A stretch of 63,400 nucleotides of DNA, the filler included, from Dugesia japonica (Eukaryota): the NCBI GenBank assembly GCA_001938525.1. It is 6 parts of 6 records of this genome, joined end to end, with 100 filler letters (N's around TTAATTAATTAA, not from the genome) between each part and the next. Parts side by side here need not be neighbours in the genome. Positions count along the whole stretch, not along the records: positions 1 to 9,866 come from MQRL01635696.1; 5 more parts are not named here. One strand, given 5' to 3'. The notes beneath the pieces were generated by a model. It saw nothing but the letters and a program-made list of their open reading frames with translations, had not been told where the DNA came from and did not search any database. This document shows positions 1 through 63,400 of this stretch, one piece after another. Position numbers and translations under genes: made by a program. Position 1 is the stretch's first letter, and each line of letters begins with the position of its first letter.

Positions 1-1205
1 TGAAATACCGGTATTTAATACAGTATAGAATTGACCGGTATCCCGGTATTGGATTCCATAGTTGTAACTTATTTGTTTAACTAATCTTTTTATTTTAATT
101 TATTATTTAGAATATTCAAAAAAGAAATAAGAGAGCATATTGTTGAAGAATTGACAAACGTTACAAAACTTTACATGTAACAAGTAAATGAAAACCCTAG
201 TCAAATGATGATCGAATGGATAAGCACGAAAGACGGTAATAATTACAACAGAGCAATCTTAGTAACAGATAATCGACTAATCAAAATAAGAGCTACCAGA
301 AAATATTTATTTGAAAATGACGTTTGGAATTTAAAGTTTTGTTATAAATATTTTAATCATAAGTGTTATTATGAAAAATATTATTATTATTATTATGAAA
401 ATAAGATTCTTACTATCAAAAATATTATCATTATTATCAAAAATAATAATTATTATCATTATCATTATCATAGTAATGATCTATTATAATAAAAATATAC
501 TTATTATTATTCTCAATTATCAAAATTTAGTTATCAAAAAGACTTGTAAAATTCTCTAAAACTAAATATAATACATAAAAACAACTAATAAAAAAAGGAA
601 ATCATTAAAATTAAATAAAACTAAAGTTGAGTTTTTTCCTCAAACATATCTAAGTAAGATATTTGAGCATCATTTTTAGTCATATTAGCAAAATTCAAAT
701 GCATAAAAGTAGTGTCATTTATATTCATAATCCTCATTCTCATTAAAATTCGTTTGGAAAATTTCATCATTTCTAGTGATATTCTATAAATAATAATAAA
801 ATTTTTATAAAAAATATGAATAAATTACGTTATCCTCAACCTCGTTTCTAACTGTCTTCATTGTAGAATTATTGATATAATTGTTGTTGATCATTGTACT
901 GCAAAATAAATTTAAAAACAATAAAAAATAGTTAAAAAAATTTACGTTTATTCTTAAATTGAAAAAGCGAAATAATCATAAAGGTAATTACATTTTATTC
1001 AAATGTGTGTAAATTAGTCAGCATAATCATTTACATAATCATTTCTATACGAATCACTATGTGCATGTATGAATTCAAAAATATTGTAACATAATATGTT
1101 TAATTATTTTTCGATTTTAAATACCGCAACGTAATAAGTTAGTTGCACATGAAATGCATTGGTTTTACATTACCAATAAATAACAACAAATCTATTTAAT
1201 TTTGA

Positions 1206-1560
1206 TTAAAAACATTTTTTCATATAACAATATTGATATTTCAACCACAATAAGCAATGCCGTCCATAAGTTGTTGTAAGTGGATCTTGAAATCGAACTT
1301 GAATATAATAGGCTTTAATAATCTTGAAAGCTACAAGACCAACATTGGTGGATAATAAAATCCAAATGGATCAAATACCAGTATATTTTCTGTCTTATTG
1401 TACACTGCTAGCCATTGTTCTCCACTGAGATTTGATGATTGGGTATTTACAATTATGGCTTTTGTGACTGGTATAAATGGAAGCTTGTCCAATGGATACA
1501 CGCCAGGAAAATCTGATCCAAGCCATTTTCTAGCAATTTGATTTATCTCAATTGAACAAT
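1206..1560 (-). pseudogene. Adenain-like cysteine protease (Polinton PRO), disrupted
   Basis: FPGVYPLDKLP...IIVNTQSSNLSGEQWLAVY...VFDPFG, then stop/frameshift and QDPLTTTYGRHCLLWL; catalytic His reads Q and catalytic Cys reads Y. Confidence 0.9.
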
Positions 1561-1632
1561 TAAAAATCAAATCAAAGTAATAACCAAAACTTACTTCATT
1601 TTGGTCAGCTATTTTCATGATATTGAGAATGT

Positions 1633-2170
1633 TTACATTTGCCTTGCTCTTTATGATGTAATTTGGGTTTCGTTTTCAAAAACACCGTAGATTATTACAT
1701 ATGCTGGTGTAGTCAAAGCATTCCCAAATTTTTTATCCAACCTCATATTCCATTGCTGGGGCAACTAACTCTGTTTAGTATCGAAATCTGGAGCAAGTAC
1801 AAAGGTAAAGAATAGATATTCGTTTTTGAACATCTCAAGTGTTATTCCACAATTCATAATCTTGTTTAGATATCCTATATTTCTAACTACCGATTGCATG
1901 TATGATAATCTGTAATTATCATTTTCAAAATCTTGAATAAATAATTCTCTATTTTATTCTATTATTCTATTTTTTGAAAGAGGTATGGNTTTGACATTGA
2001 AATGATCAAAATTCGAGATGGATGTTTTAAATTGTCCATTATATCAATCTCTGCTTTGAAATTTTACCAACAAAATATTTGGTAATCGACAATCTCCAAA
2101 GATTAATTTTTTTATAAAACGTTAAACTATCTTTACTTGAATGCTTGCGCTTTATTCTGGGGAAGCCATA
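1633..2170 (-). pseudogene. Polinton major capsid protein, C-terminal part
   Basis: FGDCRLPNILLVKFQ, NCGITLEMFKNEYLFFTFVLAPDFD, NMRLDKKFGNALTTPAYVIIYGVFENETQI; homologous to 24080-24250; stops and frameshifts. Confidence 0.85.
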
Positions 2171-2174
2171 AAAT

Positions 2175-2285
2175 CTTTGAATTCAGTCATAGCATTTGTT
2201 TTGAGAGAAGGTAAAATATATGCTTTATTATTTATTACATGAATTGCTGTTTTTATACCAATAGCTCCAATACGTCTAAGAATTT
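2175..2285 (-). pseudogene. Fragment of basic core-like ORF that precedes the MCP
   Basis: ILRRIGAIGIKTA...ILPSLKTNAM aligns with ILKRIGSFGMTTA...IVPTLKSNAI of 25165-25386. Confidence 0.7.
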
Positions 2286-2289
2286 GCAA

Positions 2290-2700
2290 ACAAATAAACA
2301 AAATAGGATTTGGAAAACATTTATTAAACAAAATCTTGAACAGTTTTTATCTTTCAAATAGGCTAATTGTATTGTTATATCTTTTNAATTCTTTGAATAT
2401 TACAGCTATCAAATACTTTTTATCACTTGTATAACTATTTTCATTCGATTCCTTATCATTTATAAATGGTGCATCATATATTTTTTACATATTATCAATT
2501 CTTGATAAAAGATTGTTGATTATTGTCTTATCCTCTAAACTGATTTACAATATTTGCATACTGAATGGACATCTTTTCAGTTTAACCGGATCCTAAATTA
2601 TAATAATAACAGTAATAATAGTTACAAAATTTACTTGGAATGCTTAAATAATCAGCTTTAGGAAGAAATTCATCTTGAAATGATAATAATCTCAGAATAC
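2290..2700 (-). pseudogene. Polinton accessory ORF X, intron-containing, unknown function
   Basis: GT-AG intron 2593-2634; 3' end (2290-2420) is homologous at DNA level to 29305-29435 (+). Confidence 0.55.
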
Positions 2701-3099
2701 CTGAAATTTTTTATGTATTTTTTCGACCAATCAAAATGCTCAAATTTTCAGCACATTTTTTCAGTACATTTGGTAGGCAGGTGGCAATGTGCGCTAGCAT
2801 ATATCTACGTAAAACCTTTAAACAAATTTTCCAAAATTGTATAATATTTTTACGATTCATTTTTAAGTTCAATTTGTCATTTATGATAAAATTTGTTAAA
2901 GTTCAATTCGTTACTTGCGATAAAATTTGTTATTTATCATTTATTAATTTATTGTCAAATTATCGATTTTGGAACTATCAATTTAAAATTAATTATTAAA
3001 ATTAAAGGTTAATTTTATTCAATTTACTAAAAAAATTATGTAAATATTTATTTTTTTATATTACTTATGAGAAAATGTTTTATTTTTCATGATAATCTT

Positions 3100-6000
3100 T
3101 ATCACGTTTTTTACTCGTTGACATACGAGTAAGAATTAGTATAAATACGTATGTAAATCCATTATTTTTTGCCCTAGTCTGAATTCTCAAAGATGTCTAA
3201 TACTTCTCTATTAACAGATCTCTAGAAAAAAATTAATGTTTGCAATTTGATAATAAAACTTGTATTTGAAACATTAAATTTTAATAAAATTTTGAAAAGT
3301 AATTTCTCGTTTATATTAAATAAGGATACTATATAGCTTGTTTATACGCATATTATTTTATATATTAAATATATTAGGATATAAGAAAGCAGTTATCACA
3401 ATATTTATAAGTAAGTACTTATCGGATTTCATTTTTAAATAACTCATTTGAACTCACGTAAAAATCGTTGATTTGCCTTTGCGAAATCCAAAAGACATCT
3501 CAAAAAATTGTTCTCCGAGTGAAGAACCAATCTATAAAAATTAAAATTTAAAAAACTAAATAAAGGTTGAAATAAAGATAAAATTTTGAAACATAATTTT
3601 GAAAGAGCTAAATTTTCAGTGATAAAGTATTGTGAGTAGTTTAGAAGCAAGTTAACATTTTTTGTGCTCTGGTTGGAAATTGTGTTTTAAAAAAAATTCA
3701 AAATCACAATTAATTAAGAAGTTAAAATAAATTAAAATTTTTGTAAATGTCAATTTTGTTTTGAAAGTTCAGAAGATTTTAAATGATAATTAAATAGCAA
3801 GTGATTTTGTTTTGGAAAGTTTATGAAAGTTTTTGTGAAAATTTTAAAAAATATATTATTACAAATGATAGTTCTTTGTTTTGAAATTTCGAAAAAACTT
3901 TTAAATTATATGTTAGTACGAATGATCATTTATTTTTGTTTTAAAAGGTCATGAAATTTTTTTNAATTTGTTTGTTTAAACGAANAATGATAGATATAGT
4001 TTTTATTTTAATAAATTTATTAAGTTGAATTCTGATGTTAATGATTCGAGGAGTTTTCCAAACTCGCCTAACAAGTATAATTCTAAAAGATTAAAATAAA
4101 ACTATTTTTTATAAGTTTATATTTCTGAATAAAGTCTTGATAGTGATAAAATATAGTTAAAATGAAACTTGATTTTTGAAATAAATTTTTGATTAGTAAA
4201 TTGAAACGAAATTCACATATAGTTCCCATCCCAGCGAATAAAATTTAAAGTAAAAGAACCCAAACATGCGAAAATTTTTAAGAATTTAAAAGTAATACGT
4301 AACCCTGCGGTTCAATATTTTTCATTGGATAACGATTTAAAATTATTTAAAGATTCTTCTAATAGTCAGGTATTTAATAATTTTACACAAACACAAATAT
4401 TTAATAAATAAATTGAACATAACATATAATACAAACAATTGATACAGATGATAATCTTAGATATAAATTAAGAAGCAGAGATATAATTATGGCACATAAA
4501 GAAAAAGATAATATAAATAAACAAAAAAACGGTTTTAATATAGCACCTGGATTTAGTTTTGGCGACAGAAATAAATTGAATATATTATCGATAAAAACGT
4601 ATTCCTAGAAACCCGAGGAATTTGATGAATGTTTTGAGAAAATGTCCTTTTGTGCGATAGCGTGTAATTGGAAAAATGAGGAATTTGTTAAAAAACTACG
4701 GTTGTATTTAAAAGACTTTGCACTACAAAGTTAAAAAAATTAATAGGTCCACCAAATATTTTAGTTGATTTAATAAAAGAACTTTAAAAGCTTATAATAG
4801 TTCCAATAGAATTGGAAAGATCATGTATACAAAAACTTTGAAATAGGATGCAAGGAACTACAAAGACTTTAGGTGAATATTTATACGATTTAAGAAAATT
4901 AGCTAAAATGACCTTTGGAGAAGGTGATAATATTGAACACGTTATAGAAAAACACTTCCTGAGTGGAATACATAGTTATATAAAATCTGCTCTGATAGCA
5001 GTAGAGTACAAAGATATTGAGGAATTGATGACAAAAGCCCGAAAGATTAAAGACAACTATAATTATAAACCTAAAGATAAGTAATCTATGCAATATAAAC
5101 CACATTATCAAATGATAGAAAACCCTACGCAATGGGGTGATATGAAATGAGCATACCAAGATAACCAAGATAATAAAAAATAATTATACTCATCACAAAA
5201 ATAAATATAATAAAAATTCCAGTCCAACGAGGTAGTATAAATATATAGATACTCCATAGAAGAGTTATATGAATAGAAATTCCAGTCCAAGGAGAAACCG
5301 GAATAATAATTATAATAAAGGCTACAGAAACTTGAGACCAAGATTTAACAATAGGGAATACAACCCCAAAAGAGAATCTGAATCAAACTATAGATATAAT
5401 AGAAGCCCAAGAAGAAACTTTAACGACAGAAATAACAGTAATGAACAAAGGAAAAATCTACATTATTCAAATGAAGAGAGAGATTAAGTAAATAACAGAG
5501 GACATATAAAATGTTATAACTGTAACAAATTTAAACACTTAGTCAGAGAGTGTCGAAGCCAACAGCAAAATCCCTGAAGTATAATAAAGAAAGAAATGTC
5601 ACTTGGACCATAAACTAAAGACGTAAATGTTATTAAAGTAGCTCAAAACGATGAACTCAAGAATATAAAAGCGAAATTACAGGAATTGCNCACCAGATGC
5701 AAAAGGATGCAAGACAGACAGCAAAAAAAAATTAACATGAGATAAATACTNACAAATCAGTTAAAGTAGATCTAGATNAGAAAGTAGCTGAAAGCAAACA
5801 AAAGTCGATGATAGAAAGTTTAAACCACGAAATGATCAACGATAATATAAACAAACTTAGATTGATACAATATCTAAAAGACATGATCGAATACCCCATA
5901 AAATATCGTGAACTGAAAGTATTATAAACTCCATTAGTAAAAGTAAAAGACAGAATAGAATTTGATGAGAGTCATAAAATAATAAATGAACTGATAAAAA

Positions 6001-7050
6001 ATTATAGTGAATTTATTAAAGCTAACAAAAATTGACAGAAACCCATAAAAGTACAAGTCTCCATAGAACCAAGTAGTTGCAATATAAAAGCTTTAATAAT
6101 AAGCCCTCAAGCGCTTACTAAAACAGAAAAATTACGAAAGATAATAAGAGCAAAATGACTGATAACATTAAAAAAAGACGATGAGATAAAACTATACTTC
6201 TATAATGAGGAGTTACTTGAAAACAACAGACTAATGGAGTATGGGATTATTCCTGAAAAGGATAACCATGTGAGAGTCAAGATAGTTAATAAATTATCCC
6301 AGGGACAGCAAGAAGCGATGAATTAAATATTAGATCTTCTAGAACAAGATATTGTAGAAAAGATAAAAGATGAAAGCGAAAAGTTACATATTCCACCTAA
6401 GAAACTATTTGGAGAACCAGAATCTCCAACAGACAATCAACCAGTTCCAACAGAAAATAAAATTTGATCAGTTCAAATAGAAAATACTAATCAATCAGTT
6501 TCAATAAAAAACATAATTAAAAACGCAGAACCAAAGATATCAAGACATCCAGATGAACCAGGTACTAAAAATGAGGAAACTACAAGAAGATCAAGAGGAA
6601 GACCAAGATCAAGTAAACCATCACCAATAAGAAACCAGGTAGATCGACTAATGAACAAAGCAGAAGCATTTGGCCATGCAAAAGAAAAATAATTTAAATA
6701 ATTTAATTCGAGATCTCATAATATTAACGAATATTGAACTTTTCGATATAGTAAGAATAAGCGAGCGAGCCAAATTGATATTGTTAGATATAGAAGTTGT
6801 AAAAAGACGCGTTAAAGAAATAGCAGAAACAAACAATGTTGACGAATTTAAGTAATAAAAGTTTTACTAGAAGATGGAATTGATTTAAATAAAGCAATTA
6901 TCACAACATTATTCATAAATAAATAAATAGAGAACCTGTCAATACTTATCAGCAAGAAAACGATGTTAAAAATTTGATCAATAGAAATAAAATTAAAGGT
7001 AATCTTTTATAAGTACAGTGATACTAATAATAACTTTATTATTAGACTTA
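3100..7050 (+). mobile_element. LTR-retrotransposon remnant (gag plus downstream degenerate ORF, no recognisable pol); boundaries approximate
   Basis: Gag above; possible LTR end ...TTAACA at 3657 followed by weak PBS-like TTGTGCTCTGGTTGGAAAT; degenerate TTTGTTTTGAAA repeats 3680-3960. Confidence 0.5.
4490..5575 (+). pseudogene. Ty3/gypsy-type Gag (capsid domain plus CCHC zinc knuckle), disrupted
   Basis: QGTTKTLGEYLYDLRKLAK...HFLSGIHSYIK (retrotransposon gag motif), N/R-rich linker, CYNCNKFKHLVREC (CX2CX4HX4C) at about 5512-5553. Confidence 0.85.
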
Positions 7051-7244
7051 GCAAGAGGTAAAATCGCTATATTAGCTTACGCTATACTAGCTATATGAGC
7101 TTTCGAGTAAGTAAACAATGTCAATTCAAGGTCAATTCAATAGTATACAATTTTGAAAGTCCAAAATCTAGGATAGCTGATATATTATTAAATACTTTTA
7201 CAATTATAGTTGTGTAGAACTCTTATAATATTACTCATATGTGA

Positions 7245-7400
7245 GTTCTAATAGATTTGTATAAATTAGCAAGAGTAGTCCACTGTTGGTTTGAACCAAA
7301 GTTATTTCCTGCTTTAAGACAGGTAAAATATAGACTTTTATGTGTAAATGTGTACTTAATAAAAAGAGTAATACTAAAACCTATTGGCAATGATGAATAA
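7245..7400 (+). pseudogene. TBP-like protein, C-terminal repeat fragment (second copy)
   Basis: Manual translation VLIDLYKLARVVHCWFEPKLFPALRQVKYRLLCVNVYLIKRVIL aligns with INLYTLARITKCMYEPELFP-x18-KVIILG of 29550-29795. Confidence 0.75.
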
Positions 7401-8562
7401 TTAATTTTTAAACAATTGTATTGGTGTTCGATTTGTGACCGAATGCAAACGGGTAGAATAACTGCTTCCGGAAATGCATATGTTGAATCGAGCTTGGCAT
7501 AGTTAAAACTATGTAAGCTGTTCGATAAGTTCAATTATAAACGATTTTGAACGGATGCTAACGGATTACAACTTAAAACCGGATCTAAATGGTCAAAATA
7601 ATTACTGCGCTGTACATCGTCGGAAGATGCAATGTAATGATACGCAAGGAACACAAGACTGTTACTGAAACAATGCATGAAAATAATTAATAATTATTAA
7701 TAATTTATTGATTTAAACTATTAACTTATAAAAAATTAATTAATGTCTTATTCCATATACTCTCCTCTTTGAAACTTCTATAACTTAAATACATTTGAGC
7801 ATATATATTTAGACTCTCCTGATCATTTTAGACAGCTAAAATCATTAAAATATACATATAACTCACTTTTGCAACACAAAAGTTGCATGCATGCAATACA
7901 CAAACACGTCTGAAAACTTAGACTTCCGAACTAAATTTCAAAAAACTCCCCCCCATCTTTTGAAACCATGATTTTCAAAAATTCCCAGACATAAAAAATA
8001 CAACAAACTCAACACCATCACCTATTCCAATTCTCCTTCTTTCCAACAAACCCAAATTCCCTCAAAATCCTCCAAAAACTCAAAACACCACACTCCTTTT
8101 AATTCAAACGCACGATAACTCATCTCTGTAATCTCTAAAAACATTTTAGCTCATAGTTACATTTGTTGGAATGAAACACCTAGTATAGAAAATGAAAACA
8201 GCAATAGGTAAACTCGCAATTTGAAAGCATATCACAAGAAATGAAAACGAAGAATCCATACAAATGAAAGACACAGCTCAGTTAAAAAAGAAATAATTAA
8301 AGAGGAAACTTGATTAGGGAACTTAAACTTAGGAAATAACCAGCAAAATCTATAATTACAGCAGGAAACAACTCGAAAATAAGAAAGCCAAAGAAGAAAA
8401 GAAGTAATAAAAGCTATTAGCAGAACAAAGAAAATAATGAATAGCAATAAGTTCATTAGACAAAATTAGAAAATCAAATTGAATTAATTATTAAAGAAAG
8501 AGAAAATAAACTAAATGAATTAAATAGTGGAAGAAACGACGAAATTAAATTAATTCTAGATA

Positions 8563-9217
8563 AGAAAAGAAAGAACGAACATCAAATTAATATCTAAGAA
8601 AAAAATAAAATAAATCATACAAATCAAAATGATTTATTTTAAAAAAGAAAATTAAATTTATACAAAAATATAAGAAAATGAAGACTTCCCATTGAAATAA
8701 AATTAGCAATTAAGAAAACTATAATCAAGAAAAAATCGAAGATTTTGAAAGTCCAGGTTAAAAATCTATAGCAAGACTAAAAAAGAAGACACAAGGGTTT
8801 GAGTATTGACCAATAAAACTCCAGTAATTTCGGAATTCCAAAATATAAATACCGATGAAATTTTTCAGCAGAAGAACAATAAAAATACTGAAACCGAACT
8901 CTGAATAAAAATCTCTAATATTACAAAACTGTAATTATTTCACTACTTGGTTTTGTGCAATGGTTTCCGACTGGAATAACATATGGAAGATTATGGAAGA
9001 CACTTCGAGTTAATAATAACTACCGTGGAGATGTCTATTCAAGGTTTTTGCTTGCTCCGAATCGGGATACAGACCATGTTAGACCAGAAAAGAAAATACG
9101 AACGTCAAATTAATATCTAAGAAGAAAATAAAATAAATCATACAAATCAAAATGATTTATTTTAAAAAAGAAAATTAAATTTATACGAAAATATAAGAAA
9201 ATGAAGACTTCCGATTG
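8563..9217 (+). repeat. About 130-bp direct duplication (8563-8694 and 9086-9217)
   Basis: Near-identical copies from AGAAAAGAAA to GAAGACTTCC. Confidence 0.9.
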
Positions 9218-9599
9218 TAATTACTGGTTAACAAGTGAAAGTTAACAATTAAAATATATTTTTCACTTGATAAATTCTTTTGCTTAAATAACAATAAATT
9301 TAACCATAAACTCTCATAATGTATTTATTATTAAACCGAAGGTATTAAATAAATTAACTGAGCTAAACCTTTTTAAACATTTTTAAAAAAATGAAAAATA
9401 AAAACAAAATTTAAATTTCCCGCAAAATTTGGCTATTAATTAAATCAAAAAAATTTCTGATTTTGATAAGATCCGATCATTTAATTCTATCAAAATCTAA
9501 TGAGATAAAAAAATTTTAAAACATCAATCAGATCAGAAATTAATAATCAATCAAAAAGAAAATCAATAAATGCGCAATAACTCATACGGTCGTAAACCA

Positions 9600-9747
9600 C
9601 AGTTGTAATCTATTTTTGCTAAGAGAGAAGAGGGGATAAAATTTTTTTTGACCAATAAAATTTCAAGGTCATTCAAAATGGACGATTCTGATTGTTCAAA
9701 GATTGACCAATCAAATAAGTGAAGTCATCCGCTTACATCTACCTATT
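9600..9747 (-). repeat. Polinton-family terminus (TIR end)
   Basis: rc AATAGGTAGATG matches the right end of 14246-18788 for 11 nt; CCAAT motifs lie inside. Confidence 0.55.
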
Positions 9748-9866
9748 TATTTGACTATTTGTTCATTATTGCAGCATTATTGAACTTTATTATAGGTTTA
9801 TTATTATAAAACCTGAAGTGTGTTATCCCTCACCAGGATATTAAAGAAATTTTTTATCATTGATAT

Positions 9867-9966
9867 NNNNNNNNNNNNNNNNNNNNNNNNNNNNNNNNNN
9901 NNNNNNNNNNTTAATTAATTAANNNNNNNNNNNNNNNNNNNNNNNNNNNNNNNNNNNNNNNNNNNN
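9867..9966. other. Artificial contig linker 44N-TTAATTAATTAA-44N (also 19528-19627, 29205-29304, 42715-42814, 51658-51757)
   Basis: Five identical 100-bp spacers with stop codons in all six frames. Confidence 0.97.
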
Positions 9967-10188
9967 TTATTTTATCTTTCGATGCTTCTGGAATTGTAAT
10001 TTCAATTTTAAAGTATAATAATGAATTGCAAATGTCAAGTAAATTTGTAGATTGTAGATTGAAGATTGAAATACAACGTCAACACTTGCATTTAAATTAT
10101 TTATCGAACCTGATGATGGTGAAATTTTAAGTATATCATTTTTTATTAATGTTTGTGAAAATTCAATATTATTATCTAAATCTATCAT
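9967..10188 (-). pseudogene. Probable double-jelly-roll capsid N-terminus of a second Polinton-like lineage; frameshifted and cut by the contig end
   Basis: ISPSSGSINNLNASVDVVFQ, then after a frameshift near an AATCTAC duplication NLLDICNSLLYFKIEITIP; resembles the P-x-x-G-x-x-LN...SYL pattern of Polinton MCP N-termini. Confidence 0.5.
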
Positions 10189-10328
10189 ATCTCTTTCTTA
10201 AAGAAATTTTTTAGTGGTGTGTTTTTTTTACTTGCGTTACTATAAACCTTACATTACATTACATTACTGCATAGTGTATGCTCCTTTCATTTTAAGAAAA
10301 AAATCATCATAATCAATTTTATTACCAT

Positions 10329-10568
10329 TTATTTTTTTTTAATTGGTGCTTTCTTTTCAAATCTATCAATTACAGAAATAAAACTTCCATGTGAATTTCT
10401 TTGTAAATTTCTAGAAGGATCCCATGATCTAGTGTTATATTCAATGTTCCAATTATTTAAATATTCTTTTACTGTTTTCTCATTAACATTATTAACTTTA
10501 CAAAACTTTTGTATTGAGTTATTTTTAAAATTATAATCATTTAACATTTTATAGAAACCTGTATCCAT
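10329..10568 (-). CDS. Small virus-like ORF, possible helix-turn-helix protein
   Basis: Intact 79 aa; SIQKFCKVNNVNEKTVKEYL has HTH-like spacing; 5-nt gap to the upstream ORF. Confidence 0.5.
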   Translation of the reverse strand: MDTGFYKMLNDYNFKNNSIQKFCKVNNVNEKTVKEYLNNWNIEYNTRSWDPSRNLQRNSHGSFISVIDRFEKKAPIKKK

Positions 10569-10573
10569 TTTTA

Positions 10574-10942
10574 TTATTTAAATTTAGCATAAGCTCTATC
10601 TACTCCAGTAATTTCCTTTTTAGCTGGTATGCGATTTAATTTATCTATTGAAAGATTTTTAGTTTTTGCTTCCGCACTTAAAACAGCAAAACGTTTAGCG
10701 GTTAAATTTAATTTTTTACTTTTATCTTCTGAATGAATTACCATAGTAATATCATTAACTATTGGTGCTTTTAATTTTTGTTTAAATTGTAATAAAACCT
10801 TATTATGTTCATCTCTCTCTTTTTGCCAATAATCGTACATTTCATTTATAGCGTTTATATAAGCATTTTTCTCAGTAATTAATGATTCAACTAATAAACC
10901 ACGACTTTCACTTTCTACATATTTTGTAATAATTAAAGTCAT
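10574..10942 (-). CDS. Hypothetical 122-aa protein in packed virus-like cluster
   Basis: Intact intronless ORF; ATGA start/stop overlap with 10939-11160. Confidence 0.6.
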   Translation of the reverse strand: MTLIITKYVESESRGLLVESLITEKNAYINAINEMYDYWQKERDEHNKVLLQFKQKLKAPIVNDITMVIHSEDKSKKLNLTAKRFAVLSAEAKTKNLSIDKLNRIPAKKEITGVDRAYAKFK

Positions 10943-11160
10943 TTTTTTTTAAATAAACTTTTATTTTCTTCTTCTAAATGCATTTTATCTAATTTTTCAT
11001 ATAATTCTCGAAAATAATCTAAATGACGTTTTGCAGTTTCATGTGAAAGTTCAGAATTTAAATATTCTTTTATTTCATCTAAATTTGACTCATCAAAACT
11101 TTCAAAACTCTTTATTGAATTTACTAACTTTTTCTTGTGGAATAACTTTTTTCTGTGCAC
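10939..11160 (-). CDS. Hypothetical 73-aa charged helical protein
   Basis: Open frame overlapping the next ORF by 4 nt; start codon is non-ATG and uncertain. Confidence 0.45.
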   Translation of the reverse strand: MHRKKLFHKKKLVNSIKSFESFDESNLDEIKEYLNSELSHETAKRHLDYFRELYEKLDKMHLEEENKSLFKKK

Positions 11161-11174
11161 TCATTTTCTATAGA

Positions 11175-11628
11175 ATTAATTTAACATCTAACATTTCTCA
11201 GTTTCTGGATTTCTAATTTCACATTTCACATCCGACATTTTTCATTTTCTGGATTTCTCATTTCACATTTCTCATTTCATATTTCCCATTTTACATTTTT
11301 TATTTTTTATTTTTCATTTTTCATTTTATATTTTATATTTTTTATGTTACATTTTTCATTTTATATTTTACATTTTTTATTTTATATTTTTTTATTTTAC
11401 ATATTTTATTTTATATTATTCCTCTTAAATATCTATCGCACGTTTTTCATGTACGAAATGAACCTTTAACATTTTATATTTCACTTCGTGTATCTAATAT
11501 TTTTCATCTAATATTTTTCATCTAATATTTTACATCTAATATTTTTCATCTGACATTTTTTATTTTTTATTTTTTATTTGGTACGGTAGTATAACCCCTT
11601 GTCGGTAAAAAGTAAATATACCATTACT
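11175..11628 (-). repeat. Sub-terminal short tandem repeats (7-nt CATTTTA/CATTTCT type; 14-nt CATCTAATATTTTT x4) ending in a candidate terminus next to (TA)n
   Basis: Repeats seen directly; rc from 11628 reads AGTAATGGTAT. Confidence 0.55.
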
Positions 11629-12892
11629 TATATATATATATATATTATTATTAAGAACGAATTATTTTTTTATTAGTTTGTTTATTATGTCCTGCATTAT
11701 TTTTTTTAATAATGTATTACATTTACGTTTTTATTGTACAAATTTTCGCTTTTTTCAAGATATTTATATATTTTATAATTTGTATAATATGCTATCTAAA
11801 AAGAGCTTAAGAACAATCTCTCTAGATAAGACAAAAGTTTTTCTATTATTTTTGTAATCCTGTATTTAAAATTTATTTAATGAATGATAATCAAATAGTC
11901 ATTATAGATTATACTTATATACTTAGTTTTATTTATACAAAAATATAAATATTTAAACATAAAATTTGTCATATTTTTCTCTTTGAAATTGTTTTGAATT
12001 AAAATATAATTTACTTATACTAAAATATAATTTTCAAATTTTATACAAATTTATTTTTATGTTATTTTTTAAAAAGAAATTTTCTTTTTTAATGTTTAAT
12101 TCTTACATTGCAGTTTTTTTAAATACAAAGTGAAAAAGACAATTTTAAAGATTCGTGTGCAAAGTGTGCATATGATGATTATATGTGTAATGATTGGATA
12201 AAAATTCATGAAAGTTATTTTATTTTTAGTTAGATTTTATAATAAATGAATATGAATTATAAAAATAATATTTTTTTTTNTTTAATTAAAATGTGTTGAC
12301 GTCTTGGTATTATTAAAAATCTTATTTTATTTATATATAAATTCTTCATTGGATAAAAATTGGTAACCTTTAGGAGAGTGTAAAGTATGTTTCATTTTAT
12401 CTTGTGCAAATAATCACTTAAATCAGCAAATTAAATTTATTTGAAATTATAAGTGATGATATATATAAAGTTAGTTAAAGATAATCTTATTTAAATTCCT
12501 ATCTGTAATTAGAATTTGTTATTTTATTTTATTAAATTTTATTTATTATAGTATCTATTATTTTGCTTGTGGGGAAAGTCTGAAGGCACCAAAAGAGTCA
12601 CCAGAAAAATGTGAAGGAAACCTGGGTGTATGTTGTGTTAGATAATTTATTTTGCAATGACACCAAATAAATATATCAAATGGAAATTAAAAAAACTTTT
12701 TAACAAATTATATTAACAAGTAAAACTATGTATTGTAAATTAACTGTTTTTTTCTTTATACAAGAGACAACTGAATTTAAACTTGCTTCTACTAGAAGAG
12801 TTCATTTTAGTTTTCACAAGTTCTTCTTTTAGATCTTTGTTTTGGAAAAATTTAGCTTTATTACCTTGTTTTACAATTGCAATTATTACGAA

Positions 12893-13027
12893 ATAATTGT
12901 TGGACTTAACCATTGATCGTTTTATAGAATTCATTTAATATAAAAGCTTAGATAAAATTTAGGTTTTAATTATTGATATTGGATAACAATTCGATATCAA
13001 TAATTAAAACCTAAATTTTGATCTAAG
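12893..13027. repeat. Palindromic MITE-like repeat (related copies at 60744-60785 and 62648-62765)
   Basis: Shared ATAATTGTTGGACTTAACCATTGATCG followed by long hairpins (about 33-bp arms, 12947-13027). Confidence 0.65.
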
Positions 13028-15869
13028 NNNNNNNNNNNNNNNNNNNNNNNNNNNNNNNNNNNNNNNNNNNNNNNNNNNNNNNNNNNNNNNNNNNNNNNNN
13101 NNNNNNNNNNNNNNNNCAATATTTCCAATAATCCAAGGTTTTCTTTCTTTTTAATATTTTCTCGGCGGTTGCCAAATTTTCAAAATTTCAACTTTTGATT
13201 TAAATTTTTAATTTTTTTGTCAATATTTATTATTGACACATTTCATTATATTTTGTTTATTTCTTTGATATAAAAATTAGCATATCGCACGCTTATCGTA
13301 TAAAATATAAAAAAAAATTTCAATATTTTTACATGACATTACAATATATTTTGCGAAATCAAAGTTTCGTTTTCTATAGGTTGGCGGAAAAGTTTTGTCG
13401 TTTTTTTCATAATTTAAAAAGTTTTTTATTATTAAAGTATTTTATTAATGGTGTTTTAATAGAATAATTAGTAATCGAAGTAGCTCCTTGCTGAATCAAT
13501 AATATCAAACCAGGTTTAGGCATTATGAAGATTTCACGATGATAAAACTCTTGATTCTTTGAATCAAAAATTTGTAAATATTCTGTTTCATATCGTTAAT
13601 ATATTGAAAGTGCTGGCCTTTCACAAAATGCTCCATTAAAGGGTAAAGGTGACAGTCATTTATTTTCATAAAATGTTTAATGTATTGACATAGTATTCAT
13701 CAGAAAATGATTATTCAATTCATGTTTTTTATACTTTTTTAGTTGTTAGAACTTCGAATTTTTGACTTTTGTCTTCATTACGATTTAACTTTAAATTAAA
13801 ATACTAAAAACTATTAAAAATATTTCAAAAAAACTACATTTTAATTGAAGCCTATATTTTAATGAAATCACATATACGATCAATGGTTAAGTTCAACAAA
13901 TACTCTTGAAATAATTGTAATTGTTAAACTAATCAATTATTATTAGTTAAATTTTAATAAAATTAAATTCATTGAAAATGTTTTAGGCAAACTAGTGATG
14001 TCGTTAATATAAAATATTTATAAATAATTTATAAAAAAATGATTTTGAACCAATTAGAATGGATTTAAATCGGATATATTTGGATTGTTATCATTCGTGC
14101 TATAAACTGTGTCGAAATATCCGAAATTCTGTGAAAATAAAGAAAGCTTTGAAAAGATTTATTAGTTAAGTACATATTAATAGTTAACAAGCGCAAACGT
14201 TAATTTTATTTCTTGCTCAAATAAACTGAACAATTTTAATGAGTTAGTAGGTAGAGATTAGCACACAGCCTCTGCACACATTCAGTAGCCCCCCCCCGTG
14301 ACGTAATGAAATTTAATTCAAATGCATTTAGTTGGGAATTTAAAAATGACATCATAAATTGCATAATTAGGTGAAATTATCTCAGAGTTGGTTTTTTTCC
14401 CTGTGTATTTAGTTGGGAAAATATTTTGCACACAAATTATGTCATGAGATTGATTTCAGCAGTGAAATTTCACTTAATAGGAATAAGAAAGGCTATTTTT
14501 TCTAGTGTATTTAGTTGGGAAACCTTTTAGGCTTATTAGGCGGTAATAGTTTTTAGGGCTTTTTAGTTGCGAAATTACTCGGTGAGGTCGAATGAGGTCA
14601 ATTTTTGATTGGTTTTAGGTAGTTTTTGTTGAAAGTTTTCTTAGTGAGATCAAATAATGTCGATTTTTAGTTCAGATGAATTTAGTGGAATATTTTCTAT
14701 TGAATGGTTAACCTGGTTCATTTTTGGGCTATTTGATCAATTTTCGGTTGGTTCAGGTGAATTTCTCTAATTATTCAGTCAATTATTGCCTCGGGATTAG
14801 TCAGTTTGAGCAAACTTTCTCAGCTTTAGTTAGTTTTAGAATTTATTCGGTGAGGTCAATTTTTGATTGGTTTTAGAGGATTTTGTCCAATCCTGCTTGT
14901 TCTTTGGTTTTATGGGTTTCGTTTTTATTTTGATAGCTAATATTCAAATACAATGCTAGAAAATAATAGTTCAACATAACAAATACTGATATTATCATTA
15001 AAAATATTAATCTCAACATTGAAAATATTAGTTTCAATAGATAAATTTATGATTTAATCAATAAAAACAGAGGTTTTATTATGAAAATGTGGGTTTTGTA
15101 ATAATATATATGGGAATTATCGTATAATTATTGGTTTTATCAGGAAAATATGGGTTTAATGAAAAACAGGAGTTTTATCATGAAAATACTGGTTTTACCA
15201 ATAAAATTTGAGTTTTACAATGACAGTTTTAATTTGATAATTGAATATAAGACCATTAAATTAGATATATTCAATACACTACATTAGGATCTATTGATAT
15301 TTTCAACATTTAGACCAACACAAAGACAAACAAGTAATATTTATTCAATTATTACTTATTCAAACTAGATTTCGCTTTATTCTTACTAAGTTTCTTTGGT
15401 TTAAGTTAGAAAACATGAGAGGTAGGACAAGAGTGAGTTGATCAAATTTACTATAACTCGTGAAATTTAATCTGAAATTTGATAGTAGTCGATAAAAATT
15501 AACTGAAATTTCATAGATGTATTAAAACAGTTTATAAAAATGCACAGTAGACGATAAAAATAATCTGAAATTGCACAGTAGTTGATAAATATTTTATGAA
15601 ATTGCTCAGCAACCACAAATTATTTTATCAAAAGCATTAAACACTTTATGAAATTTACATGAAATATGCAAGATGAATGAATAATATGTTGCATTACATA
15701 CACAGTATGTGTCCAGTACAAGTGTGAGACTAGTGCAATATAAATACCACTCACTCGAATGAAAATTATTGATTTTAATAATGACAAGTTTCATGACCTA
15801 CTAATTCTTTCATATAATTACTTGGTCAAAATTGGTTTCAATTGCTAAAGTTATAGGAGAGAATATCTA

Positions 15870-16410
15870 AACATACACAATACTCGTTACTAACAGCCAT
15901 ATCAACACAATACGCGATATCATCAAGTCTTAATACATAATGCTCGCTACCATTAANNCTTAACATATACAATACTCACTGTCATTAAGTGTTAGAAGAC
16001 AAATAACTGCTAGTAAAAATTATATTCAATGACATAATTTTTCTGGTTTATATTGGGAAAATCTTTAATGATTTTGTAATGGAGGACATACTCATTCATA
16101 AACTCATCATTCTAAATAAACATAAAATTTTATATTAAAATAAAACATGCATACCAAAACCCATATATTGAATAATTATTAACCCTTGTTTTCACAAAAC
16201 TAATTTGTTACTATTATGTAATAAAAGGATAAATTTAATTTTAATTAATTTATGATCACCATACATTATTATTTATTTATTAAGTATTTATTATTACCAT
16301 ACAATACTCGCTCCCATTAAGTCTTAACATGTACAATACTCACTAATAACGGGTATCTCAACACAATACTCGCTACCGACAGCTCTTAACATACAGAATA
16401 CTCGTTATCA
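15870..16410 (+). repeat. Degenerate about 30-bp tandem repeats (ACAATACTCGCTACCATTAAGTCTTAAC) in two blocks
   Basis: Units visible at 15876-16000 and 16300-16410. Confidence 0.75.
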
Positions 16411-17589
16411 TCATTTACCTATTGATTATTCAGTTGATAGTTTAATATGTTCATCGCTTATTTCAAATTATCAACCCTATATTACATACTAAGTATATAC
16501 TTTGCAACCAATGACCGGTTATTTCTTCATATATTTTCAACTTAATATAGAACTTTACTTTGACAATAGACAATCTAATGTGCTTTATNNNNNNNNNNNN
16601 NNNNNNNNNNNNNNNNNNNNNNNNNAACCAATTAAACATATATTTGTAATATAAATTTATTCTTTCATTCATTGAAATTCTAACCAATTATTCATGAAAC
16701 TAATATTTACCTTAGTAAATAATTAATTAATTTAATTTTCAAAGAAATTCTTATTCAATCATTTAAAATTAAGAATACACATAAACAAAATTTTAAATAT
16801 ATCTAATAAATTGAAATATCTAAATTGAAAATAAAAAATGATCCTGATTTATTTTAGTATTTACTGAATGTGAAACCATAAATTGTAAAGGTTTTTCCTC
16901 TATAAATTGTAAAAGTTTAAATTTTATAAAGTAGTACCAATAATAAGCATCTATTTATGAAAAAGCTTAAATTTTCACTTCTATTTAAAATGTCTAAAAT
17001 TATTGTATTTTACACTTAAAATTAAAGTTTTAGGTACTTTTCTGATAATTATNNNNNNNNNNNNNNNNNNNNNNNNNNNNNNNNNNNNNNNNNNNNNNNN
17101 NNNNNNNNNNNNNNNNNNNNNNNNNNNNNNNNNNNNNNNNNNNNNNNATTTTCAAAACCTAATAAATTTGCTACTATAATTTTAATTTAACCATAAAGAT
17201 ATACATGGAATCTTATTTATTTTCAAAATAACCTTTTAAAATTTATTCAAAACATAATTCAAATTACTAAAAAAACAGTTTTAATTAAATTTCACATTGA
17301 AAATTAATAAATTCATCATACTTAATTTATTCAATCAATATTATTTGCAATATTTTCAATAAATAGTTACAAATAATTTCATTAATTTAATCTTAATTAA
17401 AATTCATATTATAAATTAAATTTTAATTACATTTTTACGATAAAAAATAAAACAATTTATTAAAAATACATGGATATATTTATATTTCAAAATAACAAAT
17501 CAAAATATAGAACAGTTTAAATAATTAAATATTAATTTAATGATATTAGTCTTGATCAGCGAAAAATTCTATATCGAGTATATGGTTTT

Positions 17590-18075
17590 ATTATAAATGT
17601 TGAGATACTTTTGAAATTTTCGATAAACGTTACCAAATCNGGGAGGACGGCTGTACATATTCGTTAGGAAGCATTTTTCAACAGACGATATTTTAGCTTT
17701 GTACAGTCAAATTTTCCTCCTGAGTAAATTAATACCAAATTTGAAACCATACGAGTTATGTACGCAGAGAAAATTGAGTACTAAAATTCAAATTTTGAGA
17801 TTTTTTCACCAGTTATTTAATCGAGTATTAATTTTGGCTATTTTAAGTGAACATATCTGGAATCAGCAAATAAATTCTCTATCGAATAGTCACTTTTTTT
17901 TAACCTATTTTAGAATGAAAATCTTTTCGAAATATGTTTATTTGTGAAAAATAATCGCCGTAAAATTCTCTGCAGTTTGGTAAAAAAATCTTTGAAATCA
18001 GAGATATAGAACATATTTTTTCAAAGCTTTCGGAATTCTCGGATTTCCATAAAAAATTCATTTAAAATATTTAAA
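17590..18075 (+). repeat. Interspersed repeat, second copy at 33180-33665
   Basis: Collinear blocks such as GTACATATTCGTTAGGAAGCATTTTTC and AAAATCTTTGAAATC-GAGATATAGAAC. Confidence 0.85.
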
Positions 18076-18170
18076 AATGTTCATATTATTAAAACCACAT
18101 AGGCTGCTCATCTGGATTCCATAAAGAATTATACTGAATTACCCAAAAATTACCCAAATTTTCAATTCCC

Positions 18171-18390
18171 GAAAACCGACAAAGTTTGCCCAGATTCGAC
18201 CTCACCGAGAAATTTTCAACGAATTTCACCTAAACTACCCAAAAGTATCAATCCCGACGAAATATTTGATCAAATTCATTAAAAACCGACAAAGTCTGCC
18301 CAGATTCGACCTCACCGAGAAATTTTCAACGAATTTCACCTAAACCACCCAAAAGTATCAATCCCGAGGAAATATTTGACCATATTCACC
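18171..18390 (+). repeat. 110-bp tandem duplication inside the right TIR arm
   Basis: AAAACCGACAAAGT... at 18172 and 18282, near-identical. Confidence 0.9.
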
Positions 18391-20651
18391 TGAACCAACA
18401 AAAAATCGACCACTTTTGACCTAACCGAGCAAAATATGGATAGAAACCACCGAAAACCAATCAAAAATTGACCTCATTCGACTTCATCGAGTTAATTCGC
18501 AACTAATAAGCCTAAAATATTTCCTAACTGGACAAAATAGCCCCTCTTAATCCTATTACATAAAATTTCATCGATGAAATTAATCTCATGACATAATTTG
18601 AGTGCAAAATATTTTCCGAAATAAATACACAGGGAAAAAACAATCTCTCTGACATAATACTACCTAATGATGCAATTTATGATGTCATTTTTAAATTCCC
18701 AACTAAATGTACTAGAATTAAATTTCAATACGTCACGAGGGGAAGCTACTGAATGTGTGCAGAGGCTGTGCGCTAGTATCTACCTATTTGAGTTTAATGC
18801 TTTATAATCTTAATAAAATAAGAATTGATTTAAATTGATTTAATTTGAATTGAGTTTCAATTAGAACTTTGTGTCTAAAATTAATTGAAAAATTCAGAAT
18901 ATTGAAATTAGAAAAAGTAATTTAGACATTAGAATTTTGAAATTTTTATTTAATAAATACAAATCAATTTATTGAAATGTAATGTACTCAAATAAATATT
19001 CTGGAATATATCAGACGACAAAAAGACTAATTTAAATAATTAGTTAATATGTTATATTTATTAATGTTTCTCAGTTTTTTATCTTCATCGTAATATAACT
19101 TCATTGTAAATTGCTGAAATTTAAAATTAAACATGAATAAATAAATATTTATGTTTATAAGAAACAAGTAAAGAAACTTTTTCCTTTTAATTTTTAGTAA
19201 AAATATAATTAGAAACGAACTAGCAATTAAGCAAAATTGGATGTCACTCAAAATCTGCTTTCATGATTGATATAAACCAACAATAGATTAAAAATCATTT
19301 GAGGAATTAAAGGCTGCATTGTTGAATATATTTATTTTTAAGTTGCTTTTTTGTAATTTAAAGAAAAAGCATCGATTATTATTCCCTTTTCTTTTGTAAT
19401 TTCCAATTTCTTTTAATTAGGTTATTTTTAATGAAATGAGAAACAAAAGTTAACATTACAATGGACACTTACATTCAATTGAAACATAAGTAAACTATTG
19501 TTACTAAGGATTGCTGCAATTATAATANNNNNNNNNNNNNNNNNNNNNNNNNNNNNNNNNNNNNNNNNNNNTTAATTAATTAANNNNNNNNNNNNNNNNN
19601 NNNNNNNNNNNNNNNNNNNNNNNNNNNATTTAATTAGGTATTAAGAAAAGAAGAAAGCATTAAAAAACTTCAATTCGATCCAAAAGTTCTTGAAAACATG
19701 TTATTTCTAATGAAAAATTTGGTTAGGTTTTTTAACTTGATCCACCAACAGCAGCTATCGAGATTTATAAGTAAGAAAAAGTGAACGTTACCAATAAATT
19801 GAACATGGACATACAATATTACATGTCCGGAGATAATTAACATAAACAGAAAAAATGTTAAAATTCAAGCTCTATCCATTGCATTTGGTAAACAAATACA
19901 ATGTCAAGTGGATAGGAAGAAAAATAGTGGTAATATATTTTTTATTTATGTAAACTTATTAATTGTTAGTTTAGATCCAGTATGCAATGTCAAACAATCA
20001 CACCAACATCTTGTTTTTTTGGTTGTAAAAGACTTTATTTGTTAAGTGTTGTAAATATTTTGTATATTTTTATGTGATGTTTTTCTTTCAATGTTATATA
20101 ATAAATCTTATTTAATCAAAGTGTTTTTTTATTTTAAACATATAATTTTAATTAAATCTTATATTTAAATAAAAAATCTCTTTTAAATTAACATCTTGAA
20201 TTGTTAGTAATATTTTTAATTCGAATACAAAATAATTTCTTTCAATATTTTCCAGCATTTCTTCTATAACAAAATCCAAATTCATTATTAATGAACATTT
20301 AAATTAATTTTGTTTATACTCAATATGCATGTGACATGTTCAAAGCATGCTTGCGTTTTGCACAATGCATGTTTGCATTAAAGAAACTTAATAAATAATA
20401 AAAAAACTTAATAAATAAAAAAAACAAATAATAATAACAACTTTTATTTAAATAAATACTTTAATATACAAATTTGATTCTAAAGAAGATTGGTTATGCG
20501 TTCACAAATGTTTTTTTGAGAAGGTTTTCTTTTTTAATCTAAGTAAAAAACAATTAAAATAACATTTAGAAACCAAATAAATAACTACCATTGTTTGATG
20601 TTTTGTTCTTGACCAGGCTAGATCGAATGAACGGTTTTATGGAAAAAAAAA

Positions 20652-22577
20652 CTATACGATACTATAGTGACCATATGGGACACTTTTAATTTTGCCTACC
20701 AATATGTGCTTATCATCTGTATTTGTTAGCGCTAATTTATTTGACTTAATGCTGTAGAGCTAATGGTTTTTAGATGTTATTCTGAATTGCTCTACTAAGA
20801 CCGATTTTTTCTCATAATAACAGTTAAGGTAAGACTGATGAGAAATTTCAGTTTTCTTCAATGTTATGCTTTTGGCTTTCATGCTGTTCTTTTCTCCGAG
20901 CAGGCTATAGGATTTTGGCCTAAAAAATACCCATTCTTGATACTTCTTACCTTTATTCTTATCTTTGAATTTCTAGCTGTTACTATAAAGGATATGATTT
21001 TTATCATAATTCGAAGTATGAAGTAACTGATCTCTCTTCATACTTGCTGTTATTTTTTCTAATTTAGTATTTTCTATTTCCAGAAAAAATACTATCGGTA
21101 TCACCGGTTACAATATTAATTTTACATTTAAATTCCTTTCATATACTTGTCCAACTCAATGTACTGCAGTTTGTACATTCTCAATTTTAAGTTATAGTTT
21201 TTAAATAATCCTTAAAAATCAAGTTCTTCTCCGATGGCATCGTAAACATTGTAGTACTTGTCTGGATCTTTTCACAAATTGGTTCATGCTTTTCCTATGC
21301 TACAACATTTTTGAATCCATTGTGACAGTTAGGACACCATTTTGATCGAATGCGAACACCCTGTCCTTTATTATTCCGGTTCATTAAGCGATTTAGATTA
21401 ATAACTGCGGTTTAATGAAATCTGTTGTTATTTTCCAGTAATAACAGATATATTTTCTCTCCATCTACCACTTTTGATCGGTGTATTATATCTGAATTTG
21501 GATGTTTCATGATTTGGATGTTTCTTCTTTATCCTCCCTTGATTCTTGATTCCATGATAGGAAAATAATGGATAGTCCTGGATTATTCTTCTCAAACTTT
21601 GGTATATCAATCAGTTTCCTTGGCATATCCTTATCATCAAAAATAAGCTCCGACATGTTTTTTTTATAAAATGGAACACGGTTTCTATGCTTTCCTCTAA
21701 CTTGATATTTTTTGGTAACCGCAGAAATACTGTTAATAAAACAGTAATTATCATCGTTCTTGATGTTCATAATTGCTTTTTTCCTTTTTAAATCTTTCGG
21801 TGTTGGAATATAACTTTTTCCCGAAAGTCGACAAATATTTGCAGCCTTTGTGATTTTGAAATTAATTTCAAGTATTCTGTTCAACATTCAACTGGAGCCT
21901 AGTTTGCTTCTTATTGTTATTTTCTCATTCAATTGGTTAATCTAATCTTCAAAAAAGTTATCAGTTGATGCAACGACTCTATTTGATATTCCACAGGTTT
22001 TAAACTCAAATTCTTCTCCATCAGTAGTTGTTGTTAATCTTTTGAACTCTAAATGTATCGCAAATTGAATTTTAACTTGCTTCATTTCTTTTATTGTCTT
22101 AAATAATTTGTTTACTTTAGCTTTGGGTAACATTATTTCATGACAATTCCAGTTTGATACATTTATTTTAAGTATTCTATGACAGCGATAAAAATCCTAT
22201 TCTATAATAACTTTATTATCTACAGTATTATTTGCTGAGCCACCAACTTGATTATTATTTTNNNNNNCTTCTACATCCATAAATTGTTGTAACATGATAT
22301 CTTCTTCAGTATTCATTATCGATCCACCAACTTGATTATTTTCCACTTCCATATCAATGAGCTCATGTAACACGATATCTTCTTCATCAAGTTCATCAAG
22401 TATTTCAAAACTGCTCCAATCATATGATTCTATTATTATTGCATCTTCTTCTTGTAAAATATTTAATGTTTCTTATTACGGTTCCAAATTGATGATTTCT
22501 TCAACATATTCAATTACTTCAACATGTTCATCTTTGATTGCTATTTCTTCAACGTCATCCTCAGTAACAATTATTTA
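20652..22577 (-). pseudogene. Protein-primed DNA polymerase B with large internal deletion (junction near 21188)
   Basis: Acidic N-terminus; GKSYIPTPKDLKRKKAIMNIKNDDNYCF; CPNC..H...C finger; then GDTDSIF, RPKSYSL, KAK, DDK, VPYGHY C-terminus; exonuclease and motifs A/B not found. Confidence 0.93.
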
Positions 22578-23097
22578 NNNNNNNNNNNNNNNNNNNNNNN
22601 NNNNNNNNNNNNNNNNNNNNNNNNNNNNNNNNNNNNNNNNNNNNNNNNNNNNNNNNNNNNNNNNNNNNNNNNNNNNNNNNNNNNNTTTTTTTACTTTAAC
22701 TAAAACAAGTCAAGTGTTTCTTATGTGCCCTATAAAAACTTAAGTATTCCCCTAAACCTAATACCTTACAATAAGGACACACAAAATAATTTTTTCAATA
22801 AAACTATTGGACATAGTATCCTTCCATGATATTATGGCACTCACCATTGTGATTCGCACTTGCGCAATGGTTGTATAATTTGCAATGTTCTAAAATAATT
22901 TAATAATAATATAATAATTTTAATAATNNNNNNNNNNNNNNNNNNNNNNNNNNNNNNNNNNNNNNNNNNNNNNNNNNTGCAATGTTCTAAAATAATTTAA
23001 TAATAATATAATAATTTTAATAATAACATAATGATTTTAATAACATTTTTTTTATAAAATATATTAGCTATGATATTTTTCCATAAAAAATATAAGA

Positions 23098-23270
23098 GTG
23101 GTAATTTCAAATAAGAAATCTCATTAGTGTCGGAATTTTGAATAAAATATCTCATCAGTGTAGCAATTTGAAATAAAAAATCTCATTTCGAGGCAATGTT
23201 AAATAAAACAAATTTCATTGAAGATGCAATTTTCCAAAATAAAACATTTTGGTGATGCAATTTTCTCAGA
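23098..23270 (+). repeat. Five to six degenerate about 32-bp tandem units upstream of pPolB
   Basis: Recurring GCAATTT..AAATAAAA.ATCTCAT. Confidence 0.75.
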
Positions 23271-23399
23271 AAAATGATAAAAGCATAGAACTTTTTCATT
23301 AAAAAAACAGAGCATTTCTTCATAACATAGAGCATTTCTTCATAATATCATAGCATGAAACATAGTATATTTGTTAGCATTTTGTTATATTTGAACTAT

Positions 23400-23790
23400 T
23401 ATATTTGTTCTTCATAATAGTTTTTTTTATTAAAATTTAAATTATAAAAAAAAATTATTATTAAAATTTAACTTATAAAAAAAATATTTAAAAACATAAT
23501 AAAATCAAAAAACTAACGTGAATCTCCAATCTTGATCATCCGAGATCCTTCATCTCTATGTCTCATTTCGTCAAATTTCTAAATTACATAATTAATTTAT
23601 TAATAATAAATAATAACAATCTTACAGCATTCATAGTTGAAATAAATCTTTTTCCATTTTGTTTATATGAATTAATTATAAATCTAAAAAGAAATAAAAG
23701 TTAAGAATGTTAATAATAATAATAAATTACTTTAAGCTCTCTTGAATTGTTTACTTGTTTTCTAAAAATAATTTGAAATTGTGATGAATA
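23400..23790 (-). pseudogene. Spliced Polinton accessory ORF, unknown function
   Basis: 47-nt GT-AG introns 23684-23730 and 23579-23625; the two downstream exons splice to FIINSYKQNGKRFISTMNA|KFDEMRHRDEGSRMIKIGDS. Confidence 0.55.
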
Positions 23791-24079
23791 ATAATAAATT
23801 TGACCAAGGTTTTCAACTTTAACCAATCAAATCTAACCAATCAAATTCGAGTAAGTGTGTATTTTAAAATATTGCAGACATATTACTTTGCAGTATTTTA
23901 AATCAATTTTTAAAAAAATAAAAATATATTACGTTGTGGTATTTTAAATTAAATTAATTTTTTTGATAATAAAACGTGTCAAAATAATAATAAAAACATG
24001 TATAAATAGCATATTACTCACAATTTTTTTATTAATAAATGTTGTTATTCTATTCTTAGTTTTAATAAATAAGGAAACA

Positions 24080-24952
24080 GCATCTAGATTTTGAAATGTT
24101 GAACTCTAGCTTTTATAGCTACCATTATATTGTTCACCACTTTGATATGTAACAAGAATAAAGCTAGGTAATCGACGATTACCAAAGATTTGTTCCTTAT
24201 AAAATGATGAACTATCTTTACGAATTGCAAAGGCAACGACTTTTTGATTCTTATTGGTTAAATAGCATTTTGCTTTTTAGACCCATTTGATGAGCAATAA
24301 TCACTGAGGGTTCAACTCGTACACGTTTAACCATTAATTTTGCATCTAGTAATACATATTTATGTTGATTGGCTGCAGATTCCAAACAAATATCAGCATC
24401 TGCCTGTTTCAATCGAATATGAACATTTCCACCTAGAATTAGCTATTTCGGTTGATCCATGAAATCGAGTTGCAATGAACCGCATAGAGATAGTTGTTTT
24501 GATATTTTAATAGAATTTTTTCTATCTGCTTCTGATCCATATCCCATTGCTGCAAGACAGATATTTTTACTATCACCATTATAATTTATTATAGTTTCAA
24601 TTANTGCTTTGTGAAGATAAGATCCATTTCCACCTTCAATTTTGAAATTATTAAACGAAAAAATTACATCCTTAAAAAGCGCATGCAGCATATAATTACT
24701 AGGAACTGCATCATGAGTGTCAGTCAGAATTTTACCAGCTTTATCAACCACCTTCACGTTAATATACAATAAAGTATCATTCAAATCCAAATATTCTGTT
24801 TGAGATCCATTTATAAAAAACTCTACGTCACTCTGTGATTCAGAAATTGAATTCATAGGAAAGACATCTTCGAAATTACCACTTTCAATTTCAGCTTGAG
24901 GAGATGGTTGATCAAAAATACATATTTCAGTTTTACCACAAATTATTTTTCA
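24080..24952 (-). pseudogene. Polinton major capsid protein (double jelly roll), 3'-truncated
   Basis: CGKTEICIFDQPSPQAEIESG, VEFFINGSQTEYLDLNDTLLY, NYMLHALFKDV, LQLDFMDQPK, VKRVRVEPSVIIAH, FGNRRLPSFILV. Confidence 0.95.
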
Positions 24953-25386
24953 AATATTATTCCATGGCCTCTCATTCGTTTGTTTATACGTGATCCATGA
25001 GATTCTTTGCGTTTTCTACTATTTTACACTGTTTTGACTTGATTTAATAGCATATTAGTTATTTCAGATAGTATTTTATTAGTTATTCTTTGTGGTAATA
25101 TGTTTGCTACTTTTGGAATCATACTGGTTACTCCAATAGGTAATGATGACATAACATTTCTAAGCTAAGCTATTGCATTTGATTTCAATGTGGGTACTAT
25201 TTTTCCGTCATTAGCTAGTACATCCTGAGCTGTTGTCATACCAAAAGAACCAATACGTTTAAGAATCGGCAAAGCAAATTTATCTATTGTTCTCAACCAA
25301 CCAGATCCATACTGCTTCCCAAGAAAGTAAAGCAATTCTCCACCTGGTTGACTAGTACTATACAATGAAAAAATATTAGAATTCAT
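24947..25386 (-). pseudogene. Basic core-protein-like ORF with adenain-type GG/GxG motifs
   Basis: QPGG, QYGSGWLR, basic tail RINKRMRGHG; one internal stop at 25165; lies between minor capsid and MCP. Confidence 0.7.
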
Positions 25387-26403
25387 TATTTAGTTTTCTA
25401 AAATGTAAAGTTAAATGAGTTTTTGAATTTTTTGGAAACTTGATTATTTTTCCGTTATCATCGCGTATTTTAATTTCTTTATTGTTTATACATGATATTG
25501 TCATGGGTAAATACATTGGATTATCAACTATTATTTGTACTACTTCATCAATTTCATGTTTTTCTATCCATACTGCTTTCAATAAAGGTACACTAACATC
25601 TCCTTCAGTTATAGGTTCAACATGACTACTATAGATGAACATTTGCTGATGTAACTTCATTATTTTCGACTTGGTAATAGCTTTGAACTCGCCTTCCTTC
25701 ATATCTGCAGGAGAATATTGTTGTTTGTCTCATCCAAATGTTCTTGTCAAAACGTTATCAAATAAAAGATTTTGACATCATCTTGCAACTCTAATTAAAA
25801 ATATTTATCCGCATTTATAAAACATTTTTTAAATATTTGAGTACAATTTTCCGTCAAATATTTACTTAATTGTTCCAATTCTGATATGTATATATAATCT
25901 TTAAACAGAAAAGTATGATAATTCGCCATTGTATAAGCCACTTTAATTTTTAATTGTTGTACTTTGTCATTATTTGTAAAGTTTGTATAGATTTGACCCA
26001 ACTTTTTTGTTAATTTGTTAGATTTAAATCCTAATCCAAATGAGTGTGCGATATCTGCATCTTCAAATATGACAACATATGGAAAGTCACAATAAAATCT
26101 TATGTGATTATTTTCAAATATTTCAAAATTTTTATTTTGATCAACAAGTGTTTTTTCCTTTATATTTATTGTTACAGTTATTTCATTCAATATATTATTT
26201 GCAGTCATGTATTCGATTTTCGACTTGCAATATACCGGAAATAGTGAATATAGAAAGGTGAAGTCCATCATGGCAACTTCCCAACTACTATCCACATAAA
26301 TATGATTTTGTAGCTCGACAATGAATTTACTAGCATTATTCACCGTATGAATAAGTGGACAGTTATTACTCGGCAATAGTGTATAGAAATGACTTGATTT
26401 CAT
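25376..26403 (-). pseudogene. Polinton minor capsid (penton) protein
   Basis: FYTLLPSN...WEVAMMDFTF N-terminus; VEPITEGDVSVPLLK...NPMYLP...IRDDNGKIIKF...LTLHFRK C-terminus; internal stop. Confidence 0.92.
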
Positions 26404-26945
26404 CTGAATTTTCTTCTTGATTGACTATTTGTGATGCTAATATCCAACTTGGTTTTTCGTATCCATGCCACTTTACATAGTATTGTTTATTCTTTCCTGA
26501 TCCTTTTGGTTTGATTATTGTTTCTATTCTATATATCTCTGGTGGTGGAATGACTTGCAATTCTTGCTCATAGAATTTTCCTTGAACGATATTATCTTCA
26601 TAATCTTTAATAACATACATGACCGGATTTTGTTTCATGTTGTTTTTTGTTATTTGAAACACTTCATAACTCCAATTACTATTGAAATTCTTGATAAATG
26701 GTGAATCTGATATTTTCGAGATTCTCACATGATCCCCAACTTTAAATTTTGGTTTTTTCTTGCTTTTGAATGTTTACGTGATAATCATAACTTTAATTGA
26801 TTTTTGGTACTTACATCAACCGGTCTTGTTCCATTTGATCCAATATGATCAGAATGATTACAACTATGAATAAATTTCGCTAAAACATTTATCCAAGTCT
26901 TTTTACCAACACGTACAAAGTACTTTTTCAATGCATATCTCAATA
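26366..26945 (-). pseudogene. Polinton integrase C-terminal half with chromodomain
   Basis: KFKVGDHVRISK, WSYEVFQI, GKFYEQELQ, YRIETII...YYVKWHGYEKPSWI. Confidence 0.93.
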
Positions 26946-28561
26946 AACCCAAAAGAGTTATATAATACAAATAATATTAAAGGTTCCAGGGTGAATATTA
27001 AAATTTTATACATATTAATCCATGTGTGCATCATAAATACGTGTTATGTAACGACAATGTAAAATAAACAAAGGATTGATATAAACTTAACAACTGATTA
27101 GTAAGGCATTTGTATAATATTATAGACGATATTTTTGAACATATAACTTCATCGGTTCAAGGTAATAATAATAACTAATATTAATCTAAATAATTATTTA
27201 ATAGTAGNNNNNNNNNNNNNNNNNNNNNNNNNNNNNNNNNNNNNNNNNNNNNAATTGATGAAATAGATGCAACATTAAAGAGAGAGATCAACAATACTCA
27301 ACCAAATGATGATATTATTACTGAGAAACTGATTAATGCACAGCCAAATTATGTCATTATTGATGATGAAATAATTGAAATAGTTCTAAATGATTATATT
27401 TTTGATGAAGTAATACCTAACACAAATACAAATAAGTATATCATTCGTGAGGAATTGACTGATTCACAGTCCAATGAGGAAATAAATGATTGATGAAGAC
27501 ATATTGNNNNNNNNNNNNNNNNNNNNNNNNNNNNNNNNNNNNNNNNNNNNNNNNNNGAATTGACTGATTCACAGTCCAATGAGGAAATAAATGATTGATG
27601 AAGACATATTGATTGAATTATAAATGAAAAGAAAACATGTATGTGATTTAAATAAATTTTTTCATAATTTTTTTTTGTGTTATCTTACAGATATTTCAAT
27701 TGTAATAATTAGATGAAAGTTAAAATATTGACAAAATTAAATAAAAGTCATTACAATTTTTAATAAATTACACAGAAGTCTACAAACATTTTCAAAAATT
27801 GCATAGAAAAAATATATATTTGTTCAAATTTATATTTTTAGAGTATAAAATGTATCGAAACAATAAACTTTAATTTAATTATAACTATAATTATAATTAT
27901 AATGTAATCAAAATAATTAAATTATCAAACGCGATTTTATTTTGAAATGCAAAAAGAATTTATAAATGCACTTAGTAAGCAGTTTAAATAAAGACACATT
28001 AAATGAGTGACTGGATAATATTTTTAATAATTTTCTAAAAAAAAAGTTNNNNNNNNNNNNNNNNNNNNNNNNNNNNNNNNNNNNNNNNNNNNNNNNNNNN
28101 NNNNNNNNNNNNNNNNNNNNNNNNNNNNNNNNNNNNNNNNNNNNNNAAAAAAAAACAAAAAAAAACAATTTTTTAAAAGAAAATCTTTGAGTTATAATTT
28201 TCTTCGTCGAGAGGTGTGTCTTTTTTCTGACTTAGAAAATTTTTTGAAAAAAAGTATGAGTCATGATCTAGAAAATTTTTTCTTTGTTATATACTTTTCT
28301 TTGTTAGGGGGCTTTGTATGAATCATCCGATGAGTCATTGTCTTTGTTCTACATGAGCGATGACTCATCATGATGAGTTATGATCTTTGTTCAAACCGAC
28401 GATGACTCACCAGCAGGACTCATTTCTTTGTTACAAAAAATGATGAGTCATACAAATTTTTCATAATCATTATTTAATTTAATTAAGCTACTTACTATTT
28501 GTAAGTAGCTTATAAGCGACTAATATTTTTTATTGATCTAATGCGCTACTATCTACCTACT
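26946..28561 (+). mobile_element. Nested terminal fragment of a related Polinton (spliced acidic ORF remnant plus TIR)
   Basis: Ends ATCTACCTACT (rc AGTAGGTAGATAGTAGCGCA) at 28561; replaces the integrase 5' half; contains N gaps. Confidence 0.65.
28255..28452. promoter_or_regulatory. Cluster of AP-1-type (TGASTCA) and HMG-box-type (CTTTGTT) motifs
   Basis: TGASTCA at 28257, 28331, 28361, 28403, 28444; CTTTGTT at 28282, 28342, 28385, 28426. Confidence 0.55.
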
Positions 28562-28690
28562 AAGATTGTTTTGTCTTTTTCTTCAAAACACACATTTTTC
28601 GTTGTTTTACAACATAAAAATCAACTACAATCAACTACTAAATCAACTACAATTTTCTTAAACTTTGCCATTTTTATAATATTATAAAAA

Positions 28691-29204
28691 TTAGTAATTT
28701 TGTTTATATACTGTGATACCATTAGAGTTGAATATATCAGTTCTCACTTTATAATCATCTGGAAATTGTTGTGTAAAGTCTAGAAATAGATATCCATGTG
28801 GTTTTTCTGTGGCTTCTTGAAATGATTCAATAATAAATTGTCTGTTATTTGGATATGTTTGTCTCGCTAGAAAATCAACAATAGTTTGATCTCTAGGATT
28901 TTTGAATAAAACCAAATATTGCACGTTTTAATTACGTGTTCGATGAATACCTACTTGATGAAATCGATTTTGAGTTATAAATATTAGTCACATTACGATA
29001 TCTCGATATCTTTGTGAATAAATTATTAAAAACCTTTTCTTTGTTTGCCTCCTGATACAGATCATCAACAACAATAACATCCATCGGTTTTAATCTTTTG
29101 CTCCAATTTTAATCAAAACCATTTATGATTTTCATTTTAATATTACAAAATTCAGATTTAGTCAACCCATGCTTCTCTTCAGAACCTCTATGTCAGTATA
29201 TTTT
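28691..29204 (-). pseudogene. A32-like genome-packaging ATPase, 5' end cut by contig end
   Basis: VIVVDDLYQEAN (Walker B), ITQNRFHQ, YLVLFKNPRD, KPHGYLFLDF. Confidence 0.93.
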
Positions 29205-29549
29205 NNNNNNNNNNNNNNNNNNNNNNNNNNNNNNNNNNNNNNNNNNNNTTAATTAATTAANNNNNNNNNNNNNNNNNNNNNNNNNNNNNNNNNNNNNNNN
29301 NNNNGTACTTGATAACTGTAATATTGAAGGATTCAAAAGATATAACAATACAATTAGCCCTATTTGGAAGATAAAAACTGTTCAAGATTTTTATTAGTAA
29401 ATGTTTTAAATCATATTTTGTTTATTTGTTTTCAATAAGTTATACACTATTTTGTTAAGTTTTATTAATGCTATAAATAAAAACACAATTCAAACTAATA
29501 AGATTTATTAAATATCACATTATTTGTTGTTTAATACAATTGTATTGAA

Positions 29550-30005
29550 CTAGTTTTGTATTTTCTCGATTAAACTGTTCAAATCTGACATTACATTATA
29601 GACTTGATTTTGATAATATAAATTCTTGAAACCAAGTATTATTACTTTTCNNNNNNNNNNNNNNNNNNNNNNNNNNNNNNNNNNNNNNNNNNNNNNNNNN
29701 NNTGGAAATAATTCGGGTTCATACATACACTTGGTTATTCTTGCTAATGTATACAAATTAATTGATTGTTTCAAATTGACTACAATAGTTAACAATTGTA
29801 ACTGAATGTTTTGAATGTCATACTGTAAATGTTTTATTTCTATTGGCTTCTTACATCTTATGATTCTACAATTACCTGATATGGAGAAAATAATCGTATA
29901 CTTTTCACTTTAATGAACGATTTATGATGGTTTACCGATAGGAAATTTCATTTTACTGGTTATTTCTTGAGATACTTGTCCTTTATAATTAATATTAGTA
30001 ATCAA
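29550..30005 (-). pseudogene. TATA-binding-protein-like gene, about 151 aa with two TBP repeats
   Basis: ITNINYKGQV...KYTIIFSISGNCRIIRCKK (repeat 1); IQLQLLTIVVNLKQSINLYTLARITKCMYEPELFP-x18-KVIILGFK (repeat 2); two in-frame stops and a 52-N gap. Confidence 0.82.
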
Positions 30006-30084
30006 TAGTATTATTAATAGCTTTCAAATATGTGCTTTGTAAATAATTATTTTAAAAAATATAAACAAGGTTTTAAATTATTAA

Positions 30085-30714
30085 TTTTTTAAAATTAAGA
30101 AATTATGCTGTATATCAAATTGTTGGTCCCATTGGTAGTGGAAGAACACTGTTTGNATGTAAATTATTGAAATCCACTTTATTTAAATCAAGATTCAATA
30201 AAATTTACTAGCATATAGGGACAGATGAATTGCAAAGATTGACTCAATCAGAGTTTTCTAATATAAAAATGACAATTATAAATGGATTTGATGATATTTG
30301 GAGCAAGAGATTGAAACCAGGTGATATAATTGTTGTTGATGATCTATACCAGGAAGCAAATAAAATGATTTTAGCAATTTATTAACAAAAATATCCAGAC
30401 ATTGTAATGTGACTGTAAGTTTCATTACTCAAAATCTATTTCATCAAGAAGGTGGTAAAAGAACTAGTAATTTAAATGTACAATAGTTGGTTTTATTTAA
30501 AAGTCTAAAAGATAAAACAGTGGTTGATTTTCTAGCAAGACATGTTTATCCTAATAATAGAAATTTGGTTATGTATTCATTCAAGGATGCAACAGTAAAT
30601 CCACACGGGTATATATTTCTTGATTTTACACAACAATGCCCAGATGAAATTAGAGTACAATCTGATATTTTTAATCAAAGTTTAATAACCGTATATAAAG
30701 AATTGAATAATTAA
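30085..30714 (+). pseudogene. A32-like genome-packaging ATPase
   Basis: IVGPIGSGRT (Walker A), IIVVDDLYQE (Walker B), SRH, ITQNLF, PHGYIFLDF; stops and a frameshift. Confidence 0.93.
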
Positions 30715-30734
30715 GGTAAATATTTGATTAAAAA

Positions 30735-31004
30735 ATGTTTGAATTTAAAAAGGTTTTAGTTGATCAGGTAAATGACGGTTGGGAAAACGAGAATAATTCT
30801 AAAATGAAAGGTAAAAGACTGTCTGTAAAGAACAGGAAAGAAACAAAGAAGAATTTAATAAAAAAGAAGACAAAGAAAAAGCATACAAAGAGGAAGCATA
30901 TAACAAAAAAACAGGTAAAGAAACAGTTGAGCAAGTTCAAAAAACTATCAAAAAACTATGGAAAGAAACTTTCAAATGTTAATGGAAAATGGATCAAGAT
31001 ATAA
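30735..31004 (+). CDS. Lysine-rich basic protein (candidate DNA-binding core protein)
   Basis: Intact 89 aa; N-terminus MFEFKKVLVD matches MAKFKKIVVD at 28671 (-), same position after the ATPase. Confidence 0.7.
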   Translation: MFEFKKVLVDQVNDGWENENNSKMKGKRLSVKNRKETKKNLIKKKTKKKHTKRKHITKKQVKKQLSKFKKLSKNYGKKLSNVNGKWIKI

Positions 31005-31303
31005 ACCATATAACTGTTTATATTTAAAAAGTAATTATGAAATTTAAACAAAGTCTTCCGTTATTTAATATATTCCTTAAGATTCCAAAAGAGTCGACAA
31101 GGAAATTATTACAGTTATTTCCAACATTTTTCATAGAGGATTTGTAAGAGATTATTGTGAATATTCTTCGTGGTAATTTAATTATAAGTAAAAAAACTAG
31201 AAGTACAGCATGATAAAAGGTCATTCCTTTGACTTGTAAATACGAAGAATAGGAAATCAATCATTGTCACGAATTTATCTCACATTTGTATCAAATTGTT
31301 GTA
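30988..31303 (+). pseudogene. Small Polinton ORF preceding the integrase
   Basis: KLLQLFPTFFIEDL*EIIVNILRGNLII resembles the E...NxLxGNV motif of a conserved small Polinton ORF. Confidence 0.55.
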
Positions 31304-32337
31304 ATGGACAAAATCAAACCAAAATTAACAGACCCGAAAAATCCAGCATGGTTCAAAGGAGTGGCGAAACTATGGAAAGCAACACACAATGCAAAAAGCG
31401 AGACGAAAAAGAGGTTATTGAACCAATTAACATACAGTCTGAACAAGCCAAAGTTGGAAAAATTCCCAACAAGACCGTATAAAACCTTTGATTTTGATGA
31501 TTCATGTCAAATGGATTTGATGGAAATGATATCTTATTCAAATATTAACAAAGGATACAAGTATATTTTGACATGTTTTGATGTATTTAGTAGATTTACA
31601 AGAGTTGTGCCGATAAAATCAAAATCTGCCAATGAAATGGAAGCTGCAGTCAAAACAATCTTTAAAGAGGGACATTCAGATAATTTACAAACTGACTTGG
31701 GAAAAGAATTTAATAATTCAAAAGTCAAGAATATTATTAATCATCTCAAAATAAGTTATTATTCTGTATTTTCACAATGCAAAGCAGCATACATTGAAAG
31801 ATTTAATTGAACATTGCGAGATGCATTGAAAAAGTACTTTGTACATACTGGTAATTAAACCTGGATACATGTTATACCGAAAGTAATAGATAGTTATAAT
31901 CATACAAGTCACAGAGGATTAAATAAGCAAGACCCGTTAATGTATCATCTGATAATAAATTATGGCTTTTAAGACAACAACCAAAAGTAATCAAGAAACC
32001 GAAATATAAAGTTGGTGATCATGTTAGAATCTCAAAGATATTCTATATATCACCATTCATCAAGACTTTCGATAGTAATTGGAGTGATGAAGTGTTTCAA
32101 ATATCAAAAATCAATACTAAGCAGAATCCAATCATGTATGTGATTAAAGATCATGAAGAAAATATTATTGTTGGAAAATTCTATGAACAAGAATTAAAAG
32201 TTATTCCCCAACCAACCGTATTTAGAATAGAAAAGATTATCAGATAAAAGAAAATTGGAAAGTATAAACAATTATATGTAAAGTGGCATGGGTATGAAAA
32301 ACCAAGTTGAATATTAGCATCTCAAGTAGTAAATTAA
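31304..32337 (+). pseudogene. Retroviral-like DDE integrase with C-terminal chromodomain
   Basis: QMDLMEM, DVFSRF, LQTDLGKEF, IERFN; KYKVGDHVRISK; LYVKWHGYEKPS; several stops. Confidence 0.96.
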
Positions 32338-32354
32338 ACAAATAAGAAGGAAAA

Positions 32355-32694
32355 AATAAGCAAAACGAATAATTTCTATATACTATTATCGAGTATTAGT
32401 TGTCCACATATTCATCCCGATAATAATGCAAGTAGATTCATTTTTGAACTTGCAAATCCTAATTACTTGAATGAACAATAAAAAGTAGCCTTGATGGACT
32501 TTACCTTTATAAATAACAAATCATACATCAAATATGTAACAGGTGATGATTATGAGAGGAATGTAGAAATCATAATCAATAACAAAGAAAAATCATTGTT
32601 GGTTCATGATGTTGGTTTTGAAATAATTGATAAAAGATCATTGTTAATCACATTAAAATATCATGATTATGTTGTAATATTTCACAATTTAAAA
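32355..32694 (+). pseudogene. Minor capsid protein N-terminus, interrupted by a hAT MITE
   Basis: FYILLSSISCPHIHPDNNASRFIFELAN...KVALMDFTF, homologous to the 26403 copy. Confidence 0.85.
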
Positions 32695-33148
32695 CAGTGT
32701 TTCTTAACTTGTTTTATGCCATGCCCCACCTAAGTTTTAAAACTTTTAATATGACCCCCGTATAACATAATATTTTTTAATTTTTCAATAAGTATCTTAG
32801 ATGATGGACTTCAAGTAGAAATAACAAGAAAGTTATTAAACAAACATAATATATTCAGGTATTCAAATCAAATTTATCTGAATGCATCTCGGCCACCTTA
32901 TAATGTCATTTCATCGCTCTTATAAACGGAGTCATTCGTTGTAAGTTACTCAGTAAAAATGGCGCAAAATATTGAAATGGAAGCCAAAAGTTAATTGCAC
33001 TCTATACTGGATGTTTACTAANNNNNNNNNNNNNNNNNNNNNNNNNNNNNNNNNNNNNNNNNNNNNNNNNNNNNNNNNNNNNNNNNNNNNNNNNNNNNNN
33101 NNNNNNNNNNNCCCCTGTGGAGTGTACGTCCCAAGTTGGGAAACACTG
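32695..33148. mobile_element. Non-autonomous hAT (Charlie-like) MITE
   Basis: TIRs CAGTGTTTCTTAACTTG / CAAGTTGGGAAACACTG; 8-bp TSD ATTTAAAA / ATTTAGAA. Confidence 0.85.
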
Positions 33149-36100
33149 ATTTAGAAAATGCCAAAGGATTTCGATAAATTTGGAGTTACTTTTGATATTT
33201 TGGAAAAATGTCACTAAATTTGGGAGGATAGTTGTACATATTCGTTAGGAAGCATTTTTCCAGAGACGATATTTTAACTTTGTAAAATCATTTTTTTATC
33301 CTGAGTAAAATAATATTAAATTTGCATTGATAGCTGACATCTGCACACAAAGCACTGAGTGCTAAAATCTTATTTTTGAGATTTTTTCATCTTAAAACCT
33401 CATTTATTTCATCGACTATCAACTTTGGTGATTTTAAGTTAACACTTTTTAAATCAGCGAAAAGTTCTCTGTCGAATAGCCAATTGTTAACCTATTTTGA
33501 AAAGAAAAACGTTTTTCAAAACATTCTGTGCAAAAATGATCGTCGTAAAATTCTCAGCAGTTTGGTATAAAAATCTTTGAAATCTGAGATATAGAACAAA
33601 TTTTTTTAAAATATTAGACAGTTCACCCAGATTTCCATAAAAATTTCATTTAAAAAATTTTAAATTTTAATTTAATTTAAACAACATGAACGGTTTGCCG
33701 GAATTCCTAGCAGGTGAAGAAGCTCCTCTAAAGTAGAAGAAATATCACGATCTGGATCTTGGACTGTGCATTTTTGTGCTGGATAATGAATATCGAACAT
33801 TAATGGATTATTTGAGGGAATGCAAGATTGATTTATTCTATTAAAATAAAACAATAAAAACTTTTGTTAAACCATATTTTTATCATTTTAATTTTTATTA
33901 GCAAATACATTTTTCTATTTAACAATATATCGTATTTAATATCCTATGTTAATAACATTGATAAACTTTGATTAGCATCTGTATATCCACAGTAATAGTC
34001 CTACAATATTATTGAAAAACATGATTAGTTATTTAAAATTTGTCAGTGACATACACAAATTTGAAATAAATAAAATATATTTTATTTATTCCATCGCTTC
34101 CAGAAAGATTATTTTTCACCACGAATTGTCCACGATGAATTGCCCTAGAACACTTGAGACCTTGTTAAGTCTAAGTGACGGGGCCCTAATTATCTCACAA
34201 TTAACTTCTGATTGCTTAAATGTCGTCAGAAGATAATTTTAGCAAACCAAAACTATCCAGGGGGGTGTAAGGTCTCATTTTAAAGGAAGTCAAAGATAAA
34301 TTGATTCCAGAAACGGATGCCCTAAAGCAGATAAAGACAAAGATGGTTGTTCAAAATTGACTAATGAAGGAGCGCGAGATAAACTTAATGATGACTGCTT
34401 TATCCTCACAGATCTAGTCAAATTTAATGCAGACTGGGAAGCAGCATATATAAGTAATATATAACTAAGTTCATCATATATAAATTTACTTAATTTAGTT
34501 AACCACTCAAAAGTGGCGCTCTATTTATTTTATAAAGCTCATTATCCGTTGCTACATGCTCGGGAATTTTGATTGTTATATGCTTCGTTTCAAAAATATA
34601 GAAGTGTCTTTTCATTAATTAATCACATTAATATTTTATGTGATAACATTTTTTTGGAAGTGGTGCTCCATTAATTTGATGTGTGAAGTTAGTTCAATAA
34701 TATTATATATTACACATGTCGTGTGAAGTCGACCAATGATATATAAAATTAAATTAGAGTAATAAATGTAACACCCACACACACCAATAATTAATTATTT
34801 CAATAAACACTTTTCGAAAGTGACGCCTGTGCCTTAGTTAACACTTTACTGTTAGTGGTGCTTACGCTTCATTAATTTAATATGATAACAGTTTACAGGA
34901 AATGGAGCTCATGCTTCATTAATTTAATGTGAAGTTAATGAAGCGTGAATGACATATTACTATGTTCCAGGACACCCTTAACTACCTACTCTCATATGCA
35001 TTTATACATTTAAAAATTGTCAACTTGCTTTTGAATGACTTTAATTGATTTCTCAAAAGTTGTTGTTCATTTGAAACATTTATGTCTTTAATAGTCATTT
35101 TCTTATTTTTTGATAAATTCAATTTTCTGATTATCTAGCTCAGTGATTCTTAACTTTTTTCAGATAGCGGCACCTTTGCGGAAATTTGAAAAATTTTGTG
35201 CATCCAACACTTATTATAATAAGTTTTCAGCGATGAAAATTAACAAAAATAAGCTCAATACTTAATGAAAACCTTTTGATAACATATATTTACGAGAAAT
35301 TTGAGCTCGACGCATTTTGCATATCTCCTTAGTATTATGTCCCACATTTGACAAACATACTCTCAACTCATTATCGATTGACTTCAATTTGTCTTTTTAA
35401 AATTATAAAACTACCAGGCCTTCAAATATTTACGGCAGCCCAAGTTGAGAACCACATATCTAGTTGTTTGTGAAGTTGTTTTGCACTGTATTAAACAACA
35501 TAATCAATTTTCATAAGTTTTAAAATGCAGTATTAACAATTTGTTGAAAATAATTCAACATGAGCAATGAATAATATTTATCAACATTTATAATTCTAGC
35601 AAAATAATCAAATTTTAAATAAAAAAAAATTAACAAGTTCCATGTAATTTATTATAATGCGAATTTGAGCCGGACTAACGAAGGATAGAATTCAACTGAA
35701 TACATTAAAGTAAAAACTCAATTGTATTACATTAATATACAAACTTAAAGAATAATAAAAGCTTATGAAACAGATATTTCAATTTTAATGATAAATAACA
35801 TCAATGCAAAAATCCAATGTGAGTAGCACCTAATTTAAACACCAAAATTGCATATAATATACAAAGATGAAAATAGCTTTAATTAAATATGAATAAAATC
35901 GAACAATCACAAACAAAACAATAGGAAGCTTAAAATACGAACCAAATACAACTTCAAACTAAATAATAAATAAAATCCATGGAAACCTACACATATCTAA
36001 AGATTTTACACAAATCACAACTTTAATCGTCAGACAAGTGTTATTATGTGCAAAGGCACACAATTAGATAAATATTATAAACAGGTTAACCACCATTCGG

Positions 36101-39100
36101 AAAAATTCTAACACAAAATAAACTTCATTCAGCCGATGGATATAGAATACAATATGTGTTTTAATAAAAAGGCACCAACTAATACAGCAAATAGAGTACA
36201 ATAAATATACAATTCATAACTGAAACAGTTTATCACCAAACAATAACAAAATTATCACAATTGTCATTTATCAATAAATGTGGGACATTTTAGGAACAAA
36301 ATTCTTAACCATCTAATACTAAATTCATAACATCCTAAAGAGGCAAATAACAATAANNNNNNNNNNNNNNNNNNNNNNNNNNNNNNNNNNNNNNNNNNNN
36401 NNNNNNNNNNNATAATAATAATCATGAAAAACAATGCATTTGATTGATACGTCATAATAAGCAATGCTGAAATGAAAGAGTGTTGAGATATTATGTACAA
36501 ATAGAAAGCAGTCATGAGTGTTGTGTAGTCGTCGAGCTTTGTCGCTAACAAATAATATAATGAATTGGACTATTTACAGAAATCAAATGAAAACCTAAAA
36601 CATGTAAATACACACACGCACGCACACACTACAGGCACAATTTAGCAATAATAAAATAAAAATCGTAACACACGTTCACACGCGGACTCATCGAAAATAA
36701 AAGTGATTTAATAATAATAATAATTAATATTTGCTAAACCATAATAATCAATTTACTTATAAGTGAGCCGTATATATAAAATGCACATAAATCAGTCAAT
36801 AATCTTATTTAACAATTATTATGAATTAAAATAAAATTGATTGTGTAACACAACACCAACAAGGAAGAAAGAATTGATAAAATCACAGCATTGTTACAAT
36901 ATTTTACTAAATTTAGATTGGTGTCAGTAAAGGAGGTATAATTGCCCAAGAATTATTATCGTGCATCGAATATACATTAGATAATAATTTTCATAGCACT
37001 ATGTACAATGACATCATCATTAACAAATTCCCTGCTGCATAGGCGGCATAATATGTTGTAAAGCAACACTTGATCTAATTAATAAGTTACGTTTAAAAAT
37101 GATAAAAAAATTAAATAATGAACCTAATAAATGAGTTATGATTGTTGAACTGACTCATAATTAATCGAGGCTTCCCAGGTTCAATATTATAATACGACTG
37201 TACTAGAGCATGAATTTTCACTGAAATAAAATAAGAGATAATAATTGTTATATGAAATCAGTTCACGTGACATGGNTTAAAAATAAACAAATTTAATATT
37301 GAATAAATGCATAAAAATATAAAATATCAACTAAAATACTTTGATATTTCTATAATGATAATATAACTTTAAAAACAATAACTCTAAAATTAAATTTTAT
37401 CCATCTTGGAAATTATTCTTATCCAAATCATTAAAACATAATTATTTTGTATAACTAGTGAATGCAAAAAATATTTCAAGCATTTATATGTGAAATACAA
37501 CAGTGGAAATAGTTAATATACACTTTCTATTTCCGAAGCTCAAAACAGCCCTTAAGGAAAGGCGTTTTGATAAAATTAAATCCAAAATAGGACTAATATG
37601 ACGCCTTCCAACGGTTGTATGAATGATGCAAGATATGTAGAGATGGAAAGGACAGTAAAAAATAAAATTTGTTTGTATCATGATGTTTTATTTCTATAAG
37701 ATAAGTCCTGAAATCTTTTTAATACACCAATTAATAATTATTATTTAACTAATTAATTATTATTAATCAACTTTTAATCTTATTTCAATAATCTTATTTT
37801 TAATCTAAAACTTCACAACAAATTCGTTTGTAATAAGAATTTTCATTACAAAAAATTTTAAACAAGCAAAAATCAGAATTGCTGTTCTTCATAACAAATT
37901 TGTTTTAAAAAATATATTAAATAAACGCAACTTAGTTTTACAAACTTAAATCATAGAGTGGAGATAATGGGAATTCATTTCAAAATGAAACTATAGTTGC
38001 AACTTAATCGTCGGTCCCAAAAATTGGATACTGGCCATTAAGAGCACAATAATTAATTCGCTTTTTTATTCTTGATTGAATAAAATATGAACCTGTTAAT
38101 CATAAAAAACCTGAATTGGTTACATAAATAAAAACAGAACTGTTAAATTGCAATGTTAGATGTTTGACCTATTATTGAAAATGTTATTTAATTATGACGA
38201 AACCCTAAAACAAGATGTAAAGTAGAAAAATTTCATTTGAAATTACTTCGAAATATAGAAATTATTATTAGGTAATTTATAATTACTTGTAAAATATTTT
38301 TTTAATATTTAACCGAATATGATTTAACTGAAAAAATAGCTTCGATCAAATTAAATTGTTATTTTATAGATATTCNNNNNNNNNNNNNNNNNNNNNNNNN
38401 NNAATAAAATAGAACTTTAAATCTATTAAAATTGCGTACAATTTTTTATATTTTAAAGTAAGCTTTTTAGTATATTGATTGCCCATTACAATTATACTAG
38501 AAAATAAAACGTTTACTGAAGGAGCCAACTATAAGTTTACTCATACCTTGCTGTTTACTACATCGGATATAATATTACAAATAGTTTTAGTGATATAATT
38601 TTAATTATATTATTTTACAAAACATTAGAACCAACTCATAATAAATTTTATACAAAAACTGTATTGTGACAAATATCATTATTTTTTTACAGATGTTTTA
38701 GATAAATGATTTCAAAAACCATGAAGCTACAAAATTAAATATAATNNNNNNNNNNNNNNNNNTATGTCATTGTCACCAAAAGTTTATTTTATAGCATTAG
38801 CTTATTATATTACATCCTCATCGGTGTTTAGATTTTCCTGTTTATGATCATAAATAGAAATGTTGACATTGTCGGCCATTGTAGAAGTGACAGAAATTTT
38901 GACAATACACGTTATTATTATTAAAATATAATTAAGTTTTAATATTTGCCTTTATAATTTAACTTTAATTTTTTTACGAATATCTTAATGTTCTTACATA
39001 ATTTTATAGACGGCTGGCAACCCTGGTAGAGAACCTAATAAAAAATATACTTGTCCAGTTAGCGTGTAAATAGAAATTTTTTTAAATTACATGGAATATT

Positions 39101-39871
39101 TTATGCCATCATTTTTTTATCATTTGAAATATTATATTTTATTTTAAATACTGGACTAATTTACGACAATTCCGTTTAAACACTAGCTTGCCCTCAATGA
39201 ATAATCAACGGTGTCATTATTAATACATTAATGAAATAATTATACAACTACATGCACACCATTGAATACACATACGTAATCAGCAATTCGTCAGTATTAT
39301 TAGAATTGAAGAAAATATTTTCTACCAGAGTTCTAAATGCATAAGTATCCAAACAAAATAATTTCAAATGAATCATCGATTATGAATCACAAAAATAATT
39401 TCAAAAAAAGAAATATTTTATGAAAAATACAAAATAGATTAAAATTTTAAGAACTAAAATTATGTGTCATTAAAAATTTGAAATATTAATTACCGTTTAA
39501 AATCATCCTAATCTTACTTTTGAAAAAATACTAATTTCAAACATATTTATCTAAATTGAAAAATATGTTCTATTTATAATACATTTTCTTAAGAAATTTA
39601 TTAGAAAATTATTTAATTCAAGTTTTAGAAACACTTAAGTGTCACAGTTCAACGTGTCGTTCACATCAAAATAAGAAATTTAATATATGCTGACAATGTA
39701 CAGAAATTCGTTTACCATCAATGAAAATATTAAAACTTATTTATTTTTACTGTAATTATTAATCTTTATTCTATATACAAATTTAAATAAGCAGAGGTAA
39801 TTATGACAACTAATGTTTAATGAATTAAACTATTTTAATATATACATCTAAACATTTACACACCCACACAC

Positions 39872-41033
39872 ATAGAGTGTCAGCTATTTAAGAACAAAAC
39901 TGTTTTAATTAAATATAATATTACTGGCGAAAGGAGGGTATAATTTTTATAATATTTAGTAATATAATTGTTTAAAGAACGCACTAAATTTGTTATCAAT
40001 AAAACAACCCTTAACTTCAATACGGCTTCTGAAACTACTGCATGCATTTATCCGATGGTTTTAATTAATTTTAGCTTATAGCAGCCTTGAATTCTTGGTA
40101 TTGTGAGAATGTTTGTTCGCTGTCTTCTCTACGATGCCCCAGAAGAAATAGTCCAAGGGATTCAAATCTAGTGATCTAGGTGACCATAAGTTTGGGGTGT
40201 CGTGGTCATGAAAGTTCTCCANNNNNNNNNNNNNNNNNNNNNNNNNNNNNNNNNNNNNNNNNNNNNNNTGTTGGAAAATGTATGACCTTCATAGGGCCAC
40301 TTTTTAAATCTAAGATTTCACATAGATTTTTAACACATTGGTGTCATCAGCTGCCTTCATTCTAAGTCCTTGTGGGAAAAGTACGGAGACATGACATAGC
40401 CTTCGTTATTGACAACATCCAAAACCATTAATGATATACATGACAGCCGGAACTTGAGAAGGACTGGAATAAAGCCATATATCGTTTCTTCTATTGATCT
40501 TCTTGATAAAAATTCCTCTCATCTAAAAAGAACCATGTGATATTAGGACATTCAGGATGCTTGACTTTATTCAACAAACGATTTGACCGAATTAAACGAT
40601 TTTTTCTATTTTTATCTGTCGTAAATTGTCCTGTGTTCATAACGTAAGACTTAAATCCTGAGTCACAATACATTGTACATCTGATCGTTAACTACGATAC
40701 ATGCAGTTGTTTGGAAATGTTTATCATTGATTTGCCAGGATTTTCGTTAATGATACCAAGGACTTGTTGAACAAATTCGTCATTCCTGTAAATATCTGAA
40801 CGGGGATGCTTCTTTTTAGACATAAAAGACACATTTTCACTAGAGGCCATAAGATCTTGTCTAATTTTAAACACAAAAGACCGGGAGACATTGGGAAAAT
40901 TTACAATTTTAGAATCACTTTGTTTTGCGGCTAATATAACAAGTGTTTTCTTGCATTTATAAAGCAAATGTATATATTAAAATAATATTGTACTATTTTG
41001 ATACCGAGTTTTGTTCTCAAATAGATGATGTAT
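39872..41033 (-). mobile_element. Tc1/mariner-superfamily transposon fossil (maT/DD37D-like)
   Basis: WFFLDERNFYQ, WSPRSLDLNPLDYFFWGIVE; inverted ends CTATTTAAGAACAAAA / TTTTGTTCTCAAATAG. Confidence 0.85.
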
Positions 41034-41664
41034 ACACAATTTATTTTAAACTAATTAGATACCAAGCTCCAGTGCTTTAACTCGTAAAATTGAGAGAATA
41101 TTAAGTTAAAGCACAGAGGTTGACAACCAAACTGTCGCATAATTGGTTATTCATAATTATGGATCTATATATTAATTTTAAGTAAAAGTAGGAGATTCTT
41201 AGTGATATTGCATAGAATAGTTTTGAGAGCAAAACATTTTTCATTGTTTAACGTATTAAAAAAATGTAAAATTGCCCAAAGCATTTCGTGTCGTCGAAAT
41301 TCTAAATAAAAAATAATGTTTGAATAAATTTTTATTGATTCTATTGTCGTGAAAATCTAAAATTTGAAACATCCCTCTTCAGAAATAATAAATTTTATTT
41401 TTGTAAAATTAAAATCTCCAGCATTATAATCGGTTATAAACAAAGCATTCTCTTAATGAACTCAAGGAACTTTTTCCAAAATTATAAAAACTGTTCATTT
41501 ACGTTTAAGAATAACACAGCATAATGATTGTGAAAAGTAAACCCTGTGAATTCCGTATTATAATTTAAGTATGTTTGTCAAACGCATGTACTAAAGTCAT
41601 CTAAAAAATTATTAAATTTTATTATTGGGCATCGATAATTACAGGAAAATTAAAGTAACATTTA

Positions 41665-42111
41665 CGTGTATTATATGACAACAATAACGGATTATTTACA
41701 TTTTTATGTGAAGAGTTTTTGAGNNNNNNNNNNNNNNNNNNNNNNNNNNNNNNNNNNNNNNNNNNNNNNNNNNNNNNNNNTTATGCGCATTAATCCATTA
41801 ATTAAATGAAATAATTTACTTCTAGCTTCTTCTAATGTCGTCATTTTATCGGAAATATCGGCACAAAATAAACGTCCATTAAAAACAGGTTCGAAAAAAG
41901 TTGGATTGTTGAGAAATTTTTGGTTGATTTGGCTTTGGCAATTTATCATCGTTTTATCTGTTGTAAACTGCATATTATATAAATTATTATCACCATTATT
42001 GATATTGTTTATTGAATGGGGGCAGCATGTACAGAGAAAACCGTGGAAGAGTTGACGACCTTGTGATACAAATGGACTTTGCAATGCAGTTTCAGCACTA
42101 AGCCTTTCATT
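41665..42111 (-). CDS. NLK: Nemo-like kinase, C-terminal exon (partial gene)
   Basis: After an AG acceptor: NERLSAETALQSPFVSQGRQLFHGFLCTCC...FEPV...EARSKLFHLI, matching NLK/LIT-1 KRISAKDALAHPYLDEGRLRYHTCMCKCC...DFEPV; 3' boundary uncertain (N gap). Confidence 0.8.
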
Positions 42112-43129
42112 CTAAAAACAAATAATAAAATATTGGAAAAAAGATTACTAATGGAAATATGAAAACTAAGTCAATTTTTAAGCTACTACGAATATGCATG
42201 CTGGTTTTAAATTATTTGATGATCTACTTGAAAAATAATCACTACTGGATTAAGATAAAAAATTGATAATAAAAGAGAATTCCTATCTTCTAAATATCCA
42301 TAATTTTTTTAACATTTAAATGTCACTATAGAATACATCGTCTCCTAAATTCTCAAAATAGATGTTTTCCAAAAAAAACTTTACATTCGAGATTATATTC
42401 TTTCAAGTTCTGTCAATGTCTAAAATGAAATTGAGTGTTTGTTGAAAAGTTAATTATGGGCAGAAAGAAATTTAAGATTAAGATAAGATTTGTAAATTTT
42501 CACAATCAGCAATTGTATTAATTGAACAAAAATATTTTGTTAGTAGTAGGAATTATTGATTATTTGCATATTGAAATATATTCAATACATATGTTAATAT
42601 TATAAGCGGAAATGGATAATAATATTGATATATAACCGGAAATTGCATCACTACTTTAGGTCAAAGTATAAAAATAATTGTTTCTGATATAAAATATTAA
42701 TAAATTATTTTCCTNNNNNNNNNNNNNNNNNNNNNNNNNNNNNNNNNNNNNNNNNNNNTTAATTAATTAANNNNNNNNNNNNNNNNNNNNNNNNNNNNNN
42801 NNNNNNNNNNNNNNTTTTTTGAACACAAAAATTTTTGTTTGTCTTCGAAGGCATTTGACTCCTGTGCCTGTCTTGTTAGAGCTCCCCTCGGTACGCCTAT
42901 AACATTTTTATTTATGAACAAATTAAAAAGAAACTTTTTCTAAATAAAAATAAAAAAAAGAAAGATATTGAAAAATACAGTTGCGCTGAATAGATTGAAA
43001 CATTATTCAAAATATTCTCTTTTTTACTTAAAATAATAAACAAGGTAAACTTCCATCATTACTATTTATTTTTAGAGAATTGCATTGTATATTAAAACTG
43101 TCAATGTACATTTAAGATAAGTCAGATAT

Positions 43130-43330
43130 TTACAGGAATTCTTTACTAGATTCGAGCAAATGGATGTGATTTAACATAACTTGCAATAGCACATGGTCTC
43201 CTAGTTCGAGCCTTTCTGGTATAATATTTTATCTCTTTAATACTTCGCAGTATTTTGTCTACACAATGTTGTGTTATCTTGACAGTTACTGCAATTTCTT
43301 TTATTTCCAATTGTTATTTCCACAAAAACT
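43130..43330 (-). pseudogene. Possible Tc1-type transposase N-terminal HTH remnant
   Basis: IKEIAVTVKITQHCVDKILR...RKARTRRP...VKSHPF. Confidence 0.35.
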
Positions 43331-46300
43331 ACATATTTAAGCTCATTTAGAAATTATTAATTCACCGGTTTTCCCCTTTAAAGTGAACAAAATTTATAAC
43401 TACTTAAATTAAATTGAAATTTAAAAGTCAGTAAATTACTAAAATAAGAAACATTTTAAAAATATTCGAAATTTTGGCGAGATTGTACATGAAAAAGAGT
43501 GAATAGTTGAAATAAAAGTTTAAAATTAATTAAATAGAAATTGAATTACGATATGTTAATACTAATTTTTGAAATTTCTATAATATTATAAATCGCTTTT
43601 ACGTGCTCTATTAGCCTTTTCTTAAAGAAATAAGAACGTTATTTATTAAACTATTTATTTGCTACTAATTTTAACAGAATGATAATCATCATCAAACTTC
43701 ATTTATGCAATCCTTATCAATAATTATTAAAATTATTTTAAGAGCGAGGTTGAATATTCAGTTGATTTGTTTATTTTAAGATTTAAGGTCCTCATCAACA
43801 AAGCTATACACATCACTCTCCTCCAAAATTTATAAAATCCATAGCACAAGATCTTAAAATCAAACAGCTTTTCTTTGATACTCAAAATTATTACTATTTC
43901 CTTTTCATTTGACTATGCTCTTGGACTACGTGCAGAGATAACAGGAAGTCCTTCGTATGTTTGTGACATAAACATTTATATACAAGATCAGAACACAAAC
44001 CTTGGACATATTTATAACCTAGTGGAACACAGCTTTTATATTTAAAATGTCTTGAAGAACACTTTCTCTGAAATAAGGTGTTGGCCAGACATTTGTAGGA
44101 TGTTTCTTGGTAAAAAATGTTTTATGAAATTCTATAATATTAATTAATAACGAGTTTTACATACAAATTAACAAACATGTATACATACATATATATTCTT
44201 TTAAAAAATAATTTATTCATTTTTTATTTTTTATCTTTAAATTTTATTTTAAAAATTTTTCATTTATTTTAAATATTAAAAATATTTTTAGACGCGGTTG
44301 TGATGGTTTAATTATAATTATAATACAAAGATCACTATTAAATATTGATGTTGTTTTACTTATTTTCATTATGACTAGAAATATTAAAAAGACCAGTGCT
44401 GTCCATCGGGTAGTTTGTGAGTTATAGTTCATTTTACAACAAATAAATATCTTAATTCTAATTAATCTATTTCTTTTTACTAAAGTTCAGAAACACTAAA
44501 GAAGGAAATCGATGTTAACCGCACCCTTAAAGTGATAATATTGATTATATACTTCAATCAAAACATTATCTTAAATTATTATTATCTCAAACATCGATGT
44601 ATGAGTAACTCGTCACAAGGTCGATTTTTTAGCTTAAAAAATTTTTTATGAGTATTTTTGAGTATTAAATTCGACCGAGTACAACAGCCAATAGAGAATG
44701 TGTGACCAGGTAACACACACAAATAAATGATTGGTTGCGCCAGGGTCATTTTTCACTCCGAAATGTTTGCTAAAGAAAAATTTGTCAGTGTTCTAAGATA
44801 AGTTAGACTGCGCTGAAATATAAAGTTATTAATCAATCAGAATTCTTTGAAAAAAAATTATAATAAAATATAAAATTTGAAATAAACTGAGAAATGTAAA
44901 ATACTTTAAACATTACTTACCCATGAAATGAAATACCGTATTTCTCATTGATTGTGCGCATCTGATGTCTATCGCAGGTCTAGTGTTTCATAATGAAAAA
45001 GTTTTAAAATATGAAAATTTTGAATTAAGAATTATTATTGATATTTATGTAAAAAATAAATATTAATTTACAAAAATTATATCCTTATTCTATCTAAATT
45101 AATGTTGATTGTAAATATTTTATTTCATTTATGTATATAATTTTCGTATTTTACATATCTTAATAAACCTCTATTTATATTGTTGATGAAATAATAATTG
45201 GTTCGATTTTTACCATATAATAATTACAGATAATTAATTTATAAAAATCGTGTAAATTTATAATTTAAAATCAACTAACAGTTTGATGATATTTAAAATA
45301 TTTTATAATAACTTTAAACATTGAAAAAAATATTTTAAATGAATATTTTCTTTCAATATTTCCCGTTATTTTATCAATAAGATAAATAAAAACAAAAAAT
45401 AAATACGTTTTCGTGATTTTTCTCTTATTTGTAAATGTATAACCGGCACCACAGCTTTAAATTAAATTGTCTGTCTTCTGAATTAATAAAAAAACTGAAA
45501 TTTTTTTTTTAAAAAATTATGAATTAAAACTTAATTTAGACATAACCGTTAATACTTAATAAAATTTCATAATATAAAATTTTCATTATTTAATTGGTAA
45601 ATTTTCTGAAATATATTTTTAATTTTCATCGTGAAATATTTGTTAAAAATTTATATTAGAAATGAATGCTTCTTTTAAATTTGAATTATTTTTTATTAAT
45701 TTATAACCAATTATATTGTAATTTATTATTTTCAACAATATAAACTGAATATACATATTTAAAGAAATACTTATTTTGAAAAATTGTAAATAATAGTTTA
45801 ATGTGGAAATTATTACTTAAATTATTAATTAAATGATGAAAATTACAAAGTATTTCTTAGAATATATTTATTTCATTATTAAAAAAACGATATTTATCAT
45901 TATTTTACTTAAATCTGAAATTGATAATTAAAATATATAAAATAAATTTAGTAAATTTAAATTTTAGTAGATTGATAGTGTAGCACTGGGCTATTTCTTT
46001 GTTGATGCACTCATATACAGTATGATATGTAATCAAAGTATGATTACGACACACTTATGGGTTACGTCATCATTCCGTAACCCAAATTATTATATCATAA
46101 TTATGTGGTAATTAACAAATCAACTCGAGATTACCTCATGTGTATTATAGTTACATCATATATTATGTAATAATTCATATTACAAGATTTATTTCAAATC
46201 ATATTGTATTTTTAGTTGATCATAATAGGTCTGGAATCTACTAAAGTCTACAATTAAAAGATTATGAAAGTACTTATGTACTAATATCCTTGTTAAACTT

Positions 46301-47244
46301 CATTGTTTGCAATAAATGTAATTTTTCGGAATTTTCAAAATTTGTTATTCGTATAAACAAGTTATATCTTTTAGCAATTGTTTAATATTATAAAGGAAAA
46401 TGTGACAACACTTGTAAATTTTCTACCAATACAAATCATAAAATTCGATAGATTCATTTACCCAATACAGTAAAAATAAACCTACTACATTCAATGCTTC
46501 CTATATATTTATTAAATCTATACATTCAATTCGTTTACGTATTTGACTTACATATTGTATTCAATTTTGATCTAATCATTCAAGTTAATCAATTCACTTA
46601 ATACATCGAATATGCTTAATTTGTTCCATTAAACAGAAATCTATAAGCAGTAGTCACTATTTTCAATAAAATAAACACTAAGCTGATAAAATATTTTTTC
46701 TAAACGTTCATTCTAAATCAATCTCATATAAATAACATTGGATTTAGAGACATGGATTTTTCAGTTTTTGCGTTTTCATTTCTCTTTAGATATAATGACT
46801 TAACATTAATTTTTTGTAGTTATTTTAACTATAATTTATGTTATAAGTACAATTATAACAATTATATGACTGATAATAATTATAGAATATATTAATAATA
46901 ATTGGGTAACAATTATAATAATAACGTCAAATAGTATTTTATAATAATAATTACAAAGATCACTTTTAAAAATTGGTGTTGCTTTTTTATCTTTGCAATG
47001 ACTAGAAATATTAAATAGACGATTATTTATCAATGACAATTCATCATAAAAGAAAACTACTCATAATAAAATATAAAATTAGAAATAAACTAAGAAATGA
47101 AAAATAATTTAAACATTTCTTATTAATGGTAGAATACTATTTTTGTATGTTGGAAAATATTTTTAATGTGATGGACTATAATTTTAATGCAATGTGTTAC
47201 AATTTTATGTGATAGGATATAACTTTAGTATAATAAATGATAAA

Positions 47245-48512
47245 CTACCATGATCAAAACATACCCGGTCAAACCAATTTAAATTTCACACACAAATGCT
47301 ATAGATGTAATCCTTTTTTAAAAGTTGCTACATTCCCAAATGTCTGTTGAACAGATCGTAATTTGAAAAAGCTACAGTAACTTATGTAAATAAACTTTAG
47401 TGTTACCTTCTATGTGTAGGATAGATGATATAATTGAACAAAGAATTTGCATTAAATTCTTCGTCAAAAACGAAATTAGACGTCCCGATTCCTTGAAAAT
47501 GCTACAGAAGTGATATGACAACAATGCTTTATCAAAGGCTATATGCGATTTTTAGATGGTTGTAAGACTTTCACAGATGATCCTAGATCTGGAAGACCAT
47601 CAACCTCGAAGAACGACAAAAATATCAAAGAAATAAAGTTATTGTTAATGGAAAATAAGAAATTGACTATCAGAGAGATTGTTGAAGATATAGGAATATC
47701 ATTTGAAACTGTTTAAACCATTTTGGATGAAGATTTAGGATTAAAACGTGTTGCTGCAAGACATGTTCCATATGAATTGACCATTTTTAAAACATTTAGT
47801 CGTGTTGAAATTTCAAAGGACATGCTCTCTAACATTGATTCTGATGAAACATTTACAAAACGTATAATTTTTGGTGGTGAAATTTGGGTGATTGAGTATG
47901 AAACTCAAACAAAACATCAATCAAGTCAATGGCAGTCTCCGGAAGAGCCAAACTCGAAAAATTCAAGTCGTTTTTAGTCAAAAAGGAAGGTCATGCTGAC
48001 CGTTTTCATCGTTTACAATGGAGTTGTACACCATGAATTTATTCTGGAAGGTCAAACAGTCAACAAGGAGTATTATCTAGGTGTTATGAGACGAATGCGT
48101 GAAGCTGTACGTTTGAAAAGAAAAGATTTGTGGAGAAACAGTTCCTGGACTTTACACCATGACAATGCACCAGCTCACAATGCAATAGTTATTCGAGATT
48201 TTTTGCAAAAGTTCAATACAAATACCATCTAATAAGCTTCGGATTCACCAAATATGGCTGTTGGCGACTTCTTCCTATTTAATAGGCTGAAAAAACCACT
48301 TCGAAGAAAACGTTTTTATACCATAGAAGCGATCAAACAATAAACGAAGGATGCACTGTTGGGTAGAAGGTACTTGAAAATCGGATTACACGTTGGCATA
48401 GGTGCATTGAGGTCAATAGAGACTACTTTGAAGTTGACAATTAAAATTGTTTTGAATAAATAGTTTGTTTCATTTTAAATTGAGTTGACCGGATATTTTT
48501 TGATCATGATAG
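47245..48512 (+). mobile_element. Mariner element (irritans-like DD34D), full-length fossil
   Basis: TIRs CTACCATGATCAAAACATACCCGGTCAA / TTGACCGGATATTTTTTGATCATGATAG followed by TA; EQRICIKF, DDPRSGRP, HHDNAPAH, SPNMAVGDFFLF. Confidence 0.95.
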
Positions 48513-48519
48513 TATTTAA

Positions 48520-49520
48520 CGCGATGATTTATAATTTTGTGTTGGCTTTCTATTTTACACATATAGTGGTATTAGTTGGATTGTATTTTTATGTGATGAA
48601 ATGAAATTCTAGCATGATGAATGATAGTTTCCATTGACTGCTATGTAATTTTTCAAGAATTTTTATAACTTCTATGAAATTTTGAAAGATATTGATACAA
48701 TCTTTGAAAGTTAATTTTAACGTCTATGTAATTTATTAACTATTTAAATGACTTCTAGTTAATTTTTGATGAATTCTTTATACTACTAGTAAACTATAGA
48801 AATATTTTCATGATGTCTAGTAATTTTTGGTTATTTTTTATATTCTTGTAATATTTGAAAGACTTTATTTACTGCTATGTAATTCATGAAAATGTTAAAC
48901 AACTTCTTCTAAATTTTGATTATTTTCTTATAATAATTGTAAACTATAAAACTATAAACTATATCCGTGACATATATTAATTTTTAGTTATTTTTCACAT
49001 GTTATGTTTGAAAGATTTTATTGACTTCTATGTAATTCATGAAAATTTTGAATGACTTTTTTATAACCTTTATGTGTTGATTATTAGTTTTTATAAGTTG
49101 ATTTAGATTATTGTGTAATGTAATATAGTTTTAGTATGATTATTTTATGTGTTGACCTAGAGGTTTGTGTGATGGAATATAATTTTTGTGTATGGATTAT
49201 AAGTTTAACTTGTTGGTTATAATTTGTATGTGTTTATGTAGAAATTATATTGTCTTCTATTTAATTTTTGAAAGTTATTTAATTTATGTAATTTATGATA
49301 ATTTTTAATGACTTCTATAGAATTTTAGTGTGATGGATTATAATTTTATGTATTGGCTTAGACATTTTATGTGTTGTCTGTTAATTTTAACATGTTAACT
49401 TAGAAGACTTATGTGTTGGCTTTGAAATTTATGTAGGATGTTAAAATTTAGTGTGATGGATTACAATTTTAATATGTTTCATTGAAATCATAATGGGATG
49501 AGTTTCCATTTTCATATAAT
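48520..49520 (+). repeat. Degenerate satellite-like repeats (GACTTCTATGTAATT and TTTTATGTGTTGGATTATAA types)
   Basis: Recurrent 20-32 nt units; similar units at 47140-47235. Confidence 0.6.
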
Positions 49521-50976
49521 GACTAACAATTTTATATGTAGAAANTACTTATAAAAATATGAGTATATTTGTATAATACTATGAAATTTGTATGCAAATA
49601 TGCGAATTTAATGTATACTTATAAAATGTGTATATATTTGTGTGAAGTTTACATATTTTTAGTGTATTTAATAAATTTAACACTTCAGGAGAGAAAAACA
49701 ACAAATTTGGCAGACCTTTACCGAAAATAGAATTTCTATTAAACGCAACAAAGCAAAAGACGACTGAAAAGAGCCATGCTGAAATCATATTTATAAAGGA
49801 AATTAGTAGAGAAAAATGGTACGAATCAGAGGTTTCAGAAAAAACTAACGCGTTACTTTGAGAAAATTGAATTTAAACGATTCATTTTTGTACGGTTGAA
49901 ATAAATAAGCTTATGATTTATTTATGTAAAATTTATTTATAATTTATTCATTTTTATTACGTTTATGTTTATAGTCTATTTGGATAAATATTTTGATGGA
50001 AATTAAATTTTATATTCCATTTTTATTCATAGAAGACAGGAAGATAATTATTTGTAATAAATGCTGCATGTATTTTATCAATCAAATTTTTATTTGCAAC
50101 TTTTTAAACTAATAAATACATATCAAATAAATTTATTACTAATAAAATATCGATTTATAAAATGTGGTATTCATTTGAATTAATTAATAATTCATATCTT
50201 GTTTTAAACAGGTGTTATGACAATTGATTAAATACTAAATTTAAATTAGTTACTAAATTAATATATTGAGCCGAAATAACTACATTTATTAAAAATATCC
50301 AGCGGTAAATTTAAATCAGGGCACAATTAATACATAACAAATACATACACATGTGATCTATTACGTTTTCTGTCACTATTTACTATTCTTCTCTCACACT
50401 CATTTATTTTCTTTCACTCTTCATTGGTGTTCTCTATTTACTACTAGCTTTCTCTAGTAGTGTGTGTGTGTGTGTGTGTGAAAATTTACAATATCAAGAA
50501 ACCTTGGAAAACGATTACTTTCAACTTTCGGTAAAAGATACTGTAATTTCTTTAATTTACACATTACACGACTCAAGACGACAATTTGTTTTCATTAGCA
50601 AAACTATTAATTAAACAACTTTTCTTATTACAAAATTCAAGTATGACTTTTTACTAAAAATTATTCTGAATAGAACCATTCTTCGAATAAAAATTATTTT
50701 ATCCAATGTTAATTGGTTAATATTTTAAAAATTCATCTTTAAAATAAAATTTTTACAAACTCTTTTTATAATAATTTGTAAAAAAAATCTTTAAAATAAA
50801 TTCTTCGATTTTTTGTAATTTTGAAAAAATACTATTAAATATTCATCAAATATTGATTTAAAGTTTTCTTTTTATAAAAATTCTCTAATTATTTTTTCAA
50901 TTTCCAAATAATATCTGTAATTTTATTAAAATATCTTATTCGAATATTACATTGAATGAAGAAAATTAATCCTTTT

Positions 50977-51014
<38 letters not shown>

Positions 51015-53303
51015 AAATAATATTTAATCACATTTGAAATATATATTTTTTCTTCTTTTTATTTGAATTTTAATGTGATTATTTTGTATAATTTAATTAA
51101 TATAAAATAATGAAACATTATAATTTTACGAAAAATATAACATAATCGAATTAATAGATGTTTTATGTTAATACAATATTCGATAAATTTTAACTGTAAA
51201 TCGATAAGTTTGCTTGTGCCAAAAATGCAAAAAAAATATCTAAATATATATAAAATTCAAAAAAATTATATTTAGAAAAAACTCTATTATTCATTACTAT
51301 TAGAAGCAGAGCATATATCCTCATTTATAATAGAGTCTGACATGATTTCCTAATAATTATTTCAAAATCATATAAATAATCTTCTGTAAATTTCCAATTA
51401 AAATTTCTGAATTACCAGCTGAAATAAATCAAACAAAACCTATTTATTCCAATAAAGTTCGATAGTTAAATATATATAGTAATAAATATATACACAAACT
51501 CATCAAATAACTATGAATTAATGTAACTGTCATTTCAAAAGTATTTCATTTTATTGATTAAACTTCTTTTAAAATTTTTATTATTTAAAATAAAATATTT
51601 ATTTGAAGAAGATTTCAGTAAATAATTTAAGTTATACTATTATTTTCATTTTAAAAANNNNNNNNNNNNNNNNNNNNNNNNNNNNNNNNNNNNNNNNNNN
51701 NTTAATTAATTAANNNNNNNNNNNNNNNNNNNNNNNNNNNNNNNNNNNNNNNNNNNNTATATATAAATGCATGTGTGTGTGAAATTTAGGATCACTCAAT
51801 TTTAATTTTAGACGAGCTTCATTGCTTAATGTTAGATTTAAGAATCAATTAAAAAGATATTTGCTCTCTAAGAGTTGAATAATAAAAATTTTCAAATTTT
51901 AAGTTGGTAAAAAAATTAACAAAACAAAAGTGATAAGATAAAAAATATTCAAGAAGTTTTCGGATCAGACAAATTCCTAGGATTTACTAATTATTACCAA
52001 TAGTTTTTAAGATATTACGCTTTCTAACTGGTAAAAGGGTGAACATAATACAATCTATATGAATGTAGAAATTATAATCAGACTTTAAAGTAGTCGGTAG
52101 GAAGAATTAATGTTGTCTTTGTCAAATCGAAATAAAAAAACTATACAATATAAAAACATCGATTTTAATTAAAAATACGCCTATGAAAAAGAAAAAAATG
52201 ATAAATAAACTTGTGTAACCAGAAAAGAATTATTGCTTTAGTATGAGTAATTTTAAGCATAACATTTCACGTGAAAAGTATAAAACACCAATAAATAACA
52301 AAGTCAAATAATCATGACTAAGAAGAAAAGATTTTATTACAATTCACTTCTAGTTTCGAGATATATTCGCACCAAAATGATTTCATCAAAGATAAATGCT
52401 CGATTATACAATAAACTCGCCATTTTATGTCAAAATTTATTGTAAGTATGGTTTGAGACAGTTAAATATTTTATAAGTTCGACCGTTAAATAATTTAAAA
52501 TATTTTAATAATTAATTTACTTAACTTCATAAAATAAAGTTAGAAAATTTAAAATTTTTTAAAAATTAAACGCTTGATTCTTGACGAAGACTTAATGGAG
52601 GCATCAAAAACCTTAAAAAAGCTGAGAGATATCAAGGAAGATTACGATTAGCCTTTGAAGGTAAATAGATGTGAAAAAAAGATTTTCAAAATCTTATAAA
52701 TTATCGAGGTGGTGATAAAAAATATAATATGCATTGATTTTTTACAAATATTTGTTCAATTTTATTTAATAATTCAGCAGTTAGTATTTCCTTTCTTTTA
52801 TAACCACGATTTTAAATATAACAGCCATATTTTTTATATATATTTTAAAATTATGTGCTTTTCCTATTCATTCCTGTTATTTCAGTAATTTTTTTCCCAA
52901 TTCAAAACATTTTTAGAAAAATTTTTATGCTAATAATCATTACTCTCGGAGACCGATCTGAATATATTTCTGGACTGCTAGGCTTTGGAGAGTTACCCTC
53001 TATGAAAGCCGGAATTCATCAATAGTTTCATTGAACTGATATAGAATGAAATTTAAAGAAGTGTTTTTGTTCATTTCTAGCATTTTTAAACATAAATGTG
53101 GTTGAATTTAATGAAATTAAATTTAAACTTAAAAAGCCTTATGAGAAAGATGTTAAAAAAATGAATTTGGTTGAACAAATGAAATATGCATTATTGTAAT
53201 TAATAAATTTGTGCATTCTAGAAACAACTCTGAGATAATCTTCACAAATACAAAATTTATTTATCTATCAACATTCTTACAAAGAACTATATAAACAAAT
53301 TAC

Positions 53304-56300
53304 CTGTAGATGATCATACATGAGAATGAAAAACCAATTGGATAATAATTTAGACAGTAAATCAGACTGACGAAACATTGATCTTTCTTCTTCATTAACT
53401 TTTTTTTTATCATAATCATTCTTAATTAAAATCTTAAGGATTCTAAAATATAAAAGCTGCATAAACTTTTTTGTAACAGAAATTTCATTGAAACAATTCA
53501 CATTTTACAATTAATTAGCATTTTAAATTAAACATTAACATATTTGCAAAATAAACTTGAGAAAAAAAGAGTGAAAATGTTCAAATGAATAACAAAGAAT
53601 ATTTAATTAATAAAAGTTAGATGTCAAATTTATTAAAATTTTGCTGATGTTCCAAATAATTCAAATATTAAATTCATTTTATTTAAATTAACTTTTCCAT
53701 TGTAATATATTTAATGTAAATGAGTAAGTAAATGAATTTATCCGGTTTTATTTGTATTTATTTAGGTCTGTGTGTAAATTCGTCCCGCTTTCATACAAAT
53801 ATTTTATTTAATTGAAATTATTTAAATATTTATTAAAAAATTAAACCTTAGCCCATGTTAAGTTTTAATGTTGTTTGATTGACTGACTTTTTAAAAATTT
53901 GGTAACATTTAAAATGGAAGATAGAAAAGAATACTTTAGACACATCGAGCTTTACTATTTCTGGAAGGACAAAAATCCTTCTGGGACATTTAAAAAATGT
54001 TTTGTTTGCAGTGAGAGTGTTGTTGAAGAATCCACGTGCCATAAGTGATTCAGACCCTATCGCCTGAAAAATTTATTTATTACTGATGCACCACGTTCCG
54101 GACGACCTATTGAGACCGACAACATCGAAATATTGACGCTTATTGGGAGTGAATGCCACAGAACAATTCAAGATATTGAAGAAATACTTGGTATTAACCA
54201 TTCAACAATGTCCAGACGTCTACATCAACGGGAATGACAACTAAAGACAATTTATGGGTGCTAACGGATAAAAGTTTACAAGACAGAATTTCGGCTTGCG
54301 AATTTCTATTATAGCGTAACAAAATCGAACCATTTTTAAAGCTATTGGTAGCCTGGGAATAAAAATGGATAAAATATTATAATGTTAAGAGTAATGGATA
54401 CCAGAGTAAGGTGGAAATTTTCCATTAACCATAGACAAACCCAGTCTACATTCAAGGAAAGCAATTATGAATTTAATGGGATTTCAAATGAATAATTTTT
54501 GATCTTTTGATTCAAAACTAAAATACTACTTCGGAGAAATATTGTTCACAAATAATTAATTTCAAGAAAATAATCAACCAGAAGCAAAAATAGAAATAGT
54601 ATTGTGTTTCATCAAAACGATACTAGACCACACGCATCTATGGTCACCGTACTTATCAGGTCTTGTGCCATCCGATTATCATTTATTTAGATCCTTCAAA
54701 ACATTTTACGTGATAAGAACTTCCTTGCTTGGAAGATTTAAAAATCACTAGAATCATTTTCGCGGTCAGAAACTTCAGTTTCTATGAGTGCGGGATTATG
54801 AAGAATGTTTAATGTAATTCAGCGACTTTAGCGTACCGATTGCTCCTATTTATTCACAAACAAAAAGTTAAATAGAAAATAATTTTGAAATATAAAAATG
54901 TTAAATACTCAAAGATATATGAATTAAAATTTTTTCGGCAGCCGGAAGTTTTTAAATTTCAATGTATAATAAAATAAATTGCATACCATTAAAAAGAAAA
55001 TGAAGAGTCGAGAAGAAAGCTTTTTTTATTAATTATAAATGTTTGCTTCGAAAACTGTTCTTATCAATTAAAATCTTTACTGTGATATAATTATGTAATA
55101 TTTTTAATCAACATTTTTACAACTGTAATTATAGAATTAGTATTTTGTCACTTTAACATTATCGTTGACAATACTTGCATTTGCAGTCAATTTAACTATG
55201 ATATGAAAAATACTGTCCGCGAAAGTGTTAAAAATATACTACTTAAATCTTTCCATTATTGTCTAACAGTATTTTAACATAATATAAACAAAAGATTTTT
55301 TAAAAATTTAAAAATTTGTTTATTATTTGCTAAATAAAAAAAATTAGTGTTTGGGGATGTGTTACAAAAATTACATTAAAAAATTTAAATAACTAACAAA
55401 AATATAAAATAAGAACAACATTTTGATCAAAGATTTTAATTTAATTAAATCTCAAATGGAATCCATTGTTAAGTCCGACAATTATTTTCGCAATAATTTT
55501 AATTGTAAAAATGTTAATTATTTAAAATAATTGGTTCAAATAAAAAAGATTATTCCTTCACCACAGCTAAAATATACCTGATATATCCAAATATTAAAAC
55601 TGAAAAGACCATATGGATCATTTTAGTTTAATGAATATATGTTGTGACAGTTTGAATGATTCTTTATATTGATAATTCAATCGTATAACTACGGAAATAT
55701 TTACATCATTGATTTAATATCCAAAGTATACATTTACAATAAATATTTGAATAAATAGTGTAAAAGAAATGTAAATTTATCATTAATTTTTAGTATTAAG
55801 GTATTTATTAAGCTGTACCAAAGGTTNGTAGTCATAACAAGATTTTTATCATCCAAATCTAAAGAATGGTACATGCATGGAATCCATGAATAATATTGTA
55901 TTTTGAAAAATAAAAGCACTTCATAATATATTTAAAATTAACGTGACAAAATTTATTATAATCTTGAAAAAATTTATAAAAAAATTTAATCAAAAATATA
56001 AGAAAATTTTAAATACTAAAATTTTTGAAATTATTTTTAAAAACTAAAAATTGTTATTGTTAAAAAGCTTTCTAATTTTTTTGGTCAAATGAAATAAAAT
56101 TAGAACAGCTTTCAAAATTTCAAGTAGTACTAAAGTAAATTATTTATCATAAGAAATACCATTAAAAGTTTAAGTTATTAAAGAAAGTTCTAATCCCATA
56201 AAATATCACATGGAACAAAATTGAAAAAAATAAAAGAATAATACAAAAGTAAATTAACATTGTTCTTAAATTGGTATTAAAATTGTAATGAATAAAAGTT

Positions 56301-59300
56301 ACGATTTATCTTACTTCCATCGCTTATATTTTCGTTAATAAAAAAAATAATTTCTTGAGAGTATTTTCAAAAAAAACAAACCATACGTTAAGAGGTTACT
56401 ATTATTGATATTAGGTTGGTAAGAAAATAATTGCGGTTTTTAACATATAAAAGTAAAAATCTCGGAAAACAAAGATATTTTATTCAAAATATGAACCGTT
56501 ACAACCAATACATTTCTCCCAATGAGAATTCTCTTGAAGAAAATTGGAGCGAGGATAAAAAAATGATAGTCGGTTTGCGACAGGTCCGGGGAGTATGGTG
56601 GATGAGGCGGACTTTCAAATCCTAAATCATTTAGTTTCTGCAGGGATAGTTTTGCGATGTGTGGACGGGCATTGTCGTGAAGAATAATGGGATGTTTTCC
56701 ATTAACTAATGCAGCTCACATAGAATTCAACTTGTGGTGCATTTCGTAAATTTCTTGACAATATTTTTCTACCGTCATAGTTTCACCTTGATTTTAAAAG
56801 TTTTAATGAACCAGACCGGCTATGGACCACCAAANTGTCACCATTGTCTTCTTTTTATGCAATTTCGGCTTTGGAAAATGATATGGTGCTTCGCCTTTGT
56901 CTAACCATTGCGATGCCCACTTTCTATTGTCGTATACAATACATTTTTCGTCGCAAGTCACAATCCAATCAAGAAATTGATTGGTTTTATTTCTAAACAG
57001 ATTCGCCGACAGATCTCGTAACGGCGGTTTTACTGAAAATCGTTCAATTCATGCAGAACGCATTTATCGAACTTCAATACTTTTCCAAGTTGATGGAGGT
57101 TACATGACTTACGCCTAAATTCTTCCCAAGCTCCTGAGTTTTTGTGCGTGGATCTGCTTCGATCATTACCTTAAAATCGTTCTTGCTAACTTCTGATGGA
57201 CGTTCNNNNNNNNNNNNNNNNNNAAGACTCTCATTTCCACTCCTGAATTTTTTAAATCAAAATTGCACCGTTCTTTCTTTTGCAGTTTCGTTGCCGAATG
57301 CGTTGTTGACTTTCCGAGTCGTTTATGCTGTTTTAGATCTCAGTTTAAATTAATATAGCAATTCTTTTCTTACCAACCCAATATATAAAACATTTGCACA
57401 GAATACGAAATGGAGAAGTAACCATTTTCATAATAAATATTAGAAATTGCTTTTTAATTCTTTATTTGCTAAGGTTAATTTTTATGTTTTTTACATAAAA
57501 ATTGCAGCTATAACTAAGAAATATAATCTAAAAGTTCTCGTGATAATTTTTTTAATTTTATATAGCTTGCAAATGCCATTTCATAAAAATCTGTAGACTG
57601 CAAACTTGATTCAATGTTATATATGAATCTTTCAAAGATTTGAAATAATTTACAACATTTATTCTGATAATTAGGAAGTTGACTTTAATAATACTTATTT
57701 TTCTACCAGGAACTTTTAAAGAATATGAATGAGAATTGATAATTTTTATAAAAATTCTAAATTTAATAGTCAATTTAAAAATCTGAATAATTTTGTTACA
57801 CCAATTTGTAAAATTTCAGTGTTCAAATTATCTGCTAAAATGTACAGCTCACATTTGACCTTGGGAGATTAGTGACAAAATGTACATAATTTATCTATGA
57901 ATATTTCAAAGGCATTTGTTTATAAGTTTCGTTATTGTATCATCTCGTGCTAATTTTGTAAAGTTTAATTAGAACGATGGATTTATTTCCTAGCATCACA
58001 TTAGTGCCAACATAAAGCAATAAGAAAATTTTTAAAATAATTATTTGAAATCAACATTTATATAAAATAGTAATTAATACTTGTAATTAATTATATTTGC
58101 TAATAGTATTTTCTAACTCTACAAGATCTACAAAAATAAAAAAAATGTAGACAACTTTTATGGAAATTACCAAGACAGAATAGTTGATTCATATAATAAA
58201 ATATAAGTTTTGTAAATTTTTTAGAGAATATTTCTAATTATATTTCTTTGGAAATAGGTTTTATGATTGTTATTGTTGTAAATTTAAATTTAATGATATT
58301 CATAAATCAAGACTGTTTTTATTTGGCAATTCTCTTGAATCAAGAGAATCAGATTTATTATTTTTTGTCGAATTATAAAGCGTTTAGAATTTTTTATGTT
58401 ATTAAAACCTTTTTTCAATAATTTTTAGCAATACTGATTTACTTTTATTATTAAGTTTTATGATTTTATTATGCAAAATCTATTTATTATTAATCGGATG
58501 ACATTTTACACAAAAAATGAATTTTATCAAATGCAACATTATTAATTATTATTATTTATATAATATTATTCGTTAATTTATTATTTACAGAGTAAAAACA
58601 ATTTATAAATGTATTTAGTATTGAAAATTGTGAATTCAATAATTTTGCTTATAATAAAGAATTTTAAATAATAAAAGCACCTTGTATAATTTGACATATC
58701 CTTCATGAGAATTAATGATAAAAACGAAACAATATCAGACTTCTTTGATTCAACTTCTTGGTGTTCTTCCAAAAATGTAAAAAACATTAAAACAAATAAC
58801 TCATCCTCAAACAATCTCGATAATTTTCGAGAATATTCAATAGTATTTTCGATAACTTGAATCTTAAAGAAATTAAATAACGAAAACGATTAAAGTTGAA
58901 ATACTTGTTTATTAAATATTAATGGATGGCTAGATGGTTCATTACTATTATAATTGTAGTAATTTAAATCAATAATGGATTCATTCATGTTTTTACTTTC
59001 TTTGAACAATCTAGGATGTGTATTCGGAAAGAGATTATACAATATATACACATTATATGGATGAATTGGTGCATCGCTCCAATTTTTATGAATTTCATCT
59101 TGAATAGCTGCTTGATTAAGTTCAGCTATTCCTAAAATTAAAAAAATAAAAGGTGTTAAAAATTACAATCATAAGCATCAGAATTATTATTGCCTTTCAT
59201 TTCATATTAGTAGATAGATAAGTCCGCACTGGAACAAAGTCCCCTTGCGTACACTTGTTTCCATCGATTTAATTTGTCAAAATAAAGGTGTATGGTTAAA

Positions 59301-62300
59301 TAATATGTGTTGTTCCCGAAATTCATGTAGATTATTATAAAAAGACGTGTACCGAACACGTAATAGGAGTGTAGTGTTTCAGAATATTAAGTGGTATGTG
59401 TTAGGTAAATCTTCAATTGATAACTCATTTTTCAAATCACGAATAATATTTTTATACAAACATTTTAAATAAAAACACGCCCACAATTATGAAAAATAAG
59501 GAAAACATCAACATATAATTTGTAAGCATAAAAAGACAATAATTTCATCCGTTTTACAAGCTTATTCAAAAAAATCGACGCTGTAAGAACTAATGGAGAA
59601 TTTATAGCCACTTCATCTATCTGTTTCTACTATTTATTGTTACATNAAAACGAAACATCAGCCGTTGCAAAGGTGAACAATTCACGAAAAGCAAACATTT
59701 CAATATGATTACTCACATTCTTTTTTCATAAGTTACAACAAAGACAAATGAAATATTAAATGAAGCATACTGAAAACTATAGTTGTATGATTTTTTGACA
59801 AGAAGATCGTAAAAACTTTGATCGGTGTAATGTAATACTATTGAGACAATCAATTTCCAAACCTTTAGAATTATTGCATACACCTAATAATATACTAATA
59901 ATATACAATTACAATAATATACTAAAATAATCTCATATTTTTCATTTTTGTCTGATGATGACGGTTGATCAATTGAAATATATTACAATTGTTAATTTTC
60001 AATATTAATTGAATTAATTGATATTACATTAAAATAATGAAATTTTATAAAAATAAAATTTATTTGTATAGAAATTCAAATTTTCGACAAAAGTCTTCTT
60101 CAAGAACATTATGACTTCTTGATAGATTCAACACAATCTTTGTTACTCAATTCTTTAGATTTTATCGAAATTTTATTGGTTTATTTTAATTATGAATTTC
60201 AATTTTTATTTTTAAATTAACTATCAAATTTTTTTTAATCAAATCGAAGTCTTTTAGAAATTTTATTTTTAGTTGTGTTTTGATATAATTTTCATATATA
60301 AGAGATTTTTTAAAGTTTTTTTTTCATTAAAAAATATTTATATATTAGTGATTTTTAAAATTTTATTCGATTATAATTTTTATATATTAGAAATTTTGAA
60401 AATTTTTTTTGTTTTTTTTTAATTATTTACTATTTATATCTATATAATTAGTGTTTTCATATATGTTATATTCAAAAGGCTACATTTTAAAAATTTTTAA
60501 ATCAATTAAAAAAGAATTATTTTTATATCAAATTAATTTTAAAAAAAATTATTTAAAATTTTCTTTCAAATTCCTATTAAAAATTTTTTTTTTATTTAAT
60601 TGATATTAAACGCAAAAACGACTTTTAATAAATGTAACATGTTTACGGTGTAATAATAATTTATAAATGGATCAAATATTAGTCGCAATGAACAATCATA
60701 TAAAGCTTTGAAATTTTTACAATTACAGCCGTTATAACTAGAATAATTGTTAGAATTAATCATTGATCGCATTTTTAACTTTCGAGAAATTTTTATTTTA
60801 TTTGTTTATTATGATACAAACTATTTTATTGTTTTAATACCAAAATTTAATATTAAAAATGTTATTTTATTATTTTCCGTCAAAATTTAAAATTAGTAAA
60901 TTCATAATATTATTTACAAAATATTAAAATAATGAAATGAAGTGCTAATAATATGGTTTCAATTTAAATAAATTAATATTCTATACATTTAAATAAAAAA
61001 TTTCAACAGTAATATTTTTATAAATTATTTACCTGTTTTTAAAATTTCATTTGCTTCTTTCATAACTTTTTCAGTAAATATATTATGTTTCTCACGTTTC
61101 AATCTCTGTTTGGTTTGTATTTTCTTCACAATTATAACTGCTACCAGAATGACTCCGAACAAAATGGTAATTATTATAATTGTGATTATAATTACACTAA
61201 TGGTGTCTAAAGATATATCACCTTTTTCAAATTGAACCAAACCAGGTACAAATATTGTATCTTTTCCTATCTAAATTGTTAAACAAATAGAACAAATTTT
61301 TAAAAAAATTTTAAAACATCATAAATACACATGTTCTCACTAATTTAATAATTATTTTAAACATTAAAATCGTTGTTCTTAAAACAGTAATAATAAGATG
61401 ATATATTTAAATTTTTTTAAATAATTTAAGAAAATCAAACACATTTTGAATTTCAGTTTTACAATTTAATTATTTTACAGTATAAAATTTTTATTTACAA
61501 TCCCTTTATTTATTATTGTACATAATTCTAAGTTAATTAAATATGTTAATAAAGTAATTTAAAATACAAACCCTAAGATCGAGTTGATATTTACGATGAA
61601 TATCAATTTTATTTATATCAATGTTGCACCGTATGTTATTTTTTTCTAAACTAATATTAGTGCAACTAATAGAACCAATATAGATCTTCAAATCAGATTC
61701 CAAAAAAGCAGGAGTAGACACTTTATCATTTATGTCTAAATATATTGTTACTTGTTTTTTTATTGGCTTTGGTCTTACAAAGCTGAAAGACGTTGATGGT
61801 AGATTAATTCTACTTGAGGATAATGTGAAATTAGGAGTTGAAAATAACTATCAAAATTATTAAAAATATTAAAATAATGAATAGTTACAGTAATTGTAGT
61901 ATTGTGTAATGACACAGTTCCATTTTCCATTCCAAAAATTAATAAACAATCTTGAGAATTAATTATACCAGACGTTTTAGGAGATAAACAATAAATATCA
62001 CTATTATTAACTAGACAATCCTAAAAAAAATAATCGAGTTTTTCTTGAAAGTCTAAGTTACTTCAGAAATACTTAAAATATTTCTACAATAAAACCCCAC
62101 ACAAGGTTTGTTGATAAGATTCAAGTTCATACCACTAATTCTGAATATTTGGCCACCACTAAAAATTTAAAATTAAAAGTTTTAACTTAAAAATGTAAAA
62201 ATACTTTGTTATAAATCTATTTCGAGAAATTTTTGTCACAATAGGATTAGGATGAAAGTGGAACTGAATATCATTGAATTTCATAATATTTTGATCAATA

Positions 62301-62405
62301 ATTAAATGCATAATGGCTTTATAAAAATTAGCGCTTCTTCTAAGTCGAATTGATTCTCGAGAAGGAAATTCATTTAATTGGCATAATATATAAGTTTCGT
62401 AATTT
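53304..62405 (-). CDS. Plexin, partial multi-exon gene (IPT repeats, TM helix, start of the cytoplasmic GAP domain)
   Basis: Short-intron exons from 62405 to 61572 (FHFHPNPIVTKI..GGQIFRISGMNL, IPT); 61270-61033 (TM); 59131-58905 (IAELNQ..YNLFP..HPL); 58862-58681 (LFEDELFVLMFFTFLEE..IVSFLSLIL); 53442-53304 (MFRQSDLLSKLLSNWF); splice phases are compatible. Confidence 0.85.
53762..54810 (+). mobile_element. Mariner fossil (mellifera-like) in a plexin intron
   Basis: 5' TIR TTAGGTCTGTG..., MEDRKEYFRHI, DAPRSGRP, RNKIEPFLK, FHQNDTRPH, LVPSDYHLFRS. Confidence 0.88.
56411..57381 (-). mobile_element. Mariner fossil (cecropia/Hsmar1-like) in a plexin intron
   Basis: TA|TTAGGTTGGTAAGAAAATAATTGC ... 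TTCTTACCAACCCAA|TA; IVTCDEK, LHDNARPH, HPPYSPDLSQTDYHFF. Confidence 0.93.
57790..58012 (-). pseudogene. hAT transposase fragment (KIAA1586/ZNF862-like)
   Basis: GTNVMLGNKS and NAFEIFIDKLCTFCH*SPKVKCELYILADNLNTEILQIG. Confidence 0.6.
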
Positions 62406-62489
62406 CTAAAAGAAGAATACATTAAGATAGTAATATCAATGTCCAATTTATAGGACATTAAAATTTCCCGCGGAATAGAAAGAATTATA

Positions 62490-62560
62490 CAGTGGCGTAG
62501 CTACCATGGAACAGTTTGAGCAAAATGCTCCAGGTGCACGAATCACGAGGGCAAAACAAT
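62490..62560 (+). mobile_element. Probable hAT-type TIR end
   Basis: CAGTGGCGTAGCTA... GC-rich block; partner end not seen. Confidence 0.35.
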
Positions 62561-63400
62561 GTAAAAACATTTGTAAAAAAATATTTTATGCAAAAATAAA
62601 AACATTGTAAATATGTTTACTATTTTATAATTACAATTATTGTGAGAATAATTGTTGGACTTAACCATTGATCGCATTTGAGATTTCATTAAAATAAAGC
62701 AAAAGCTTCGATCCAAATATTTTATTTATTTTGATCGAAGCCTTTTCTTTATTTTAATGAAATGTTTACTATTATTTAAAGAAAAAATAAAATGTTTACT
62801 TTAGTTTAATTTTTAATGACGCAATTAAAAGATATATAGTGAAAATTTTGAAAATTAAGCATAATTCCAACTGATTTCAAATATCGAAATGAAATATTCC
62901 TTGTTTTAAAAACACAAAATATTTTAATTTGTTAAATTTTGGATAATTCAGGGAAAATATTTATACGGGAAAANNNNNNNNNNNNNNNNNNNNNNNNNNN
63001 NNNNNNNNNNNNNNNNNNNNNNNNNNNNNNNNNNNNNNNNNNNNNNNNNNNNNNNNNNNNNNNNNNNNNNNNNNNNNNNNNNNNNNNNNNNNNNNNNNNN
63101 NNNNNNAATGAATAAAAATTAATCATAAAAAATAACAAAATACTTATTTTTATTGCAGGATGTCCAATCAAATAAGAACGGAAAGCAAAAAATGGGATAT
63201 ATTAAAAAAAATGCTGAAATAACATTTTTGTCGATTAAAGTCATATATTAGTTTGATTTCTTATGACAACAAATCACGAGCTGAAGGCAATAATTCTTAA
63301 GACTAAGGTTTCCAGTACTGGCATTATAGAAACCGGATAATTATTACCGGAGAAATTCAATACCGATATACCAAACCAAATAAAATCAATATTTCGATAT

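Follow-up and report, generated by a model that had tools for sequence, protein, structure and literature searches.

A broken copy, in Dugesia japonica, of a Polinton-borne TBP-fold gene whose intact product is a candidate late-promoter factor

Proteins with the fold of the TATA-binding protein (TBP) are found in several kinds of virus. The herpesvirus TBP mimics (KSHV ORF24, EBV BcRF1 and HCMV UL87) have a TBP fold with retained phenylalanines and a polar interface, and act on a variant TATA box of late genes in viruses that have no RNA polymerase of their own; ORF24 needs both its TBP-like phenylalanines and its polar interface, and reads TATTWAA (both according to the available part of PMC12529657). 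Each is a large protein of several domains, one of which binds the polymerase, and has five partner factors. Divergent TBP folds are also encoded by giant viruses (Heterosigma akashiwo virus, and homologues of the ASFV B263R type); the polymerase that these work with is encoded by the virus. For Polinton-related elements, a TBP-like gene has appeared in print as a label: the legend of Figure 5 of Starrett et al. 2021 (PMC8502044) names a TBP gene of MELD viruses whose PolB is adintovirus-like, in a section on non-animal datasets. The label comes with no analysis of family, residues or promoter, and may stand for the family described here or for another. A term search for TBP or TATA gave no match in the main text of the Polinton papers PMC11161782, 10.64898/2026.10.13.758929, 10.64898/2026.06.19.733378, PMC11131425 and PMC8097293, or in one supplement of Starrett et al. 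Beyond the legend label, the literature searched held no description of the family; subscription journals, Repbase and bioRxiv supplements, which lay outside the search, may hold one.

The window, that is, the whole stretch of DNA analysed, consists of 63,400 nucleotides of AT-rich sequence in six pieces from Dugesia japonica (GCA_001938525.1). A sequence-only reading had proposed that its plus strand at 7245-7400 conceals a second, diverged copy of a TBP-like gene present at 29.6 kb, on a different contig and in a place where the ORF track gives only an antisense ORF (7235-7534, minus strand). These points were borne out. The plus frame is free of stops over 7245-7397, reads as had been quoted and meets a stop at 7398, and the antisense ORF is the sole long one listed there. 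Spacers of the form N44-TTAATTAATTAA-N44, which we infer to be contig joins, lie at 9867-9966, 19528-19627 and 29205-29304, between the 7.2-kb copy on piece 1 (1-9866) and the 29.6-kb copy on piece 4. The local score between the two, 71, is significant against shuffled controls (mean 23.7, maximum 56, 0 of 5000 as high), and the fragment ranks first among the non-self matches to the 29.6-kb copy in 1263 stop-free segments of the window, with the runner-up at 43; 12 of 20 residues are identical to the 29.6-kb peptide (BLASTP of the pair, E 9e-9). A profile of 102 relatives, run over the six frames of the window, gave 36.5 bits for the 7245-7397(+) core (aligned 7230-7376), 116.7 bits at 29571-30002, and at most -2.4 elsewhere. 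The fragment alone had no Pfam TBP match at E <= 0.05, and no candidate was returned when its 51 aa were used as a query among longer proteins, which is weak evidence. It is a genuine, diverged second TBP-like copy. As for the antisense ORF, its being a real full-length gene was ruled out for the lower part, which shadows the TBP frame: at other loci, the antisense of TBP genes matches its residues ~108-165.

The remnant proved longer than had been proposed, starting at about 7071. Residues 11-129 of the intact relative P0015 align by tblastn with ~7071-7391 in one frame, across the stops at 7215 and 7242 (38% over 127 columns), and a subfamily HMM gives 52.6 bits at 7167-7379. The interval 7071-7400(+) holds part of repeat 1, with deletions, and most of repeat 2; the stop-free core covers the helix, the stirrup and two strands of the latter. 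In place of an open frame of ~150 codons there are deletions and stops at 7215, 7242 and 7398, with one more upstream at 7059, the fourth phenylalanine is missing, and the second glutamate of the stirrup is a lysine. To judge from its internal stops and the absence of the C-terminal helix, 7071-7400 is a pseudogene, itself without function. Low-depth contigs from two independent DNA runs (6691-7244, 6696-7348 and 7302-7509) match the locus with 0 to 7 differences; the remnant is therefore not an assembly artefact.

Intact relatives are numerous. A search with P0003, which itself matches PF00352 at E 4e-15, accepted 182 of the 188 candidates as relatives (E <= 1e-3). The family alignment and profile were made from 102 of the 120 relatives listed, and when the profile was run over 1.84 billion representatives, 62 clusters (50% identity) reached E <= 1e-30; in IMG/VR, neither the family alignment nor P0015 found a relative. 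Family members, which we call mini-TBPs, are typically of ~150 aa (145-165 aa from the 5th to the 95th percentile). The dN/dS ratio had a median of 0.2 and a maximum of 0.45, and stayed below 1 in all 31 usable pairs, which are not independent (42 genes); this shows that the family is under purifying selection.

The structure predicted for an intact member (pLDDT 96) suggests the two-repeat TBP saddle over the whole length: the top 44 Foldseek matches were all TBP (best E 5e-9), and the VIA Z score to TBP was 13.1 (147 residues, rmsd 2.6 A), compared to 6.7 for the next unrelated fold. Like cellular and archaeal TBPs (PF00352; PDB 5fur, 7o4i and 1mp9), the mini-TBPs retain three of the four intercalating phenylalanines (F41 in 101 of 102 sequences, F100 and F116 in all 102) and the acidic stirrup of repeat 2 (E96 in 99 of 102, E98 in 101 of 102). 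They differ in having ~150 instead of ~180 residues and only 18-27% identity, in the replacement of the first phenylalanine by K or P, and in a remodelled DNA face: N6, Q28, R47, T73, R104 and N114, near-invariant, stand where the canonical TBP P0179 is hydrophobic, and of the paired asparagines that accompany the hydrophobic face, the second has become a serine. The stirrup is the TFIIB contact of TBP; helix H2, by which regulators grip TBP, is deleted in the family relative to P0179. The genes are intronless and lie in mobile elements, in contrast to those of cellular TBPs, and the 7.2-kb copy is moreover a pseudogene. Longer divergent TBPs (P0200-P0260, 155-190 aa) were also seen, in which H2 is present and several of the polar DNA-face residues are in common with the family. 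Whereas the herpesvirus mimics are large proteins with a polymerase-binding N-terminal domain, a mini-TBP of 145-165 aa is a bare saddle; the box discussed below is a different one, and structural matches to the mimics were weak only (BcRF1, E 0.014), so that any likeness would lie in the mode of action. Among giant-virus homologues the best E was 3e-8; these proteins are of 186-500 aa with 10-18% identity.

The other copy in the window (29571-30002, minus strand; PF00352 E 9e-4) is near full length, with stops at 29924 and 29912 and an assembly gap at 29651-29702 that is bridged by contigs of two runs. It had been claimed that the 7.2-kb copy has the same spacing and supplies the 18 residues masked there. 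The spacing is indeed equal, 18 codons separating the shared FP from the next strand in both copies, though shifting by one residue suits the weak tail about equally. The second claim failed, since only 9 of the 18 residues are identical in an intact protein related to the 29.6-kb copy, the last four are off-family, and the subfamily is a different one. An 80-row tree puts the 7.2-kb copy, whose branch is long (2.42), with P0015 and P0017 (99/99), and P0003 is the partner of the 29.6-kb copy (100/90). One 17-row clade contains the two copies, which were joined in 0 of 200 bootstrap trees. The tree thus places the window copies in different subfamilies, each beside intact relatives. A wider tree set 11 canonical TBPs apart (SH-aLRT 100); 13 of its rows had been labelled canonical uninspected, two of these were placed with the mini-TBPs, and the monophyly of the short forms was not established there. 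The eukaryotic type of the stirrup motif would fit a decayed retrocopy or paralogue of a host TBP/TRF gene, but the 7.2-kb copy is identical to a mini-TBP at 29 of 49 positions, compared to 18-27% between the family and cellular TBPs, and this nesting within the family, away from the canonical forms, has already largely refuted a host origin, which we regard as extremely improbable.

Two diverged copies had been taken to argue for a stable family gene rather than a single capture. This interpretation is partly supported: the stable family gene stands, on the 182 relatives, the purifying selection and a recurrent Polinton neighbourhood, but two copies are no argument against a single capture, because one old capture followed by inheritance within the elements fits all the data.

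The neighbourhood was examined at 61 metagenome loci, of which L060 and L061 (25-residue matches, no family neighbours) were left out of all counts. The remaining 59 are short, non-independent loci drawn from few projects. A core Polinton gene was found at 27 of them, the proportion being 15 of 20 for loci of at least 3 kb and 6 of 8 for those of at least 5 kb; 32 were without a core gene. A core or recurrent accessory gene was present at 53 of 59, as scored with cluster profiles built from those same loci. The core genes confirmed were the A32 ATPase, the rve integrase, the adenoviral protease, a DNA polymerase with endonuclease VII, and a double-jelly-roll capsid fold; L003 and L012 hold all of them on the mini-TBP contig, and L043 and L041 most. 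The polymerase was recognized through a PHROG DNA polymerase match only (E 5e-20), with no Pfam PolB match and no match in a PDB sequence search. This set corresponds to that of Polinton/Maverick elements, which hold polymerase, integrase, ATPase, protease and double-jelly-roll capsid genes and have inverted repeats with a 6-bp duplication (available text of PMC8097293). By its neighbours, the gene is shown to belong to a group of animal Polinton/Maverick elements. Two accessory genes were also observed. A leucine-rich-repeat gene with a signal-like start lies two genes past the mini-TBP in one subfamily (L024:1918-3327, L021, L026, L031 and L040), and the unassigned cluster-2 gene lies between the protease and the mini-TBP (L032:83-646, L043:5870-6352 and 22 loci) and has, by eye, a nuclease-like acidic motif.

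Beside the 29.6-kb copy, and divergent to it, lies a Polinton block at 30089-32634(+), with the ATPase, a cluster-4 gene, the integrase and the start of a cluster-9 gene, which we take to be a likely minor capsid gene. On piece 1, Polinton remnants at 1227-2649(-) comprise the protease, the end of the major capsid gene and small conserved genes (clusters 13 and 1). An inverted match of 89% links 2284-2416 with 29305-29435; there piece 1 runs from the cluster-1 gene directly into cluster 13, as if a TBP-ATPase-integrase block had been deleted from that copy. These remnants, the nearest core genes to the 7.2-kb copy, are 4.4-5.8 kb from it.

On its other side, a Polinton-type terminus had been placed 2.3 kb away, and an end motif of the AGTAGGTAGA type was found at 9728-9747(-), 2.35 kb from 7400 (20-mer pattern, 2 mismatches), its partner end not being on the contig. 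The 20-mer pattern, which was drawn from such ends, has 4 matches in the window and 0 in 100 shuffles. That such ends are genuine element ends is confirmed by an element of 4.5 kb sharing the motif (14246-18788), which has inverted repeats of ~450 bp (77%) that begin with this motif, and a perfect 6-bp target duplication, TGAGTT, a hallmark of Mavericks in the available text of PMC8097293; it holds no recognized core gene. Part of it, 17593-18100, matches 33174-33687 at 76%. Another end motif, at 28542-28561(-), lies between the ATPase and integrase remnants of another copy and is followed by repeated TGA(C/G)TCA AP-1-like sites; it likely marks a nested element. Several CCAAT-like boxes were noted at 9600-9730, immediately inside the 9747 end.

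The 7.2-kb copy is probably the right-hand part of an old Polinton ending at 9747. Its Polinton context, based on this one end motif and on family membership, is only probable, because a gag-like fragment separates the copy from the core genes. This decayed frame (4500-6950, plus strand) has a CCHC knuckle (PF00098 E 2e-4 at 5488-5577), a SUMO-like piece (PF11976 E 0.023 at 6159-6323) and an AT-hook-like stretch; zinc knuckle and SUMO-like features are described for planarian Burro elements in the available text of PMC6431247, and we infer a Burro-like retroelement, resembling the N-terminus of giant Burro-type gypsy elements. The frame ends ~100 bp before the remnant. Adjoining the remnant on the right and converging on it is a weak match to a herpes-tegument-type (VTD) deubiquitinase (7538-7693, minus strand; PF04843, below cut-off at E 0.011). 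Summed depth is very high there, and neither the PDB nor the 61 loci gave a match; most non-viral VTDs are in Helitrons, according to the available text of PMC9741609. Should the match prove real and belong to the element, a Polinton would here carry a VTD. For 7400-7700 and 8200-9100, the locus clusters, PHROGs and the PDB gave no match.

With such flanks, which were found at no locus, the family could be Polinton-borne and the 7.2-kb copy nevertheless a displaced scrap in a patchwork of mobile DNA, Burro-like on the left and Helitron-type on the right, the 9747 end, with only ~20 bases in common with the other ends, belonging to another element. Depth is indeed patchy, with troughs at 7403-7467 and 7976-8111. 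However, nearly the whole of 7160-9743 has a depth well above that of the low-depth contigs, with a fall at the motif, summed contig depth in the two runs going from 111/75 at 9608-9743 to 2.3/0.5 at 9744-9860, where an edge effect is possible. Moreover, relatives in DNA and RNA runs join 7903 to 8142, and the second trough is therefore a local insertion; the VTD match is, as said, below cut-off. We thus consider a displaced scrap quite unlikely. The segment missing from those relatives, 7904-8141, is of 238 bp, and a direct duplication of 142 bp was seen at 8557-8698 and 9080-9221 (94%).

Summed contig depth was ~1e4-1e5 over TBP cores, compared to 7-20 for locus-specific contigs, which points to many related copies, although depth is not a copy number. 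RNA runs X19 and X22 gave 376 and 84 reads on 5800-9860, nearly all partial and none at >=99%; they therefore derive from relatives. On 29305-33021 there were 1042 and 82 reads, 1 of them at >=99%, with strands mixed. Elsewhere in the window, remnants of Mariner-type transposases and plexin-like host exons were noticed (47978-48229, 56443-57048 and 58584-61847), the plexin-like stretch, at 58.6-61.8 kb, being below cut-off but indicative of an animal.

A candidate promoter motif precedes some of the genes of these elements. In the deduplicated 70 bases before each start codon, and with motif and gene groups picked after viewing the sequences, YATAAACR occurred before the ATPase gene in 11 of 12 cases, cluster 4 in 6 of 9, the major capsid gene in 5 of 7 and cluster 2 in 8 of 11 (shuffle expectation 0.1-0.3 each, reverse strand 0). 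Lower proportions were obtained for clusters 6 (3/5), 9 (3/7), 1 (3/17), 13 (1/6) and 11 (1/7), with less than 0.5 per group in shuffles. Within the same 70 bp there was none before the integrase (0/7), the protease (0/5), clusters 5 and 10, or the TBP gene itself (0/43), which had a canonical TATA box in 18 of 43 cases. Most sites lie 32-39 bases before the ATG (~35 bp). The window has 28 sites, including those of the ATPase (30060-30067, plus strand) and the capsid gene (24988). The box may be general to Polintons, all loci scored being from the TBP-gene set.

On the simplest reading, the TBP gene would be expressed early and its product would then read the box, by analogy with KSHV ORF24 and its TATTWAA. 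We consider it rather likely that 7071-7400 is a broken copy of a Polinton-borne TBP-fold gene of ~150 residues whose intact protein is the late-promoter factor of the element. The TBP gene would be expressed early by host factors from its ordinary TATA promoter; its product would bind YATAAACR through the polar, remodelled DNA face, the retained acidic stirrup would recruit host TFIIB and RNA polymerase II, and the loss of H2 may allow escape from the regulators that grip it. The mini-TBP would thereby help to switch on the packaging ATPase, the major capsid gene and two others.

The main rival is that host TBP reads the box, the mini-TBP being a Polinton gene that acts as a decoy or repressor, tying up TFIIB or blocking host or early promoters. 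Going by PDB titles, cellular TBP binds TATA variants; in one entry, PDB 1qn3, it was crystallized on the adenovirus TATA box in its C(-25) variant, and host TBP may therefore suffice. A TFIIB-side stirrup kept on a protein with a rebuilt DNA face and one phenylalanine lost would suit a decoy, and the loci yielded no further gene recognized as a late factor. We take the C(-25) variant, by its numbering, to be TATAAAC. A specific ligand, however, fits better with DNA-face residues that are near-invariant across 102 sequences, and the box stands before morphogenesis genes but not before that of the TBP itself; we therefore hold the decoy to be unlikely, and retain the late-promoter factor.

Itself only a fossil, the 7.2-kb locus contributes the point that this genome was colonised by two or more subfamilies bearing the gene. 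The family bears on how Polintons, which lack an RNA polymerase, time their capsid genes and on whether a helper virus is needed, and the mini-TBP with its matching box is a protein-DNA pair testable in vitro. If the late-factor reading is true, the TBP-mimic strategy of herpesviruses extends to integrating animal viruses, and the mini-TBP is a natural variant of TBP specificity. We propose, tentatively and a little short of an even chance, that transcription in a whole clade of animal Polintons follows a cascade of two stages, in the style of viruses, with one TBP of 150 residues and altered specificity, which would be the smallest known viral late-transcription system. In that case the longer relatives that keep H2 would record steps from the cellular TBP to the minimal form, and integrated copies could switch on their capsid genes without a helper virus.

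Follow-up and report, generated by a model that had tools for sequence, protein, structure and literature searches.

A decayed gene for a compact TBP in Dugesia japonica points to a Polinton gene family with a candidate promoter box

To our knowledge, how capsid genes of Polintons are activated, and whether a helper virus is required, are unsettled questions in the field. A broken frame with TBP-like motifs among Polinton remnants of Dugesia japonica raises a related one: can such an element carry a TBP of its own, and could that protein serve as its late-promoter factor? The frame (here called mini-TBP) lies in a 63,400 nt stretch of assembly GCA_001938525.1 (the window), which is made of six record parts joined by 100-N filler; positions 29,305–42,714 are MQRL01613062.1, and adjoining parts need not be genomic neighbours. 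The features discussed below are collected in Table 1.

The preliminary description had read, through two stops, an intronless frame of about 151 amino acids related to TBP. The frame is there as described: 151 codons on the minus strand with both internal stops TAA, no intron needed to read it, and without an ATG where family members start. Its TBP relationship is borne out by its top PDB sequence match, an archaeal TBP (E 6.9e-7), and by a 150-relative profile that matches it over profile positions 3–152 (E 3e-36). Against Pfam PF00352, the search that had been recommended, the broken window frame stays under the 22.9-bit cut-off (19.5 bits, E 9e-4), whereas its nearest intact relative, P0002, clears it with 55.7 bits. 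The signature YEPELFP-x18-KVIILG noted earlier is half readable; both motifs are present, but the "x18" is a 52-base N run (29651–29702) that covers 18 mini-TBP codons and makes positions 102–119 unreadable in this copy. At 115 of the 131 readable positions (88% identity) the window copy equals P0002; both of its readable invariant positions, and two of the 18 readable near-invariant ones, carry residues other than the family's, and in a quick tree its terminal branch is 0.1 and that of P0002 is 0. It is a dead, non-functional gene copy, whose value lies in pointing to its family.

Table 1. Mini-TBP gene and surrounding Polinton features in the window (positions along the window)
Feature	Position	Strand	Remark
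Decayed mini-TBP gene	29550..30005	-	151 codons, two stops, no ATG, 18 codons unreadable
YEPELFP, second-lobe stirrup with two glutamates	29703..29723	-	Matches the TFIIB-contact signature in the available text of PMC7221094
Divergent spacer between mini-TBP and ATPase B, 83 bp	30006..30088	.	Bridged by a contig of another copy
TATAAACA box	30060..30067	+	About 30 bases ahead of the ATPase B start equivalent
Decayed A32-type packaging ATPase, copy B	30089..30714	+	Pfam Pox_A32 on relative L011
Lysine-rich ORF, copy B	30732..31004	+	Unassigned
Decayed rve integrase, copy B	31253..32331	+	rve E 6e-9
Start of post-integrase gene (PZ or penton-like), last trace of copy B	32371..32508	+	
Decayed ATPase, inverted copy A	28691..29340	-	5' end near 29340 placed by eye across N runs
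TATAAACA within the 3' end of ATPase A	28701..28708	-	"YKQ" site of relatives
Integrase C-terminal remnant with chromodomain, copy A	26423..26940	-	
PZ/penton-like and pX-like remnants, copy A	25027..26388	-	Box at 25483-25490
Putative major capsid remnant, copy A	24052..24988	-	No Pfam match; label presumed
Protein-primed PolB fragments, copy A	20658..21824	-	Pfam DNA_pol_B_2 on relative L022

The gene is flanked by two decayed Polinton copies in opposite orientation whose ATPase and integrase parts are 74–75% identical. Copy A reads toward the left (ATPase, integrase end, PZ-like, pX-like, putative capsid, PolB) and copy B toward the right (ATPase, basic ORF, integrase, start of a PZ-like gene); the names PZ/penton-like, pX-like and capsid are what we take these remnants to be. 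The earlier placement between Polinton genes stands, but the left neighbour is the ATPase of the inverted copy and not a separate "ORF X". The divergent gap of about 80 bp reported to the packaging ATPase measures 83 bp to the start equivalent of the right-hand ATPase at 30089, and toward the other side the gene is tandem to ATPase A, with about 210 bp before that downstream gene. All 30 of 30 bins of 29305–31300 are filled by DNA contigs from this organism (2,504 to 5,773 contigs per run), so the family is abundant in it. At least one piece among the 32 matches listed of about 18,000, covering 29726–30172 (447 bases, with 64 mismatches and 16 gaps), bridges the mini-TBP gene and the start of ATPase B, which places the divergent layout in at least one further copy. 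Contigs also cross the mini-TBP 3' end, and none among the same 32 listed matches (of about 18,000) spans ATPase A into TBP; the window locus may possibly be a recombinant of two subfamilies. No arms (terminal inverted repeats) bracketing copy A or copy B were recognised; both copies are decayed and truncated. The segment 29305–29435, considered as a separate small repeat, was rejected as such, being the 5' end of ATPase A with its upstream region.

Other remnants lie elsewhere in the window. A second, more decayed mini-TBP remnant occupies 6995–7430 on the plus strand (profile match 7230–7376, E 2.5e-12), and no ATPase was found beside it. A further Polinton remnant, the third, covers 1233–2416, with pieces of pX-like, putative capsid and protease genes on the minus strand; the adenovirus-type protease, at 1233–1549, is the only one within the window, and near 2284 this remnant is joined to an oppositely oriented ATPase 5' fragment that is 89% like 29305–29435. 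Host transposons are present as well: two 450-bp inverted repeats (14248–14698 and 18367–18786), separated by 3.7 kb, form a pair, and a mariner-like transposase remnant lies by itself at 40491–40976.

Relatives of the window gene are numerous. The first relative search gave 15 among 28 candidates, the profile search gave at least 120 matches, the best 120 being all of mini-TBP type by length and identity, and a representative search gave 47 clusters at E ≤1e-30 and 378 at ≤1e-10, the latter partly canonical TBPs. More than 100 relatives look intact and are 42–100% identical to P0002, and family length is 145–175 amino acids (144–173 for the 5th to 95th percentile in the 150 relatives). From the metagenomes, 168 matches were confirmed and 80 retained, 27 of them in the mini-TBP family and the others looking like cellular TBPs. 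An ATPase, putative capsid or protease gene accompanies the mini-TBP gene at 13 of these 27 loci, and the remaining 14 are contigs of 1.0–5.6 kb without those genes; one further contig, L082, was retrieved by its ATPase only and carries a mini-TBP gene directly upstream. Pfam families on carrier contigs comprise pPolB, rve integrase with chromodomain, A32 ATPase, C5 protease and PLA2 (for example Peptidase_C5 on L007, DNA_pol_B_2 on L022 and Pox_A32 on L011). A conserved ORF of 412–424 amino acids in these contigs has no Pfam match and is taken as the putative double jelly-roll major capsid gene. A Polinton lineage with its own compact TBP, as had been proposed, is well attested by the 13 loci and L082, which show a conserved Polinton gene for a compact TBP beyond the window. 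Head-to-head orientation, on the other hand, is not the family layout: among the 12 loci with both TBP and ATPase, 11 are tandem (nine of those adjacent), and L002, the sole divergent one, has three ORFs between the two genes. In two loci (L007 and L008) the mini-TBP gene is placed after capsid, protease and one further ORF.

The comparisons among copies and against other TBPs that had been called for were both made. Nei-Gojobori dN/dS is 0.095–0.20 in the five closest of 26 pairs above 60% identity, with 12 pairs saturated, and by this measure the family is under purifying selection. In a quick IQ-TREE of 81 rows, none of them identified as animal TBP or TRF2, a branch of 1.13 (SH-aLRT 99) stands between 58 family rows and 23 cellular-type rows, which places the family outside the cellular TBPs. 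An atlas query returned TBP clusters only, with taxa that rest on few members, and the TBP alignment run against viral_contigs found just one canonical-type TBP. A one-off processed host-TBP pseudogene that had landed between Polinton remnants would likewise be intronless and broken in frame, but it would not bring with it more than 100 intact-looking relatives in Polinton context, nor that branch between family and cellular TBPs, nor 88% identity to a protein whose model shares about 19–27% with solved TBPs; the family context refutes this explanation, and its probability is negligible.

Several further features of the carrier contigs deserve mention. A convergent ORF of 216–257 amino acids without a convincing Pfam family follows the TBP gene in L009, L015, L016, L020, L023 and L027, and it is possible that its product is a mini-TBP partner. 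Another conserved ORF lies just upstream of the TBP gene (L006:83-649, L007:1134-1661, L008:2913-3407, L010:3-497, L014:116-634); it has a D-x-E-like start and looks DEDD nuclease-like by eye, and the three that were scanned had no Pfam match. Genes with KilA-N plus DUF3627, a combination typical of large insect DNA viruses, are found in TBP-carrying Polinton contigs (L017:218-1219, L022:7145-8005 and L025). The TBP-ATPase spacer of L017 contains a sequence that looks tRNA-like by eye, at about 3455–3520. At L011:177-729 the TBP gene is split across two overlapping frames in an element that is otherwise open. The Polinton DNA of L082 and L083 is in contigs filed as bacterial genomes and is probably contamination of eukaryotic origin; in L083 a fragment of an ATPase adjoins an insect-like zinc-finger ORF.

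The structure model that had been suggested was made for intact P0002, and it has the two-lobed TBP fold: this predicted model (pLDDT 96) superposes on yeast TBP 66–240 over 148 of 151 residues (Z 13.2, rmsd 2.8), the next other fold reaches Z 6.8, and Foldseek concurs on TBP. The long helix between the lobes had been reported missing, and in the P0002 model there is indeed no helix of four or more residues between strands E45–51 and E65–77; it is not a general trait, because the 169-aa L022 protein retains its first-lobe helix (H63–77), so reduction has gone furthest in the clade of the window copy. Three of the four DNA-intercalating phenylalanines, whose canonical positions we take as given, are kept (F41 and F116 in all 150 relatives, F100 in 149), and the one before the first-lobe proline is absent. 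Other DNA-facing positions hold non-canonical residues that are nearly fixed among the same 150 proteins, namely N6 (146), R47 (148), M49 (150), S71 (147), R104 (143), C112 (146) and N114 (150); P101 is kept in 135. Canonical residue numbering is presumed here. The exceptions are I194, V203, L205 and P191, which follow the accessible part of PMC1636458. The TFIIB stirrup, said earlier to be kept, is indeed retained, with E96 in 143 and E98 in 149 of 150 relatives, although the first stirrup glutamate is variable in distant family members; the two were equated by motif with C.L3.2 and C.L3.4 as these appear in available portions of PMC7221094. According to the same source, the first-lobe helix (H2) bears three among the basic positions that TFIIA, TAF1, Brf1 and Mot1 use.

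The genes around mini-TBP share an upstream motif. The sequence YATAAACR occurs within 120 bases ahead of 29 of 33 ATPase, integrase, protease, PLA2 and putative virion genes (a set from 13 related contigs whose members are not independent, with four starts placed by hand, and the motif was first spotted in the very contigs used for counting), compared with 0/21 ahead of TBP genes, 0/33 in antisense, and a mean of 0.56 and maximum of 4 in shuffled controls. All 11 ATPases have it, 34–51 bases before the ATG; an unbiased 6-mer count puts ATAAAC at the top (30/33 genes), and in a narrower interval (-70 to -15) the box is found for 22/33. In L022 there are 14 box sites, all on the gene strand, where 3.2 are expected. 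The 62 plus-strand sites in the 13 loci divide into 28 outside ORFs of at least 80 amino acids and 34 in two coding frames, and where the box falls in coding DNA, the codons that spell it are chosen in 23 of 34 cases close to gene starts and in 16 of 90 elsewhere, in two reading frames. The held-out contig L082 has three box sites, all before ORFs, its ATPase site being imperfect. Across the window as a whole the box is unenriched (29 observed, 24.5 expected), and the sites at 30060, 24988, 25490 and 28708 are placed as in relatives; that at 24981–24988 sits 39 bases ahead of the 5' end of the putative capsid frame of copy A. At TBP genes the commoner features are TCAT close to the ATG (16/21 versus 3/33 of the others) and a standard TATA (9/21 versus 4/33), both being post hoc counts. 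The k-mer TTGTTTTA upstream of TBP genes was rejected as a motif; by eye it is coding sequence of the upstream gene.

Controls in the form of TBP-less Polintons were sought with alignments of ATPase, integrase and capsid, which matched nothing in viral_contigs, and with the ATPase alignment among phages, which matched nothing there; genome_contigs gave two loci, L082 with a TBP gene and L083, an uninformative fragment. The co-occurrence of box and protein rests on TBP-carrying contigs, and YATAAACR is put forward as a candidate site. Because the box is found also ahead of the integrase and of some non-virion ORFs, the label "late" is an inferred one.

The box is often located where the upstream gene ends or across its stop codon, and in L017 it directly follows the tRNA-like sequence mentioned above. 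It also presumably resembles variant poly(A) hexamers, which was counted, like its position at gene ends, for the idea that it is a 3'-end signal and that mini-TBP is a non-transcriptional DNA bender acting in replication, integration or packaging. Several TBP-ATPase spacers, however, have a separate AATAAA after the box, the box of ATPase B in the window is not preceded by any gene on its strand, and the tight spacing from box to next ATG and the kept TFIIB stirrup would be unexplained; a DNA bender beside a 3'-end signal is thus very improbable.

Mini-TBP is, on balance, probably the element's late-promoter factor, a predicted YATAAACR binder that would use host TFIIB and RNA polymerase II; the late-promoter idea was raised earlier and now gains a candidate site. 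The family, its gene context, its selection and the motif pattern are observed and the fold is predicted, and from these we infer binding, timing and partners as follows. The TBP gene, which has no box and often has TCAT or a standard TATA, would be expressed first by the host machinery. The altered DNA-facing residues would accept C at position 7, a base disfavoured there by cellular TBP, and mini-TBP is predicted to bind YATAAACR ahead of packaging, integrase and putative virion genes. The retained stirrup glutamates would then dock host TFIIB and so bring RNA polymerase II, and loss of the basic helix may free the protein from control by TFIID, TFIIA and Mot1 (as far as the available text of PMC7221094 bears on that surface).

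The residues fit the box unevenly. In the accessible part of PMC1636458 it is the first lobe of TBP, here with N6, R47 and M49, that reads the 3' half of the box with its unusual C. The same text reports that in TBPm3 changes at the positions of R104, C112 and N114 alter base 2, and that a proline at the place of P101 is said to permit only T at base 1; base 2 of the box is standard, unlike what R104, C112 and N114 lead one to expect, and base 1 allows C although P101 is kept. The second-lobe changes do not fit the box well, and this counts against mini-TBP as the late-promoter factor.

Alternatively, host TBP could read the box as a weak TATA variant, with mini-TBP acting as decoy or repressor, either by sequestering TFIIB or by shutting early or host promoters. 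The C(-25) of PDB 1qn3 is presumably box position 7. By its title, that entry is wild-type TBP crystallised on a C(-25) TATA variant, so host TBP may indeed read the box, which is only one or two positions off standard TATA and lies 34–51 bases before the ATPase ATGs; the TFIIB stirrup, being among the best-kept features, would suit a decoy. A standard box would nonetheless serve host TBP better, yet the C at position 7 is fixed across divergent elements, and TBPm3 work disfavours C in the 3' half (PMC1636458, in the part available); a plain decoy, moreover, has no need for near-invariant non-canonical DNA-facing residues in 150 relatives. We regard host TBP at the box with mini-TBP as decoy as unlikely.

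Mini-TBP might instead bind the box but work with a helper-virus polymerase or an unrecognised partner encoded by the element, not with host TFIIB and RNA polymerase II alone. In large DNA viruses the TBP is commonly partnered by a virus-encoded TFIIB (PMC7221094, available text), KSHV ORF24 requires viral partners (PMC12529657, likewise in part), and several ORFs next to mini-TBP have no Pfam family. Host-type TFIIB glutamates are kept here, however, unlike in most viral TBPs, and among the scanned ORFs of these partial contigs there is no TFIIB, VLTF or polymerase family; dependence on a helper or such a partner seems quite unlikely.

If mini-TBP is the late-promoter factor, its strongest form would be a two-step cascade run by a single protein of 150 amino acids in a broad animal Polinton lineage: a host-type promoter makes a minimal TBP without the TFIID/TFIIA/Mot1 surface but with the TFIIB hook, which alone redirects host RNA polymerase II to a private YATAAACR before virion, packaging and integrase genes. 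This full cascade is plausible but falls a little short of an even chance. Were it true, no smaller orthogonal TBP-promoter pair would be known, and the cascade would give evidence for a helper-independent late phase in Polintons. A named factor with a named 8-base site makes Polinton gene activation testable, and mini-TBP is in addition a natural TBP deletion experiment, in which parts that can be dropped are gone while the TFIIB hook stays; it could also be used as an orthogonal promoter tool.

The saddle fold of mini-TBP is common to the cellular TBPs of yeast (7o4i_O), human (1tgh_A) and archaea (1mp9), and like them it keeps both L5.1 phenylalanines, the second-lobe stirrup phenylalanine and the two stirrup glutamates; it differs from them in a core about 27 residues shorter and in at least seven DNA-facing positions with other, family-fixed residues. 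The earlier statement that no TBP is known in Polintons is too strong, since a "TBP" label for a MELD virus with adintovirus-like PolB stands in the Fig. 5 legend of PMC8502044 (Starrett et al. 2021), and its preprint likewise lists "TBP" as a gene label. This gene, known from the legend label, belongs to a Polinton-related virus and may be a member of the mini-TBP family; the accessible text of that paper was not found to describe a TBP family, structure or promoter, and the text layer of its Fig. S2 (animal adintovirus maps) has no TBP label. TBP or TATA terms are absent from the main texts, as available, of the vertebrate, nematode and coral Polinton surveys (PMC8097293, PMC10748475, PMC11131425), whose supplements may annotate it, and from those of two 2026 preprints. 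Polintons are piRNA-silenced in a planarian, according to the accessible part of PMC8532177.

Among viruses, nucleocytovirus TBPs (Heterosigma akashiwo virus TBP, ASFV B263R-like) have the TBP fold and include the best BFVD match (E 2e-8), and the named matches, at 186–506 amino acids, are longer than mini-TBP. In viral TBPs the TFIIB signature is mostly lost, adapter signatures have diverged, and a TFIIB of viral origin frequently accompanies the protein (PMC7221094, in part); unlike nucleocytoviruses, mini-TBP keeps the host-type glutamates, and no TFIIB is found among the scanned ORFs of its partial contigs. The proposed logic is the same as that of the herpesvirus mimics KSHV ORF24 and EBV BcRF1, in which host RNA polymerase II is directed to a one-base TATA variant at late genes, although the BcRF1 match to mini-TBP is weak (E 0.011). 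The herpesvirus proteins (ORF24/BcRF1/UL87) are large and multidomain, whereas mini-TBP is a bare core with its stirrup; ORF24-type mimics pre-assemble with RNA polymerase II and viral partners, and a heading in PMC12529657 (seen, as the foregoing, in its available part) describes direct binding of TFIIB as incompatible with the ORF24 model. Beside the viral TBP-like late factors already known, the Polinton genes described here represent a little-described TBP family with a candidate private promoter.
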